The notes below the pieces were generated by a model. It did not search any database. It saw only the letters and a program-made list of their open reading frames with translations, and was not told the origin of the DNA. Below are positions 1-64,000 of a stretch of 64,000 nucleotides of DNA, piece after piece (the stretch's first letter is position 1; each line of letters starts with the position of its first letter). The DNA is taken from assembly GCF_009834535.1 (NCBI RefSeq), contig NC_045704.1:16616001-16680000 (forward strand). The letters run 5' to 3'. The position numbers and the translations under genes are program-made. The stretch is from Camelus ferus. Its lineage: Eukaryota.

Positions 1-690
1 TAGCAGGAAAAGTTCTTGGGGGAGCTAGTCCCTGAGACTGCCAGGAGCAGAAGCCCAGGCCACTTCTCTCTATCACTGTGTTGGTTTCATAGTTTGTCCT
101 CTGCTCAGTGTAGCTCTATTCTAAGCCTTTTGCTCAAAAAGCCTCTGTTCCAACCATTTGCAAACACACAGTGATGATTTTAAAATACATCTGCAAATTC
201 TTTGAGACCAAGAAGGGCGGGTCTGTATCGCCTCTCCTTGAAACCAGATGGACTTTCTGCGACCATTTCAACCAGTGAAGCGTGGCAGAAGTGACATCGT
301 GTGATTCCCACGGCTAGGTCATAAGAGGCCATGCAGCTGCCACCTTGCTTGCTGAAATACTTGTTCTTGAAGTCTTCCGCTGCCATGTAAAGATGGCGGC
401 AGCTACGCTGTGAGGAAGCCCAGTCTAACCAATGTGGAGAGAGCACATGGAAAGGCCCAGAGCCTACATGGATGAGATGCTTAGCAAGCCCCTGGCTGCT
501 CTCAACCCTGTAGCTCCAGCGCCAGCCGCTCTCTGACTGCAGCCACATGAGAGACTCAAAACTTTCCTGCAGTTGTGTTCTGAATTTCCCACCTACAGAA
601 ACCGTAAGAGTTAATAATACGATTCTTGTTGTTTTAAGCCACTACGGGTGAGAGTGATTGGTTAAATAGCAATAGATAACCAGAACCGAC
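1..690 (-). mobile_element. MLT1-type MaLR LTR
   Basis: Characteristic ttgttgttttaagccact / gcaatagataac end and gctgtgaggaagcccag core. Confidence 0.7.
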
Positions 691-769
691 ATGCAAATAA
701 ACCTCAACACATTTGTGCAGGTGGGAGCGAGGCCAGCCATGCAAATAACCTCTGGAAAGGAACTCTTAT

Positions 770-913
770 ATCCAGACCATGTCCCATGGAGGGTGAGACA
801 CAGAGTCTGGTTCCCAGTGCAGTTCATGATGGAAAGGGAGTCACATGGGGCCAACTTATCCCCAGAATAATAGTGACACTTCACCCCATTGGGCTGGGCT
901 TTGGGTCCTGCCT
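770..913 (-). pseudogene. LU gene exon 4, (E)AGPKAQPNGVKCHYYSGDKLAPCDSLSIMNCTGNQTLCLTLHGTWSG
   Basis: Acceptor cccactcccaccag, in phase with exon 3. PNGxxC start of a second LU domain. The 3' boundary is inferred (ataagag, probably a mutated gtaagag). Confidence 0.8.
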
Positions 914-1539
914 CTGGTGGGAGTGGGTATAGTCAGGGTGAGACGGGGCTGAGGTCCACCCACCTCTCAGCCCTCCTTCCCCCACCAGCCCTCTGGACCT
1001 GCTGCCTCCACCCACACCCCCCGGGGCACTTTCCTCCAAAGTGGGACCAGCCTAGTCTCAGCCACCTCTTTCCAGCCCTTGAAGACTTTTTCCAAGGAGC
1101 AGTGAACAGCACCTCTAGGTGGGGTTGGTCCTAAATTGCTCCTCTGTCCTAAACAAACCTTCAGGCTGAATCCTAAATGTTCTTTAATTAATTCCACAAA
1201 GATTTCTCGAGGACCTACTGTGTGCCAGGTTCTGTCCTGGAGATGCAACACTGACCACACAGGCAAAAGCCCTCCCTCAAAGACCCCGGCCTCCAAAAGT
1301 GATGAAAAAGTGAGGCTGGTGTTTCAGGTTTTAAGATGTTGTGGTGTTCTGCAAAAGAGTAGGACCGTGGCTTGCAGGTTCTCCACCATCTGATTAATTT
1401 GCAGAGTTTTCTTAGAAACCTGAAACACTTAAGAGGAAGCTGTCTAAGCATATTTTTCCTGAGTCAAAACTAAACCATGAATCGTTTTAATGGAGGTTTG
1501 TATGGAAACACTGGCAGATACAGAAAAGCAGATGAGAGA

Positions 1540-1850
1540 ACTGCGCTGGCTGACACGTGACTAGTGTCTCCACGTGGCTACTGAGCACCTAAAATGTGGC
1601 TGGTTCCCTTTGGGATGTGCTGTGAGTATAAAACACACCCTAGATTTCAGAGGCTTCATTTGAAAAAAGAAAGTACAATATCTCATTAGTAATTTCATAT
1701 TGATTATCTCCCTGTTGAAATAATATTTTAGATTTGTTGCTTTAAATAAGCTCTATTATTAAAATAAATGTCATCCATTTCTTTGTGCTTTTGAATGTGG
1801 CTACTCAAAAAGCTTTCATTCCCTGTATGGCTCACATTATGTCTCTGTGG
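1540..1850 (+). mobile_element. hAT-Charlie MER33-like element
   Basis: atgtggctactgagcac...gatgtgctgtgagtataaaacacacc...tggctcacattat resembles MER33 as recalled. Confidence 0.65.
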
Positions 1851-1855
1851 TAGCA

Positions 1856-1991
1856 GGGAGGGTGTAGCTCAGTGGTAGCGTGCAGTGCTTAGCATGCGCA
1901 GGGTCCTGGGTTCAATCCCCAGTACCTCCATTAAAAATAATAATAATAATTAATAAATAAACCTAATTACCCTCAAAAAATACTAAAAAAA
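1856..1991 (+). mobile_element. tRNA-Ala-derived camelid SINE (Vic-1-like)
   Basis: gggagggtgtagctcagtggtag...gggttcaatccccagtacctcca with A/B boxes and an AT-rich tail aaataaacctaattacc. Confidence 0.85.
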
Positions 1992-2752
1992 GTTTCTACG
2001 GAGAGCACAGCTGTGATCAAAGTATTCCTAGGTGGTCCCTTCAACCTTTCCTTGCACATAGGAGTTTTGTTTGAAGCAGTTATGATCATAACTGGCATTT
2101 TATGTACAGAATAGCATGCCCGCCTCTCCACCTGCCCCTGGCTATTTTATTTGGTTGATGCGGACAGTTTAAGAGAAGGGAAATCCCAGGGGTTTAGAAG
2201 GAAGGCTAGGAGCCCCGAGTGTGGAAAGGCCTCATTCTCCCCACTGCTACACCTGTCAAATAGATACAAATGCCTTCTTTGGAAAAAGAACCCGGCAGCC
2301 AAAAACCTGATCTTTATCACCACTCAGAGCCAGGTCTAGAGTGAGGCCGGTGAGGAGGGGCTCACTGTCCAGGTGGAGCAAATGCAGCGTCAGCACCTGA
2401 AAGCGAGCACCTCCCCTCACCCGGGATCTGGGCCCGTCCCCGCGCATGACATTTCTCGTTCTGCTTGGCTAACCTTCAGGGCAGCCCCTCTCCTAAGGAG
2501 AAAATAAGAGTCTGGGGCCTCTGCGCAGCCCCCCACCCCCACCCCGAGCTCTCAACAAGCACAGCTACCGTTTCTCAAGTGCCGACAGCTTTGTGCTGGA
2601 GGCACCCCCTGCCAAAGTTATTTCACACCCATTTTCCAGAGGAGAAAATGAAGGCTGTCTTTGCCTCAAGCAGCCAGGCAGAGCTGGCAACCAGGGCCAG
2701 GTTCCCGTGACACCCCACCCGGGTGTGTGACCCCCAGGCCCCGCTGACAGAC

Positions 2753-2901
2753 CTTGTTGGGCAGCCCTGCTGCCGTTGTTTGATTCACAGCAGGCTGTGC
2801 TGACCCGGAGACCAAGTCGGGGCTGTAGGTCAGGGCATAGACACCTTCTCAGCATTCCCTAGGGGCCACGCAGGGCCCGTGCTTGATGAGAGTCCCATTT
2901 G
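2753..2901 (-). pseudogene. LU gene exon 3, NGTLIKHGPCVAPREC*EGVYALTYSP/frameshift/GLRVSTACCESNNGSRAAQQ
   Basis: Acceptor ttctatcatcag, donor AAG|gtctgt, 149 bp, TGA at 2849-2851, degenerate CCxxxxCN motif. Confidence 0.85.
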
Positions 2902-3159
2902 CTGATGATAGAATTTAAGGAGAGGTTACAGACCCCTCCAACACCGCCCCCCCAGACCTCTGCCCACTCTGTAGCAAATCCCGGAGGTCAACCTGGGACC
3001 TCAGCTGGTGTGGACACCACCCCTCCCCGCTGCCACTCCCTGCGGTACTGAGCTGTGCTACCAGGCAAAGTTGGGAACCTCCAGGCCCAGGGCGGCCCGT
3101 CCATGCCTCTCCCCTCCAACCCCCTGCCCACGCACTTTGTCCATCCTCTCTGCCCCCAC

Positions 3160-3261
3160 CCAGCTGCAGCTGGCTAAACAGGCAGGAGTCCTGGGCCGGA
3201 GGACAGGTTCTCTCAGTGCAGTTTCCCAGCCAAGGGCAGACTGGATACATCTTGGAGGTCC
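3160..3261 (-). pseudogene. LU gene exon 2, TSKMYPVCPWLGNCTERTCPPAQDSCLFSQLQL
   Basis: Acceptor ctctctccccgcag, donor G|gtgggg, 102 bp phase 1-1. LU Cys spacing, with the first Cys replaced by Tyr (TAT). Confidence 0.85.
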
Positions 3262-3322
3262 CTGCGGGGAGAGAGGTGTGCTCAGACCTTGCAATTTGAG
3301 AAAGAGAACAAACACATACACT

Positions 3323-3324
<2 letters not shown>

Positions 3325-3378
<54 letters not shown>
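3325..3378. repeat. (CA)n microsatellite in LU gene intron 1
   Basis: Long ca dinucleotide run. Confidence 0.95.
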
Positions 3379-3379
<1 letters not shown>

Positions 3380-4338
3380 ATGATTCAAGAATAGATCTAA
3401 AGACTGAGGGTGGGAGGGGAGGGATGTGTGGAGAGCATTAAGAATGACTTTCCCCGCGGTGTGTGAATGGCATTCCAGGTGGGTGGAACAGTGTGGGCAA
3501 AGGTCTGGAGATGGAATCAGCCTCTCCAAGCTGGAGCTGCTGACAGTCTCCCTAATCTTTTAGGGCTCGCCATGGAACGCCTTCTCTCAACATCTCCCTC
3601 ACAACTGAAGAACAGGATAGATTAAAGTGTTATTTCCCTTCATCATCTGGGCTGAGAAGAGTCCTGTCTGTCCACTAAGCCTTCTTCTTAACCTCCCAGA
3701 GACCCCTGAAGCTTTTCCAAGAACCCTCAAGGCTCCAAGGAGCAGTCTGAAAACTGCTGACCTCATCTCATACCTTCCTTTTATAGATAAGGAAACTGAA
3801 GCCAGATGGACTTGGCATCTCACCCAAGATCACACAGTGAGACCCTGGCTAGGATCCTGTGATTCCCAGCCTGAGCCAAAGGTGGTAGAATTAGCACCAA
3901 CGGGGAGACAGGCAGGCCAAGGAAAGGAATAATAAGTTATTAATAAGAGCTCACCTTCAGACAAGGCTACATACCACCTGATACTACTCTAAGCTCTTAA
4001 AAAACTCCTCAAATGTATTGATTCAATGAATGCCCCCCATGGTCCCCAGATGCCAGGTCATTATCATCCTCATTTCACAGATGGGGAAACTAAAGCCCAG
4101 AGAGGTTAAGTGGCTTGCTCAAGGTCACAGAGCTAAGAAGGGGGCAGAGCCAGGATTACAACCCAGGCAGCTGGGCTTCAGAACTATGCTCTCAAACACT
4201 CCCGCCACTTGCCTCTGCTGGACGAACAGCCGAGTGTAGAAGGAGCCGGGGCTCAGACTCTGAAGCCAGAATCCCACCACCCGCTTGATTTTGAGCCAAC
4301 CCTCCCCCTCTCTGAGGGATCACACACAATGCACCTAC

Positions 4339-4393
4339 CTTCTGGGGCTGCCAGAGCGCCCAGGAGCGCCAGGGGAGGGAGGAGCCAGAGCAT
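4339..4393 (-). pseudogene. LU gene exon 1, signal peptide MLWLLPPLALLGALAAPE(G)
   Basis: ATG at 4393, hydrophobic leader, 55 bp, donor G|gtaggt. Confidence 0.85.
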
Positions 4394-4437
4394 GATCTAG
4401 ACCGCAGAGGAGGAAGCCAGACCCAGGTGCCCTGGCC

Positions 4438-4491
4438 TTTTATTCAAGGGCCTTGGCTGGGGTGGCAGTCCTGGACGTGGGAAAGCAAATA
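4438..4491 (-). promoter_or_regulatory. Putative core promoter of the LU gene
   Basis: TATA-like AATAAAA 45-51 nt upstream of the ATG; forkhead-like TATTTGCTT at 4483-4491. Confidence 0.45.
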
Positions 4492-5053
4492 GGCTGAGGA
4501 AATAGTGGCCCCACCTGTGACCCTGGCCACTGAGATACCAGGCAGGGGAGAAGGGGTGTTAGGGAGCAGGGAGATGGGGAAACTGAGTCCCAAGGGGCAC
4601 GTGGGACAAGACCGAAACTACATAGTGGAGAAGGGTGATGGGCATGTTGTTGTTGTTATTATTATTAATAGCTTTGGGTCCCTACCTTTGAAGGGTAACT
4701 CAGGGGATATCCTTTCCCCTGTTTGGGGCCTCAGTGTGTTCAGCCACTAAACTGGCAAACCCCAGGGCCTCCCATAAGCGCTCGACAAGTGTTGGCTATG
4801 TCACAGCTGGGGGGATTTTTACTAGTGATGCTCAAGCTTCAAGGAAACCACACACCCATCCAGAGAGGGGTGAGCACTTTGAAGCCAGAAAGCCTGGATT
4901 CAGGTTCCACTTCTGCTGCTTCAAGATGGGTGGTCTTGGAGAAATCACTCATCTGAGCGTCAGCTTTCTTGTTTTTCCAATAGAGCAGCTAGGAGGACCT
5001 ACATCAAAGGGCTGCTGTGGGGGTAAAATGAGCTGAATTATGCAGAGTGCTGA

Positions 5054-5188
5054 NNNNNNNNNNNNNNNNNNNNNNNNNNNNNNNNNNNNNNNNNNNNNNN
5101 NNNNNNNNNNNNNNNNNNNNNNNNNNNNNNNNNNNNNNNNNNNNNNNNNNNNNNNNNNNNNNNNNNNNNNNNNNNNNNNNNNNNNNNN
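5054..5188. other. N gap (135 N)
   Basis: Run of N. Confidence 0.99.
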
Positions 5189-6183
5189 GCAAGGCTGGAA
5201 TTGGCCTCTCCCCTTGGCTCAGAGGAGAGGTCTCAACTAAGAGAAAAGACCAGTCCAAGGGCACTCCGCAGGCTTGTCAGGCTTCCCAAACGCTGGGGCA
5301 GGTCCCTCAATCAGGGTGTGTAGTCAAGGAGCAATCTTTGAAAGGTGCCGGTCCTAAGGGAGAGAGACAGGAACCCGGAGGCAGCTCTTCTTGATGGGGT
5401 GCTGAGGCAGGGGCAAGTTTGGGGAGGAAGCCCACCTCCTTCCCAGGTGAATCCCGAGTGCCTTGGTTTAGGCAGTGGGAAGAAGGGAGAACAGTCCCCA
5501 GGGAGGCTGGAGTAGGGGAGGAAGGAGTGGCGCCTGGTGTTTTGGAGGCTTTGTGACCAGAAGCCAGTCTCCGCAAAAGTTAGCTGATAACTCGGTCTGG
5601 GTAAACAGGCCACAAGCTGCACAAATATGAGGATTTTGGAGTGAAGAGCGTGAAGGGCAGGGAGGCAGAGAAGGGACATTTTCCTGCCCTTAATTTGAAA
5701 CCTGGAGGTGAGGGGATATCAGAAGAGTTCTTTAATTAATGCGCTTCCAAACAAATAAGGGCTGGGCATCCCCTCCCCAGCCACCTTTTACCTACAAACA
5801 GCGGTATGTCATACACTGTTCTGCCCTTGGATTTTTCCACCTGACCATCGTGTAATCTGAATTATACAATTTCCTCTTTCTTTTTCCCATTGGATAAAAG
5901 TCCCTCTTGTACAGCCAGGTATTTTCCTATGGCTCAGTATTACAATCTCCGTTGCAGTGAAGAACATGTGTACCAAGTTTCCAGAAGAGGTGAGTGGTTT
6001 TGCAACATCAAAAGAATTTTCTACTTTTGTAATTTTGAGAGCGATTGCAAAATGACCATCAGTGGGGTTGTAACAATTTACACTCTCACCAGCTGCATGT
6101 GGGAGTGTCTATTTCCACCCGGCTTCTCCAACTCTGTGCATCATCTGACTCTTTTAGTTTTGCCAGTCTGTAGGTGAAAGGGC

Positions 6184-6624
6184 GTGGTAAGATGCTAGTG
6201 GCCATGAATTCTGTGCATCCCCTTCCATCAAGAGCTGAATCTCTTTCCTTCTCCTCAACTGTGAGCCAGCCTTGGAGCTCTCTTCGACCAATAGAATGTG
6301 GCAGAAATAATGTTGTGTGAGTTCTGAGCCTCAGCCTAAGGGGAACTTGCAGCTTCTGTTATCACTTTCTTGCTCCTGAGAACCTATTTTGCCACTATGT
6401 GAACAAGCTTACCTCCCGGAGGATGGGAAGGGCTCTGGGCACCCCCGCCACTCCAGCCGATGACCTACAAGTGAAGCCATCCAAGACTAACCAGGCCTCG
6501 CTGAGCCAGCCTGGACCAAGATGGGCCCAGCCAACCCACACAATCTTAAGGCATAAGGCATAATTTTTGTTGTTTCAAGCCGCTAAATTTTGGGGGTGGT
6601 GTAACAGCAAAAGCCAGCTAATGC
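6184..6624 (+). mobile_element. MLT1-type LTR
   Basis: tgtggtaag start, gaccaatagaatgtggcagaa core, ttgttgtttcaagccgctaaattttgggg end. Confidence 0.7.
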
Positions 6625-6645
6625 AAAAGGTATTTTAGTGTCAAA

Positions 6646-6733
6646 TTTTTTTTTTAAATGGAAGCACTGGGGATTGAACCTAGGACTTTGTGCATACTAA
6701 GCAGGTGCTTTACCACTGAGCTATACCTTCCCC
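6646..6733 (-). mobile_element. tRNA-Ala-derived camelid SINE
   Basis: Reverse complement of the 1856 element core with a poly-T tail. Confidence 0.8.
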
Positions 6734-7038
6734 CCTTTCCAGTTTCATTTCTATAAGAGCCATTGTGCTTCCCATTTTTCCTAATTTTTCTATTAGTTCA
6801 TTGAATCTGTATTCATTTTCAGTGGCTGCCACAGCAAAGTACCACCAAGGCGGGGGTAGGGGGAGCTTAAAACAACAGAAATATATTGTCTCACGATCTG
6901 GAGGCTGGAAGTCCAAAGTCAAGGTGTTGGCAGGACTGTGCTCTCTCTGAAACACAGGGATCCTCTCTGGCCCCTTACGAGCTTCTGGTGATTCTCTGGC
7001 TGCCTTGGGCTGGCAGCTCATAACTCCAACCTCTGCTT

Positions 7039-7176
7039 NNNNNNNNNNNNNNNNNNNNNNNNNNNNNNNNNNNNNNNNNNNNNNNNNNNNNNNNNNNNNN
7101 NNNNNNNNNNNNNNNNNNNNNNNNNNNNNNNNNNNNNNNNNNNNNNNNNNNNNNNNNNNNNNNNNNNNNNNNNNNN
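7039..7176. other. N gap (138 N) inside an MLT1 LTR (about 6815-7225)
   Basis: Run of N flanked by MLT1-like sequence. Confidence 0.95.
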
Positions 7177-7899
7177 TTTCCAAATAAGGTCACTTTCTGA
7201 GTACTTGGAGTTATGACTTCAACATCTTTCTTTCCTTCTTTCTTTCTTTCTTTTTTCCTTCCTTCCTTCCTTCGCTCCTTTCCTGGCAGGGGTGGGGGGG
7301 GGTGGGCACACATTTTAACCCCTAATAGGAGCTCTTTACCCATTAGCAGCATTGGCCCCTGGATTGCAATGGTTATTTCTGCTATGGCAGCTAAGCAGTG
7401 GAACTTGAACTGCAACGTGCTGGAGGCAGGAGAACCTTTCTTTTCTGCACAAACTCAGCACATTTTTTTCCCTCTAGATTCCCTCTTCTTCCCAGGTCAC
7501 CCCAACCCCATGAAGCCAGTGGGAAGCATGGCAAAGAGGACTGGTGGAGGACGGGATGGAAAGAGGCTGGGGGCTTCTAACTCCTGGTTCTTGTCTGCCT
7601 GGGGCAGCGACACTCAGCATGGTGGTTATGATCGCGGGCGGCAGAGCCAGACTGCTTGGGTCCAAATCCTGACTCTATACTTACAAGTCATTATAGGCAA
7701 GTGGCTTAACCTCCTGTATTCGTTTGCTATTGTTGCTATGATAAATTACCACCAGCTTAGCGTCTAAAGCCACAAAAAATGTATTCTCTTACAGCACCGG
7801 AGGTCAGAAATCTGAAATGATTTAAAGGGCCAAAATCAAGGGGTTGACAGAGCCCTCCCTCCGGAGGCTGTAGGGGAACAATGGTCTTCTTACCTTTTG

Positions 7900-7970
7900 T
7901 CAGTAGAGCTCATGCTTAGCATGTATGAGGTCCCAGGTTCAATCCCCAGTATCTCCATTTAAAAAAGAAA
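7900..7970 (+). mobile_element. 5'-truncated tRNA-Ala SINE
   Basis: tgcttagcatgtatgaggtcccaggttcaatccccagtatctcca plus A tail. Confidence 0.75.
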
Positions 7971-7974
7971 CAGA

Positions 7975-8052
7975 TAAGCAACAAGTTCCTACAATATAGG
8001 ACAAGGAGTTTTATTCAATATCTTGTAATAAGTTATAATGAAAAAGAATATG

Positions 8053-8105
<53 letters not shown>

Positions 8106-8200
8106 CTGAATCACTTTGCTGTACACCAGAAACTAACACGAGGTTGTAAATCAACTATACTTCAATTTTAAAAATTGGTTAAATAAAAAATAAATAAAGT
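7975..8200 (+). mobile_element. L1 3' end containing a (TA)n run
   Basis: tgaatcactttgctgtacaccagaaactaac...gtaaatcaactatacttcaat. Confidence 0.75.
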
Positions 8201-11200
8201 TCCCCCTTCAGGTCTCAGTTTCTCTGTCTGGAAAGTGGAGGAAGAAGGGTGTGGACTTCAGGGGTTTCCTGGCTCTGCCAATCCCGAGGGTGATTCCTCT
8301 TCTGTGCCCCCGCTTTTACAGAGGAAAGCTGAGGCCCCAAGCGGAGATGCCCCCCATTTAGGAGGTGATCAGGCCAGGATGGGAAAGCTCATGAGTGTTG
8401 CCTGTCAGGCCTCCTGGAGTTAGGGAGGCAATGGCCACAGACCTGCCCCCACAATCAGCCCAGGACAGAGATGGTCACTTCCTCAGGCAGGTGGCAAGAG
8501 GCTGAGGGGCTCTCAGATGAGCCTGCATGCGCATAGTATCTGTCAGTCTCTGTCTTTGCTTTTCTTTCTTTGAAGGCAAGTGGAGGTCATTCTCCATAAC
8601 TCCATCTGTCAATCTCTCTCTCTCTCTCTCTGTCTCTCTGTCCTTCTATTTCTTGCTGTCTCTGTCTTCAGCTCTCAGTTGCTGTTTTCTCAGTCTCTGT
8701 CTCTGTCTCTGTCCCTCTCAGATGTCCCCTATCTGTCCGTCTTTGGCCTCTTACTCTCTCACTGTCTCTCCTTTCCTGTCTCCCTCTGTCTGTGTCTCTG
8801 TTTCTCTTGATCTCTCTCCCTCTTTGTCTCTACACGAGAGTCTCCTCTCCTCAGCCCCGGGAAGCCCCCAAAACCTGGGGGCCTCCCTGGGGACCCAGCA
8901 GACAGGTAGGAGCCAGGTGAGGCCCAGGTGAGTCACGAGGAGGAGGGACGTTCCTGCCGCTTTTCTGGGATGAAGCACGGCCCAGCCTCCTGCCTGCGCC
9001 CTCCTGTAACACGTCACTGGGCCTCACAAGTGTGTGTCACTTGTGTGTGTGAGAGAGAACGAGTCAGAGAGAGACACGGACAGAGAGACAGAAAGAGACG
9101 GAAAGAAGAAACAAAGATACAGAGATAGAGGGACAGAGAGGGAGTGGGACAGAGTCAGAACGAGAGACAGGGATGGAGAGAGACAAAGCAAGACAGAGAC
9201 AAAGAAAAAGATCAAAACAGAGAGGGAAAAAAGACAGACAGACACAGACAGGGAGACAGATGGACGGATTTCGGGAGACCAGAGCAGCCTGGGTAGAGAT
9301 GGGAGGGCTCCCAGACAGAGCTCTCATTCTCCCAACCAGGAAGGAAATTGCGGCCCAGAGCAGTGAGGTCATCCTGCCCGGAAGTGGTTAGTGCCAGACC
9401 ACGCAGCTCTGTGTGTCTCCAGACCTGAACTTACCTTCCACTGAGAGACGCCACCACCCACCCCAGACCCATTTCATAGCTGGAAAAAGGCAGGATCCAG
9501 GGATTGAAGCCACCCGCCCAAGGCCCCCCACGAGCAAGTGGGTGAGCTGAGTCTCAAACCCACCTGGACCAACACCCCATCTTTCTATCCCCCCACCTCA
9601 TATGCATTAATATCCCCTTCAGTCTTCATGCCAGTCCCGGGAGGGGTCCCATTTTCCACATGAGGAAACTGAAGCTCGAGAAGGAGGGTATCTGTTGATC
9701 TAGGGTGATCCAGCTAGGGGGTCAGCATGACAACCGCCATCCTCAGACTATGACTTCTCACCTCCCTGCTCATCCCCCAGAGAGGAACTGCAGGGCCAGA
9801 GTCTAGAGTCAGGCGTAACAACAATAGTGACGATGATTTTTTAAATTGAGCACGTACTATGTGGCAGGTGCCTCTTTTATGTCCCTAGCCCAACAGCCCT
9901 GGGAGGGAGGTACTGAGCTTTCCTTTCCAGATAATGGACTTGAGGCACAGAGAGGTTAAGTAACCTGCCCAAGGCCACACAGCTAATGAGCAGCTGAAAT
10001 TTGAACCCTCACAGTCTGGTCCCAACCCCCACACTCTTAACCACTAAGCTATACTGCCTCTTAGAAGAGAGAATTTCTTTGGGATTTTTCTCACTTTATC
10101 TTAAAATGATTACCTTAAGGCTCTGATGAATTAGTAAGAATCACAATTGTATAATCATTACCATAGTGTAGACAGAGCTACTGTTTATTCACTGCCTACC
10201 ACTGTGTCCCTCCTGATTCTGTTGCAGTCACACTGGCCTCTCTGCTGTCCCTAGATCTCATCAGGTCCACTCCCACGTCAGGGCCTTGGTACTGGCTATT
10301 TCCTCTCCCTAGAACTCTCCCTGGACCATCTGTCCGACTTCTTCCCTCACTACATTCAGTCTCTGCTCAAATGCCACCTCTTCAGGAAAGCCCTCCTGGA
10401 TCACTTGGCTTAAAACCAACCTCGCCTCACTTGTACCCTTGCAGTAACTTCAATCTGGTTTGTTTTTCTGCATTTTACTTATCACTGCCTGACAGCGATA
10501 GATTAGACAACGGGTATTTACTCCCTACTGTCACAGTCACAAGGACAGGGATTTTGTTTCCTGCTGTGTTCCCAGCTCCTGGACCTGTGCCTGGCAGGTC
10601 CTCGGTAAATGTTGAAAGAATCTGTTGAGCCTTGCATATGGGCCAGTGACTGTTTCAGGCATTTAATTCAACTGCACTAAATTGCTCTGACTGGTTAGAA
10701 GCATCTTGAGAGGGATAGACTATTTTATTGTTTGCACTTCATTTTCCTTTTTAAAAAACTTATTCTGAATCTTTACAAACACAGAGGAGACAGGTAAGTT
10801 ACTTTGATAAAATTGATACAGATATTTTGCTATTTTGCCTTTCTTTTTTCCTAAAGTGTTTTAAGGGAAAGGCAGACATCAATGACATTCAACCTCTAAA
10901 TATTTCAGTGAGCATCTGTAAAAAATAAGAAAAATTTCCCCGCATAACCACAAAACCATCATAACAGCAATACCTACTTTTTGGCTAAAGTGTTTTAAGG
11001 TAAACTGGAGCCATTATATTATTTCATCCCCAAATATTTCAGCGTCTAAAGGATAAAGACATTTTCCTACACAACCACAATACCATTATCCCTCCTAACG
11101 AAACTAACGAAAGCCCTATATGATCTAATAATCAGTCACAAATTTCCAGTGGGGAAGAGTTTTAATCCGAGGGCTGAGGTCCCTTGCCCATAGCAGGAAG

Positions 11201-11249
11201 AGAGAACAGAAAATTTGCACCCAGGCAGTCTATGACAGAGGTGACCACG

Positions 11250-11410
11250 GCCAACATGAGTCAGAGAGGAGCCGCCCCCCCCCCCCCCCCGACTCCAGGC
11301 TGGCCGCACCCTGAGAAGGAAGTTTTTGAGGAAGGAGGGAGGGTGCATGATAAACCACGCATCTGGGGCTGACTCGTTCTTTCGCAAAATTTCTGGGAGG
11401 AGCCCTCAGG
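11250..11410 (+). promoter_or_regulatory. PLAUR: PLAUR proximal promoter
   Basis: TATA-less. AP-1 TGAGTCA 11257-11263, C-rich tract, AP-1-like TGACTCG 11370-11376, GGGAGGAGCC near 11395. Same arrangement as I recall for the human promoter. Confidence 0.75.
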
Positions 11411-11484
11411 GCCACAAAACTGTCTCCTTCGTGGGGCCAGACTGAGAGGTGCAGGGAGACCACGGAGAGGAGCAGCCGCCGGAC

Positions 11485-11551
11485 ATGGGCCGCCCGCCGC
11501 TGCTGCTGCCGCTGCCGCTGCTGCTGCTGTCAATTCAGGCCAGCATTCCAG
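11485..11551 (+). CDS. PLAUR: PLAUR exon 1, signal peptide [22 protein letters not shown]
   Basis: ATG in context gacATGG, donor G|gtaggg. Confidence 0.95.
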
Positions 11552-14500
11552 GTAGGGGGTGGGGCCCGAATCCCAGGGGACAGGGTCCGATGGCCCGGAA
11601 GGGAGTGGGGAGGGGAGGGGAAGAGAGCTCAGAGTCTGATGAGTTGGAGAAGGGCGCAGTCTCCAGGCCCCCTTCCCTCCAACTCAAGTAATTCTCCTGC
11701 TGTCTGCAGCCCCACACGATACAGCACCTGGCACATAGCAGACATTCAGGAAGTAATAGATGAGTGAAGGCACTTAACAACCACGATTTAATGAGTGCGC
11801 TCTTTATTCTAGGCACTCTCCTAAGCGCCTTCCTTGCAATTTCGAACTTGGCAGGCGGAACAATTTAGCTCACAGAGAAGGAAAAGGAGGCACAGAGAGG
11901 TGAACTAAGTGACCCGAGGTCACTGAGTAAGTGGGATTCTGACTCCGCAGAGGCTCCCACATCGCTCCTCACTATGTCTGATTCCGCCCCACCACCCCTC
12001 ACCAACACACACACTGACACGCAGACACACTTGGAAGACAGAGCTCCTTATACAAAAGGGCTAACGAGAGTCAGGCTGAACGTGGCAGGGCCAGGCGCCG
12101 GGGACCCAAGCCTTGTCCTTCGAGGAGCCTTCCTTTTCACTGTCCTCTAGCCGACACGGCCCTCTCACTCCCTTTCTCTGGAAAATGTAAAAAGGTTTGA
12201 AAAACGAAAGGAAATAGAGAAGGAACTGTCAGGGCGGGGCGGGAGGTGGGGGAAGGGGCTGGGAGGTGGTTGGGTAATGAATAACTCGGAAAACTTTCCG
12301 GGCCGCGGGAGGCCAAGAACGAGTAATGACTCGGGAGGACTCTGAATTTGGAGTGGGGAAGGGACCACGGAGGAGCTCTGGTGCGCAGGAAAAGGCCTTG
12401 GGGCAGGGCTAGTGGGCGGGGCTATAGCACTGGGGCGGGGATAGTGGGCGGGGTCAGAATATTGGGGCGGAGCCAGTGGGCAGGGCTAATAGCTCGGGAA
12501 CAGCTAGTCGGCGGGGCGAACACTGCAGAGGAGGCCACTTTAGTTGGGGTTAGAATCTCCGCAGGGCTCATGGGCGGAGTTAGAAGTTTGGCGCGAACTA
12601 CTGGGTGGCGACAGAACGCTGAGGGGAGGCCACCAAGGGGAGTAGAACCTGTGGGCATTAGCGGGGGGCACCGGGAACGGGGGTAGAAGGTAAAGATCGA
12701 CTGGAGTAGGTGAGGATAGGACACCCCGAGGAGAGCTCACGAGGCGGAATAGACCGAGAGAGGGCAGGTGGGGTTGGGGAAAGGACCTAAATGGGAGCAG
12801 GGCTAAAACGTCCAGACCTGCAGAGATGGTGGGGATCGGCCTTTCGGGATAGGTCCTGCGCGCAGACAGGATCACGGGGAAAACGTGCAGGGGCAGGAAG
12901 TAGGAAGGACCTGTGGGCCGCGAAGGAACGGTAGGGTAGAAGGCGGAGATAGAACGTTGGTCTAAAGATAGCCTGTAATTACAGCCCGCGGGAACCCAGC
13001 CTAGGAACCGAAGGGCGGGCCGAAGTGGAGCGTGAACCTGAGTGCACAGGGCCTGGAGACCTGATGCTGGTATCGGGGCTCCAGGGGGCGAGAGGCGGAT
13101 CCTGGTGCGGAGCAATAACACCTGTCCTCTCCTCTCCTCTCTCTGCCTCAGCCTCCTGGGGACTGCAGTGCATGCTGTGTAAAAGCAACGGGAATTGCAG
13201 GGTGGAAGAGTGTTCCCCCGGCCAGGACCTCTGCAGGACCACAATCCTGCGCATACGGGAAGGTGAGCTCCCCGACTCCAGCGTGGCAGAGAATGCCGAG
13301 TGACCAAGAAATCTTACCTCACAAGAAATAAGGGAAATGCGCATGAAAATGACAAGGAGACCCGTTTCACGCACACCAAATCGACAAGCGCTTAAAAATC
13401 TGACAATACTGAGGTCAATGAGGATGTGGTGCTGCCAACCCTGCTATTAGGAGGGTAAATTGGTGCATCCACCAAACAGAGCGATGTGGCAATGTCTGGT
13501 ACAGATAAAGATTAGCATACCCTACAGCCAGCCGCTGGACTCCTAGGAATATAGAGACCTCAAGCACCTTGGCCACCCGTGACCAGAGACACATCTATAA
13601 GAATGTTTTTTAGCAATAATGTTTGTAATATGGAAAACTGGAGACACCCTGAAGTCAGGCGTTAGCAGAGGAGAAACATGACGGTATAATCACACATTTT
13701 ATACCCACAGCAGCTTAAATGAAGGAATTAGGGCTGCAGGTTAAACATAGATACTTCCCAAAAACATAAAGTTGAGAGAGAAAAAAGCATGTTGCAGAAT
13801 CTGATACCTTTTAATATAAATAGTATAGAGCAACAAAAAAAGTAAACAATATACAAATAAACAATAGTATACACTGTTAAGTATACATGGTATGAGAATT
13901 ACCTACACCTCCGGACAGGGCATAAAGGGAATGGGATTTGGGGAGGTAAGCAGGAGGCTTTAAGTATCTTTTAAATTTGGTATCTTGTTTTAAAAAAATC
14001 TGAAATAAATATAAGCAAAATGATAATATTTTATAAAGTTTGATGATGAATGCACAATATTTATAATATCATTCTTTAATACTTTTTGGTAAGCTTGAAG
14101 CATTTTCCTTTAAAGATTCCTATTTGAGGCATCTCCCTGTCAAGTTGACCAAGTTGGAAGGGAGGGGTTGATGGATCGAGAAGGTCCCAGGGATAGGGTT
14201 GTCACTAAGAGAAAGTAGGCTCCCAGTGTAGAGGGGTGGGGGAGAGGGTGGATAACTCTAGAAAAGACAGAGTTGGACTCAAGCTAGAGGAGAGGATTGG
14301 TAGGGGTCAGCCCTGGGAGTGGGTGACCTTATAACCAAGAGTGTCAGAGGCTGGTTGGGCCCAGAGGAGCCTCTGGAGTGACAAAGAGACTTCCCTCACA
14401 GGAGATGAGGAGCTGGAGGTGGTGGAGAGAGGCTGTGCCCACCCAGAGAAAACCAACAGGACCATGAGCTATCGGATAGACATGCAGATCATCACCCTTA

Positions 14501-17500
14501 CAGAGTTCATCTGTGGGTCAAACTTGTGTAACCGGCCCAAACCGAGTGAGTATGGCAGCCCTGGCCCTCCCCAACCCCAAACCATCTCCAACCCAGCCTC
14601 ACCATCATCCTGGTCCTGTCCCCAATCCTAGGCTACCCCAACCCCAACTCCATGCCTTACCCCACTGCCAACTCCAACTCAAACCTTTCCTTATCCCAAA
14701 CACATCTCCAGCCTGGCTCCATCCCCATCCTCGGCCCCAACTCAACCTCACTTTCAACCCCATCCCCAACTTCATTTTACTGTCAACATTCTCCAACTCA
14801 TACCTGTTCTCCTTCCAAACACATCTCTAACCCCATCCCCTAATCAACCCCACCTCATCTCAGACTGTCCCCAATCCCTCTACCAACTGCAGACTCACCT
14901 CCATCCCTAATCCTATCCCATCCCATATGTGTTTTACGTGTGTGTGTGGTTGTTATGCATAAGAGGCAACACCTGCCTTTAAGAAGCTACACACACACAC
15001 ATACACACACTCAAAAGGTAAGTGAGGTATCTCACTGATGTTTTGCCATCTAATTTTTTTCATGGGACAGGAGATGGTTCAGGCAGTAGGTGCTTAGTTT
15101 CTTGATCCCTTAAGAAGGGACCAAGATACAAAGACCAGAGAGATACCAGAGACTGAAAGTCCTTAAGGGAAGTAAAAAAAGGAGGGAATCAGACAGGGTG
15201 CTGTGGGCTTGGGAAGTCCCCGGGAATACACGATCCTTGTGTTGGGTGGTGAAAAATGATGTCAAGAAAGTTCACAAAACCTTTGATTGTTTCATGGATT
15301 TAGGCTCTGGTCAGTTTAAGAAAAAGACTACAAAAGGCTCAAATTTCCCCAAATTCTCACAAGAGAGGAAGGGTGGGGAAAGAATGGACCCTTGTTGCCT
15401 GGTCAGGCTGAGATTCCTCTTTCTGGCCCTAGTGAGGAAGGAAATAGGTGAGAAAGCCAGTCTCGTCACAATGACATCAGTAAGCAGAGTGACTTCATCT
15501 ATGCTGGGTTTTTGTTTGTTCCTCATCCCTCCTGACTCTGTTTGATTTTCATTCATCCTAACCTCAAACTTTCATCTGTTGGTGGGGACTGATTCAGACG
15601 TTTGTTTTCAAGGAAGTGACAAGACAGAGGATGCCAGCTTCCTCTCCCTGTTAGATGTGCTGAAGGAAAGCACTAACATTGAGTCTAAGTAATACTTGTA
15701 ACCAGAGATCATAGTCCAAATATTTAACAGTCCTGGGCATTGCAGAAGGCGTTGACCAAGCATAACAGGCTCCCCTGGAGCCTCCTGCTGGGTCTGGTGT
15801 GGGTCTCAGGGACATGTGGGTTTTAAAGAGAGTTGGGTGTGGTCAAGGATCCACCAAGGAGCTTGGGCAGCAGCTGTTAATTCAGTAATTTAACAACTGA
15901 TAAACCTAGATCAGCCCCATTTCTAATGCCATCGTACCCTGCTTGTGGTGACTAGAAGGTTGGTTAAACCGCATCCTGCCCTTATGTGATACTGGGGACA
16001 CAGCAAGACCAAGGCAGCCTTGGGCCCCATGGTCCACTGTGTTTTTGGGTATGTGTGTGGGGGGAGGGTGGTGGTAACAGACTCATCACCAGACAGTGAC
16101 TGCCCAGATGATTCAGAGCTGGGATAGGGGAGCACAGGCAAAGGGGTCAGGACCATGATCAGGGAAACAGACCAGAGAGGTCAGAGATGTAACAGGGAAG
16201 CACAGTTCAGGGCTGAGATAAGGGAAACAGAGGCCCGAGTGATCAGGGCTGAGATGAGTGAAGAGTAAGGGCTGTGGACCCTAGGGGAGATACTTGATTC
16301 AGGTCAGGGAAGGTTTCCTACAGGAAGCATCAGCTAACCTAGATCTTGAGGGATGAGTAGGAGGCAGACTGATCAAAAGACAAGGGAAAGGATTTTTCAG
16401 ACGGAGGGAGCAACAGATACAGAGGCCCAGAGGTGGGTGAAAGTAGCATGGCTGGAGGAAGGGAAGGATGGGACAAGAGGAACTGATGAAATTGGTGAGG
16501 TCACATTACATAGGACCTTCTAGGCTGTGGTGGGAAATAGAGATTTCATCTGGGGAACAGTAGGAGGTCATGAAAGGGTTTAAATAGAGTGTGCCAAGAT
16601 CCGGTTTGTATTTTTGAGCAAATTATTCTGACCTCTGACTGGAAGATAGATTGCAGGGAAGCAATGATGGAAAGCGGGTAAATGAGAGAGGACCAACTTG
16701 GAGGTAGGTGAGATTGTCCAGATAAAGAAAGAAGTGTCCGCTGTGCCCATGGAGAGAAGTGCACGGATTTAAGGGCTATTTAGCAGGTAGATAAGCAGGA
16801 CTTTGCGATGGATTAGACGTAAGGAGTGGTTTGCAGTTCTGGTCATGTGGAGTCACTTGTATCGGATCAACCCCCTTGCCAATAACAGCTATAAACCCTG
16901 GACAAACTATAAGCAATTTTTTTTTTTGGTTGGGGAAGTAATTAGTTTGTTTTTTTTTAACGGAGGTACTGGGGATTGAACCCAGGAACTCATGCCTGCT
17001 AAGCACACACTCTACCACTGAGCTATACCCTCCCCTGCCTCCCCATAAACAATTATTGAAGTAACTCAAGAGCAGCAAATGAAGAAAGGAAGTGGCGGTG
17101 CTCCAATCTTTGAAATAAGGGAAGCACAGAAGTTGCATTCCACAGACAAGCTGGCTTTTTCCTTGAGTGCACTTTCCAACTCGCTGCTGTGGAAGGGAAA
17201 TAGAACACAAATAGAAAACGATCGTTGCTAGACTGAGAAGGCAGAGGTTGGAGTCTGGGGCTGCCAGAGTGTCTGGAAAAATGAGAAGTAAAATCCTAGA
17301 ATGCATGGCACCACAGGAAAGGGAGTCCCCAAATCTGCAAATTTCCTTCAGTGCATTGGCAAGCTGTACATGCATAGGGTGAGACTCCAAGAAACTCTAC
17401 AGAAAATAGTCTCTGGGAAGCTACAGAACTGAGCAGAGACTCCAGCAGGCATATGATGCTGGGGGAACGAAGTTGCCAAGTTGGAAAGAGAGGTCTCGGG

Positions 17501-20500
17501 CTTTCCTCTGAGACCACGTGCTAGGAGTTAGGGCAAAACTGAAATAGACCAGACCCCAAAATGCCTACATCTAATCTTTGACAGGAATAAAACTGAATCC
17601 TCTTTGGAAGAAGATAACATCATTTAGAGCCGTGACAAATTGTCATCTATGTCTGGCATCTAATCAAAACATACAAGATATCCTGAAGAAAATAGAAAGA
17701 ACCAGCTGACCAGAAACCAAGAGAAAAATCCCACAGTAAAAACAGACATATCATGAATCAGATATTGGAGTTACTAAACAGGGAACTTTAAAATAGCGAT
17801 GATCAACATAATCAAGAAAACAGAGGAAAGGATAATTTTTAGTGGATATCTGGAATCCATTTTTAAGATGAGTCAAACAGGAAACAGAGAACAGTGGCTA
17901 AAATTAAGAACTCAATAGATGGGCTTCGTGAAGATCAGAAACAGCCAAGCAAAAGGATTACAGAACTTGAAGACAGGGAAGTGGGAGTATCCAGACTGAT
18001 GCCTAGATATGGAGGATCAAGGAGTCTGCCAGGTTTCTACCCTGGGGGACTGGATGAGACCATCTCAGAGGTGTGGAATTCAGGAGAAGGAGCGATTTGG
18101 AGAAGATGGAGAGTCCCGTTTGGGGCATATAGAGATTCAGGTGTTTGACGGACGGCCAGGAGACCTCCAGGAGGCACTTGGGGGTACAGGTGTGGGGATG
18201 TGAAGGCCGCCATTTTGGCAATAATGGTAATTCATGCTTCCATTTTCATGGGAGTTCACGTGAGAGGACATGGGTTGTTGGCCTTTCAGTTTTATTCTTT
18301 TGGGGATGGTTGGTGAGAAAGATTTGGCTTTGGCTATAAATGATTCACCGGATTACAGCTGCTGGCCTGCCAGTTGAGAGCCTTGGCGGAGACAGCCCTC
18401 TAATTTCTCTAAGACTTGGCCCAAACTCAACTTGGACATCTGGGGTCAGGAAGGGGAGGGCATGCCAGGCTTTAGAGCAGTGTGAGCCAAGACCTGGGCA
18501 GAGGAATGACTGGTGTTTCCAGGGAAAATTAACTCTTAATCCACTTGGCCTGGATTGGGAGGTCTGTGTGAGAGGCCAAGTTATCACAGCTCCATCACAT
18601 GAAGCTTTGACCTCTGACACAATTGGGTAGTGTTTTAATTATCTATTGCCACAAAACTTAAAAAAATAAGCATTATTATTTCACAAAGTTTTTGAAGGTC
18701 AAGAATCTGGGAGTGGTTTAGCTAGGCAGTTCTGGATCTTTCATGAGGTTGTAGTCAGGGTTTGACAGTGGGCTGCAGTCATCTGAAGGTGCCCAAGGTA
18801 GTGTCTCTCACGTGGATGATCTGCACCCATGGCTTTGGCCAAGGCCTCTGTTCTTCACCACATAGACCTCACGGTGGGGCTGCTTAAGTGTCCTTACAAC
18901 ATGGCAGCAGCTGTTCTCCCCCAGAGCAAGTGATTGAAGAGCAAGTGATTGAAGAGAGAGCCATGCAGATGTGGTGATGTCTTACATGATCTAGTGCAGA
19001 AGTCACACATGTCATATCCACAATATCCTATTAGTTCCACAGGTCTGGTCAGCTCTATTCTTTTCTTGTTTTTAATTTATTAAGCAGCTGTTTTATTTTA
19101 TTTTGGGGGTTTTGGGGGGAATAATTAGTTTTTTTTTAATTAATTTATTTTTTAATGGAGGTACTGGGGATTGAACCCAGGACCTTGCGCATGCTAAGCA
19201 CGCACTCTACCACTGAGCTATACCCTCCCCTGAGCTCTATTCTTTATTGGAAGGGACTACACAAGGGCACAGGTATAAGGAAGCAGGGATCATTGGGGGT
19301 CATCTTGGAGGTTGGCTATCCCAGGGAACAACATAAGGGTTTTAAGGAATTGTTCATTCATTCATTCATTCATTCATTTAACAAATATTTATTGAAGATC
19401 ATGGCCCTGGCCCCTGTGCTGGGTCATGTTGGGACATAGTAGTGACCAAGACAGCCCTGGCCCTACCCTCCTGGGATGGACTCCAATAAGGGAAACAGAC
19501 TTGGCACCAGACAGGGATGACCCAGAATGGGCAGGGCTGGAAATGGGGAGCCCAGTAGGGCACCTGATCCAGCCTGGGAGGTCGAGGAGGGCTTCTTGGA
19601 GGAGGTGAAATTGGAGAAGATGACCCCTGAAGAATGAGTAGGAGATAGGGAAAGTGTTCTAGGCAAAGGCAACAGCAGATGCAAAGGCTGGATGACACGC
19701 AGCAGATACACTCGGGGACTGAGGGAAGTCAGTGTGGAGCAGAGTCTGAGGGGGTAGTGGAGGTAGATGAGGCAGGAAAGGTGGCCAGGACCCAGCCTTT
19801 GATGGGCCTTGAATGCTACACTGAGTTTCTTGGATTTAATTCTGAGAGCACTGGGGACCCATGGAGGGGTTTTGAGCAGAGGAGAAGCAGGGTTGGATTT
19901 GAGTATTAGAAGCATCCTTCTTGGGCCATGTGGGATGCTCTGGGGTGAGAAGGGCAAGAATGGAAACCAGGAGGCCAGAGAGGAAGCTGGTTTTGAAGGA
20001 GGTCTGACCTGATCATGAAGCTGGAAAGGAGGGGATGGATTCTAGAAAGTTTCAGGAGTTGGAGTGGGCGGAACTTGATGACTGGCTGAAGGGTGGGATA
20101 AGGAGGAACTGATGCTGAGGGAGCTGGGTCTCTAGGGCTCTTCCCAGAGTCTTACCCTCCTGCTCCTCCCCAAACAGGTCGGCCTCCTCTCTTTCCTCGA
20201 AGGCGTTACCTCGAATGTTCTTCCTGTGCCTCATCAGACCTGAGCTGTGAGAGGGGCTGGGACCAGAGCCTGCAGTGCCACAACCCTGGAGAACAGTGCC
20301 TGGAGGTGGTAACTCACCGGAGCCTAGAAGGTGGGTCCCAACTTGCCAATCCACGCCTCCCTGCTTTGCTCCTCCCCAAGGCTGCACTAAACAACCCCAA
20401 AATAACAGGGATTTAAGCAAGGCACAAAGTTAGTACTCACACAAAAGATCCAGTGATAGGAAGTCCAGGGCCACTAGGACCGTTCCACAGTCACCAGGAA

Positions 20501-23407
20501 TCCAGGTGCCTTCTCATTTCTTACATATTGCTTCCATTCTCAAGATTGCCTCATAGTCCAACATGGCTGCTGGAACTCGAGGTCTCAAGATCAAGTTCCA
20601 GGAAAGAGGAAGGGGAAAAGAAGGGGCAAAAAAGGGGCATACCTCCTTTTGTAACAATTCTCCTTTCTGGAAGTCCCATAAAACTTTTCTACTGTAGATC
20701 ACACTGACCAGAATTTAGCCACATGGAGGCTGGAAATTGCATCTTTTGGCTGGAATATATGGCTGCCCCAAAGAAAATGAGGGTCTTACAATGAAGGATG
20801 AAGCAGAGGACAGACAGTCAACTGCTGCAGTGGGCAAATCCAGTCTCAGCCCACATTAGCAATCTGACCTCCTCCTCTGCCCCCTACAGAGAGTCCAAGG
20901 GATGAGCGCCACACCCGAGGCTGTGGCAACCTTCCAGGATGCCCAGGCCCAACCGGCTTCCACAATAACCATACCTTCCACTTCCTGCGGTGCTGCAACA
21001 CCACAAAATGCAATGGGGGCCCAGGTAAGAGTCAGGGGATCCCCGGGATCGGGGCAAGGAGGTATGCTCAGGCTGACTGCTGCTCGCTGGCAGGCAAACC
21101 CTCCTCTCTGTTTCCTTCTCTGAAAAATGGACCTATCAAGCCCTCCCTCAAAGAAGGATTCTGTGAGAAATTCAATGAAACTAGCAAATCTTCATGAATA
21201 CCCATGCTTTATGCCCCTACATCCTCTTCAGTCCTTCCACGGCTCACCACCTGGTCCAAGCCACCATGGCCTCCCACCTAGATTGCTGCAATGACCTCCC
21301 ACCTAGATTGCTGCAATGACCTCCTTGCTGGTCTTCCTGCTGCCTCTCCTGCAATGTTCAACACAGCTGCAAGAGTGGTTTTTTTTTTTTTTTTTAATGT
21401 AAATCAGATCATGTCACTCTCCTTCCGCAAACACTTCAATGACTTCCCCTTGCTTTTAGAATGAAACCCAAAGGCTCTCCTAGATCCTATGTCTGCCTCA
21501 TGGTCTTCATTTCATTTCTACAACTGCCAAATTCCATCCTGCCTCATGGCCTTTGCACATGCAGTACCCTGACACACAATCTTCCCCAGGAGTTCACCTG
21601 ACTGGCTCCTTCTCATTTGTTGAGTCTCAGCTATAAAGCGTCATCCTCAGGGAAAACTTCCCTATCTCTGCCCTCCAGTATCATCTATATCATTTGTGTT
21701 ACTCTGTCTCTATAAACTAGTACTGTCCAACAGAACTTTCCACGGTGATGGAAAGGTTCTATATCTGTACTGTCCAATATGGCAGCCCTGGCCACCTATG
21801 ACTACTGATTTCAATTTAAATGTAAACAACCACTTGGGGCTGGTGGCTATCATATTGGACAGTGTAGCTCTAAATTGTAAGTCCTCTGAGGGCAGGGACT
21901 GTTTTGTCTTACCCAGTACCTGGATAGATACGGGTGAGTGGGGAGCTGGGAGTTGGGATTTCTCTCACAGGCCCTAGAGAACCCTCCAAAGAGGGTGCTG
22001 TTCAAATGCCTGACCACAAGGGGGCTGCACGACATCGCGCGCGTGCTGGGGAGGTAACGCTGTGAACGCTCTGTGCTAATTTCCGTGGTTTCTGGGTCAC
22101 TTGTCTTCTCCCAAGTCCTGGAGCTTCAAAACCTGCCACTGAATGGTTTCCAGTGTTACAGCTGTGAGGGGAATAGCACCCATGGATGTTCCTCCGAAGA
22201 GACTTCCCTCACTGAATGCCGAGGTCCCATGAATCAATGTCTGGAAGCCACAGGCACTAATGGTGAGGCCCTTTAAGAGGCTGGGAGAGGATGCTTCGTG
22301 GAGGGGCGGGGGTTCTGCAAGAGGTTAACTTCCCGTTAAGCTGGACTTAATTGACGTGGACCTTCCTGTTGGAAAAGGTAGGACTTCTTTCAGGAGGGTG
22401 CAAAGAGTAGTAAGGAATTAGGACTTGTTCATTGGAAAATGGTCATTTCGGCCACAGAGATGTGGACTTCTTGGGGGTGGGGCTTCCCGTAGGTGGGCGG
22501 GCCTTCCTGCGGACTTGGTGGGATTCCATCCCACGAAATACTGGGCGGGTTCTAATATTCCAGGGGTTCTCAAGCTTTTGGGTCTCAAAACGCCTTCGTG
22601 CTCTTAAAAATTATTGTTTGTGTCAGTTATACCGATACATATTTACTGTATTCAAAATTAAAACTGAGAGATTTTGAAAGATGTATTTATTCATTTTAAA
22701 GAACAATTGAAAACTCATTGCGTGAGAGCGTAACATATTTTTATGGGGGTTGGGGGAAGACATTTTCCAAAATAAAAAAAACTGAACGAGAAGACTGGCA
22801 TTGTTCTGCCATGTTGCAATCTCTTTAACATCTGGCTTAATAGAAGACAGCTGGATTCTTCTGTCTGCTTCTCATGTCTTGTCTGTTGCAAGATCGCATG
22901 TCTTGAGGTTTCTGGGAAACCCTATTGTATACTTGTGAGAGCAAAAAAAGTCATATGACGTTTTAGCATTATTATGAGAATACTTTTGACTTCGCAGATC
23001 CCCTGGAAGGGTCAGAGGGAACCCCAGGGGGTCCCGGGACCATACTTAGAACTGTTGCTTTCTCTGGGCAGCATTCACAAGGTGGCACGTCGCCCAGGGA
23101 TTCCAGGCCAGGCCCGAGAGCTGGGAGCCTCACACGATCTTCTCTCTCCTCAGGGCTGGGGAACCCAAGCTACACCATAAGAGGTTGTGCAGCCCCCTCC
23201 TGGTGCCAAGACCTCCAGGTGGCTGAAGCCTTCGGCCTCACCCATGTCAACGTCTCATGCTGTACCGGAAATGGCTGTAACAATCCAGCCCTGGACATCC
23301 AGCCCCGCATTGGGGGCGCCCACCAGTCTGGCCCTGCTCACCTCAACCTCATTGTCATCCTGCTTGTGACAGCCCGACTCTGGGGAGGCGTTCTCCTCTG
23401 GACCTGA
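11485..23407 (+). CDS. PLAUR: Urokinase plasminogen activator surface receptor (uPAR/CD87), 7 exons, 1011 bp, 336 aa
   Basis: Exons of 67+111+144+153+135+147+254 bp, all GT-AG and phase 1; three LU domains and a GPI signal. Confidence 0.98.
13152..13262 (+). CDS. PLAUR: PLAUR exon 2
   Basis: [36 protein letters not shown]. Confidence 0.97.
13340..14110 (+). mobile_element. Old L1 (L1ME-like) fragments in PLAUR intron 2
   Basis: aaaatctgacaatac...gaggatgtgg...ggtaaattggtgca L1 3'-region motifs. Confidence 0.55.
14402..14545 (+). CDS. PLAUR: PLAUR exon 3
   Basis: [24 protein letters not shown]...[11 protein letters not shown]. Confidence 0.97.
16916..17035 (-). mobile_element. tRNA-Ala-derived camelid SINE
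   Basis: ggaggtactggggattgaacccagga...actgagctataccctcccc. Confidence 0.85.
19064..19232 (-). mobile_element. Young tRNA-Ala SINE with perfect 13-bp target-site duplication
   Basis: TSD agctctattcttt at 19051-19063 and 19233-19245; intact A/B boxes. Confidence 0.9.
20178..20330 (+). CDS. PLAUR: PLAUR exon 4 (not in the ORF track)
   Basis: [50 protein letters not shown]. Confidence 0.96.
20890..21024 (+). CDS. PLAUR: PLAUR exon 5
   Basis: [44 protein letters not shown]. Confidence 0.97.
21718..21867. mobile_element. MER3-like hAT MITE, internally deleted
   Basis: ctgtccaacagaactttc...atattggacagtg terminal inverted repeats. Confidence 0.7.
22116..22262 (+). CDS. PLAUR: PLAUR exon 6
   Basis: [48 protein letters not shown]. 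Confidence 0.97.
22561..23057. mobile_element. hAT-Charlie DNA transposon fragment in PLAUR intron 6
   Basis: caggggttctcaagctttt start, ggtcccgggaccatacttagaac end. Confidence 0.6.
23154..23407 (+). CDS. PLAUR: PLAUR exon 7 with GPI signal
   Basis: ...[23 protein letters not shown]...[12 protein letters not shown]. Confidence 0.97.
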
Positions 23408-23629
23408 ACCTGAACCCCACATTCCTCCTGCCCTGGCTGGATCCAGGGGTCCCCTTTGCTCTTCCCTCAGCTCCCAGCCAAGCAGACTTGCTGTGTGACC
23501 TCAGGCCAGTATGCTGCCCTCTCTGGGCCTTAGTTTTCCCAGCTGTCAAAACCCCTATCTCATAGAGCTGTGAGAACCAGAGGAGAAAAGCTAGAGAAGG
23601 CTGTGGGCCAGCAGGTGAGAGCTCTTATG

Positions 23630-23703
23630 ATGATTAATATTGTTGCCTCTATCGTTATTATTAATTAATATTTGTTTTATTTAATGTTTTATACTTAAAT
23701 AAA
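23630..23703 (+). terminator. PLAUR: PLAUR 3'UTR AU-rich element and poly(A) signal
   Basis: TTATTTAAT around 23679 and AATAAA 23698-23703. Confidence 0.85.
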
Positions 23704-24372
23704 GATTTTTTGTACCAGTGAACAAGGCCAGATCTGCCCTTCTCCATAGACAATGAATGAGTGGCACCTTTCCTCAGGCTCCTAGAATTAGGGGTCACAT
23801 TGTAGGACCCAGGCATTCAAGGCCCCAGCTTTGGAAGCTATCCCATGTAAGTTTCTGCCCTAAGCTGTTCCCACCTCTATTTCTGGGCTCCAGATGCAAC
23901 CTTCCAACTCACTCACCCAAGCACTAACCTTCTAGTCTCTTCTCCCAAACTCGAAAGGTCAAGACTACTTTGTTCTAAGGAGATGTGACTGCATTTCCTG
24001 GGGGGCTCTGAGACAGGAGATCAAATAGGACATAACCCCTGGATGCCCTGCAACGGGGAGTAAGGACAGAACTACATTTCCCTGCTGCTCTGGGGGCAAG
24101 AGATAAAGGCTGGGCTGTATTTCCTAGGATGCCCTCAGACTGACTGAGAAAAGGACAGAACTAGCATTTCAATGGTACTCTTTGAGCGCAACATTGAAGA
24201 ATGGGTGTTTCCCATGATTTGCTGAGGCAAACCCACAGAGACAAAAAAAATTATGTTCCCATGAGCCCAATGGCATATGAAGAAAAAAGACATTTTCCAT
24301 GGTATCTGGGGGCAGATGAGGGACAACGTTTCTTTTTAGGATCTCCTCCAAACAAGTGCCCCCAGCTGTCAT

Positions 24373-24711
24373 TGTGGTAGCTTAAAGAGGTGGGGTCGAT
24401 ATCTCCGCCTCTTGAACATGAGTGGTTCTGTGACAGCTTTGGCCAATGGAATGTGGTGGAAGTTATGCGACGCCACACTCTGCGCCCAGGCTTTAAGAAA
24501 CTGTCCAGCTCTGGGGAAGCCAGCTGCCACATCAGCGTCCTTCTGCCCTGCTCTGAGGACACCCAAGCTACTTGTGCACGGACGCCCACTGGAGAGAGAG
24601 CCCGAGATGTTCCAGCCATCTCAGCCCAGGCACCAGCCAAGTGGGCGCAGGAGCAACCCTGAACACGGCAACCTCGGCAGATGTAACGTGCAGGAGACCT
24701 GGGAAACCCAA
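24373..24711 (+). mobile_element. MLT1 LTR downstream of PLAUR (matches the human exon 7b region)
   Basis: tgtggtagc start, ggccaatggaatgtggtggaag, ctctggggaagccagctgcca. Confidence 0.7.
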
Positions 24712-25284
24712 CTGTTCTCATTTCCTGCGGCCGCCATGATAAGTTACTACCAACTTACAGATGAGGTGGCTTCAAACAACAGAAATTTATTCTCTCAGAC
24801 TTCCAGATGCTAGAAGTCCGAAATCAAGGTGTTGGCAGAGCCATGCTCCTTCTAAAATCTCTGGGGAAGAATCCTTCCTGGCCTCTTCCTTGCTTCCGGG
24901 GGTTTTGCCGATGGTCCTTGGTGGTCCTTGTCTTGTGACTCCAGTCTCCACCTGTGTCATCACATGGCCTTCTTTTCTGTGAATATGGCTGTGTGTCTCC
25001 AAATCTCTCTCCCCTTATCAGGATACCAGCATTGGATTTAGGGGCCCACCCTAATCCAGTAGGACCTCAACTGTTTTTTTTTAATGGAGGTACTGAGGGT
25101 TGAACCAGGACCTCATTCATGCTAAGCACGCAGTCTACCACTGAGCTATACTACCCGCCTCAGTATGACCTCATCTTAATCACATCTGCAAAGACCCTAC
25201 CTAGTTCCACATAAGGTCACATTCATAGAACCTGGGTGTTAGGGTTTTAACATATATTTTGGGGAGACACAATTCAACCTGCAA
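24712..25284 (-). mobile_element. MLT1C/D-like LTR with a nested SINE
   Basis: aaacaacagaaatttattctctca...gaaatcaaggtgttggcag...acacaattcaacc. Confidence 0.75.
25074..25156 (-). mobile_element. tRNA-Ala SINE inserted in MLT1
   Basis: Flanked by near-identical cagtaggacctca (25057-25069) and cagtatgacctca (25161-25173). Confidence 0.85.
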
Positions 25285-26982
25285 CATCAGGCAACAGCCA
25301 GAACCAAGGTTTCAGATCTGTGGCCCCAGATGAATTAGCCTGTCCATCTCCAGCTGTGGAAGGCAGCCCATTTTGGCCCCAGTCCACTGTGGAGCAGATA
25401 GGCACTGATCCCACTGTGCCTCGCTCAAATTCCCAACCCACAGAATCACAAAATAAAGAGGTTATAGTTTTACAAGGTGGAGTTTGGGGGTATTTTCTTA
25501 TGCTGCAGTGGTTGGCTGGAACAGTCACTTGCTTGGGGGGGTTTGTTGGCTAATTTTCCCCACTCCATACAGGGCAGGGCCTTTCATTTGCTCACTACTG
25601 TATTCCCAGTAGTGCCCAGGATACAGCAGGTGATGCAGAAAGGAAGGAGGGAAGGAAGGAAAGACCACATCTCCTATGGTATCTTATGACAAAACCTGGG
25701 CTAGGGCTATATCTCCCTTGATGCTCTAAGGCAGAGATGAGGCTAAAATGACATTTTCTGAGATGCTTCATAATGAAAACTGAGGCTAGTTTTCTCTCCC
25801 GTAACGCCCTACAGCAGAGATTGTGTTACCAAATTAGACAAGAGACCCTAGTGGAACCAAAATGCCCTGGTTGGTCAGGGATTTCTTTCCTGCTCAGGTT
25901 CTCCCTGCCAATAACGAAATGGAGTTTGGAGCAAGCAAGACAGTCTTTTGTTCAATGGTCAGAGAATGGAGAAGGGGAGCTCATGCTCTAAAGGCACCTT
26001 TTCCCTGATTACACACAGGGACAAGCTTTTTATAGAAAAGGGTAAAGGTTATTGGGGACAGTTTTGTCATTCTGATTTGTGGAAATGGGTGGCGATTTCC
26101 CAGAATGTAGTTCAGGCCTCTTTTCCACCCTGGTCTGGATGGCCCTTCGGAGTGTGGGTCAGAATTGGGTGGAACCAATATGGCGGGGGTGGGTGGAGAT
26201 CTTACTGTTACAATGAAATGGTAATGAGCTGTAGAGTGAGCTTTGTCCCAGTTTGGAAGTTCACAGCTTATACCAGTTTCTTGTGGTTAGGCCCTCTTGT
26301 CTTGTCCTGTAAACACAGCTAGAAGACAGAATCAGTTTTGGTGTTCTGCAAGTTTGCCCAGAGGGAGGTTTTTATTAGAAATCGCGGGGCGGGTGTGGGG
26401 GGCACTTCCTTGCCTCCTTGTCTAAGACAGGCTTACCTGTTTTATAGAAACAGTTTAGGGACCTTTGGGTTGCTCTCCTGGGTGACATCTGGAGCCTAGC
26501 TCCAGTTGATATCCCACAGCAGAGACTGGAGGCTAGGAATACATTTCCCATGATGCCTTACAGCAGAAATTGAGGCCAGGACTGCATCTCCCATGATGCC
26601 CTACAGTGGGGATCAAAGGATAGAAATACATGTTCCATGATGCAGAGACTGAGGCTAGAGATATATTTCTCATAATGTCCTACACCAGAGCTAGTGATCA
26701 GGACATCATCGTTAATGGCTCCCAAGTTTTTGTTCAGGGATCTCGGTTGTAAGAAATAAAACCGGTATAAGCTGACTCAAGCAAAAAAGACCACGTTATT
26801 GGAAGTTTAGAATCCAAGCAAGAGCTCGGTCTCTGGGCTGCACCAGGGACAAGAAACAGAATTGAAAAGCTGTGTGAAATCAATGTTGTTTCCCTTTTGC
26901 AAAATCTGTCTCTCTGTCTCTCTTTGTCACTCTTCCTCTCCTCTGAATGTGTGGTTTCCCTTGTGGGCTGGGCTTTCATTTT

Positions 26983-27138
26983 ATTTTTCTTTCTTTTTTT
27001 TTTTTATAGTGATTTTTTCTTTTTTGAGGGGGTTAGGTAATTAGGTTTATATTTACTTTTAAAGTTGGTACTAGAGATTGGATCCAGGACCTCGTGTTGC
27101 TAAGCACGCATTCTATCACTGAGCTATACCCTACCCCC
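26983..27138 (-). mobile_element. tRNA-Ala-derived camelid SINE
   Basis: ggtaattaggtttat tail plus ccaggacctcgtgttgctaagcacgc...gagctataccctacccc. Confidence 0.8.
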
Positions 27139-28098
27139 TTCACTTTATTTTTCTGTCTCTTCACAGACTACCTTCGTCTGTGTCAAACATAGTAGCCAAA
27201 TATGACCTTGAAATGTCAAGTATTAAGAACTACTTGTGTCTGGTTCTAAAATTTTAAAAGATAGACTCTCCTCTGATGTGGCCCAGTTTGGGTCAGGGCT
27301 CTGCCTACAACCCGCTTTGCTACGGCTGGGGAAGTTTATATCAAAGCCACCAAATACAGTTTTTCAGGTTGTAAACAGGCATCCACTGCTCCTGCAGTTC
27401 TCATGGTACACAGCCCACTCAGCCAGAGCTGGGGAAACAACCTCTGTGAGAGAGATCCTACCACAAAGATGGGGGAGCAAGTGAAAAAGAAGACTACCAC
27501 TTAGAATGTTTTAATCTGCAGGCAGGGCTGCTTCTACATATTCCGCATGAATTACAGGCAATATGGTGGCCAGGGCTGTATTTAAGAGGAGACCCAACTC
27601 AAAATGGTTGAAACAGAGAGGAAATTGATTATCTCACAGAACAAGAGATCATAGGTTAGGACAGTTCCTGTGTTGACTAATTCAGTGTTTCCATTATATC
27701 CCAAAGGATCCATTCAAGCTTATCCAACTCATGGCCTCAAGATGGCTGCTGCAGTTCCAGGCATCACACCCACAGTCAGAGGCAATAACAAAGGGCCATC
27801 TCTTCTTGGGTCTCTTTTTTAAAACAAAGAAAGCTTATCCCCAAACTTCCAGGCTGACTTGCCCTCCTCACGTTTTATTTGCCTGACTTGTTTCATACCC
27901 TCATGCCTAGAGTATTCACTGAAAGGGGGCATGGAACCACAATATTTGGCAAAGTATGTTCTGACCTCACTCCTGGGGCTTCCCCACATCATCTGGCTAC
28001 TAAAGAAAGGTTTATGCCTAAACAAAATCAGGATTCTCTAAGGAAGGAACAAAGGGGCGAGGAATATGTATTGGGGGGGGGGGAATGAGTCTTCTTCC

Positions 28099-28986
28099 TG
28101 TACACGGTGGGGAAAAACCCAGTTCTTCCCTGCTGTGTCTTTCTCCTGTGTGTCTCCTTTGCTCTCACACCACTGCTACACTCACAACACCCTGGTCACC
28201 AAATGTGTGGGTTTTTTTCCCCTCACCCAGCAATTCTTGGTGACACTGGCTGGGTGTTCTACAGCTTAGCTTAATTCTAACACGATCTACCTGGAAATAG
28301 CATCTGATCCCACAGGTTAAAGCCTCAGTCCCACACTCCCCACTTCAGATGACAATCGAAAGTCCAGAATGTTACCTGTGCTTCTGACTGGCTATAAATC
28401 AGACCTCCCCTTCAGGTTTGATTAATCTGCTGGAACATCTCGCGGAACTCAGGAAAATGATTACTTATGTGTACTGGTTTATTATAAAGGATATATATCA
28501 ACATCCAGATGGAAGAGATGCATAGAGCAAAATGTGTGGGAAGGGGCACCAAGCTTCCATGCCCTCTCTGTGAAAGTCACTCTCCCAGCACCTGCATATG
28601 TTCACCAACCCAGAACCTAAACCCCACACCACTGGGATTTCTCTAAGCATGATGGATCATTAAGCCCATTTTTAGTCCTTCTCTGTTTTCTAGAGAATGG
28701 GAAGTAGGGCTGAAAATTTCAAGCTTGTCATCAGGTTTGGTCTTTCCATTGAGCAGCCCTCATCAGGACCCACCAAGAGTCACCTATTAGGACAAAAGAC
28801 ATTCTTATCACCCAGGAAATTACACAGGTTTCAGGAGTCCTGTGTCAGGAACTGTGGTCAGAGACCAAATGTTAGAACAAAAGATGCTCCTGATGCTCTT
28901 ATCATTTAGGAAATTAACAAGGGTTTCAAGCGCTCTGTGTCAGGAATCAGGGGGCAGAGACCAACATATATTTCTGTTATCTCACA
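28099..28986. mobile_element. MER21-like solo LTR
   Basis: ctggtcaccaaatgtgtggg...atctacctggaaatagcatctgatcccacaggttaa...ggggcagagaccaa...ctcaca. Confidence 0.7.
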
Positions 28987-31099
28987 GATGATACTGAGAA
29001 AACAACTGACAAACTCTGAACCATCCCAAGACTTCAGAAACTCGAGAATGGTCTGCTCACAGTGTGTAGCCCATCCCAGCCCCCAAAATAGCAGGCACAG
29101 GAGTTATCTCCCCAATATACGCTTCTGTTTGAGAAAGCTAATTTCACCTCTGACCTGGGGATAGGGGGAACCTGTGGCTCATGTCTAATTTAATAAACAC
29201 AATCTCATCCCCTGGCCATTGATATTAGTTCAGTGATAGGCAGGTGGCATTGTCTGGACCAATGAGACACAATGAAAGGTTTTGGGGGGGGGCTTCTAAG
29301 GAAAAATACTTCCCCACTTTGCTGAGGAGGCTTCTTCAAGTCTCTTTCTTCTTTCCCTTTCTCTTTCTTCTGCTCAGTCTCCCACGATCTGGCTTTCTCA
29401 GTCTGTCTTTCTGTCTTTTTCCCCCTCTCTACTCCTCTCCAAATGTGAAGGAAAAGTGTGACCCCAGAGGCAGCCATCTTGCAACATGAGAGGACCATTT
29501 ACCCTTAAAACAGACCATGCTGAAGTCAGCCATATCCAAGACTTTTATATGTGAAACAATCATTTTTCTTAAGCCAGTTGGGTTGGATTTTCTGTGACCT
29601 GTATGGAAACCCTAATGGATAAAGTACCCTGGAGAAGCATAGGGACAGGACCACCACTCTTATGATGTCCTCAGGTGGAAGAAAAGGCGGGACCCCAAGA
29701 AGATAGATGAGAACCAAGCCAACATCCCCCAGGGTACCCTGAAGCTGGAGCAGGAGATACCAATCTGTTAGAGTCATGAGTATGAGACCTATACGTTCTT
29801 GGGAGGAAAGACAATTCTTAGCTACCCTTTAATCCAGTATCCCAAATCCAAGTTGGAAATTTCTCTCTCACCTATCCTAATACACAGAACATGAGCCCTA
29901 GGAGGATACGAGATTATCCAGCCTGAACACCTCCTTCCCCAGTTTAGAGAAAGGTAAACAGAATTGAAAGGGAAAGGAATCACTTGGAGCTGTAGTCCTG
30001 GGGCCATAGAGTTTGATGGAAGATTGGGTCCCAAGGACAGAGAGGATGCTGGGAGCCATGATCCTGGGGATACAAAGGTTGATGGAGCTTGGGTCCTGAG
30101 GACAGACAGGATGCTGGGAACTGGGTACTGAGGACCCAATGCTGGGAGCTAAAGTCCATTGGTGGATCTGGATGTAGCATTTTTTGGTGATGGAATGATG
30201 GAAATAAAGAGCAATGATTTTCATAGTTGACATATACCAGTTTCCCTGATTGTCAAATGATGGTGGGAGAGATTGAGGTCTCCTTGCTTCCATGGTTTCT
30301 CACTCTTCCTGGGTTCTTAGAGTGACAATCCTGCACTAGGCCTACAAGGTCCCAACAGAAGTGGGCTAAGGGAGACTCACCTCCCAGGAAGAAGGGACCG
30401 AAGTCTGGAGAAGTGAGTCAGTACCAACGATGGAAGAGAAATGAGAAGCGCACATAGAGAGACAGGGACACAGAGCAGGGAAGCAGGGTGGGGAAGCTTA
30501 GTCGCTGGGACCTGGGAGGTGTCCACCAGAGCCTCTCCTTCCTGCTGAATGATGCAGAAACACGGAGCCTCTCCCTCCACTGAATGATGCAGAAACAAGG
30601 AGTTTCTGGGTGAGGACAGGAGGGAGGGTGAAACTTGACCCCAGCCCAGCCTAGCCCTGTCCAGATACCAGGCTGGGGCCTTCCTTCTCAAGGTGGCTCA
30701 GCACACAGCCTGTCACATGACACTGACCCTAGTACTCACCTGTCCACAGAATACCTCTCACACTTACCTTTCCCGTAGCCCACTCCTGTCCCCTCCAGGC
30801 TCACACTATGGAACATGTGCACCCCACACCCACACCTTCACCTCCACCCACCTGTCCGCCAAACACCGCTCACACTCACCTTTCCCCTCAAACTCCCCCA
30901 CCCTCGACTCTCACAGACTCACGCACATAATCGTTTAACACTCTCCCCTCCACACACACCCGCACCCTCGCGTACCCTTCCAACGGCACCCTCACCTTTC
31001 CCACGACACACTCCCCCTCACACATCACCTGCATACGCTCCCCTCTTCACCCGTCACCCACCACCTCTGCCCTCACCCAGCACCCGCACTCTCCCGCCG

Positions 31100-31800
31100 C
31101 GGGTCACGCTCGTACACGCCCCCTGCACGCCCCCGCCCATGGCCCCCCAAGCTCTCAGGCGCCGCCCCCCTCTCCTTCTCCCCCGCACACTCTCTCGGTG
31201 CCCTCTCCCCTATTGTCGGGGGCCTCCCCGCGTCTCCCCGCCCCCTTCCCCGCGCCGGCCCCGCCCCGGCCCCGGCGCCCCGCCCCCCGGGCGGGCAGGG
31301 GGCGGGGCTCGGGGGGCGGNNNNNNNNNNNNNNNNNNNNNNNNNNNNNNNNNNNNNNNNNNNNNNNNNNNNNNNNNNNNNNNNNNNNNNNNNNNNNNNNN
31401 NNNNNNNNNNNNNNNNNNNNNNNNNNNNNNNNNNNNNNNNNNNNNNNNNNNNNNNNNNNNNNNNNNNNNNNNNNNNGGCCTGCCGGCCGGCCGAGCCGGA
31501 GCGGGGGGCGCGCCGCGGTGACAAGCGGGCGGCCGTGGGGCCGCAGAGGCCGAACAATGCGCGCGGGGCCGGGCCGGCCCCCTCCCCGGGACAAAGCGCA
31601 GCGCGGGCCGGGAGCCGGGAGCCGCGAGCGGGGGAGGGGGCGCGGGCCCGGGCCGCCTTGCCGCAGCACCCCCCCAACCCCGGGCAGGCCCCGATCCCGG
31701 CGGGGACAAAGGCCCCGAGACCCCCCCCCAACCCCAAGCCAGCCTTCTCGAAGCTGGCCTCGCTGTCCTTCTGTTCGGTCTGTGTCCCTCTGTCCGCCCG
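31100..31800 (+). promoter_or_regulatory. CADM4: CADM4 CpG-island promoter
   Basis: Very GC/CpG-rich with many GGGCGG boxes, surrounding the gap. Confidence 0.85.
31320..31476 (+). other. CADM4: N gap (157 N) probably hiding CADM4 exon 1 (start codon and signal peptide)
   Basis: No ATG-signal-peptide exon found in the flanks. Exons 2-9 total 1103 bp and need a phase-1 exon of about 64 bp to reach the 388-aa human length. Confidence 0.7.
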
Positions 31801-34800
31801 TCTCTGAGTCCCTCAGTCTCTCTTCTTGTCCCCCTACCCTTGTCCTCGTCCCTCAGTCTCGAAGTCTGTCCCTCTCTCTGTCTCCCTTTCTCCTTGCCTC
31901 TCTGTCCCCCACCTCTCTACCCTGTCTTTGTCCCCCACTTCTGTCCCTTGGTTTCTGTCCCTTTTTACAGGGTCACTCTGCCCGCTCCTCATCATCCTCT
32001 CTATTCCCTTCTCTGTCCCCCTGTATTTCTGCCCTCCCTCTCTGTCCCCATTCTCCCTCTCTGTCCCTGTCTCGCTGTCACCTCTGTTTCTCTGTCCCCA
32101 TCTGTCCCATTCCCTTGTCTCTCTGTCCCTCTCTTCCTGCCATTCCTGTTTTGCTAGCGCCTTCTGTCACCTGTCCCCCGCACTCCCCACTCTCCCTAAT
32201 GCCCTCTCTCTGTCCCACTGCCTCCCTGTCCCCTGGCTCTCCACCTCCCCTCTCTCCCCTTACATCTTCCATCCTGAGATCCCCATTGCCATCCTTCATT
32301 TCTCCGTGTCTCTGTCCCTCTCTTCCCCTGGAGAGGAATTGAGTCAGGCAGGGCATCTGAAGGGCCCTGGTGGGAAATGTGTGTGTGGGGGGGGAAGTGC
32401 ACGGGGACCCTTGACATGTGGGCACACACGTGGAGTCAGCAAATGCCTCCCAAACGCTGCCCCTCCCCACCCATTCACACACCCAGGCCATGACCTACAG
32501 AGAAGCCCCCTCCAGGACATCCAGAAAGCTCTCCGCATACCCTTATCACACACTGGAGAAAGCTGGAGACCTCCCAGATAGGGTGACCCTGAGACCAGGG
32601 ACAAGGTCAGGAAATGTCACCCCCATACTCACACTCTCGCGCTGTGTGTGCCTCATACCTGCCACGGATCACCCCCTCCCGGTGGGGAGAGCCACTCTGG
32701 GGGGAATGGATGCTTGGGAGGTGGATGGGCAGATGTGGGAGGGCTAGATGTCCTGTAGAGATTTGAGAAAGGAATGTAACCAGATGGCACAGGGCTGGGG
32801 GCCTCCCTGGGTGTAAATCCTGGCTCCTGCCATTTGCCGGAGCAGCCAATGGCAAGCGTCCTCCTCTTTCTGGGCCTCAGTTTCCCTTTCTGTAAAATGA
32901 GGACGTTGCACTTGGTGACCTGAAAAGAAAGGTACTCCAGTTTGGACCCCCGAAGGGGTTTCTGGCAAGTTGGGTGCAGGTACACCTTTGCCACTCTACA
33001 GTTTGAGGCAGAGCCTCCCACTCCTCTTTCAGGGACAAGGAGAGGGGCAGAGCTGACCTCTCACCCTCTGCCTTGCTTCATTCTATAGTCTTCTGCCATC
33101 ACGTCAGAACTTTCACCATTACCCCCTTTCTTTGTGCAGACACACCACAATTTACCAGATGAGCTCTTTGATACTTCAGCTGTATCTCCATACAGTTCTG
33201 TTTTTCTTTCTTTGTTAGGCCCTTAAAACCAGGCTCATAGACTCCTAGGACCAATGAATCTAGTAAACAAAGAACCTGAGGGTATTTTAGATGTTGACAT
33301 CTTTCGGATTCCAGAATCCTAAAGTCTTTAGAATCTTGGCACCTTTAAAATTCTGGAACCTTGCTGGCATTAGATTCTAGCCTCCTGGCATCTTTAGAAC
33401 TCTGAAGCCTTGATGTCTTGAAGATCCTGAATCTTGACATGTCTAACATCTAGAATCTTGACAGTTAGAATCATGGTGCTTTGGATTCACAGAATCAGAA
33501 TATAGCCTAAGATAACCACCTACCCAGTTTAAGAATCTTTTTCTAGCACTTCTGGAAGGAGGTAGTCCTACAGGCTTGTCCCTTGCTTAGTTTTAAACTC
33601 ACTGCTTCCTGGTACCCTAAACCCTTCTGTAAACTTTCTTTAAATTAGATGGCATGGGCTTTACAAGTTGGGAGAGAGCTGGGTATCACGGGAAGCATTC
33701 TGAAACCAGGCCCCTCTGGTGTACTTCTGGGCCAGCCCCTGCCCTGTCCCTCTCTGAGCCTCGCTTCCCCTTGTGTTAAGCATGGAGTAGGCAGCTGGAG
33801 TACCTGATCTCAGAGGACCCTGCCTGCTTTTATTGTCATCAGATATTTCTGAATGGCCTTGGCCATCAGATTTTAGGAGGTGTCCATGGTACCCACATTT
33901 CCCTTTTAGTCACTCGCCTTCCTCTCTCACCTTGCCCAGCTGGCTGGGGTGGGGATGGGAGATGGGCTTCGTTTATGCCCTTTCAAAAATGTAGTCTCTC
34001 TTTCCTGGCTCAGTCTTCTGCCAGGAATAGCAGAAGAGGGTGATGAGACTTATGCCAAAAGAAAGAAGGGTCCAGGGTGGGTGGGCGAGAGGAAGTGGGA
34101 GAGAGATGGGTTGCCTGCCCAGAGATGCACAGGCAGAAACAGAGACCCTTCAGGCCAGGAACTGGATAGATCAGAAAGGAACAGAGGAAACAGATACCCA
34201 GATCCAAAGATAAAGAGGCTATTAAGAGTTGGGGGGCTTCGTGGAGGGACAGTTTGTTGATCCCGAATAATGTTTTCCTCCCAAGTGACTCATTTTCCCC
34301 TCCCTCCTAAAGTTCTGACTGGCCACTCTAAGAAGAGGGTTCTGTCACTGATCCCCACCCACCCATGAGCCGGATGCCTGAGTCCCCAGAGCGGAGGTCA
34401 GGTTCCGCAGTGGATTCCAAGATCTTAGACACAGCAGGGCTGGGGCCTGGGGTGGGTTAATGTCGTGCGAGCCTGGCCTGTCCCCATCTTGGGGAACACA
34501 AAGGCAGCTTTCTCTCTGGGGGCGGTGGGTGCTGGGAGACAGTCAGACTTGCCAGCACCCAATGGCCTGTGGCACCAGGACCCAAGCACCCACTAGTTCC
34601 CGCCTGTGCAGACCCCAAGCCCAAAGGTCCTCTGGGAACCAGGCCCCATGGCTCCTTAGCTGGTCCCCAGTGGGGCAGGGGGGCGGCAGCAGAGCCCGGG
34701 CTCTTCTGGAGGGGGGTGAATAGAGGGCACAGGGGGTGGAGGCTAGGACAGTGAGCGCTCAGTGCAGACTTCCCGGAGCAGGAATTGTTCCCCTGACCCC

Positions 34801-35059
34801 ACGCCCAGGGGGAACCTCCAGAGGACTCCCCCACCCCCTGGCTGGGCTTGAGGCCCAGAATCCAGGGAGTTCTGAATATCCCAGGAACGTGGGGGCCACA
34901 GGGGATGTCTGTGTGTGAGGCTGCTGACTCACCCCTACGCCTCCACCTGATGCTTGCTTCACAGATAAGAGGGGGATGAGAGGGCTGGGGAGACAGGACT
35001 GTGGTTCTGGAGGTTGAGGACTGTGGATCCGGAGTCAAAAGTTCCCAGGAGAGGAGTGG

Positions 35060-35420
35060 AAAGGGGGCCTGGACTCCTGGATTCTGAGGGCAGAAGGGGC
35101 TGGGGTTTTAGACTCCTGGTTCTGAAGTAGGAGACCGCTAGGGGTCCTGGACATGTGTGTCAGAGGGAGGAGGGGGCTGGGGTCCCAGACTCCTAGGTCT
35201 GAGGGAGGAGGTAGCTGAGCCTTGGACTCTGGGTCTGAGGGAGGAGGGAGCCAGGGGCTTGAACTCCTAGGTCCAGAGGGAGAAGGGGGCTGGGGCCCCA
35301 GACTCCTAGGACTTGAAGGAGGGTGGAGTGGGGGGTACAAACTCCTGAGTCCTGAGAGAGGAAGGGGCTGGGGGTCTCACTCCAGGTTTCTGAGGGAGGA
35401 GGGGCTGGGACCCTGATGCC
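35060..35420 (+). repeat. About 37-bp minisatellite array (~10 degenerate units)
   Basis: Unit ~ggggcctggactcctgggtctgagggaggaggggct. Confidence 0.85.
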
Positions 35421-35749
35421 TAGGTCCTGCAAATACAGGCGCCTTCACAAGGCTGAGCTGGGGAAGAATTGATGCTTTGTGCGAGGATGTTCGGACTCCG
35501 CCATTGATGGGGGGCTGAGGGGGGGTTCCGTCAGGACGCAGGGATGTACCACCTCCCTAGGGGAGGAAGTGGGGGAAGGAGGCATGATACCAAGAGCCCC
35601 CTAGGGAGAGGATACGGAGGGGGTGGCTGTGACCTTCCCGGATCTGTGACCTTGAGACTCCCTTGGGTATTCGCTGACTCAGGACCCAGGAAGTGCTCCC
35701 CCCACTCCACTTGGTCTCCGTGGAAACATCCACCAGCTGTGTACTCTGG

Positions 35750-35980
35750 ACCCCTGGCTCCTGGGTCCTGAAGGAGGAGGGGGTTGGAGGCCCAGAATCG
35801 TGGATTTGAGGAGGGGGGGCGCGCTTGGGACGTCTGGATTTGAGGCAGGAAGATGCTGAGAACTCCGACTCCTGGTCCTGATGGAGGAGGGCGCAAGGAG
35901 CCTGGACTCCTAGATCCTGGGAGAGGAGGCAGTTGGGGGCCAGACTCCTGGGTCTAAGGGAGAAGAACGCTGGATTCTGG
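35750..35980 (+). repeat. 37-bp minisatellite array (~6 units)
   Basis: Same unit, more diverged. Confidence 0.75.
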
Positions 35981-38900
35981 GTCTCTACATTTCACCTGCT
36001 CAGCCACTCTTTCCCAAACCCTCCCCAGTCCCTTTTTCCAGGCACCATCCCCATGACGACTCCAGGCTGTCTTCACAGTTTAAAGGGCCAGTGCCCCAGC
36101 CCCAAAATCTCAGCCCCTCTCTGACCAGAAAGTCCTGCCTCACCACCCCCCAACCCTGAAACAAAAGCTCATGGGACATTAATATTCCAGGCACAGGCAC
36201 TGTTGGTTACTGACTCCTCAGGAGGGGGAGGGAATAAGACAAAAGCCCCCCACCCTCACCCCATGTGCACCCTCAAGTAGAGAGCAGGGGATTCATTGGG
36301 GAGGGGGGCGATCCAGAGGTCCTGACGACTCCCAAGATATGTTGAGTTTCTGCTACTGACTTGCCTGGGACCCTTGAGCCTCATTCTCCACATCTGTAAA
36401 ATGGAGGGGCTAGCATTGGGTTAGCCCTGGGGTCCAGTGTCCATGGATAGGCTTCAAAATGTTTTTTAAAGGCACCAGAATGTTCAGGCAGGCCGGTTTG
36501 CATGTGGATGGGCACATTTCTGGGGGTTGTAATAACAGCAGCTTTGCACAGAGGGCTTCCCGAACTTCAAGTCCTGGACTCATCCTTGTGAGTCGGGCAC
36601 TGGCATCATCCCCAGTTTACAGACAGGGCATCAGAGGCTCAGGAAGCTTAGGCCACTTGCCCCAGGTCACACAGATGGCAAGTGGTCCTGCTGGGATCAA
36701 CCCAGGTGTTTAAGATGATGTCACAAAGCCATTGTGAGGCTGAAATAAGATCCTGCCTGACACTGGCGATTCATGTGTCAACCTCCCCAGACTTTTATCA
36801 ACTGCCAGGCATACTGCTAGGTGCCAGGGTGCCACAGTAAACTCCATGGATTACATCCCTGCCTTCATGGGGTGTATATTCGAGTTATGGGGAACAAACA
36901 GACAATAAACACATACGCAAATTAATAAAATAATTTCAATGAAATTTCCAAGGAGATAAAACAGTGGTGATGAAATAGAAAGTATTCTGGAGGTAAAGGT
37001 GCAGGGAGTGAGAGAAGGCCTATCTCCTAATGAGAACAGGAGGCAGTCCTGGGGCAATCAAGGGGGGAGAACATTCTAGGCAGAGGGAAGAGCAAGTGCA
37101 AAGGCCTTGAGGTCGAAACATGCTCAGCATGTTTGAAGAACATTAAGGCCAGTGACCCTGTAGTAAAGCAAATATTGAGAAGGTGGTCGGAACTGTGGTG
37201 GGAGAGGGGCCAGGCCACAAAACACCTTGAAGGCCCAAGGAAGGAATCTCGATTTTATTCTAAGTGTAACCAGTAGCCCTCAGGGTGTTGTAAGCAGAGA
37301 GGTGACTTCATCTGATTTACCTTCTTGAAAAACCCATCCAGCTGCTGTGTTGAGAATGGTCTGGGGAGAGGCAGATATGGAAGCAGGGAGACTCATGTGT
37401 AGCTCTTGAAGTTCCAGGTAAGAGATGGTGTCGATGGACTCGGTGATGATAAATGAGGTAGACAAAGGTGAATAGGTTTGGAATATGTTTTGGAAATAGA
37501 ATGGATAGATCTTGCTAATGGAATGGATGTTAGAGGTGAGGGGAAGGGTGAGAACTTGAATGATTTCTAGGGTTTTTGGCCCGAGCAACCAGGTAGATGG
37601 TTGTGACATTTACTGAGATGGAGAAAACATGGGGAGGAAAATATCTGGGGCAAGGATTGGACATGTTAAGCTTGATATTCTGGGAAGTGCTAGATAAACC
37701 CGTAATGGTGGCTTAAATTCACAAAACATTATATTCAAAGATAAAAGAATCTGGAAGTAGGCATCCGGGGATTTTCTGGTCTCTCCACATTATCACCAGA
37801 GACCCAGGTACCTTTCAGCTCTTGGTTCCAGCAACTCCATCACATGCTAGTTCCAGGCAGCACCAAGGTGACCTGGTGAAAAAAGGACTTGTCCCTTCCT
37901 TTAGGAAGTCCTCCCCAGGTTACCACATGACACTTTCCCATATATCCAATTGGACAAAACTTTATCACGTGGCCTCACTTAGCTGCAAGGGAGTCTGGGA
38001 ATTTTTGCTTTCTGCTGAATATAAGTCAACCATAAAACACAACCAGGATTTTCTTACTAGAGAAAGGGAGGGATGCATCCTGGGTAGGAAGCTAGCTGTC
38101 TCTGCCTCCTCCTCCCCCCAGAATTAATCATTTCTGCCCCTCATTCCCCAAATCAGGTTACCTATTCCTCTTACAGGGAACATAACACTTCTGATGGGCT
38201 GTTACAGTGATTTGTGTCTACCTCCCCATAAATCTTGAAGGCCTTCCAGGACAGGGACCTCATCTGACTCATCTTTGGGCACCCAGCTCCTGAAAAGCTC
38301 CTCACTGCTCAGGAAATACTCCAATGAATGAATGAGACAGAATATGAGAAACATAGAACAATAGTTATCCAGCATTTAAAAGGGAGTAACCAGATCTGAC
38401 CAAGGCTCTTTCTTGCTTTAATTCCACCACTGGCCTTCAGGATAAAAGCAAATCTCCTAGCTTTTGGCATTTGAGGCTTTTCCCAAGTACATCCTACGAC
38501 CCCTTATCAATGCTGGACACTTTTCACCTGGACAACCAGGCATGGATGTGGATGCAGGACATGGAATCAGAAATATGTAGATGCAGATCCCGGCTCTGCC
38601 ACTTTCAGGCTGTGACCTTGGCCAAGTCATTTTCTCTCTCTGGATCAGTTTCCTCATCTATAAAATGGGAACTGGGAAAAACCTGGGGATTGATCATAGT
38701 GCCTCCCTTGTTTAGGTACTGTGATGATTAAATGGAAATTATATAGGTAATGCCCTTAGCACAAAGCCTGGAACGGGAAATGCCTAATAGACAGTAGCTA
38801 TTACGGTTATTGTTGTTTGGAAGATGACAGTGACAGTGATGATGGTGATGTTGATGATGATTAATCTCAGCTTTGAGCTTTACTCTAGGCTGTTTCTTCT

Positions 38901-40146
38901 GCTGGAAACACCCCCTACTAATCCCTACCTTGTTCCTCTGGTGGATTAATCAGGGTAAGTTAACTGCTATAACAACAGCCCTGAAAGCTCAATGGCTTAA
39001 CGAAAAAGTCTATCTCTCATGCTACAATCCTGTGCAGGCAGGTCGCGGGGGGCAGGCAGTCAGGGCCCCAGGCTCCTTCCAGCTTGTGATCCTGTGCTCC
39101 TCTGGGCTCCTTGGAGTCCCCTACATTCAGCCAGCATGAATGACTGTGAGTGAGATGAGTCAGGCTGGAAGAGGTGTTTCTCTCTTCGCCTACTCCCATG
39201 GCCAGAAATCAGTCACATGGCCCCACCTAAGAACAAAGGATCCTAGGAAACGTAGCCTAATCGTGTGTTATACCAGTTAACTTTAGCCATCTTAAGAGAC
39301 CCTCCAAAACACAGTAGCTTTAAACAACAATTGTGTTATTTGTTCATGAGTCTAGAGATCAGCAATTTGGAATGGATCAGTCAGGTACTTCTCTTGGTCT
39401 CAGCTGGGGTCAGTCATGTGGCTGCAGTCACCTAGTGGTGCCACTGGGGCTGGTTGGTCCAGGATGGCCCCAGTCACGTGGTTATCTCTCTCCGATATGC
39501 TTAGTCTGGGCATCTTCACCTGACAGTGTCAGGGCAGCAAGAGGGCATGAGTGGAAGCTGCAAGGTCTCTTGAGACCTAGGCTCCAGGACTCATATGATG
39601 TTACTTCTAGCAAATTCTGTTGGTCGAAGCAAATTGCACGGCCTCCCCGGATTTGCAGGGTCAGAGTGCCTCCTTAATGAGAAGAGCAGCAAAGTTAACT
39701 TACAAAGGTCACGTACAGGGACCAGGAGAAGAGTGTGGCCATCTCTGCAGACAAGCTACATCATGTGCTCAGGTGTGAAAGATGGGAAGTGGTGAATACA
39801 GAGCTGTTTCCCATACCTGGTGAACTCCAGCTCACTCTTTAAAATGTGGCTCCAGTATTTTCTTCCAGAACCTCCTCTGACCACCCGTCTCCCTAGGCAG
39901 TCTTAGTCTCTGCTTCCTCTGGGCTCCCAGTGTGCCCTGTGCTGCCCCCATTAGGGCACATACCATTCTAGAGCAGGTTTTCTCCATCTCCTGGACTCCA
40001 GCCTGTGGGATATGTTGGGTGTGATGAACTGAAGGAGAGGGGAAGGACAGGGATTTGAGGTTTGGATGGGAGAGGACCAAAGGGAGAGAGACAAGAATGA
40101 ATTGCAGCCCTCAGTGAGTCTCCTGTTTCTCTGTCTACTGGTCCAG

Positions 40147-40293
40147 GGGCAGGACAGGAAGTACAGACAGAGAATGTGACAGTGGCTGAGGGTGGGGTGG
40201 CCGAGATAACCTGCCGTCTGCACCAGTATGATGGATCCATAGTTGTCATTCAGAACCCAGCCCGACAGACCCTCTTCTTCAATGGTACCCGTG
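40147..40293 (+). CDS. CADM4: CADM4 exon 2
   Basis: AGQEVQTENVTVAEGGVAEITCRLHQYDGSIVVIQNPARQTLFFNGTR. Confidence 0.97.
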
Positions 40294-43200
40294 GTGAGTG
40301 CTGGAGTCTGGAATCCTGAGTCTTGAAGGAGAGGGCTGGGGCCTGACAGAGGACAGAGCCGAGACTCTGGGCTCCTGGGCCTGAGGGAGGAGCGGGCTGG
40401 GGACCTGGACTCCTGGTCCTGTGGATGGGAGGGCTTGAAACCTTCTGGGTCTCCAAGGGAATAACTAGGTTACTCAAAGGGAGTAACTTTAGATGCATAG
40501 GTATGGTTGGAGAAAAGAGGCAGAGGGCTGAACTCTAAGCTCCTGGAGGGAGGGTGGGACTTCTGAGGTCAGAATTCCCCAAGTTCACTCTTGCTTGTTC
40601 ACTCTCTAGCCCTGAAGGACGAGCGTTTCCAGCTTGAGGAGTTCTCCCCGCGCCGGGTACGGATCCGGCTCTCAGATGCGCGCCTGGAGGATGAAGGGGG
40701 CTACTTCTGCCAGCTCTACACGGAGGATACCCACCACCAGATTGCCACGCTCACTGTACTGGGTAACGGCCTCCCCCTCCTCGGACTCATTCCCTTCTTC
40801 CTTTCTCCTCTGCTTATCCCTTATCTTGAGACCTGACCCTGTTTTTAACCTCCTGGACATCTAGTCCCTGTGAATATGGCCGGCCTTCCTGACCTCTGGC
40901 CTCTGTGTTTGACCCCTGCCACCTGGGACCCTTGTTCCCTTTGGTGCCTGGGATCCCGCAGCCTGGTTACTTTGAGCTCATCTCAGTGCTTCCTCTGACC
41001 CCCGCCCCCCCCCTCCCCGCCTTTGCCCTCTTCCCCCTGCGCCAGTGGCCCCCGAGAATCCGGTAGTGGAGGTCCGGGAACAGGCGGTGGAGGGCGGCGA
41101 GGTGGAGCTCAGCTGCCTCGTTCCACGGTCCCGCCCGGCCGCGGTCCTGCGCTGGTACCGGGACCGCAAGGAACTGAAAGGTACTACCGGGTGTGGGGCG
41201 GAGTGGGGAGGTGCCAGAGAAGGGCGGGACTTGAGAGGAGGCGGGGTTCAAGGAGGTGTGGCTGGAGGGAAGGCTCGTTTATTTGTGGGCGGGGCTTGGA
41301 GGCGAGTGCATAGGTTTGGCAGATACTAGCCCCTCAATATATAGCTATTGAATAAATTGATGAGAGGGCGTGGAGTGAAAGAGAGGAGCTTTGGGAAGGG
41401 GCACGTGGGGTTGTGGGCTTCATTCGGGGAGGGACGTGGTTTGGAGGACTAGAGGCTAAGGCTGTGGATAAGGGGCGGAGCCTGGCAAATAGCCTGCTTT
41501 GGGATTGGCTGAGGGGCACTTTGTTCCTTCCCCGTGGAGGCAGAATCCCGGCCTGACAGTGTCTGGGCGGGGCTTGGCAGGGGTGACTAGCGGCCAGGAA
41601 AGTGGCAAGGTCTGGAGCGTGGCGAGCACAGTGCGGTTTCGTGTGGACCGCAAGGACGACGGCGGTATCGTTATCTGCGAGGCGCAGAACCAGGCGCTGC
41701 CTGCCGGACACAGCAAGCAGACGCAGTATGTGCTGGACGTGCAGTGTAAGTGCCCGGCGAGCTGGGACCTGGGAGAGCGAGGGTCCCAACACCAGCTGTC
41801 CGCCCTCGGGAAACTTCCGAGTCTCTCATGATGACCCGGACAACCACTCTCCCATCTCACTTCTGCCCACAGACTCCCCCACCGCCCGGATTCATGCCTC
41901 CCAAGCTGTGGTGAGGGAGGGAGACACGCTAGTGCTGACGTGCGCTGTTACGGGGAACCCCAGGTGAGATCTGGGACCTGAGACTACTGGGTCTTGAGGA
42001 GACTAGGACTGGGGGACCTGGACACCTGTGTCTCAGGAAAGAGAGGACTGGATGAACAGAGGGGGCTGGGGCCCGCACTTCTGAGTCCTGAGAGAGGAAG
42101 GGTCGGGGCGCCCAGACTCCTGGATTCTGAGGGTAGAAGGGGCTGGGGAGAGGCCAGGATTCCTGAGACCCTGGTAATGGGTGGAAGCTGGGCCCGGGAC
42201 TGTTGATTTTCTAGGAAGGAAAGGGCTAGTAGGGACCTTATTTGGAAATGCTGCATATCTAGATCCCTGAGACTTCAGAATTGGGTGCTGGCACCTGCGC
42301 CTCTAACTCTCACTATACCCCTACCCAGGCCAAACCAGATCCGCTGGAACCGCGGTAATGAGTCTTTGCCGGAGCGGGCCGAGGCAGTCGGGGAGACGCT
42401 TACGCTGCCCGGCCTGGTATCCGCAGATAATGGCACCTATACATGCGAGGCGTCAAACAAGCACGGCCACGCGAGGGCGCTCTATGTGCTCGTGGTCTAC
42501 GGTGAGGACAGGCTGCTGTCGGCCTGTGGGAAGGGCTCAGGGCAGGGGCGGGGCTTCCCGTGGTCCCCGAGATATCCTGGGTGGGGCGGGGCCTTGGGAA
42601 TGACAGGCTGGATTGGATAGTGTTTGAGACCCAGGCTTTGCAAACCGGCGACGAGCAGAAGCAACAGCCGACAGAGTTCTTACAGTTCTGGGGCCAGACT
42701 GACGGTCTGGGTTCAGATTCAGTTTTGCAGCATCCTATTGCGGGTATCTTTGCGCTTTAGTTTCCTCATCGGTAAAGTGGAAATAAACAACAGCACCTAC
42801 CTCATAGGGTTGTTGTGAAGATATGAGCTAAATATATAAAGCGGTTGGAGGCGCCTAGCACAAAATAAGTGTTAAGTATTTAGCTCTTTTGACAGTGGGG
42901 CAGGAATTTTGGAATGGCTGGGCCCTAGCTCAGCATTTTAAATACCTGGAGCGTTTTAGACAAGATGGGAAGGGGCTTGGACCTGAGGTCAAAAGAAAGG
43001 GGATGTCCTGTTTCTGTTCTCTGCGGGGTGTGGCGAGGGGAGGAGGCAGGTAGGTATTAAAATAACTCGGGGGCCGGGTCCGGCTGTGTACAAACCTACA
43101 CGCATTCCTTGAGGAAGTGGAGCATAAGAAGGAGTGAAGCCATGAGAAGGAGCCACCAGGTGGCAGTAATTTGTGGGACGTGGCACTTAATGGGGCGCAG

Positions 43201-44011
43201 TTGGATGAGACCGTCCTCTGATGACCTCGTCCTGCGCCCTGTCCTTCTGGCAGATCCCGGTGCTGTGGTAGAGGCTCAGACGTCGGTGCCCTACGCCATT
43301 GTAGGAGGCATCCTGGCGCTGCTGGTGTTTCTGATCATATGTGTGCTGGTGGGCATGGTCTGGTGCTCAGTACGGCAGAAGGGTAAGTAGGGGCGGGGTC
43401 TCGAATTCAGCGACGGGTGTGGTTGGTTGTGGGATTCGGAAAGGGGTGGGGCCTAGTACCCGAGTCTAAAGAGGGCGGGCGTAGAGCTGGGATGAGGGGG
43501 CGGAGCCTAGATCCAGGATTTGAAACCCAGCGGAACTTGAGGCCCAAATTCCAAAAGGGGCGGGTCTTTCGGGCCAAGACCCTAGAGGGGGTGAAGGGTT
43601 GAAGCTGAATTAAGTCCATGCGTTTGAATTCCTAATTGCTGAATGAGTAGGGAGCAGAGCAGGAGAATTCTACCAGGAGAACGGATAAGCGTTGAGCTTT
43701 CCGTGAACTTTTGGAGTCTTCCTAATTCTGCTTATACCTCTCTCTGTCCCTGTTTTGCTATTCCCCGGACTTGATTCCCTCTCCTTGTATGTTCCGTCTC
43801 TCTCTCTTCCTTCGTCTGATATGTCTTGTCTGTCTCCCTTGTCCAACTCCTGGGTCCACACATATATGTCGCCTTTGCCCTGGGGGCCTCTCATCCCTCA
43901 GGCTCCTATCTGACCCATGAGGCCAGTGGCCTGGATGAGCAGGGAGAAGCAAGAGAAGCCTTTCTCAATGGCAGCGATGGACACAAGAGGAAAGAAGAAT
44001 TCTTCATCTGA
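40147..44011 (+). CDS. CADM4: Cell adhesion molecule 4 (SynCAM4/Necl-4), exons 2-9
   Basis: IgV + two IgC2 domains, TM helix, 4.1-binding motif QKGSYLTHE, C-terminal EEFFI; all GT-AG. Confidence 0.98.
40305..40450 (+). repeat. 37-bp minisatellite array (~4 units), CADM4 intron 2
   Basis: ggctcctgggcctgagggaggagcgggctggggacctggactcctgg. Confidence 0.7.
40610..40762 (+). CDS. CADM4: CADM4 exon 3
   Basis: LKDERFQLEEFSPRRVRIRLSDARLEDEGGYFCQLYTEDTHHQIATLTVL. Confidence 0.97.
41046..41180 (+). CDS. CADM4: CADM4 exon 4
   Basis: APENPVVEVREQAVEGGEVELSCLVPRSRPAAVLRWYRDRKELK. Confidence 0.97.
41581..41745 (+). CDS. CADM4: CADM4 exon 5
   Basis: VTSGQESGKVWSVASTVRFRVDRKDDGGIVICEAQNQALPAGHSKQTQYVLDVQ. 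Confidence 0.97.
41873..41963 (+). CDS. CADM4: CADM4 exon 6
   Basis: SPTARIHASQAVVREGDTLVLTCAVTGNP; phase-2 donor. Confidence 0.97.
41970..42200 (+). repeat. 37-bp minisatellite array (~5 units), CADM4 intron 6
   Basis: cagactcctggattctgagggtagaaggggctgggg. Confidence 0.7.
42329..42501 (+). CDS. CADM4: CADM4 exon 7
   Basis: PNQIRWNRGNESLPERAEAVGETLTLPGLVSADNGTYTCEASNKHGHARALYVLVVY. Confidence 0.97.
43151..43169 (+). promoter_or_regulatory. Candidate CTCF site, CADM4 intron 7
   Basis: AGCCACCAGGTGGCAGTAA matches the core consensus CCACCAGRKGGCRS. Confidence 0.65.
43254..43382 (+). CDS. CADM4: CADM4 exon 8 (transmembrane)
   Basis: PGAVVEAQTSVPYAIVGGILALLVFLIICVLVGMVWCSVRQK. Confidence 0.97.
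43902..44011 (+). CDS. CADM4: CADM4 exon 9
   Basis: SYLTHEASGLDEQGEAREAFLNGSDGHKRKEEFFI*. Confidence 0.97.
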
Positions 44012-44752
44012 CCCCACCTCCACCCCAGGCCTGTGCCTGGGCTGGGGTCCACCCCACTGCCAGCTGCAAAGACATTTACCAGAGTCTGGGATGGTGGGCT
44101 TCTCCCCCCACCACTAACACCTCAGACGTTTGGGCAGGGATGGGGGTGTCAGATGCCTGGGTCTCAGCAAGGGCCAGAAGCAAGGGCCCAGAGGTCTGGG
44201 TCCCCCAGAGGGCAAGGGCCAAAGGTCCAGATCCCCCAAGTCCAGGGAGGGCAGGGCGGTAGGGATTGGGTTGGGGGAAGATAACTGGGGGAAGGCTAAG
44301 GCCCCTAGGCTGCAGAACCAGGTCTCCTGGGGAGGGATCAGATTCTGGGAAGGGTGGGGTGGGCAGGGAAAGGGAACACAGATTTCTTTGGGGGCCCCAG
44401 ACCCCATGCCAGCCATTGTAGGAGTTCCACAGAGCTCTGGGCACCTCTTTGCAAAGCCATGTTTGCACGGTGGGGTTAAGGGTGGGGGGGAGGGCGTGGA
44501 AACAGGGATTCTGTGTCTTTGTGTCATAACTTTGATGGGGGCGGTGAGGGAGACAGCCCCAACTCTTTTCTCCAATCCCCTTCCCCAGGTTCCTCGGCTC
44601 CCTTTCCTCCTCCCCCCAATCTGTCCCACCCATTTGTCTCTGTCCACCCACTCCTGGGGGGGCCTTCCCCATCTCTCCTCCAGGCCCCCCGGGGAGGGGG
44701 AAAGGAGTTTGGGGGGAGGGTGTGTTGGTCTCTATGGTTTTATATATAATAT

Positions 44753-44918
44753 ATTAAAAAAAATCAAAAATCTGTATGAAAATATCAGATTGCGACCCCT
44801 GCCCCCAATCCTGGCTTTTGCCCCCTTTTTCTTGTTAAAAAAAAAAAAAAACACATTTTGTACGGGGCGGGGAGGGGGATGGGGAGGGGGTTTGGCAATC
44901 CCACTAACCACCATTAAA
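44753..44918 (+). terminator. CADM4: CADM4 candidate poly(A) signals
   Basis: ATTAAA at 44753-44758 and 44913-44918, followed by GT-rich sequence. Confidence 0.6.
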
Positions 44919-46799
44919 CTGAGGAGAGAACAAGTGTTTGGGGTGGCTTTGTGTCTGTCCCTCTGCCCAGAGCTGCACCATGTCAACAGGGAGGGTTACT
45001 AAACTAAGGGCCGAGGGGAGTGTGATGACTGCTGATGGGCAGTATAGACCAGTAAAGGGTCCTCACTTCTCCAAGGGCACCTCCGTCCTTCCAAGAAATC
45101 TGGGTTTTTTTCTGGTCACTTTTTCAGCCAGAAGTCACCAAGTCTCCTCTCAAGTAGCTACTGAGCTACCCCACCCCCACACAATGGCCTGGACCCTTCT
45201 CCTGGCCTACTCGACCCCTGACTCAGTCTCCGGAGGAGCTTTCAATTACTCACATCTCGCCCACTAAAAACCTGTCCCTGCCCTGCTCAAAAATCTTTCC
45301 TTAGCTCCTCATCACCTCTAGTTCAAGTCAAAGCACTTTAGCCTGACATTCCAGGCCCGTCAAACATTTATCTAAATTTTAGATGAATGATTGTAATTTT
45401 AGAGTCAAAAATATATTGACCTTACTTTGTAGCAGGTGCTGTTCAAAGGACGGGAGATGCCACGATGAATAAAGGAGGCCAAAGTTAGGTGTTCCAGACA
45501 GTTTAGCATTAATCTCAAACTTGATCCTGTTCTAGGCACTGAGGACCCAAAGTGAAAAAGAAAGGGTGACTCCATTCTTACCTCCACAAAGCTTTCATGA
45601 GGAAAGCAGATTACAGCAAGGAAGCAAAAAACCAACCAACCAACCAACCTTAATTTCAGATTGCCATAAATACTATTAAGAAAATACAGAGTAATGGGGT
45701 GTGGGGGACTATTTTCTTTTAACTTGTTATTATGGAAAATTTCAAATGTACAGAAGTAGACAGGACAATGAAGTCCCATGCACTTGTCACCCCAGCTTCA
45801 ACAACCATCAACTCATGGCCAGTCCCGTTTTATCCACTACCCACTCACTTCTCTAAAGCCAATCTGGAGGAGCTATCTTAGAAAGATCGGGGAAAGCCTG
45901 TCAGACTGGTATCTGTGCCAAGGTTTGAATGATGAGCATAACATCTATTCGAAGATCAGAGGGAAAAGCATTTTCAGGCAAAAGGACAGCAAGGGCAAAA
46001 TCCTGAGATGGTAAAGAGATTGGGGTGTTTGAGGGTAAGTGGAGCTAGACAGAAGTGGATAAAGAGGAGTGTGTGTGTGGGGTGAGGGGGAGTGACGTCA
46101 GAGACGAGCAGGGTTAGACCATGTGTATGTAGCCCCTGGGCCATGACAAAAGGTTTGGATTTTTTTTTTCTAAGTGTAATGGGATCTCATTGGAGAGTTT
46201 TAAACTGGAATGAATCACTTCCAGGAAGCCTGGAATGCTGTAATAGCTTTCCTATACTTTCAGCATAAAGTCTGTGCTCTTAACTTTAAGGATAGGAGAC
46301 TTTCTCCTCTCTTTGAAGTCTAGATAAACTAAACTGCTTTCACTTCCTCAAACCAGGCAATATTTTTTCTGCCTCTAGGCCTTTGCCCTTGCTGTTCCCT
46401 CTGCCAGAAAAACTCCCATTCCAGTTGGCTTCTATTCATCCTTAGCTTAAAGACAATCATCACCTCCTGGAAGACTTTCCAGGCTGGGGCAGGTGCCTCC
46501 TCAGGTTCCCACAGCTTCCTCTGCACTACCCATCCCAAGCTCTGACCACTCTGAATTGTGGTTCTGATTGTGTGTGCATCTCCTTCCTTTGATGGGGGGG
46601 GGGGGGATGAGAGCAGGAGAATAGAGGTCGGGTATGTTAACTGCGGAAAACACAATGCCCTCTAGCACTGGGCCTAACACACAAGAGAGCAATAAATGTT
46701 TATCCTGGTTGTTGGGGGAAGGTTGTGAGGACTGGTACGAGTGTTGGCCCTTGTACCCCTTCTCCAGATGTAAGCTGATCCCAACCAAACTGAGAATAC

Positions 46800-47353
46800 T
46801 CGATTCGCGCTAGTCCGCAGTCCCTGTGCGCATGCGCCAAGGTCAGGCTTTGGCGGGGGGCCCACGCCCCTCATATGCTAATCACTGCGCTCAGGAGTAT
46901 GGCCCCTCCGGGGAATATGCAAATCAGCCCTTCCAGCGCCGGAGGCCTCCCATTGTCCCGCGCTAAGATTATGCAAATAAGCAGACTTCAAATCCAGAAT
47001 CCAGACCGAGCTAGCACCCCCACCCCCAGCGCATCCCATTTGCAGTAAGGCGCGTTCAAGCTCGCTCACGCACGCACGAGCCTTGCAGTTTCTAGTTCCG
47101 TCGAGCTGCGGACTGTACCAAGTAAACCCGGACAGCGAGGGGCAAAGCCAGGAACCCCCTGTGCGGGCCTCGTCCATGGCCCGACTTGGAGAGCCCCTCT
47201 TCCCACTGTGCTAGAGGAATGGTCTATCTCGCCGCGCAAGCGCCCTAGGCTCTTCACGCCCCTTGCACTCCCTCCTAGCCCACTTGCAGCGCAGGCGCAG
47301 AGTCCGGGCGTGCAGCCGCTGCTGCCGAGCCGGAGCGGGGGCCACCAGCGCCG
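46800..47353 (+). promoter_or_regulatory. ZNF428: ZNF428 CpG-island promoter and non-coding exon 1 (donor at 47354)
   Basis: NRF1 TGCGCATGCGC 46827-46837, octamer motifs, CCG|gtgagt donor. Confidence 0.75.
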
Positions 47354-48146
47354 GTGAGTGTTCGGGATGGAGGTGCGCGGGGCATGCTGGGACGCGGGCT
47401 CCAAGGCACCGCTGCATGATGGGAGTGACGGCTCCGGTCACCGAGGAACCGGCAGCGGTCTTGGGCCGTGATGGCCGGAGGGTGAAACCTAGGCTCCCCT
47501 TTTTACCCGCACGCAGCTCCGTGCCGCCCTGGGGCATCCTGGGAAAACGGGATGCCCTACCCTAAAGCATTGTGGGAGTCTGTCTGCTAGTCGTTATGGG
47601 CCTGGTGCATTCTGGGATTATCCCGGCTTCTTGTGGGGAACTGTCCCTTTTGTCACACACTCTCCGCTGAGCATCCTGGAAGCCTGGAGTGCTTCGACGA
47701 AGAGCGCCTTGGAAGGTGGTCATTACAGTCCCGAGGCATCCTGGGGGAAATTGCAGCAGGGCATTGTGGAGACTGGTCCTTATAGTCCTGTATAAGGTTT
47801 TGCTCTTGCCTCCTTGCCCTAGCATTGTGGGAACGAGTGCCTGTTAGGTTCGCATATGGCATCTTGTGAGTTGGTTGCTATAGGCTTAGGACATTGTGGG
47901 ATCTTGGGCACTGTGTATACTTTATGGTAGTGAGGGACCCTCATTTATGCCCCTCTAAGATCGTGGGAGCCAGTCTGGCCGCCATGTTCATTGTATGAAT
48001 GGGGCTTAGGCACCAAGGAATGCCTCCAGCCGGCATGGAATGCTCTGGAAGGAGCTTTGTGTGATGCGGGTTTGGGGAAGTGTAGGCTGGACTAGTGAGC
48101 AATGTCTCCTGGTAATCTCATTGGAAGTTCTGATTGTCCCTGGTAT

Positions 48147-48333
48147 ATGATTGCCAGTTAAAACAAAGAACACCCAGTTAAATTTGAATTTCAAATAAAC
48201 AACAAATAATTTTTAATATACCTATGTTCCATGCGATATTAGGAATGTACATTTCTAATAAACTATTTGTTTATCTGAAATTCTAATTTAACCGGGCATT
48301 GTATATTTTTATTTACTAAATCTGGCAACCTTA
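48147..48333. mobile_element. MER53 palindromic MITE
   Basis: ttgccag...cccagttaaatttgaatttcaaataaac...tttatctgaaattctaatttaaccggg...ctggcaacc self-complementary arms. Confidence 0.8.
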
Positions 48334-49942
48334 TCTTGGCATAAAATAGAATTCCCAAATTAAATGAGGTCCCTTAGGCAATAGGGTATTACGAGAACTC
48401 TTCTTCTGCAAGGTATGAATCCTCTCTGCCCTTAAAGCTCAATCCAGGGGTCTTTAGAAAGCTCACCTGCCAGCATGATGCCAGCTTTCTCAGGCCCAAG
48501 CCTCCTCCGGCTTGAATCCTAATCTTTTTCTTTTTAGTCCACAGCATTAAACTTGACCTCTATCTATGCTTTGAAGGGATCATGTGTTTTCCACCATATT
48601 ATCCACTGCCCAGCACAGGCCTTGCATATAAGCGGTGCAGCTGTATGTGCAGTGTGTGTATGTGTGTGTGTGTGTGTGTGTGTGTAGGGAGGTACTGATG
48701 AAGAGGGAGAGACAGGAGAGGAGTCAGAGAAGGCTTCTTGGAAGAGGTAGAGATGGTGTTTGGGAGGGGAGAAGTACAGAGGTTCTTCTGTTTGAGGCCA
48801 GCTTTGGAGGGTAAGGTTTCTTCAGTCAGACAAGAGGGGAGAAGCACATTCTTGACAGCAATAGCAGGATTTGCAAAGACCCACAGATGTGAAAAGTCCT
48901 GGTGTGCACAGAGAGAGGTGAAAAGTCTGGAATGGCTAGAGTTTATAAAGGGTTGGGAGTGGGAGTAGTAATAGCCACTGTTAATGGAGGACCTGCCACA
49001 TACCAGCAATCTGTATGAATGAGCCTACTGAATCTTCAAAAAAATCTTTTCAGCTGATGGCTCATTTTAAGAGAGGTAGGATGACAAGGCTTCAAATCCT
49101 AGTTCACCCATCTACCAGTTGTTATGACATTGGGCTATCTGTAAATCCTGTTTGTACCTCAGCTTCCTCATCTGTACAAAGGATATAATAATCTGTCTCA
49201 ACATGGTTACAAGTACATAAATTAAGCCCTGGAAGCCATTTTTGTACCAAGAAGGAAACAGGCTAGAGAAGGTAGGTTATTTTGCCTGAAGCTACACAGG
49301 TAGAATGTGGCAGATTTAGGATTCCGACCTAAACACCATCTTGATACAGAATTTGGGCTAACATTTACAAATGAGTTCAACCATACTAGTTGTTGAACTA
49401 AATGCTGAACTACTTCTAGGCTGGTTGGTATATCACTGCTACACCAAGTAATCCTACCCCCAAATGCCACTTTGGACTCTTCCTCCAGCCCCGGACTTTC
49501 CCACAATCCAGCAAGTAAAGGGTTAATGCCTGGCCTAGGAGCATGTTCCACTCTCAGTTCTGATTGGTGCCCATGTTAGTACCCACTGTTAAATATTTGG
49601 AATATTACCTTTCCCCACCCCACTGAATGAAAACCTCAGACAGCTTTGTTGCCCAGAGGGGCAGAGCCTACAGTCAAGGCCCTGTAGGCAGTGAGGGGTG
49701 GAGCTGGGGTCATCTTTGCCTTGCTCACAGCACTGAGCACCCTGAGTCCTGGGGAGGCAGATGCTATGTAAAAATTTATTGTGTCACCACAGGCCTTTCC
49801 TTCCCCTGTCCAGCATTCCTCTCTACCTGTCGACATCCTGCATCAGAGGACTTGTGGCCGAGGTGTGGCTGTGGAAAGCTGGCCAGGGAGGGACACTGCC
49901 CAGCTGCTGCTCTGCTTCTGTCTCCTGTCCCCTCCCCTGGCC

Positions 49943-50018
49943 ATGACAGAGACCCGTGAGCCAGCTGAGACTGGAGGCTATGCCAGCTTGGAAGAAGATG
50001 ATGAGGACCTCTCTCCAG
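49943..50018 (+). CDS. ZNF428: ZNF428 first coding exon (exon spans 49814-50018)
   Basis: ccATGa start, donor G|gtgaga. Confidence 0.95.
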
Positions 50019-53000
50019 GTGAGATGGCCTTAGAGGTGGTGGTGTTGGCTTGAATATCATCCTGGTTTGGGATTGGAGCTCCACTGAGAAATCTTGAGGG
50101 GGAGTGGCTCCTTGTCTCACTAGGTGTTCTATTGTGATTGGGACTTGGTGACCTGCTGTGAGATCCTTTCCTGCTGAGACTTCTGGGGGTTGTAGATTGG
50201 CTGGGATTTCTCTCCTTGCTGTGATCTCTTTCTTTGCTGGAAGTTCTAGATCGGCTGTGGTCTCTCTTCTTTCTGGGAGTTCTAGATTGGCTGTAATCTC
50301 TCTCGTTGCTGGAAGTTCTAGTTTGGCTGTGATCCCTTTCTTTGCTGGAGGTCCAAGTTCGTCTGTGATCTCTCTGTTTTCTGGGGGTTCTAGATCGGCT
50401 GTAATATCTTTCCTCACTGGGGGTTCTAGGTTGGCTGTGGTCTCTTTCTTTTCTGGGGGTTCTAGAGCGGCTGTAATAGCTTTCCTTGCTGGAGGTTCTA
50501 GTTTGACTGTGATCTCTTTCTTTGCTGGAGGTTCGAGGTCGTCTATAATCTCTCTCTTTTCTGGGGGTTCTCGATTGGGTGTAATAGCTTTCCTTGCTGG
50601 AGGTTCTGGATCGGCTGTGAACTCTCTCCTTGCTGGAGGTTCTAGATCGGCTGTGATCTCTCTCCTTGCTGGAAGTTCTAGACCATCTGCAACTTCTCTC
50701 CTTGCTGGGGGTTCTAGATCGGCTCTGGTCTCTCTTCTTGCTGGAGGTTCTAGATCGGCTGTGTTCTCTCTCCTTGCTGGGAGTTCTAGACCACCTGTGA
50801 CTTCTCTCCTTGCTGTGAGTTCTAGATCGGCTCTGGTCTCTCTCCTTGCTTGGAGTTCTAGACCATCTACAACTTCTCTGCTTGCTGTGAGTTCTAGATC
50901 GGCTCTGGTCTCTCCTGGAGGTTCTAGATCGGCTGTGATCTCTCTCCTTACTGGGGGTTCTAGACCATCTGTGACTTCTCTCTTTGCTGGGTGTTCTAGA
51001 TAGGCTGTGGTTTCTCTCCTTGCTGGGAGTTCTAGACCATCTGTGACTTCTCTCTTTGCTGGATGTTCTAGATCGGCTGTGGTTTCTCTCCTTGCTGGGA
51101 GTTCTAGACCGTCTGCAACCTCTCTCCTTGCTAGGGGTTCTAGATTGGTTATAACTTTTCCCTTTGCTGCAGATCCTGGACTGGCTGTGTCTTCCCATCT
51201 GACTGGGAGTTCCCTTTCGGGTACGACTTCTTGCCCTACTATGATTCCTCTTACAACTGTGGCTTCTCACCCTGCTGTGGGTGCTCTTCCGACTGCGACT
51301 TCGGTGCCTGCTAGGGGTGCTAGACTGGCTGTGACTCTGGGGCCTGCTGGGTGCAGTATCCTGGTTGTAACTCTCAACCCTGCTGGACACTTCAGTTGGA
51401 CTGTAACTCCACTTCCTGCTGGGGGTGATCATCTGACTATGGCTCTTCACCCTCCTCGATGATGATGGAGATTGGCTGTAACCTTCCTCCCTGAAGGGAG
51501 TTCTAGTGGGGCTATAACTCTTTGCCCTGCTAGGGGTTACAGCCAGGCTGGAACTCTTCCCCATACCTGAGGCTCCTGGTGGGCTTTCGCTCTTCTTTCT
51601 GCTCGTATTTCTAGGCTGGCTCTCACTCCTTTCCCGGTTGTTGCTTCTTGGTCTGCTGTAACTCTTCCCTGCCCTCTGGTTTTGCTGGGAAGTAGGAGTT
51701 CTCACCCTGCTGGGCATACCTGATCTGGCACCATGAGTTCTTATCCTGCTGGGAGTGCTGGTCCTGTTGGCTGACCTCTTGGAGCTGCGGCTTCCCCTCC
51801 GGCCGGGAGTTCTGCCCCGGCTGCGCGTGCCTCTGTGCCGGGGCCCCTTTACCCCGCTGGCCTTGCTGGCTTTGCTACTCCTGGTGTCAGTGCTGGCCCT
51901 GGTGTCGGTGCTGGCTTTGCTAGGTGTTCGTGCCCTGCTGTGAACTTGGGACTTGCTGCTAGGCTGGTTAGAAGGGGCTGCCTTTGTATTTGCCCATTTG
52001 GTAGATTTGGAACTGCTTGGGCTCGTGACAGAGTTGGGGGCTGTCGATGGCTTGGTGGACACTGAGGAGCTGCTGGGCATCGCCGATCTGGTGGTCTTCA
52101 AGGACCCAGGAGGCTTGGGAGACGCTGTGGGCGTTGAGGGTCCAGTGGATGCCTGAGACATGCCAGGCTTCGAGGTTCTTGTAGGTGGAGAAGGCATGGT
52201 GGCCACAAAAGGGCTTGTGGTTCTGGAAGTCACAGTGGACATGAAAGGCCTGGTAGCCATGGGTGACGACTTGATTGTCTTTCCCAGGCCAACTTCATGA
52301 AGTCACAGTAAGCAGTGAAGACCCTGGAGGGGATGTGGTGTGAAGTCAGAGGTGGGAGGAGAAAGAGGGGTGGGGCCCCAGTCCCCAGCCCAGAGCTGGA
52401 AGTATTTCCTATTTTGCAGCCATTCAGCAAATGCCTCCTGAGGCTGCCTTACGGCTCAGCATTGCTGGAGACACAGAGATGGGTCAGACCCAGGTCCTGC
52501 CTGCCAGGAGTCTCCAGTCTAGACCCTGACCATCACTGCCCAGGCAGTCAGAACGTATTAGGGGGCAGGGAAAGCCTAGATGAGAGAAACACTGACCACC
52601 TGGGCAGTCAGGGAGGACCTCACAGAGAAGGTGACATGGAGCTAGGGCCTTAAAGAGGAGCAGGAGTTTGCTAGTGGAGAAGGAAGAGGTCGCTCCCGGT
52701 GGGAGAAGAACAGAGGCAAAGACCTGGAGGAGGGAAAGCAAGGCCTCGGGGCCACCGGTGTTCATTCAACCCATGTGTCCTGTTGGGGACAGTGAGATGA
52801 GTCAGACCTTCTCTTGAGGGGTTCCCAGCCTGATGGGGGAGACATTCTGGGGCCCAGATGGCTACAGCCATTAGGACAGTGACAAGGAAATGGATCCAGA
52901 GTAAAGGGAACAGGGGAGAGACGTCTAGGGACATCAGGGGTAATTTCATAGAGGACAGGCCCTGTGCTGGATCCTGAATGATGAGTAGGAGGTTACCAGG

Positions 53001-55448
53001 CAGAGTAGGGAACAGCATTCCAGTCAGAGGGACTAGCCCACGCTAAGGCCTCAGGAAATATTTGTTCAATGGCAGAGACAGCAGGACAGGAACAAGTAAG
53101 AGACAGAGGAAGCTGCAGGGAAGGACGTTCAGCAACTATAACCTATTCTTCTAAGCTAGGTGATGCTGGGGACCCAACAATGAGTCAGAGCAGGCCAGCC
53201 TGCTGGTCTAGTGAGGAAAGGACTTTGGAAGGGCACAGCCCTGAGGACTTGGGGCTAGGATAGTTGAAGGGCAAAAGAAAGTGACTTGGGATTAGGAGAT
53301 CTGGGATGCCCTCACCAGGGAGGAAGGCCTCCTTTTGGGTCCTAAAGGATAACAGGAGACATTCCTAGCAGAGGGGATGGCATGTGTGAAAACCTCAGAA
53401 AAGATTTCTCAAATTGAATGCCAGGTGCAAAGTGTTCTAGATGCTAGGGGCACAGTAATGAACAAGATGAAGTCCCTGCTTCTGGGGACAGGCAATAAAC
53501 ACACAAGCAGGTGTTGTATACAATAAACCGAGGAGAATAATAAAGCAGATTTAGGGGCATAGGGTTTGCTGGTTAGACAGATTGGCCAGGGTTTCACTGA
53601 GGTGACACATAAGCAAAGACACAGCAGAGAGGAGGGATCAAGCTTTAGTCCATCTGCAGACAGGATGGCCAAGGCCCTGAGGCAGGTGCCTGCCTGGGGT
53701 GTCAAGGGACATGCAGAGCCCGTGTGGCTGGCTCAGTTGTAACAGGGTCCCTGTGGGCTGCCCATGGAAACTGAGGGAGCGGGGCCAGATAGATGGAGGG
53801 CGAGGCTTTTGCAGTCCTAGGACATGCTTTTGGCAGGCTCCTGCCTCCAAGCCTGAAGAAGTGGTATCTTCCCACCCTGCTGCTCATGTCCGCACCCCCT
53901 TTAACAGCTGCTCGTGTCACCCTTTCCTGTACATTGACTGTATATTTTTTTCCTTTTTTTAACCTAAACTTTTATGAGGCATGTTCTTCATACCCATGAA
54001 ATCACAGTAATATATCTATACTTACAAGGAAATATTTTAACTCACTTAATTATACATTTATATTTATAAAGCCACATTTATCAAAATGTGTATATATATG
54101 TATGTGTTTTAATTTGCTTAAATATCTGTTCCAATGTTTGTCTAAATTGATCCACTTTAAGATAGAAAACAAACTTAAGGTTACCAAAAGTGAAAGGTGG
54201 GAAGGGATAAATTAGGAGTTTGGGACTAGCAGATATACTATATATCTGCTAATATAGGTATAAAATAGTATAACTATACTATGTATAACACTACTGTATA
54301 TAAAATATATAAACAACAAGGCCCTACTGTATAGCACAGGGAACTATATTCAACATCTTATAATAAACTATAATGGAAAAGAATCTGAAAAAGAATACGT
54401 ATTTTTATACTTATGTATGTGTAAGTGAATTGCTTAGCTGTACACCTTTAGTTTAAAAAATAAGATCCCGTGTAGGCCATCACCGTATTTAGCTTTCCCT
54501 ATTAGAGTTGTGTGACTGGAGGTGAGTGAGTCGCCTAACCTCTCTGTGTCTCAGTTTCCCCATTTGTCACTTAGGGATAATAATAATACCTCCTTCAGGG
54601 TTGTTGTGAAGATTAGTTGAGTTAATATATAAAAAATAGGGTTCTTAAAATAGCAGTGGACACTGTTGTCATTTTTATTGTTCCTACTTCTCCTACTTTG
54701 TTCTTTTTAAACCCCCAGGATGCAGTTCTTGAAGATATTTAGTTGCTTGACACCTCGATACTGAGCCTGTGCTGTGTGCCGGGCTCTGTTCTGTGAGATG
54801 GGGAGTCATCTGTGGGAAGAAGAGGGTTGTGGCCCGGCTACCCTCTCCATACCATGGAGAGTCTGAACTGGACTCCGGGAGGCAACAGCCAGGCACAGCC
54901 CTGTGTCCTCTGAGGCCACCATCTTTCCTCATCCATCCCCTATAGGCCCAGAGCATTCCTCTGACTCCGAATACACTCTCTCAGAGCCGGACTCCGAAGA
55001 GGAAGAAGATGAGGAGGAGGAGGAGGAGGAGACCACTGACGATCCTGAATATGACCCCGGCTACAAGGTGAAGCAGCGCCTGGGCGGGGGCCGGGGGGGC
55101 CCGTCCCGCCGGGCCCCCCGTGCCGCGCAGCTCCCGGGCCCCCCAGCCCAGCCCTGCCAGCTCTGTGGCCGCTCACCCCTTGGGGAAGCCCCCCCAGGCA
55201 CCCCACCTTGCCGGCTCTGCTGCCCTGCTACAGCCCCCCAGGATGTGCCAGCCCCTGAAAGCAGGGCCCTTGGGGAGGAAGAGGAGGAGCCACCTCGGGC
55301 TGGGGAGGGCCAACCAGCCGGGAGGGAGGAGGAGGAGGAGGAAGAGGAGGAGGAGGGCACTTACCACTGTACGGAGTGCGAGGATTCCTTCGACAACCTC
55401 GGGGAGCTGCATGGGCACTTCATGCTGCATGCCCGGGGTGAGGTGTAG
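49943..55448 (+). CDS. ZNF428: Zinc finger protein 428, two coding exons (49943-50018, 54946-55448), 192 aa
   Basis: MTETREPAETGGYASLEEDDEDLSP|GPEHSSDSEY...CTECEDSFDNLGELHGHFMLHARGEV*. Exon 2 acceptor at 49813; AATAAA 55597-55602. Confidence 0.97.
49978..52260 (-). CDS. SRRM5: Serine/arginine repetitive matrix protein 5, single coding exon (760 aa from the first ATG; 739 aa from the ATG at 52197 that aligns with human Met1)
   Basis: Uninterrupted ORF, SRTPSKERxHSR repeats, C-terminus GERSSSSSSKLA as in human. Acceptor ccctccag at 52324; AATAAA on minus at 49775-49780. Confidence 0.96.
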   Translation of the reverse strand: MATRPFMSTVTSRTTSPFVATMPSPPTRTSKPGMSQASTGPSTPTASPKPPGSLKTTRSAMPSSSSVSTKPSTAPNSVTSPSSSKSTKWANTKAAPSNQPSSKSQVHSRARTPSKASTDTRASTDTRSSKASKASGVKGPRHRGTRSRGRTPGRRGSRSSKRSANRTSTPSRIRTHGARSGMPSRVRTPTSQQNQRAGKSYSRPRSNNRERSESQPRNTSRKKSESPPGASGMGKSSSLAVTPSRAKSYSPTRTPFREEGYSQSPSSSRRVKSHSQMITPSRKWSYSPTEVSSRVESYNQDTAPSRPQSHSQSSTPSRHRSRSRKSTHSRVRSHSCKRNHSRARSRTRKGTPSQMGRHSQSRICSKGKSYNQSRTPSKERGCRRSRTPSKERNHSRSRTSSKERSHRWSRTPSKERNHSLSRTPSKERSHRWSRTPSKERDHSRSRTSRRDQSRSRTHSKQRSCRWSRTPSKERDQSRSRTHSKERSHRWSRTPSKEREHSRSRTSSKKRDQSRSRTPSKERSCRWSRTSSKERDHSRSRTSSKERVHSRSRTSSKESYYTQSRTPRKERDYRRPRTSSKERDHSQTRTSSKESYYSRSRTPRKERDHSQPRTPSEERYYSRSRTPRKQRDHRRTWTSSKERDHSQTRTSSNERDYSQSRTPRKKRDHSRSRTSSKERDHSKERNPSQSTTPRSLSRKGSHSRSPSPNHNRTPSETRSHSPSRFLSGAPIPNQDDIQANTTTSKAISPGERSSSSSSKLA
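50215..51144 (-). repeat. SRRM5: Coding 36-bp tandem repeat in SRRM5: 26 units (25x36 + 1x30 bp)
   Basis: Recurrent tctaga (Ser-Arg); unit count from the translation matches the 930-bp span. Confidence 0.93.
54160..54460 (+). mobile_element. L1 3' fragment in ZNF428 intron 2
   Basis: gggataaattaggagtttggg...ctactgtatagcacagggaactatattcaa...aatggaaaagaatctgaaaaag. Confidence 0.8.
54946..55448 (+). CDS. ZNF428: ZNF428 last exon (acidic tracts and one C2H2 finger)
   Basis: Acceptor cccctatag, stop TAG ending at 55448. Confidence 0.96.
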
Positions 55449-58400
55449 GCAGGGCCTCTACCCAGGGAGCTTGGCAGAAGGGGTGGGGTGGGTGGGGTGG
55501 GAGAAGGGGGCTGAGGACATTGGGGTGGTCGCAGTGGTCATAGGGATGGGGTCCTGCCAATCTGTGTCGTCTTAGCAGTAGATGTGTGAAGGACAGAATA
55601 AAAGCCAAATTCTGTGTGTGTCAGTCCAGGGTGTGTTTGGTGTGTGTGCGTATATGTGTGTGTATGTACATGTGAGGCATGTGCCTGGGCATTTATCTCA
55701 CCCTCCCCAGGCCCCTTCTTGGGAAACCTTAGGATCATTGTTGCCAAGGTAATTAACATTACCTAAGTGCATGTGTTCAACGTGGTTTCCTTGTACTTAA
55801 TCACAGACTCCATGATGTACTGGGTCAGACACAACAGAATTTTGTTTCTCGTTCACACAATAGTTCAGGGTGGGTGTTCCAGGTGGACAGGTTCCATACG
55901 GTGATTTGAGGACCCAGGCCATCCTGTGAGCCTTTTGTCATTCACATGGTTATGGCTGGGTTCTGCCGGTAGAAGAGGAATAGAGAGCCCAGAGAGGTAC
56001 GCACATTCTCTAGAAGCCCAGCCCAGACGTGGCGCACACTGCTTCCATTTCCCTTCCTTTGCTGAGAGACTAGTCACATGGCCACAGCTCCCTGCAAGGG
56101 AGCCTGGGAGAGGCAGCCTAGCCAAGTGCCCAGAAAGCAGAAGAGAGTTTGTGGAAGACAGCTAGTGCTCTCTGCCACTTCGTCTAAGAACCATCACAAA
56201 GAGGACTTTAATTATAATCATAGCTGTGCTTTCTGAGTGCTTCCTGGGTGCCAAGTGCCAGTCCAAGAGCTTTATATATATTGACTCATAGAAGTTGTGC
56301 ATCTAGGAACTTACAAAAATAGAACCTTAATTATAATTACAGCTGCCATTTCCCAGCACTTCCAGAGTGCTGCATTTGATTTGCATGAGATCATCGGGTC
56401 CTTAGAATAACTCTGCAAAGTAGGGACTGTGATCCATTAGTTCATTTAACAAGTATTTTTGAGTCCTTGCTGTGTGCTAAGCACTGGGAATTCACCAGTG
56501 AAGGAAAAAATTCCTTGTCTTCATGAAGCTTCCATGGAGGAGGGAAGGGGCCACTGGTGGGGACAGATGGTAAATGAGTTAAGATGTTGCCTATGCTGGA
56601 TGGTGGTAAATACTGTGGAGATAAATCAAGCAGAGAAAGGGGAACAGTTCTGGAAGAGGGTACAATTTTAAATAGTGTTGTCCTCCCTAAGGAGGTGGCA
56701 GAGACCTAAGCAGAGACCTGAAAGGGGGAGGGAGGGAGCCAGCCATGCACAGCAGGTGTGGGGAGGCAGGAGCCTGCTCCACCGGTCAAGGCCAGAGGGG
56801 CCGGAGAGGCAAAGGTGGCAGAGCCAGAGCAGTGAGGCCAGAGGGGAGCAGAGAGCCAGCTCATTACAGCCTTCTTGAAACATTGGCTCCCACTCTGAGA
56901 TGGGAGGTACTAATCCGCAGAAGCTTGGCACCAAAGCTTCTTTGAAAATAGAAGCCTAATTATTATAATAGCTACCATTTACTAAGCATTTACTGTGTGC
57001 CAGGCTCTAAGGCGCTTTACGTGTGTTAACTCATAGAAGCTTGGCAACTAAGAACCTTCAAGAATAGAACCTGAATTACCGTAATGGCCATCATTAAGTC
57101 AGCGCTCACAGCGGACCAGGCCCTGGGCTAAGAGCTGTATATGGACAATCACATCGGATCCTTGTGAGGTAGGGACTGTTACTTATTTACTCATTCATTC
57201 AATGGTGGTCTATTGAGCACCTGGGAGATGCAGGCAATATTTGGGGAGCTGGGGATAGAGTGGTGAAAACAGTGAACAATAATCCCTGCCTTTGTGGAGG
57301 TTGTATTATAAAGAGGAAAACAGGTACTTGAATATTTAAGTAAAATATATATAATGAATGGAATGTTAGAAGGTTGTAAGTACTGTGGAGGCAAAGGGGA
57401 GGGGAGTGGGGAGGCTCGTGTGTGTGTGTGTGAAGCAGTTTCAAGTGGCGTAGTCAGGAGAGACTTCACTAAGAAGGTGACATCAGAGCAGAGACCTAAA
57501 GGAAGGGGAGTAGGCCACATGGCTGTCTGTGGGCACAGCGAGTGCAAAGGCCCTGAGGTGGGAGGCTGCTTAGAATGTTTGTGGGAGCGTACTCAGGGCC
57601 ACAAGGCTGTTGCTGAGGAAGGCAGGGGGAAGACTGGTGGGAGGGGAAGGGCAGAGGGGAAGAGGGCCAGGTTGTATAGGCCATTATTCCGACTTCGGCT
57701 TTCTCTCTGAGTCTGAGTCATTGTCATAATCCTTAGAGGCGTAGGGGCTATTATCATGACCATTTTACACCTGCTGTAACCAGGGCACAGAGAGCTTGAA
57801 TAATCTGCTAGAGGTCACACAGCTAGGAAGCAGCAGAGCACAGGTTTGAACCCAGACAGCTGGATACAGGGCACACAATCTTAGCCACTAAGCCACACAC
57901 CATAAGTGGCTGTCCACAGCCACCATCTGATGTGCAGGAGTATATGTGGTCACAAGAATTACTGAGGTTTTTAGAATCACATTAGTTACCAACAAAAAAT
58001 GGGCAGATTTGACATAAAAATGGCAGTTTCTGGCTTCTCTGTGCAATCAGTTGCTGAACCCTCAATCCCACGGGGCAGTAGTTTGCAGGAGCTGAGTCGG
58101 GGGTCATGAACTATTATTAATGGGCCATTCCCTCCCACATGCCCAGTCCCCACTGTCTGCCATCTGGACCCCTCACACCCTGCTTGCCCCAAAGAGTATT
58201 TGCATTTTGACGCCTGTTACAGGACCTTAGACCACAGCATCTTTTACAACCCATGCTTTTCATCCTAGAAGCTCAGAATCTCAGAACGTGACATTTATCC
58301 CCTTTGAGACTTTCCTAAGCGCTATAGCTGAGCATCGCTGAATCTCAGAATTGTCAAAGCAGAAATTCACAGCTCATTAAAACCACACTGATGGATTTTA

Positions 58401-60934
58401 TTTCCTGGGGCAGCATGCCTAAGCCCTCTTCTGCCTTAGGGTTTTCTAAGCACAGATGTAGGGAATTACCCATTCGTCATAAAAGTTCGTAAGGATCACA
58501 AGAGACTAGGGATCAAGACACCTTGGTCTGCTGCCAGTGGGGTCATTCAGTTCTTCAGGGCCCAGTCAGTATATGGAAACCAGGCTAGGAATTCCAAAGA
58601 GGATTCAGTACCGGAAATTGGTTACACGGGTATTAGAAGGCTAAAAGCACAAATGTGGAAAAGTCAAGTAACTGAGAAATTAGTGTCTGCAAGAAGCTCC
58701 CACTTATAGGACTGGGGTACAGAAAAAGAAGTGCAATGACCAGAACCCAGTGGGAGCTTGGAGGATGGGCCACGTGCGGCTGGTGCAGGGACCAGGGACA
58801 AGGTGCCACAAAGCTGCTGCAAGAACCTTGTGCCAAGTATAGAAAGGAGCCCGAACTGCTGCTGGAGGGGTTCCAGCAACAGCCCAAGGCAAGGTAAGGC
58901 CCTTCCCTCTTCCAGCCTTCCTTCTGCCCATACCTTTTGTGGGAAGAACTTAAGGAAGCCAGCTGTCCGGGGAGTCTGGGAAGCATAGTTGTAGAAGGCC
59001 CAGCATCCCGGAGCAGTGTGGAATGGTGGGCTGAGGCTGAGCTAGGTAAACAGCTGGGCACAGTCAAGGAGTTATTTTTTGAGCCGCCACAGTAAGCGCT
59101 GTCCCAGGTTCTGGGGAGGAAGCAGTGAGGAAGACACCACACTTGTTCTCAGGGGTTTGGATTTCAAAGGAAGGACACAGATAATGACATAAACAAGAGT
59201 GATAATTCCAGGTGTTGGAGAATTCTAGGAAGAAAGTACATCAGAGTGAGGGTTGGTAGTGCTGTTTTAGCCAAGGAAGACCTCCCTGAGGTAGCAGGTG
59301 TTGAGACCTGAATAATGAGGAGGTAGCCTTGCAAAATTCTGTGTAAGCAGGAAAGGCAAAAGCCCACCCGGCACGTGCGGCTGGAGTGTAGTGAAGATGA
59401 CAGAAAGGGAGCTGAGATTTCATAGTGAGCTGGGACCCAGTCACTATTGGGTTTTGTGGGCCCAGGTAAGTTCTTTGGATGTTATCTATGGGATGCCATT
59501 GGAGGGTTTTAAATGACTGATGTAAGCTGATTTACATACACACAGGGAGTGGTCCGTTGTAGAGACTGGTGAGGGGGCAGCAGTGATAGCTGACCCAGCC
59601 TCCTGCTACCTTGTTGCTCTGCCATCCTGTGGTTGCTCTCATAGTTCACGATGGCTGGATACCATGTTCACTTTCCAGGCAGGAAGGTGGAGGAAAGGCA
59701 AGTTCCTTTCTGAAGCTTGAAGACTCTACCTAGGAATTTAGTCAGAACTCAGTCACATGGCCACATGTAGCTGCAAGGGAATCTGGGAAATGTAGTCTTT
59801 GTAGCCACCATGTGCCTGGCTAAACATTGGGAGATAGCTCAGTCTCTGCCACATCCATCTCACCTGTGGGCTTTCAAAATACTCCGTTCAAACAGAGCCT
59901 ATGATTGCTGTATGCAAGGCATCGACTGCTGTCTCTAGGGGCAGGGCAGGTAATGTGAGGGAGTAAAACTGGCCCAGTGGAACTCAGCCCAGGGTTGGGC
60001 CTTTTAAGAGCTGAAAATAGGATCTTAATGGGATATCTGCCAGTGTTGGCCAAATACAACAGGAAGCAGAAGGTATCTCTGTTTGACTCCAAACCAGTTT
60101 CCCCACAGGGCCAGGCCAGCTCTGCCCTGAGCTCCCCACTCCCTGTGCCCTTATGTTCTCTGGAAATTCCTGCTCAAAAGCCAGAGTTCCTTGTTTAGAC
60201 ATTTTAATATGGACCTTTTATGTTTTTAGATACTATTTCTGTTTATTCATGCCATCTCACCTACACATATAAAAAATATTCCATGACCAGAATGGTACAT
60301 AAGATTATTTAAATGAATAAATTATCTGGGGAGGAGGGCAAAGCCATCCAATGCCATGGCCCCTCCTTGTGTGGGAAAGCCTGGCAGAAGGCAGGAAGAG
60401 ATCATCGAATTGCAACCCCCGCAAATTCAGAGTACAGCTTCCGATTTTGCTGCCCCATCTCCAAAGGCCCAGGCTGCTCTGCGTCTGGGACCCAGTCATG
60501 GCATTACAGGCCAGTGATACCTCACTCTCCCTGCCCCCTTTCAGGCACAAATCCAGGGCAGTTTGCTCTTAAAGTCCCATTGCATCCATCTGGGAAAAAT
60601 TAATGGTGATTACACAATCTGCAGCTAGTCGCAATTTCAAACTATTTAATTGGGAATGAGGGAGATATGAATAACAGTTTTCCCTCTTTCTTGTTAATTT
60701 TTTTTTAAACAAAAGGTCTTACTATTGTTTGATTTTACTGTTTCCCTGAAGGCTTTTGTGTCCTCCAAAGACTAAAGCTCTAAATGAGCATCTTCTGAGT
60801 CCTATTTATCAGGAGCCCTTTGCCTTTCCGGGGAGGGGGGGGGGGAGCAAATCCCTCTGAGGCTCCTATCCCGTATCAGAGGTGGGTCCCACCAGCCAGA
60901 GTCCCTATGGCCCTGAGTAGGGCTTCAGCCACAC

Positions 60935-61362
60935 TCAGAGCTCCCCCCGGGCATGCCGGATGTAGTGTTGATGCAGCCCTGCTTCCTGGGTAAAGTCCTG
61001 ACCACACTCAGTGCAGGCGAAGGGGCCCGGGGAGGCACGGGCCTCGTGCACCTGGCGGTGCCGCCTCAGAGAAGCAGCCTGCCCAAAGGTCTTGCCACAG
61101 TCAGGACAGGGGAAGGTGGGCTGGGTGGTGGTGGGTGCAGCTGACTGGGAGGGTCTGGCTGCTGGACCGTGGCTGCGCTGGTGGGCGATCAGGGCCTTGN
61201 NNNNNNNNNNNNNNNNNNNNNNNNNNNNNNNNNNNNNNNNNNNNNNNNNNNNNNNNNNNNNNNNNNNNNNNNNNNNNNNNNNNNNNNNNNNNNNNNNNNN
61301 NNNNNNNNNNNNNNNNNNNNNNNNNNNNNNNNNNNNNNNNNNNNNNNNNNNNNNNAGGTGGC
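60935..61362 (-). CDS. ZNF576: ZNF576 exon 3 (C2H2 fingers; 61200-61355 is N)
   Basis: Acceptor cccttag|GC CAC CT (C-H-L); visible 3' part open with two complete fingers; 428 bp. Confidence 0.92.
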
Positions 61363-63071
61363 CTAAGGGACGTGGGAAGAGGTTGAAGTCTCCAGGACCT
61401 CTGCCAGCTCCAGAATCATGCCAGCAATGAACATGCGGTGCTTACTATATGCCAGACGCTATGTCAGCACTGGACAGCAGTACAGGCAAACTATTATTGG
61501 ACCTGTTTTACAGATGAGCAGACTGAGGCTCAAAAAGGTTAGGCCCTGGTGGACAGTCACAAAGCTGGGAAATGAAATAGTGGAGTCAGGTCTGGAACCC
61601 AGGAGTCTGCCCTTCCCACAGGGCCATGTGATTAGGGCACAGCCTCTGGAGCCAGACTGCCTGGAACTGAATGCCAGTTCTGTGGCTTCCTGGGCAAGTA
61701 AAAACAGTGTTTTCACCTGGAAAACACTGTTTTATCTACTTCATAGGGCTGTTGGAAGGAACAAATGAATTAACTTATACAAAGTGCTTAGAACAGTGCT
61801 ACACAGTGGTTTGCAATAATTATTGCTGAGAGAGAGAAAAGCAGCCCCACAGCCAGAGCTGGCCTGGCACTCAGAGCTGGGCCTTGGCGTTCTCCTGCTG
61901 AACATAAACAGTTTAACAGAACATCATCAGACAAGGCCGTACTGTGACTGAGGTGAGTCAAGACAAGACCACACCATAATGCCATCTGTACACAGACAAA
62001 CGTGAACACTGTCCAAACCACAAAAATGGCCAAACACCCACCTGTCCTGGCTAATATGCGTGCCGTGCCGGTTGCTGCTTTACCAATCAGCTTGAGCTGT
62101 GCTTTGTTCCTCCCTCCTTCTAGGTAAGATTTATTGAGACAGCCAGCCACATAATTGCCCCCACTTCCTGGCAGCATCCATCCAGAGTAAAACCCCTTTC
62201 TTGAACCTTTCCCCAAATCGCTTACCACAAACCCATATCCTATAATAAATCCTTATTACAGAGATGCCCCATGGTGTGTGTGCTTCCTCAACGCAGTGAG
62301 CAGTAAACCCAGCTTGTTCCAACTCCAGGTATGTCCCTGTGATCTTTGGCTGGAGAGCACTGACACTGTGGCTCTCATTGTTACAAATATTTAACCTCTC
62401 TTTGCCTCAGTCCCATCATCTGAAAGTGCTAATTATCAACTGCAGAGGGTCTGCAAGGACTGGATAACAAATGTTAAACTCTTAGAACGCGCCTAGCCCA
62501 TAATAAGCATTCGGTAAAAGCTGTTGCTTTTTTCCTGTGTCTAACTGGCTACTTTCATAAACATCAAGCTTTCCATTTTTCTGCCGTTAGTCCTCACACC
62601 AGCCCTATGAGGTGAATAGTGCCAACCCCTTTTAACAGACAGAGAAACAGAAGCCCAAGTCACACGGAAAGTCTGGGGCAGAGTTGGGATTGGGGCTCTC
62701 TGCCTTTTCCCAGCCACCTCTCGCACTCTAAGTCTCTCTGGATGCTGCTCAGTGCCTCTGAATTGCATCCCCTTCATGCTTATGTGGACAGAGCAGAGGG
62801 AGTATGTCTGAGGGTAGTTAAGGGTAAGGGTGGGGGAGGAACAGCTTCTAGGAGGGCAGCTCGGGGGCCATTACAGCTCCTTCCCAACAGGCAAGTCCTG
62901 TCAACGCCTTGGACACTGAAATGCTCTAGTAATCCTTTTAGCTTCAGCTTCTGCACCCCACCCTCCTCTGGTCGGCAGTACTCACAGATGTCGCCTTCTG
63001 GACTTTGGAGACTTCTTTCCTTGGACGAATTCCTGCTGCTCCATGGTCTCTTTGGGGTGCGGGTCCTCCGT
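60935..63071 (-). CDS. ZNF576: Zinc finger protein 576; 5' end disrupted (ACG for ATG and +1 frameshift), possibly a pseudogene or N-terminally altered
   Basis: Exon 2 homologous to MEDPNPEENMKQQDSPKERSPQSPGGNIC; exon 3 ends ...ACTECGQDFTQEAGLHQHYIRHARGEL*. Confidence 0.9.
61827..62365 (+). mobile_element. ERV solo LTR (MER39-like by recall) in ZNF576 intron 2
   Basis: TG...TGACA ends, catcagacaaggcc...caaaccacaaaaatggccaaac, internal ataataaa and agtaaa signals. Confidence 0.6.
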
Positions 63072-63087
63072 GGTGACTGGGACACCT
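62986..63087 (-). CDS. ZNF576: ZNF576 exon 2 (formerly the first coding exon)
   Basis: Acceptor cttctcttgaccag, ACG at 63071, donor T|gtgagt; 86 bp from ACG versus 85 expected. Confidence 0.85.
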
Positions 63088-63499
63088 CTGGTCAAGAGAA
63101 GAGCACGCAGGACATAATAGTAAATCAACTGAAGTTGCTCATCGCAGCCGGCTTTAGAGGGCCCACTAATCTTATGACCTTTGACTGGCTCTCCTTGCCA
63201 GCCTTTGACCCCCATGATACCATCTCCTTGGATTTTAACCTGATAAGAGTGCTCACTAGAGGAGATTCAATCCTCCCGAAAGATTAGACTCCCCGGGTTT
63301 GTGGCTCCCCTTAGAGTCTTCTTACTTGCGTGAGACCTCTGACCTATGCTTCCTTCATTAAACTCCCTGAACTCCGAGCGCGGGACTCTTCATCTTTGAC
63401 ACAGCCTCATCCCCTTTTCTCCCACGTGTCTTGAGGCAGGTAGTGGTACCCACGCTTTAGCCTGCCTCTTCCCAGGAGACATCTTCCTTTGACATCCCG

Positions 63500-64000
63500 A
63501 AACTCCTGTTCCACCCAAAGCTCCCGCTTCCCACGCGCGCTTTCAGCCGGTGTATCCCGCTGCCCCAGGCATTGCCCTCGGCTCCCTGCCAAGGCGGGTG
63601 GCTCAGGCCTCCGCTTTTCTCTGGACAGCAGGGGACTGCCTTTCGTTGCGCCTGTCAGTCGCTCGTCTCAGCGCCGTCACCCGAAGGGAAGCGAGGTAGG
63701 GCCCACCGAGTCTCAGGTGGTTTCCAAGGCCTTCCGCCTGATGAGACTTTTGAAGCGGAGATCCCGTAATGCCATCCGGCGGTGATGAAGTAGCGCCAGC
63801 CCGGCCCTCAAAAATAACGGGAGGGGTCCTTCTCTGCACTGGGGTGCGTAATGATGACGTTGCAAGCCACCCGTGCCGTACAGACCTAAGCGTTTTGCGC
63901 AAGTGTGGTAGGTGCTCCTGGCGCGCACGCGCTGTGGCTCCTTCATTGTTTAAGGCCCCGTACAGCGAGCGCCCTTCGGCCGTTCTGCGCAGGCGCCGTA
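63500..64000. promoter_or_regulatory. CpG-island promoter of ZNF576, probably bidirectional with IRGQ just beyond the window
   Basis: CpG-rich, NRF1-like gcgcgcacgcgc and tgcgcaggcgc, TGACGT. The IRGQ partner is inferred from human synteny only. Confidence 0.7.

Follow-up and report, generated by a model that had tools for sequence, protein, structure and literature searches.

A survey of the Ly6/uPAR genes of human and mouse places eight genes in the PLAUR cluster, with none between PLAUR and LYPD5 (PMC4839075), and a review of LU-domain proteins likewise gives eight cluster genes and an empty PLAUR-LYPD5 interval (PMC6600238). The products of this cluster include PINLYP, a single two-domain unit of ~200 aa, and CD177, which has four LU domains by way of a duplicated two-domain unit, ends in a GPI-type tail and maps elsewhere in the cluster (PMC4839075). 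The snake PLI-gamma proteins (subunits A and B, CNF, NAI and PIP) are secreted oligomeric serum proteins with the same two-LU unit, and rat RoBo-1 (O55006) and LYPD8 are also two-LU proteins. uPAR, the product of PLAUR, has three LU domains, each encoded over two exons with phase-1 introns. As a stated rule, the N-terminal LU domain of mammalian multi-LU proteins lacks the 7-8 disulfide, and domain 1 of uPAR is without it (PMC6600238).

Here we describe a locus beside PLAUR in camel DNA. It is very probably a unitary pseudogene, with four of the nine coding exons of a four-LU-domain gene lying in the window, the whole 64,000-nucleotide stretch that was analyzed.

Exon structure and position of the camel locus

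The window holds exons 1-4 of the nine-exon gene, which together code for the signal peptide, LU domain 1 and the N-terminal half of LU domain 2 (Table 1). Every junction is in phase 1. The preliminary description had proposed these four exons with AG acceptors and uniform phase, and we recover them at the same positions and reproduce its peptide exactly. Its division of each LU domain over two exons is likewise seen, both in the exon phases here and in orthologue gene structures. It had further taken the exons for a real multi-exon LU-family gene, a view supported by exon-4 matches, by alignment to 17 orthologues and by comparison at the DNA level. Searched alone against 1.8 billion proteins, the exon 4 peptide retrieves predicted mammalian proteins at 60-80% identity, with E-values of 1e-11 to 5e-18. 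The conceptual translation of the camel exons aligns over its full length with the 17 orthologues. With orthologues as tblastn queries, exons 2, 3 and 4 are matched in order; exon 1 has an aligned counterpart in each of four intact orthologues, and collinearity with the buffalo locus extends over 16 kb. The exon pattern and these matches lie far beyond chance.

The proposed head-to-head arrangement with PLAUR also holds. The first two coding exons of PLAUR lie on the plus strand, and the two divergent start codons are 7.1 kb apart. A 332-335-aa UPAR_LY6 gene lies divergently upstream of the orthologue in sea lion, bat and slow loris, and the 5' ends of these genes align to PLAUR exon 1 of the window. 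Orthologues are head-to-head with PLAUR in every locus that reaches far enough to show it. Judged from gene order, the gene would occupy the side of PLAUR on which human IRGC would lie.

Table 1. Features of the pseudogene and of the neighboring PLAUR gene in the window
Feature	Position	Strand	Details
Pseudogene exon 1	4393-4339	-	55 nt; ATG at 4393; signal peptide; donor GT; phase 1
Pseudogene exon 2	3261-3160	-	102 nt; AG...GT; LU domain 1, first half
Pseudogene exon 3	2901-2753	-	149 nt; AG...GT; LU domain 1, second half
Pseudogene exon 4	913-770	-	144 nt; AG acceptor; LU domain 2, first half
Cys1 codon, exon 2 (domain 1)	3245-3247	-	TAT (Tyr); TGT in orthologues
In-frame TGA, exon 3	2849-2851	-	CGA in buffalo, sea lion and bat; CAA in slow loris
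1-nt deletion (frameshift)	between 2813 and 2812	-	extra A at site in orthologues
3-nt insertion	~2781-2783	-	extra Ser codon inside CC...C motif; exact position ambiguous in alignment
Cys10 of domain 1 > Gly	2772-2774	-	TGC/TGT > GGC
Cys2 codon, exon 4 (domain 2)	867-869	-	TAT (Tyr)
Exon-4 splice donor	769-768	-	AT instead of GT; G|gtaagg in orthologues
PLAUR coding exon 1	11485..11551	+	ATG at 11485; signal peptide; donor GT at 11552
PLAUR exon 2	13169..13294	+	uPAR domain 1, first half; phmmer E = 7e-11 to solved uPAR chains

Intact orthologues and their architecture

Intact orthologues are found in ruminants, carnivores, bats, primates, hystricognath rodents, xenarthrans and afrotherians, and more than 50 were retrieved with a full-length query and with a profile. 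The camel copy shares reciprocal similarity with this group along its whole available length (cattle LOC512005, dog LOC102153805, chinchilla LOC102018034), as well as its exon boundaries and its position divergent from PLAUR. In dozens of species the NCBI label is 'uncharacterized protein LOC...'. Several orthologues are labeled 'PINLYP-like', one is called 'CD177 antigen' and one, from a langur, was auto-named 'protein RoBo-1'. For human and gorilla the only model is a truncated one of 183 aa, labeled 'PINLYP-like' in human, and the dolphin model starts inside exon 4. A literature search with six LOC identifiers found no real name or paper for the orthologues. The suggestion that this might be an unannotated LU member, intact in other mammals, is thus right about the intact copies but wrong about annotation, given that NCBI predicts LOC models, albeit without a real name.

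The intact proteins are ~420 aa long, with a signal peptide on its own exon, four LU domains each split over two exons by phase-1 introns, and a C-terminal hydrophobic tail of GPI type that is visible in all orthologues. In the orthologue consensus the domains contain 10+8+10+8 cysteines, invariant across 22 sequences. The gene has nine exons, all phase 1, of 55/102/147/144/141/126-132/165/147/218-242 nt. The ancestral gene encoded ~420 aa with the same signal peptide, four LU domains and hydrophobic GPI-signal-type C-terminus. The two-LU-domain layout put forward in the preliminary description does not hold for this protein, and the exon with a second CCxxxxCN motif that it proposed to look for does not exist, since all orthologues have eight cysteines in domain 2. 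Compared with each other, the two halves of the intact protein show 31% identity (E = 1e-22), and the four domains form two PINLYP/PLI-gamma-like two-domain units. An intact 418-aa orthologue is encoded by a spliced contig of 1,941 nt, which shows that mature mRNA of the gene is made somewhere. The intact protein is probably GPI-anchored and may act as a surface or ligand-trapping protein of the PINLYP/CD177 kind.

Membership of the LU superfamily is evident from cysteine spacing, with CxxC near the start, CC...C near the end and 8-10 cysteines per domain in the ancestral gene. Pfam PF00021 (UPAR_LY6) gives no match at E <= 1 for four full-length orthologues, and precomputed matches cover only a few orthologues; the gathering score is not reached, the family having diverged too far for this model. 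The first PDB profile search returns only CD177 (E = 0.047), and a profile search of a large protein database does not reach the named paralogues. A second PDB profile gave a single match, which was discarded as spurious. In the orthologues, Cys7 and Cys8 of domain 1 are both present (GSC...GEC...CC..C), which makes the family an exception to the 7-8 disulfide rule of PMC6600238.

Lesions in the camel copy

Lesions were called base by base at the DNA level against four intact orthologues (buffalo, sea lion, bat and slow loris). With these lesions, camels have lost the ability to produce the four-domain protein. The TGA in exon 3, a CpG-type CGA>TGA change, halts translation at residue 69 and leaves a product of 69 aa. 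Exon 3 is also frameshifted: the 1-nt deletion and the 3-nt insertion account for its 149 nt, as against 147 nt in orthologues (141 nt in one bat). The AT dinucleotide destroys the exon-4 donor, and the final base of exon 4 is T in camel and G in orthologues. Any camel transcript would be expected to undergo nonsense-mediated decay. Further lesions lie beyond the left end of the window and were read on a near-identical C. ferus scaffold, where the changes Cys>Arg, Cys>stop and Cys>Arg fall in exons 5 and 9; the stop, at an invariant Cys codon of exon 9, the last exon, is the second of the gene. Invariant Cys codons are changed at 6 of 35 positions in camel, 1 of 37 in buffalo and none in the other three species.

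The preliminary description had already recognized the TGA, its probable origin from CGA and the truncation at 69 aa, and also the Cys>Tyr changes in both CxxC motifs; all of these stand. It had read exon 3 as one base short of 150, which is correct as to the frameshift but not as to the ancestral length. Of its CN>GS change ending domain 1, the Cys loss is real and the Asn loss falls away, orthologues having no Asn there. The exon-4 donor and last-base changes are additional to its list. Its claim that the gene is apparently dead in this lineage is borne out by lesions that set camel apart from four intact species and recur identically in the C. ferus assembly. The locus retains its introns and ancestral position and carries disabling lesions, and no other camelid copy appears among the database matches. 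Protein searches with the full-length query and with the profile returned no other camelid protein of the family.

It is unlikely, though conceivable, that a shorter protein made from the locus is still functional, or that the locus yields a regulatory non-coding RNA in reproductive tissue. Exon 1 spliced to exon 6 (both phase 1) would give a secreted domain 3 plus part of domain 4. The C. ferus gene model CB1_000185012, a patchwork that begins at the same ATG as the pseudogene and skips the broken exons, joins exactly these two, and exons 6-8, which code for domain 3 and the N-terminal half of domain 4, remain open in C. ferus with all cysteines kept. RNA-seq runs from a reproductive-system study contain much of the locus, with 43-75% of sampled words of the exon 2-3 region, so the locus may still be transcribed. 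However, intron words are also present in these runs, which may therefore reflect unspliced RNA or carried-over DNA, and no spliced camel contig was seen. Domain 3 in C. ferus has gained one unpaired Cys, and the exon 9 stop together with the further Cys>Arg means that the loss extends to domain 4 and the GPI tail.

We give very little credence to the idea that the lesions arose during sequencing or assembly and that the living animal has an intact gene. Assembly errors do usually take the form of single-base indels and substitutions, but at least eight separate lesions in the window are all identical in the independent C. ferus assembly, and three more lie downstream. The window is 99.9% identical to the C. 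ferus scaffold, with five intronic differences in 5 kb and none in exons. Many sequencing runs contain 96-100% of sampled words, and six of unlabeled type (probably DNA) contain 100% of those sampled from 2740-3270.

That the exons are bits of open reading frame arisen by chance, or a copied part of PLAUR, is next to impossible and is refuted by the exon-4 matches, the 50+ orthologues and their common gene structure: the lack of any Pfam UPAR_LY6 score on the window's exon peptides, the absence of a PDB match to the exon 2 peptide and the single weak one to exon 4 (uPAR domain 3, E = 0.58) are outweighed by orthologues in four other orders that agree in exon boundaries, phases and position, and by an identity to PLAUR of only ~15% at fold level.

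The unitary pseudogene gives no clear date of loss. Branch-wise dN/dS was dropped as a test of pseudogenization, as it fails to separate the camel branch (0.75) from the buffalo branch (0.78); taken alone it is no sign of lost constraint, because the family evolves fast outside the cysteines. Six Cys codons are lost, where ~8 would be expected under neutrality along the whole camel branch, and this count suggests an old event. Indels are few, as would suit a more recent loss. The two indicators disagree, and we claim no date.

The parent gene among known LU proteins

For the camel genome, the locus represents an ordinary lineage-specific gene loss and a matter of routine annotation, in which the C. 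ferus patchwork model should give way to a pseudogene call. The main value lies in the parent gene, an uncharacterized four-domain family member that is well conserved beside PLAUR in cattle, dog, bats, colobine monkeys, guinea-pig relatives and others. The two-domain unit is similar to proteins of the PLA2-inhibitor type, domain 1 breaks the stated disulfide rule, and the repeated losses of the gene offer a natural experiment on the purpose of the protein. Tentatively, and at somewhat under even chances, it can be read as a ninth multi-LU gene of the PLAUR/19q13 cluster: a GPI-type 'double PINLYP' already present in the placental ancestor or earlier, with a possible homologue in marsupials, a retained 7-8 disulfide in domain 1 and repeated independent decay. 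The decaying lineages would comprise camels, partly hominids, some cats and some cetartiodactyls. On this ninth-member reading, the gene would have gone unstudied for want of a detectable copy in mouse and of anything beyond the truncated model in human and gorilla.

Fold comparison was made with predicted structures. The full-length AlphaFold model is poor (pLDDT 56), and its Foldseek matches fall in the right family with CD177 at the top, though at TM <0.35. A D1-D2 model (pLDDT 76), built on an alignment pooling both halves of the protein, matches PINLYP, PLI-gamma, RoBo-1, LYPD8 and uPAR as a three-finger fold (TM <=0.72, probability 1.0). PINLYP is the best match (TM 0.72/0.62, E = 1e-9), followed by RoBo-1 and PLI-gamma; in the best matches both sides are predicted structures. 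This agrees with the likeness to PINLYP and gamma-type PLA2 inhibitors first noted in the preliminary description, and on these models the PLA2-inhibitor likeness is one of fold.

The only significant sequence-level PDB match is TEX101, between domain 4 of the intact protein and TEX101 domain 2 (E = 1e-3), a weak match confined to one domain. RoBo-1 and LYPD8 reach TM 0.64-0.72 against the D1-D2 model, but each is a single unit with ~17-20% identity, and orthology is unsupported. uPAR shares the exon organization and gives significant Foldseek matches, yet it has three domains rather than four, is 13-20% identical and lacks the 7-8 disulfide in its domain 1, where the intact protein keeps all ten cysteines. 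The snake PLI-gamma proteins resemble the two-LU unit (TM 0.54-0.66, E = 5e-7 to 4e-5) at ~20% identity. CD177 has the same overall plan as the intact gene, with an identity of 18-19%. PINLYP corresponds to one of its units at an identity of only 20-22%, whereas the intact gene has two such units and a hydrophobic tail; as a separate locus directly beside PLAUR, it is a paralogue of PINLYP, not its orthologue.

The parent gene in other mammals

The 47-residue exon 4 peptide, run exhaustively with HMMER against 1.8 billion representative proteins, identifies predicted mammalian proteins at 60-80% identity (E 1e-11 to 5e-18), while the short exon peptides had no significant match in Pfam or among PDB sequences. 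One hit is an intact chinchilla protein of 423 aa; over its first 150 residues it corresponds to the camel peptide position by position. With this protein and later a 22-sequence profile as queries, >50 relatives were found in hystricognath rodents, squirrels, strepsirrhine and Old World primates, tree shrew, many bats and carnivores, ruminants, cetaceans, mole, xenarthrans, afrotherians and possibly one marsupial. Cattle (LOC512005), dog (LOC102153805), deer, goat, bears, mustelids and cats also appear in the cluster listings. The preliminary description's call of a Ly6/uPAR (LU) gene is thereby borne out. Its suggestion that the gene is intact in other mammals also holds, but "unannotated" does not: nearly all relatives are predicted by pipelines as "uncharacterized protein LOC...", and a few are auto-labelled PINLYP-like, CD177 or RoBo-1. 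No paper was found for the six orthologue LOC identifiers queried and, as far as could be found, the gene is known from pipeline prediction, unnamed and unstudied.

Four intact orthologues (buffalo, sea lion, sac-winged bat and slow loris), placed exactly on their own loci, form the reference set. All four have nine coding exons (55/102/147/144/141/126-132/165/147/218-242 nt) joined by GT-AG introns, each in phase 1. The consensus protein comprises a signal peptide, four LU domains (10, 8, 10 and 8 cysteines) and a hydrophobic tail of GPI-signal type. Its halves are 31% identical (E = 1e-22), indicating that a two-domain unit was duplicated in tandem. The gene yields a mature, spliced mRNA in one species or more, since a Logan contig of 1,941 nt carries the coding sequence of an entire 418-aa orthologue.

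The human (P0069) and gorilla (P0078) "PINLYP-like" models comprise 183 aa of the C-terminal half, starting within domain 3, and read CCQGNYQ versus CCQGNCQ in the orthologues (Tyr at a conserved Cys); colobine monkey models are full-length (418-421 aa). Comparison of these protein models suggests that the gene may be truncated or decaying in humans and African apes.

Decay of the camel locus

Reading the minus strand of 1-5400 and translating the exons gives AG at every acceptor and phase 1 at every junction of exons 1-4, and the peptide is identical to that proposed earlier. The in-frame TGA is also present and closes the frame after 69 residues; exon 3 is entered in one frame and left in another. 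The sole camelid hit, the C. ferus CB1_000185012 locus, is 99.9% identical to the window, with five differences over the 5 kb containing the exons, all intronic, which places the window in a Camelus genome. Its scaffold extends 17.5 kb past the left end of the window, and mapping the orthologue proteins locates all nine coding exons on it. Lesions were called by exon-by-exon DNA alignment to the intact orthologues.

Features of the pseudogene, its orthologues and PLAUR (window positions unless a scaffold or locus is named)
Feature	Position	Strand	Detail
Exon 1	4393-4339	-	55 nt, ATG, donor GT
Exon 2	3261-3160	-	102 nt
Exon 3	2901-2753	-	149 nt
Exon 4	913-770	-	144 nt
TGT>TAT	3245-3247	-	Cys1 of domain 1
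CGA>TGA	2849-2851	-	premature stop
1-nt deletion	between 2813 and 2812	-	
3-nt insertion	near 2781-2783	-	
TGC>GGC	2772-2774	-	Cys10 of domain 1
TGC>TAT	867-869	-	Cys2 of domain 2 (Cys2>Tyr, camel)
G>T	770	-	final base of exon 4
GT>AT	769-768	-	exon 4 donor
TGT>CGT	exon 5, C. ferus scaffold (off-window)		
TGC>TGA and TGC>CGC	exon 9, C. ferus scaffold (off-window)		
Cys2>Ser, dolphin	L006 (Delphinus) ~15055-15201		
Cys3>Gly, buffalo	L002 (Bubalus) exon 4		
PLAUR exon 1 start	ATG 11485	+	typical uPAR signal peptide up to GT donor
PLAUR exon 2	13169	+	uPAR domain 1; solved uPAR chains matched, E = 7e-11

Of 35 cysteine codons without variation among the four intact species, six are altered in camel; the corresponding count is 1/37 in buffalo and zero in sea lion, bat and slow loris. 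Several sequencing runs, one with a second species label, contain 96-100% of the region's sampled words, which argues that the lesions are fixed. Protein searches with the chinchilla protein and the profile found no second camelid member of the family. Taken together, these results mark the camel locus as an ordinary unitary pseudogene. Parsimony-based branch dN/dS values (camel 0.75, buffalo 0.78, sea lion 0.58, bat 0.35) do not by themselves show the loss, because the family changes quickly outside the cysteines. The earlier observation is confirmed and its interpretation supported with corrections.

The CB1_000185012 model is a 246-aa patchwork (10001-21936 of the scaffold locus, L001) that shares the ATG of exon 1, omits exons 2-5 together with a portion of exon 9, and runs from the true ATG to exon 6 and by an odd path through the last intron. 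This path misses every lesion; the annotation pipeline is steering round them, and the deposited model should become a pseudogene call.

In four RNA-seq runs from one "reproductive system" study, 43-75% of sampled words from the exon 2-3 region are present; two of these runs contain 65-75% of those from a 3.8-kb stretch including introns. Unspliced RNA or carried-over DNA would explain this pattern as readily as real expression.

The Cys2-Cys3 pair of domain 2 is disrupted in all three cetartiodactyl lineages examined, by a separate mutation in each, and both residues are kept in sea lion, bat and slow loris. Constraint on this bond may have eased early in cetartiodactyl history.

Two further elements lie in the introns. 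ARAGORN reports a tRNA-Ala-like element in intron 3 (1858-1930, plus strand) with A/T-rich flanks; a 76% similar copy lies farther along the scaffold, and the element is most likely a tRNA-derived SINE rather than a tRNA gene. A long (GT)n microsatellite at 3330-3395 in intron 1, immediately upstream of exon 2, accounts for several spurious Cys/Val-rich entries in the ORF list.

Position beside PLAUR

In sea lion, bat and slow loris, the upstream opposite-strand gene encodes a 332-335-aa protein with UPAR_LY6 domains, and its 5' end aligns at ~11.5 kb of the window. PLAUR begins here, with further exons downstream on the plus strand. The proposed head-to-head arrangement therefore stands as divergent neighbours with start codons 7.1 kb apart and no tight bidirectional promoter in common. 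N runs at 5054-5188 and 7039-7176 leave promoter analysis of this interval incomplete. PLAUR exon 2 encodes Arg (13253-13262) at the putative equivalent of uPAR Trp32, in the vitronectin-binding site. On the other side, the next called gene (521 aa, L001 31839-31936) starts ~10 kb beyond the last pseudogene exon on the same strand; from gene order in other mammals, it may be IRGC.

The human/mouse Ly6/uPAR census lists LYPD4, CD177, TEX101, LYPD3, PINLYP, PLAUR, LYPD5 as well as SPACA4 (in mouse also Lypd10 and Lypd11), and places no gene in the PLAUR-LYPD5 interval (PMC4839075; PMC6600238). The greater interest lies in a by-product of the camel case, a widely conserved, unnamed "double-PINLYP" gene adjoining PLAUR.

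Relationship to known LU proteins

Sequence links to known LU proteins are bare (TEX101, E = 1e-3; CD177, E = 0.047). The full-length model is poor (pLDDT 56), and its significant Foldseek matches are all multi-LU proteins, CD177 and uPAR foremost. A model of the first two-domain unit (D1-D2), from an alignment pooling both halves of 21 orthologues, reaches pLDDT 76. Its closest match is PINLYP (TM 0.72/0.62 for mouse, 0.67/0.60 for human, E about 1e-9), then rat RoBo-1, followed by snake gamma-type PLA2 inhibitors and LYPD8; the solved structures matched are uPAR, C4.4A, TEX101 and CD177. The likeness to PINLYP and gamma-type PLA2 inhibitors drawn in the preliminary description thus holds for the repeating unit. 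Position, length and roughly 20% identity rule out the family as a PINLYP orthologue group. According to a published generalisation (PMC6600238), mammalian multi-LU proteins have no 7-8 disulfide in their N-terminal LU domain; domain 1 of the LOC orthologues is an exception, retaining all ten cysteines.
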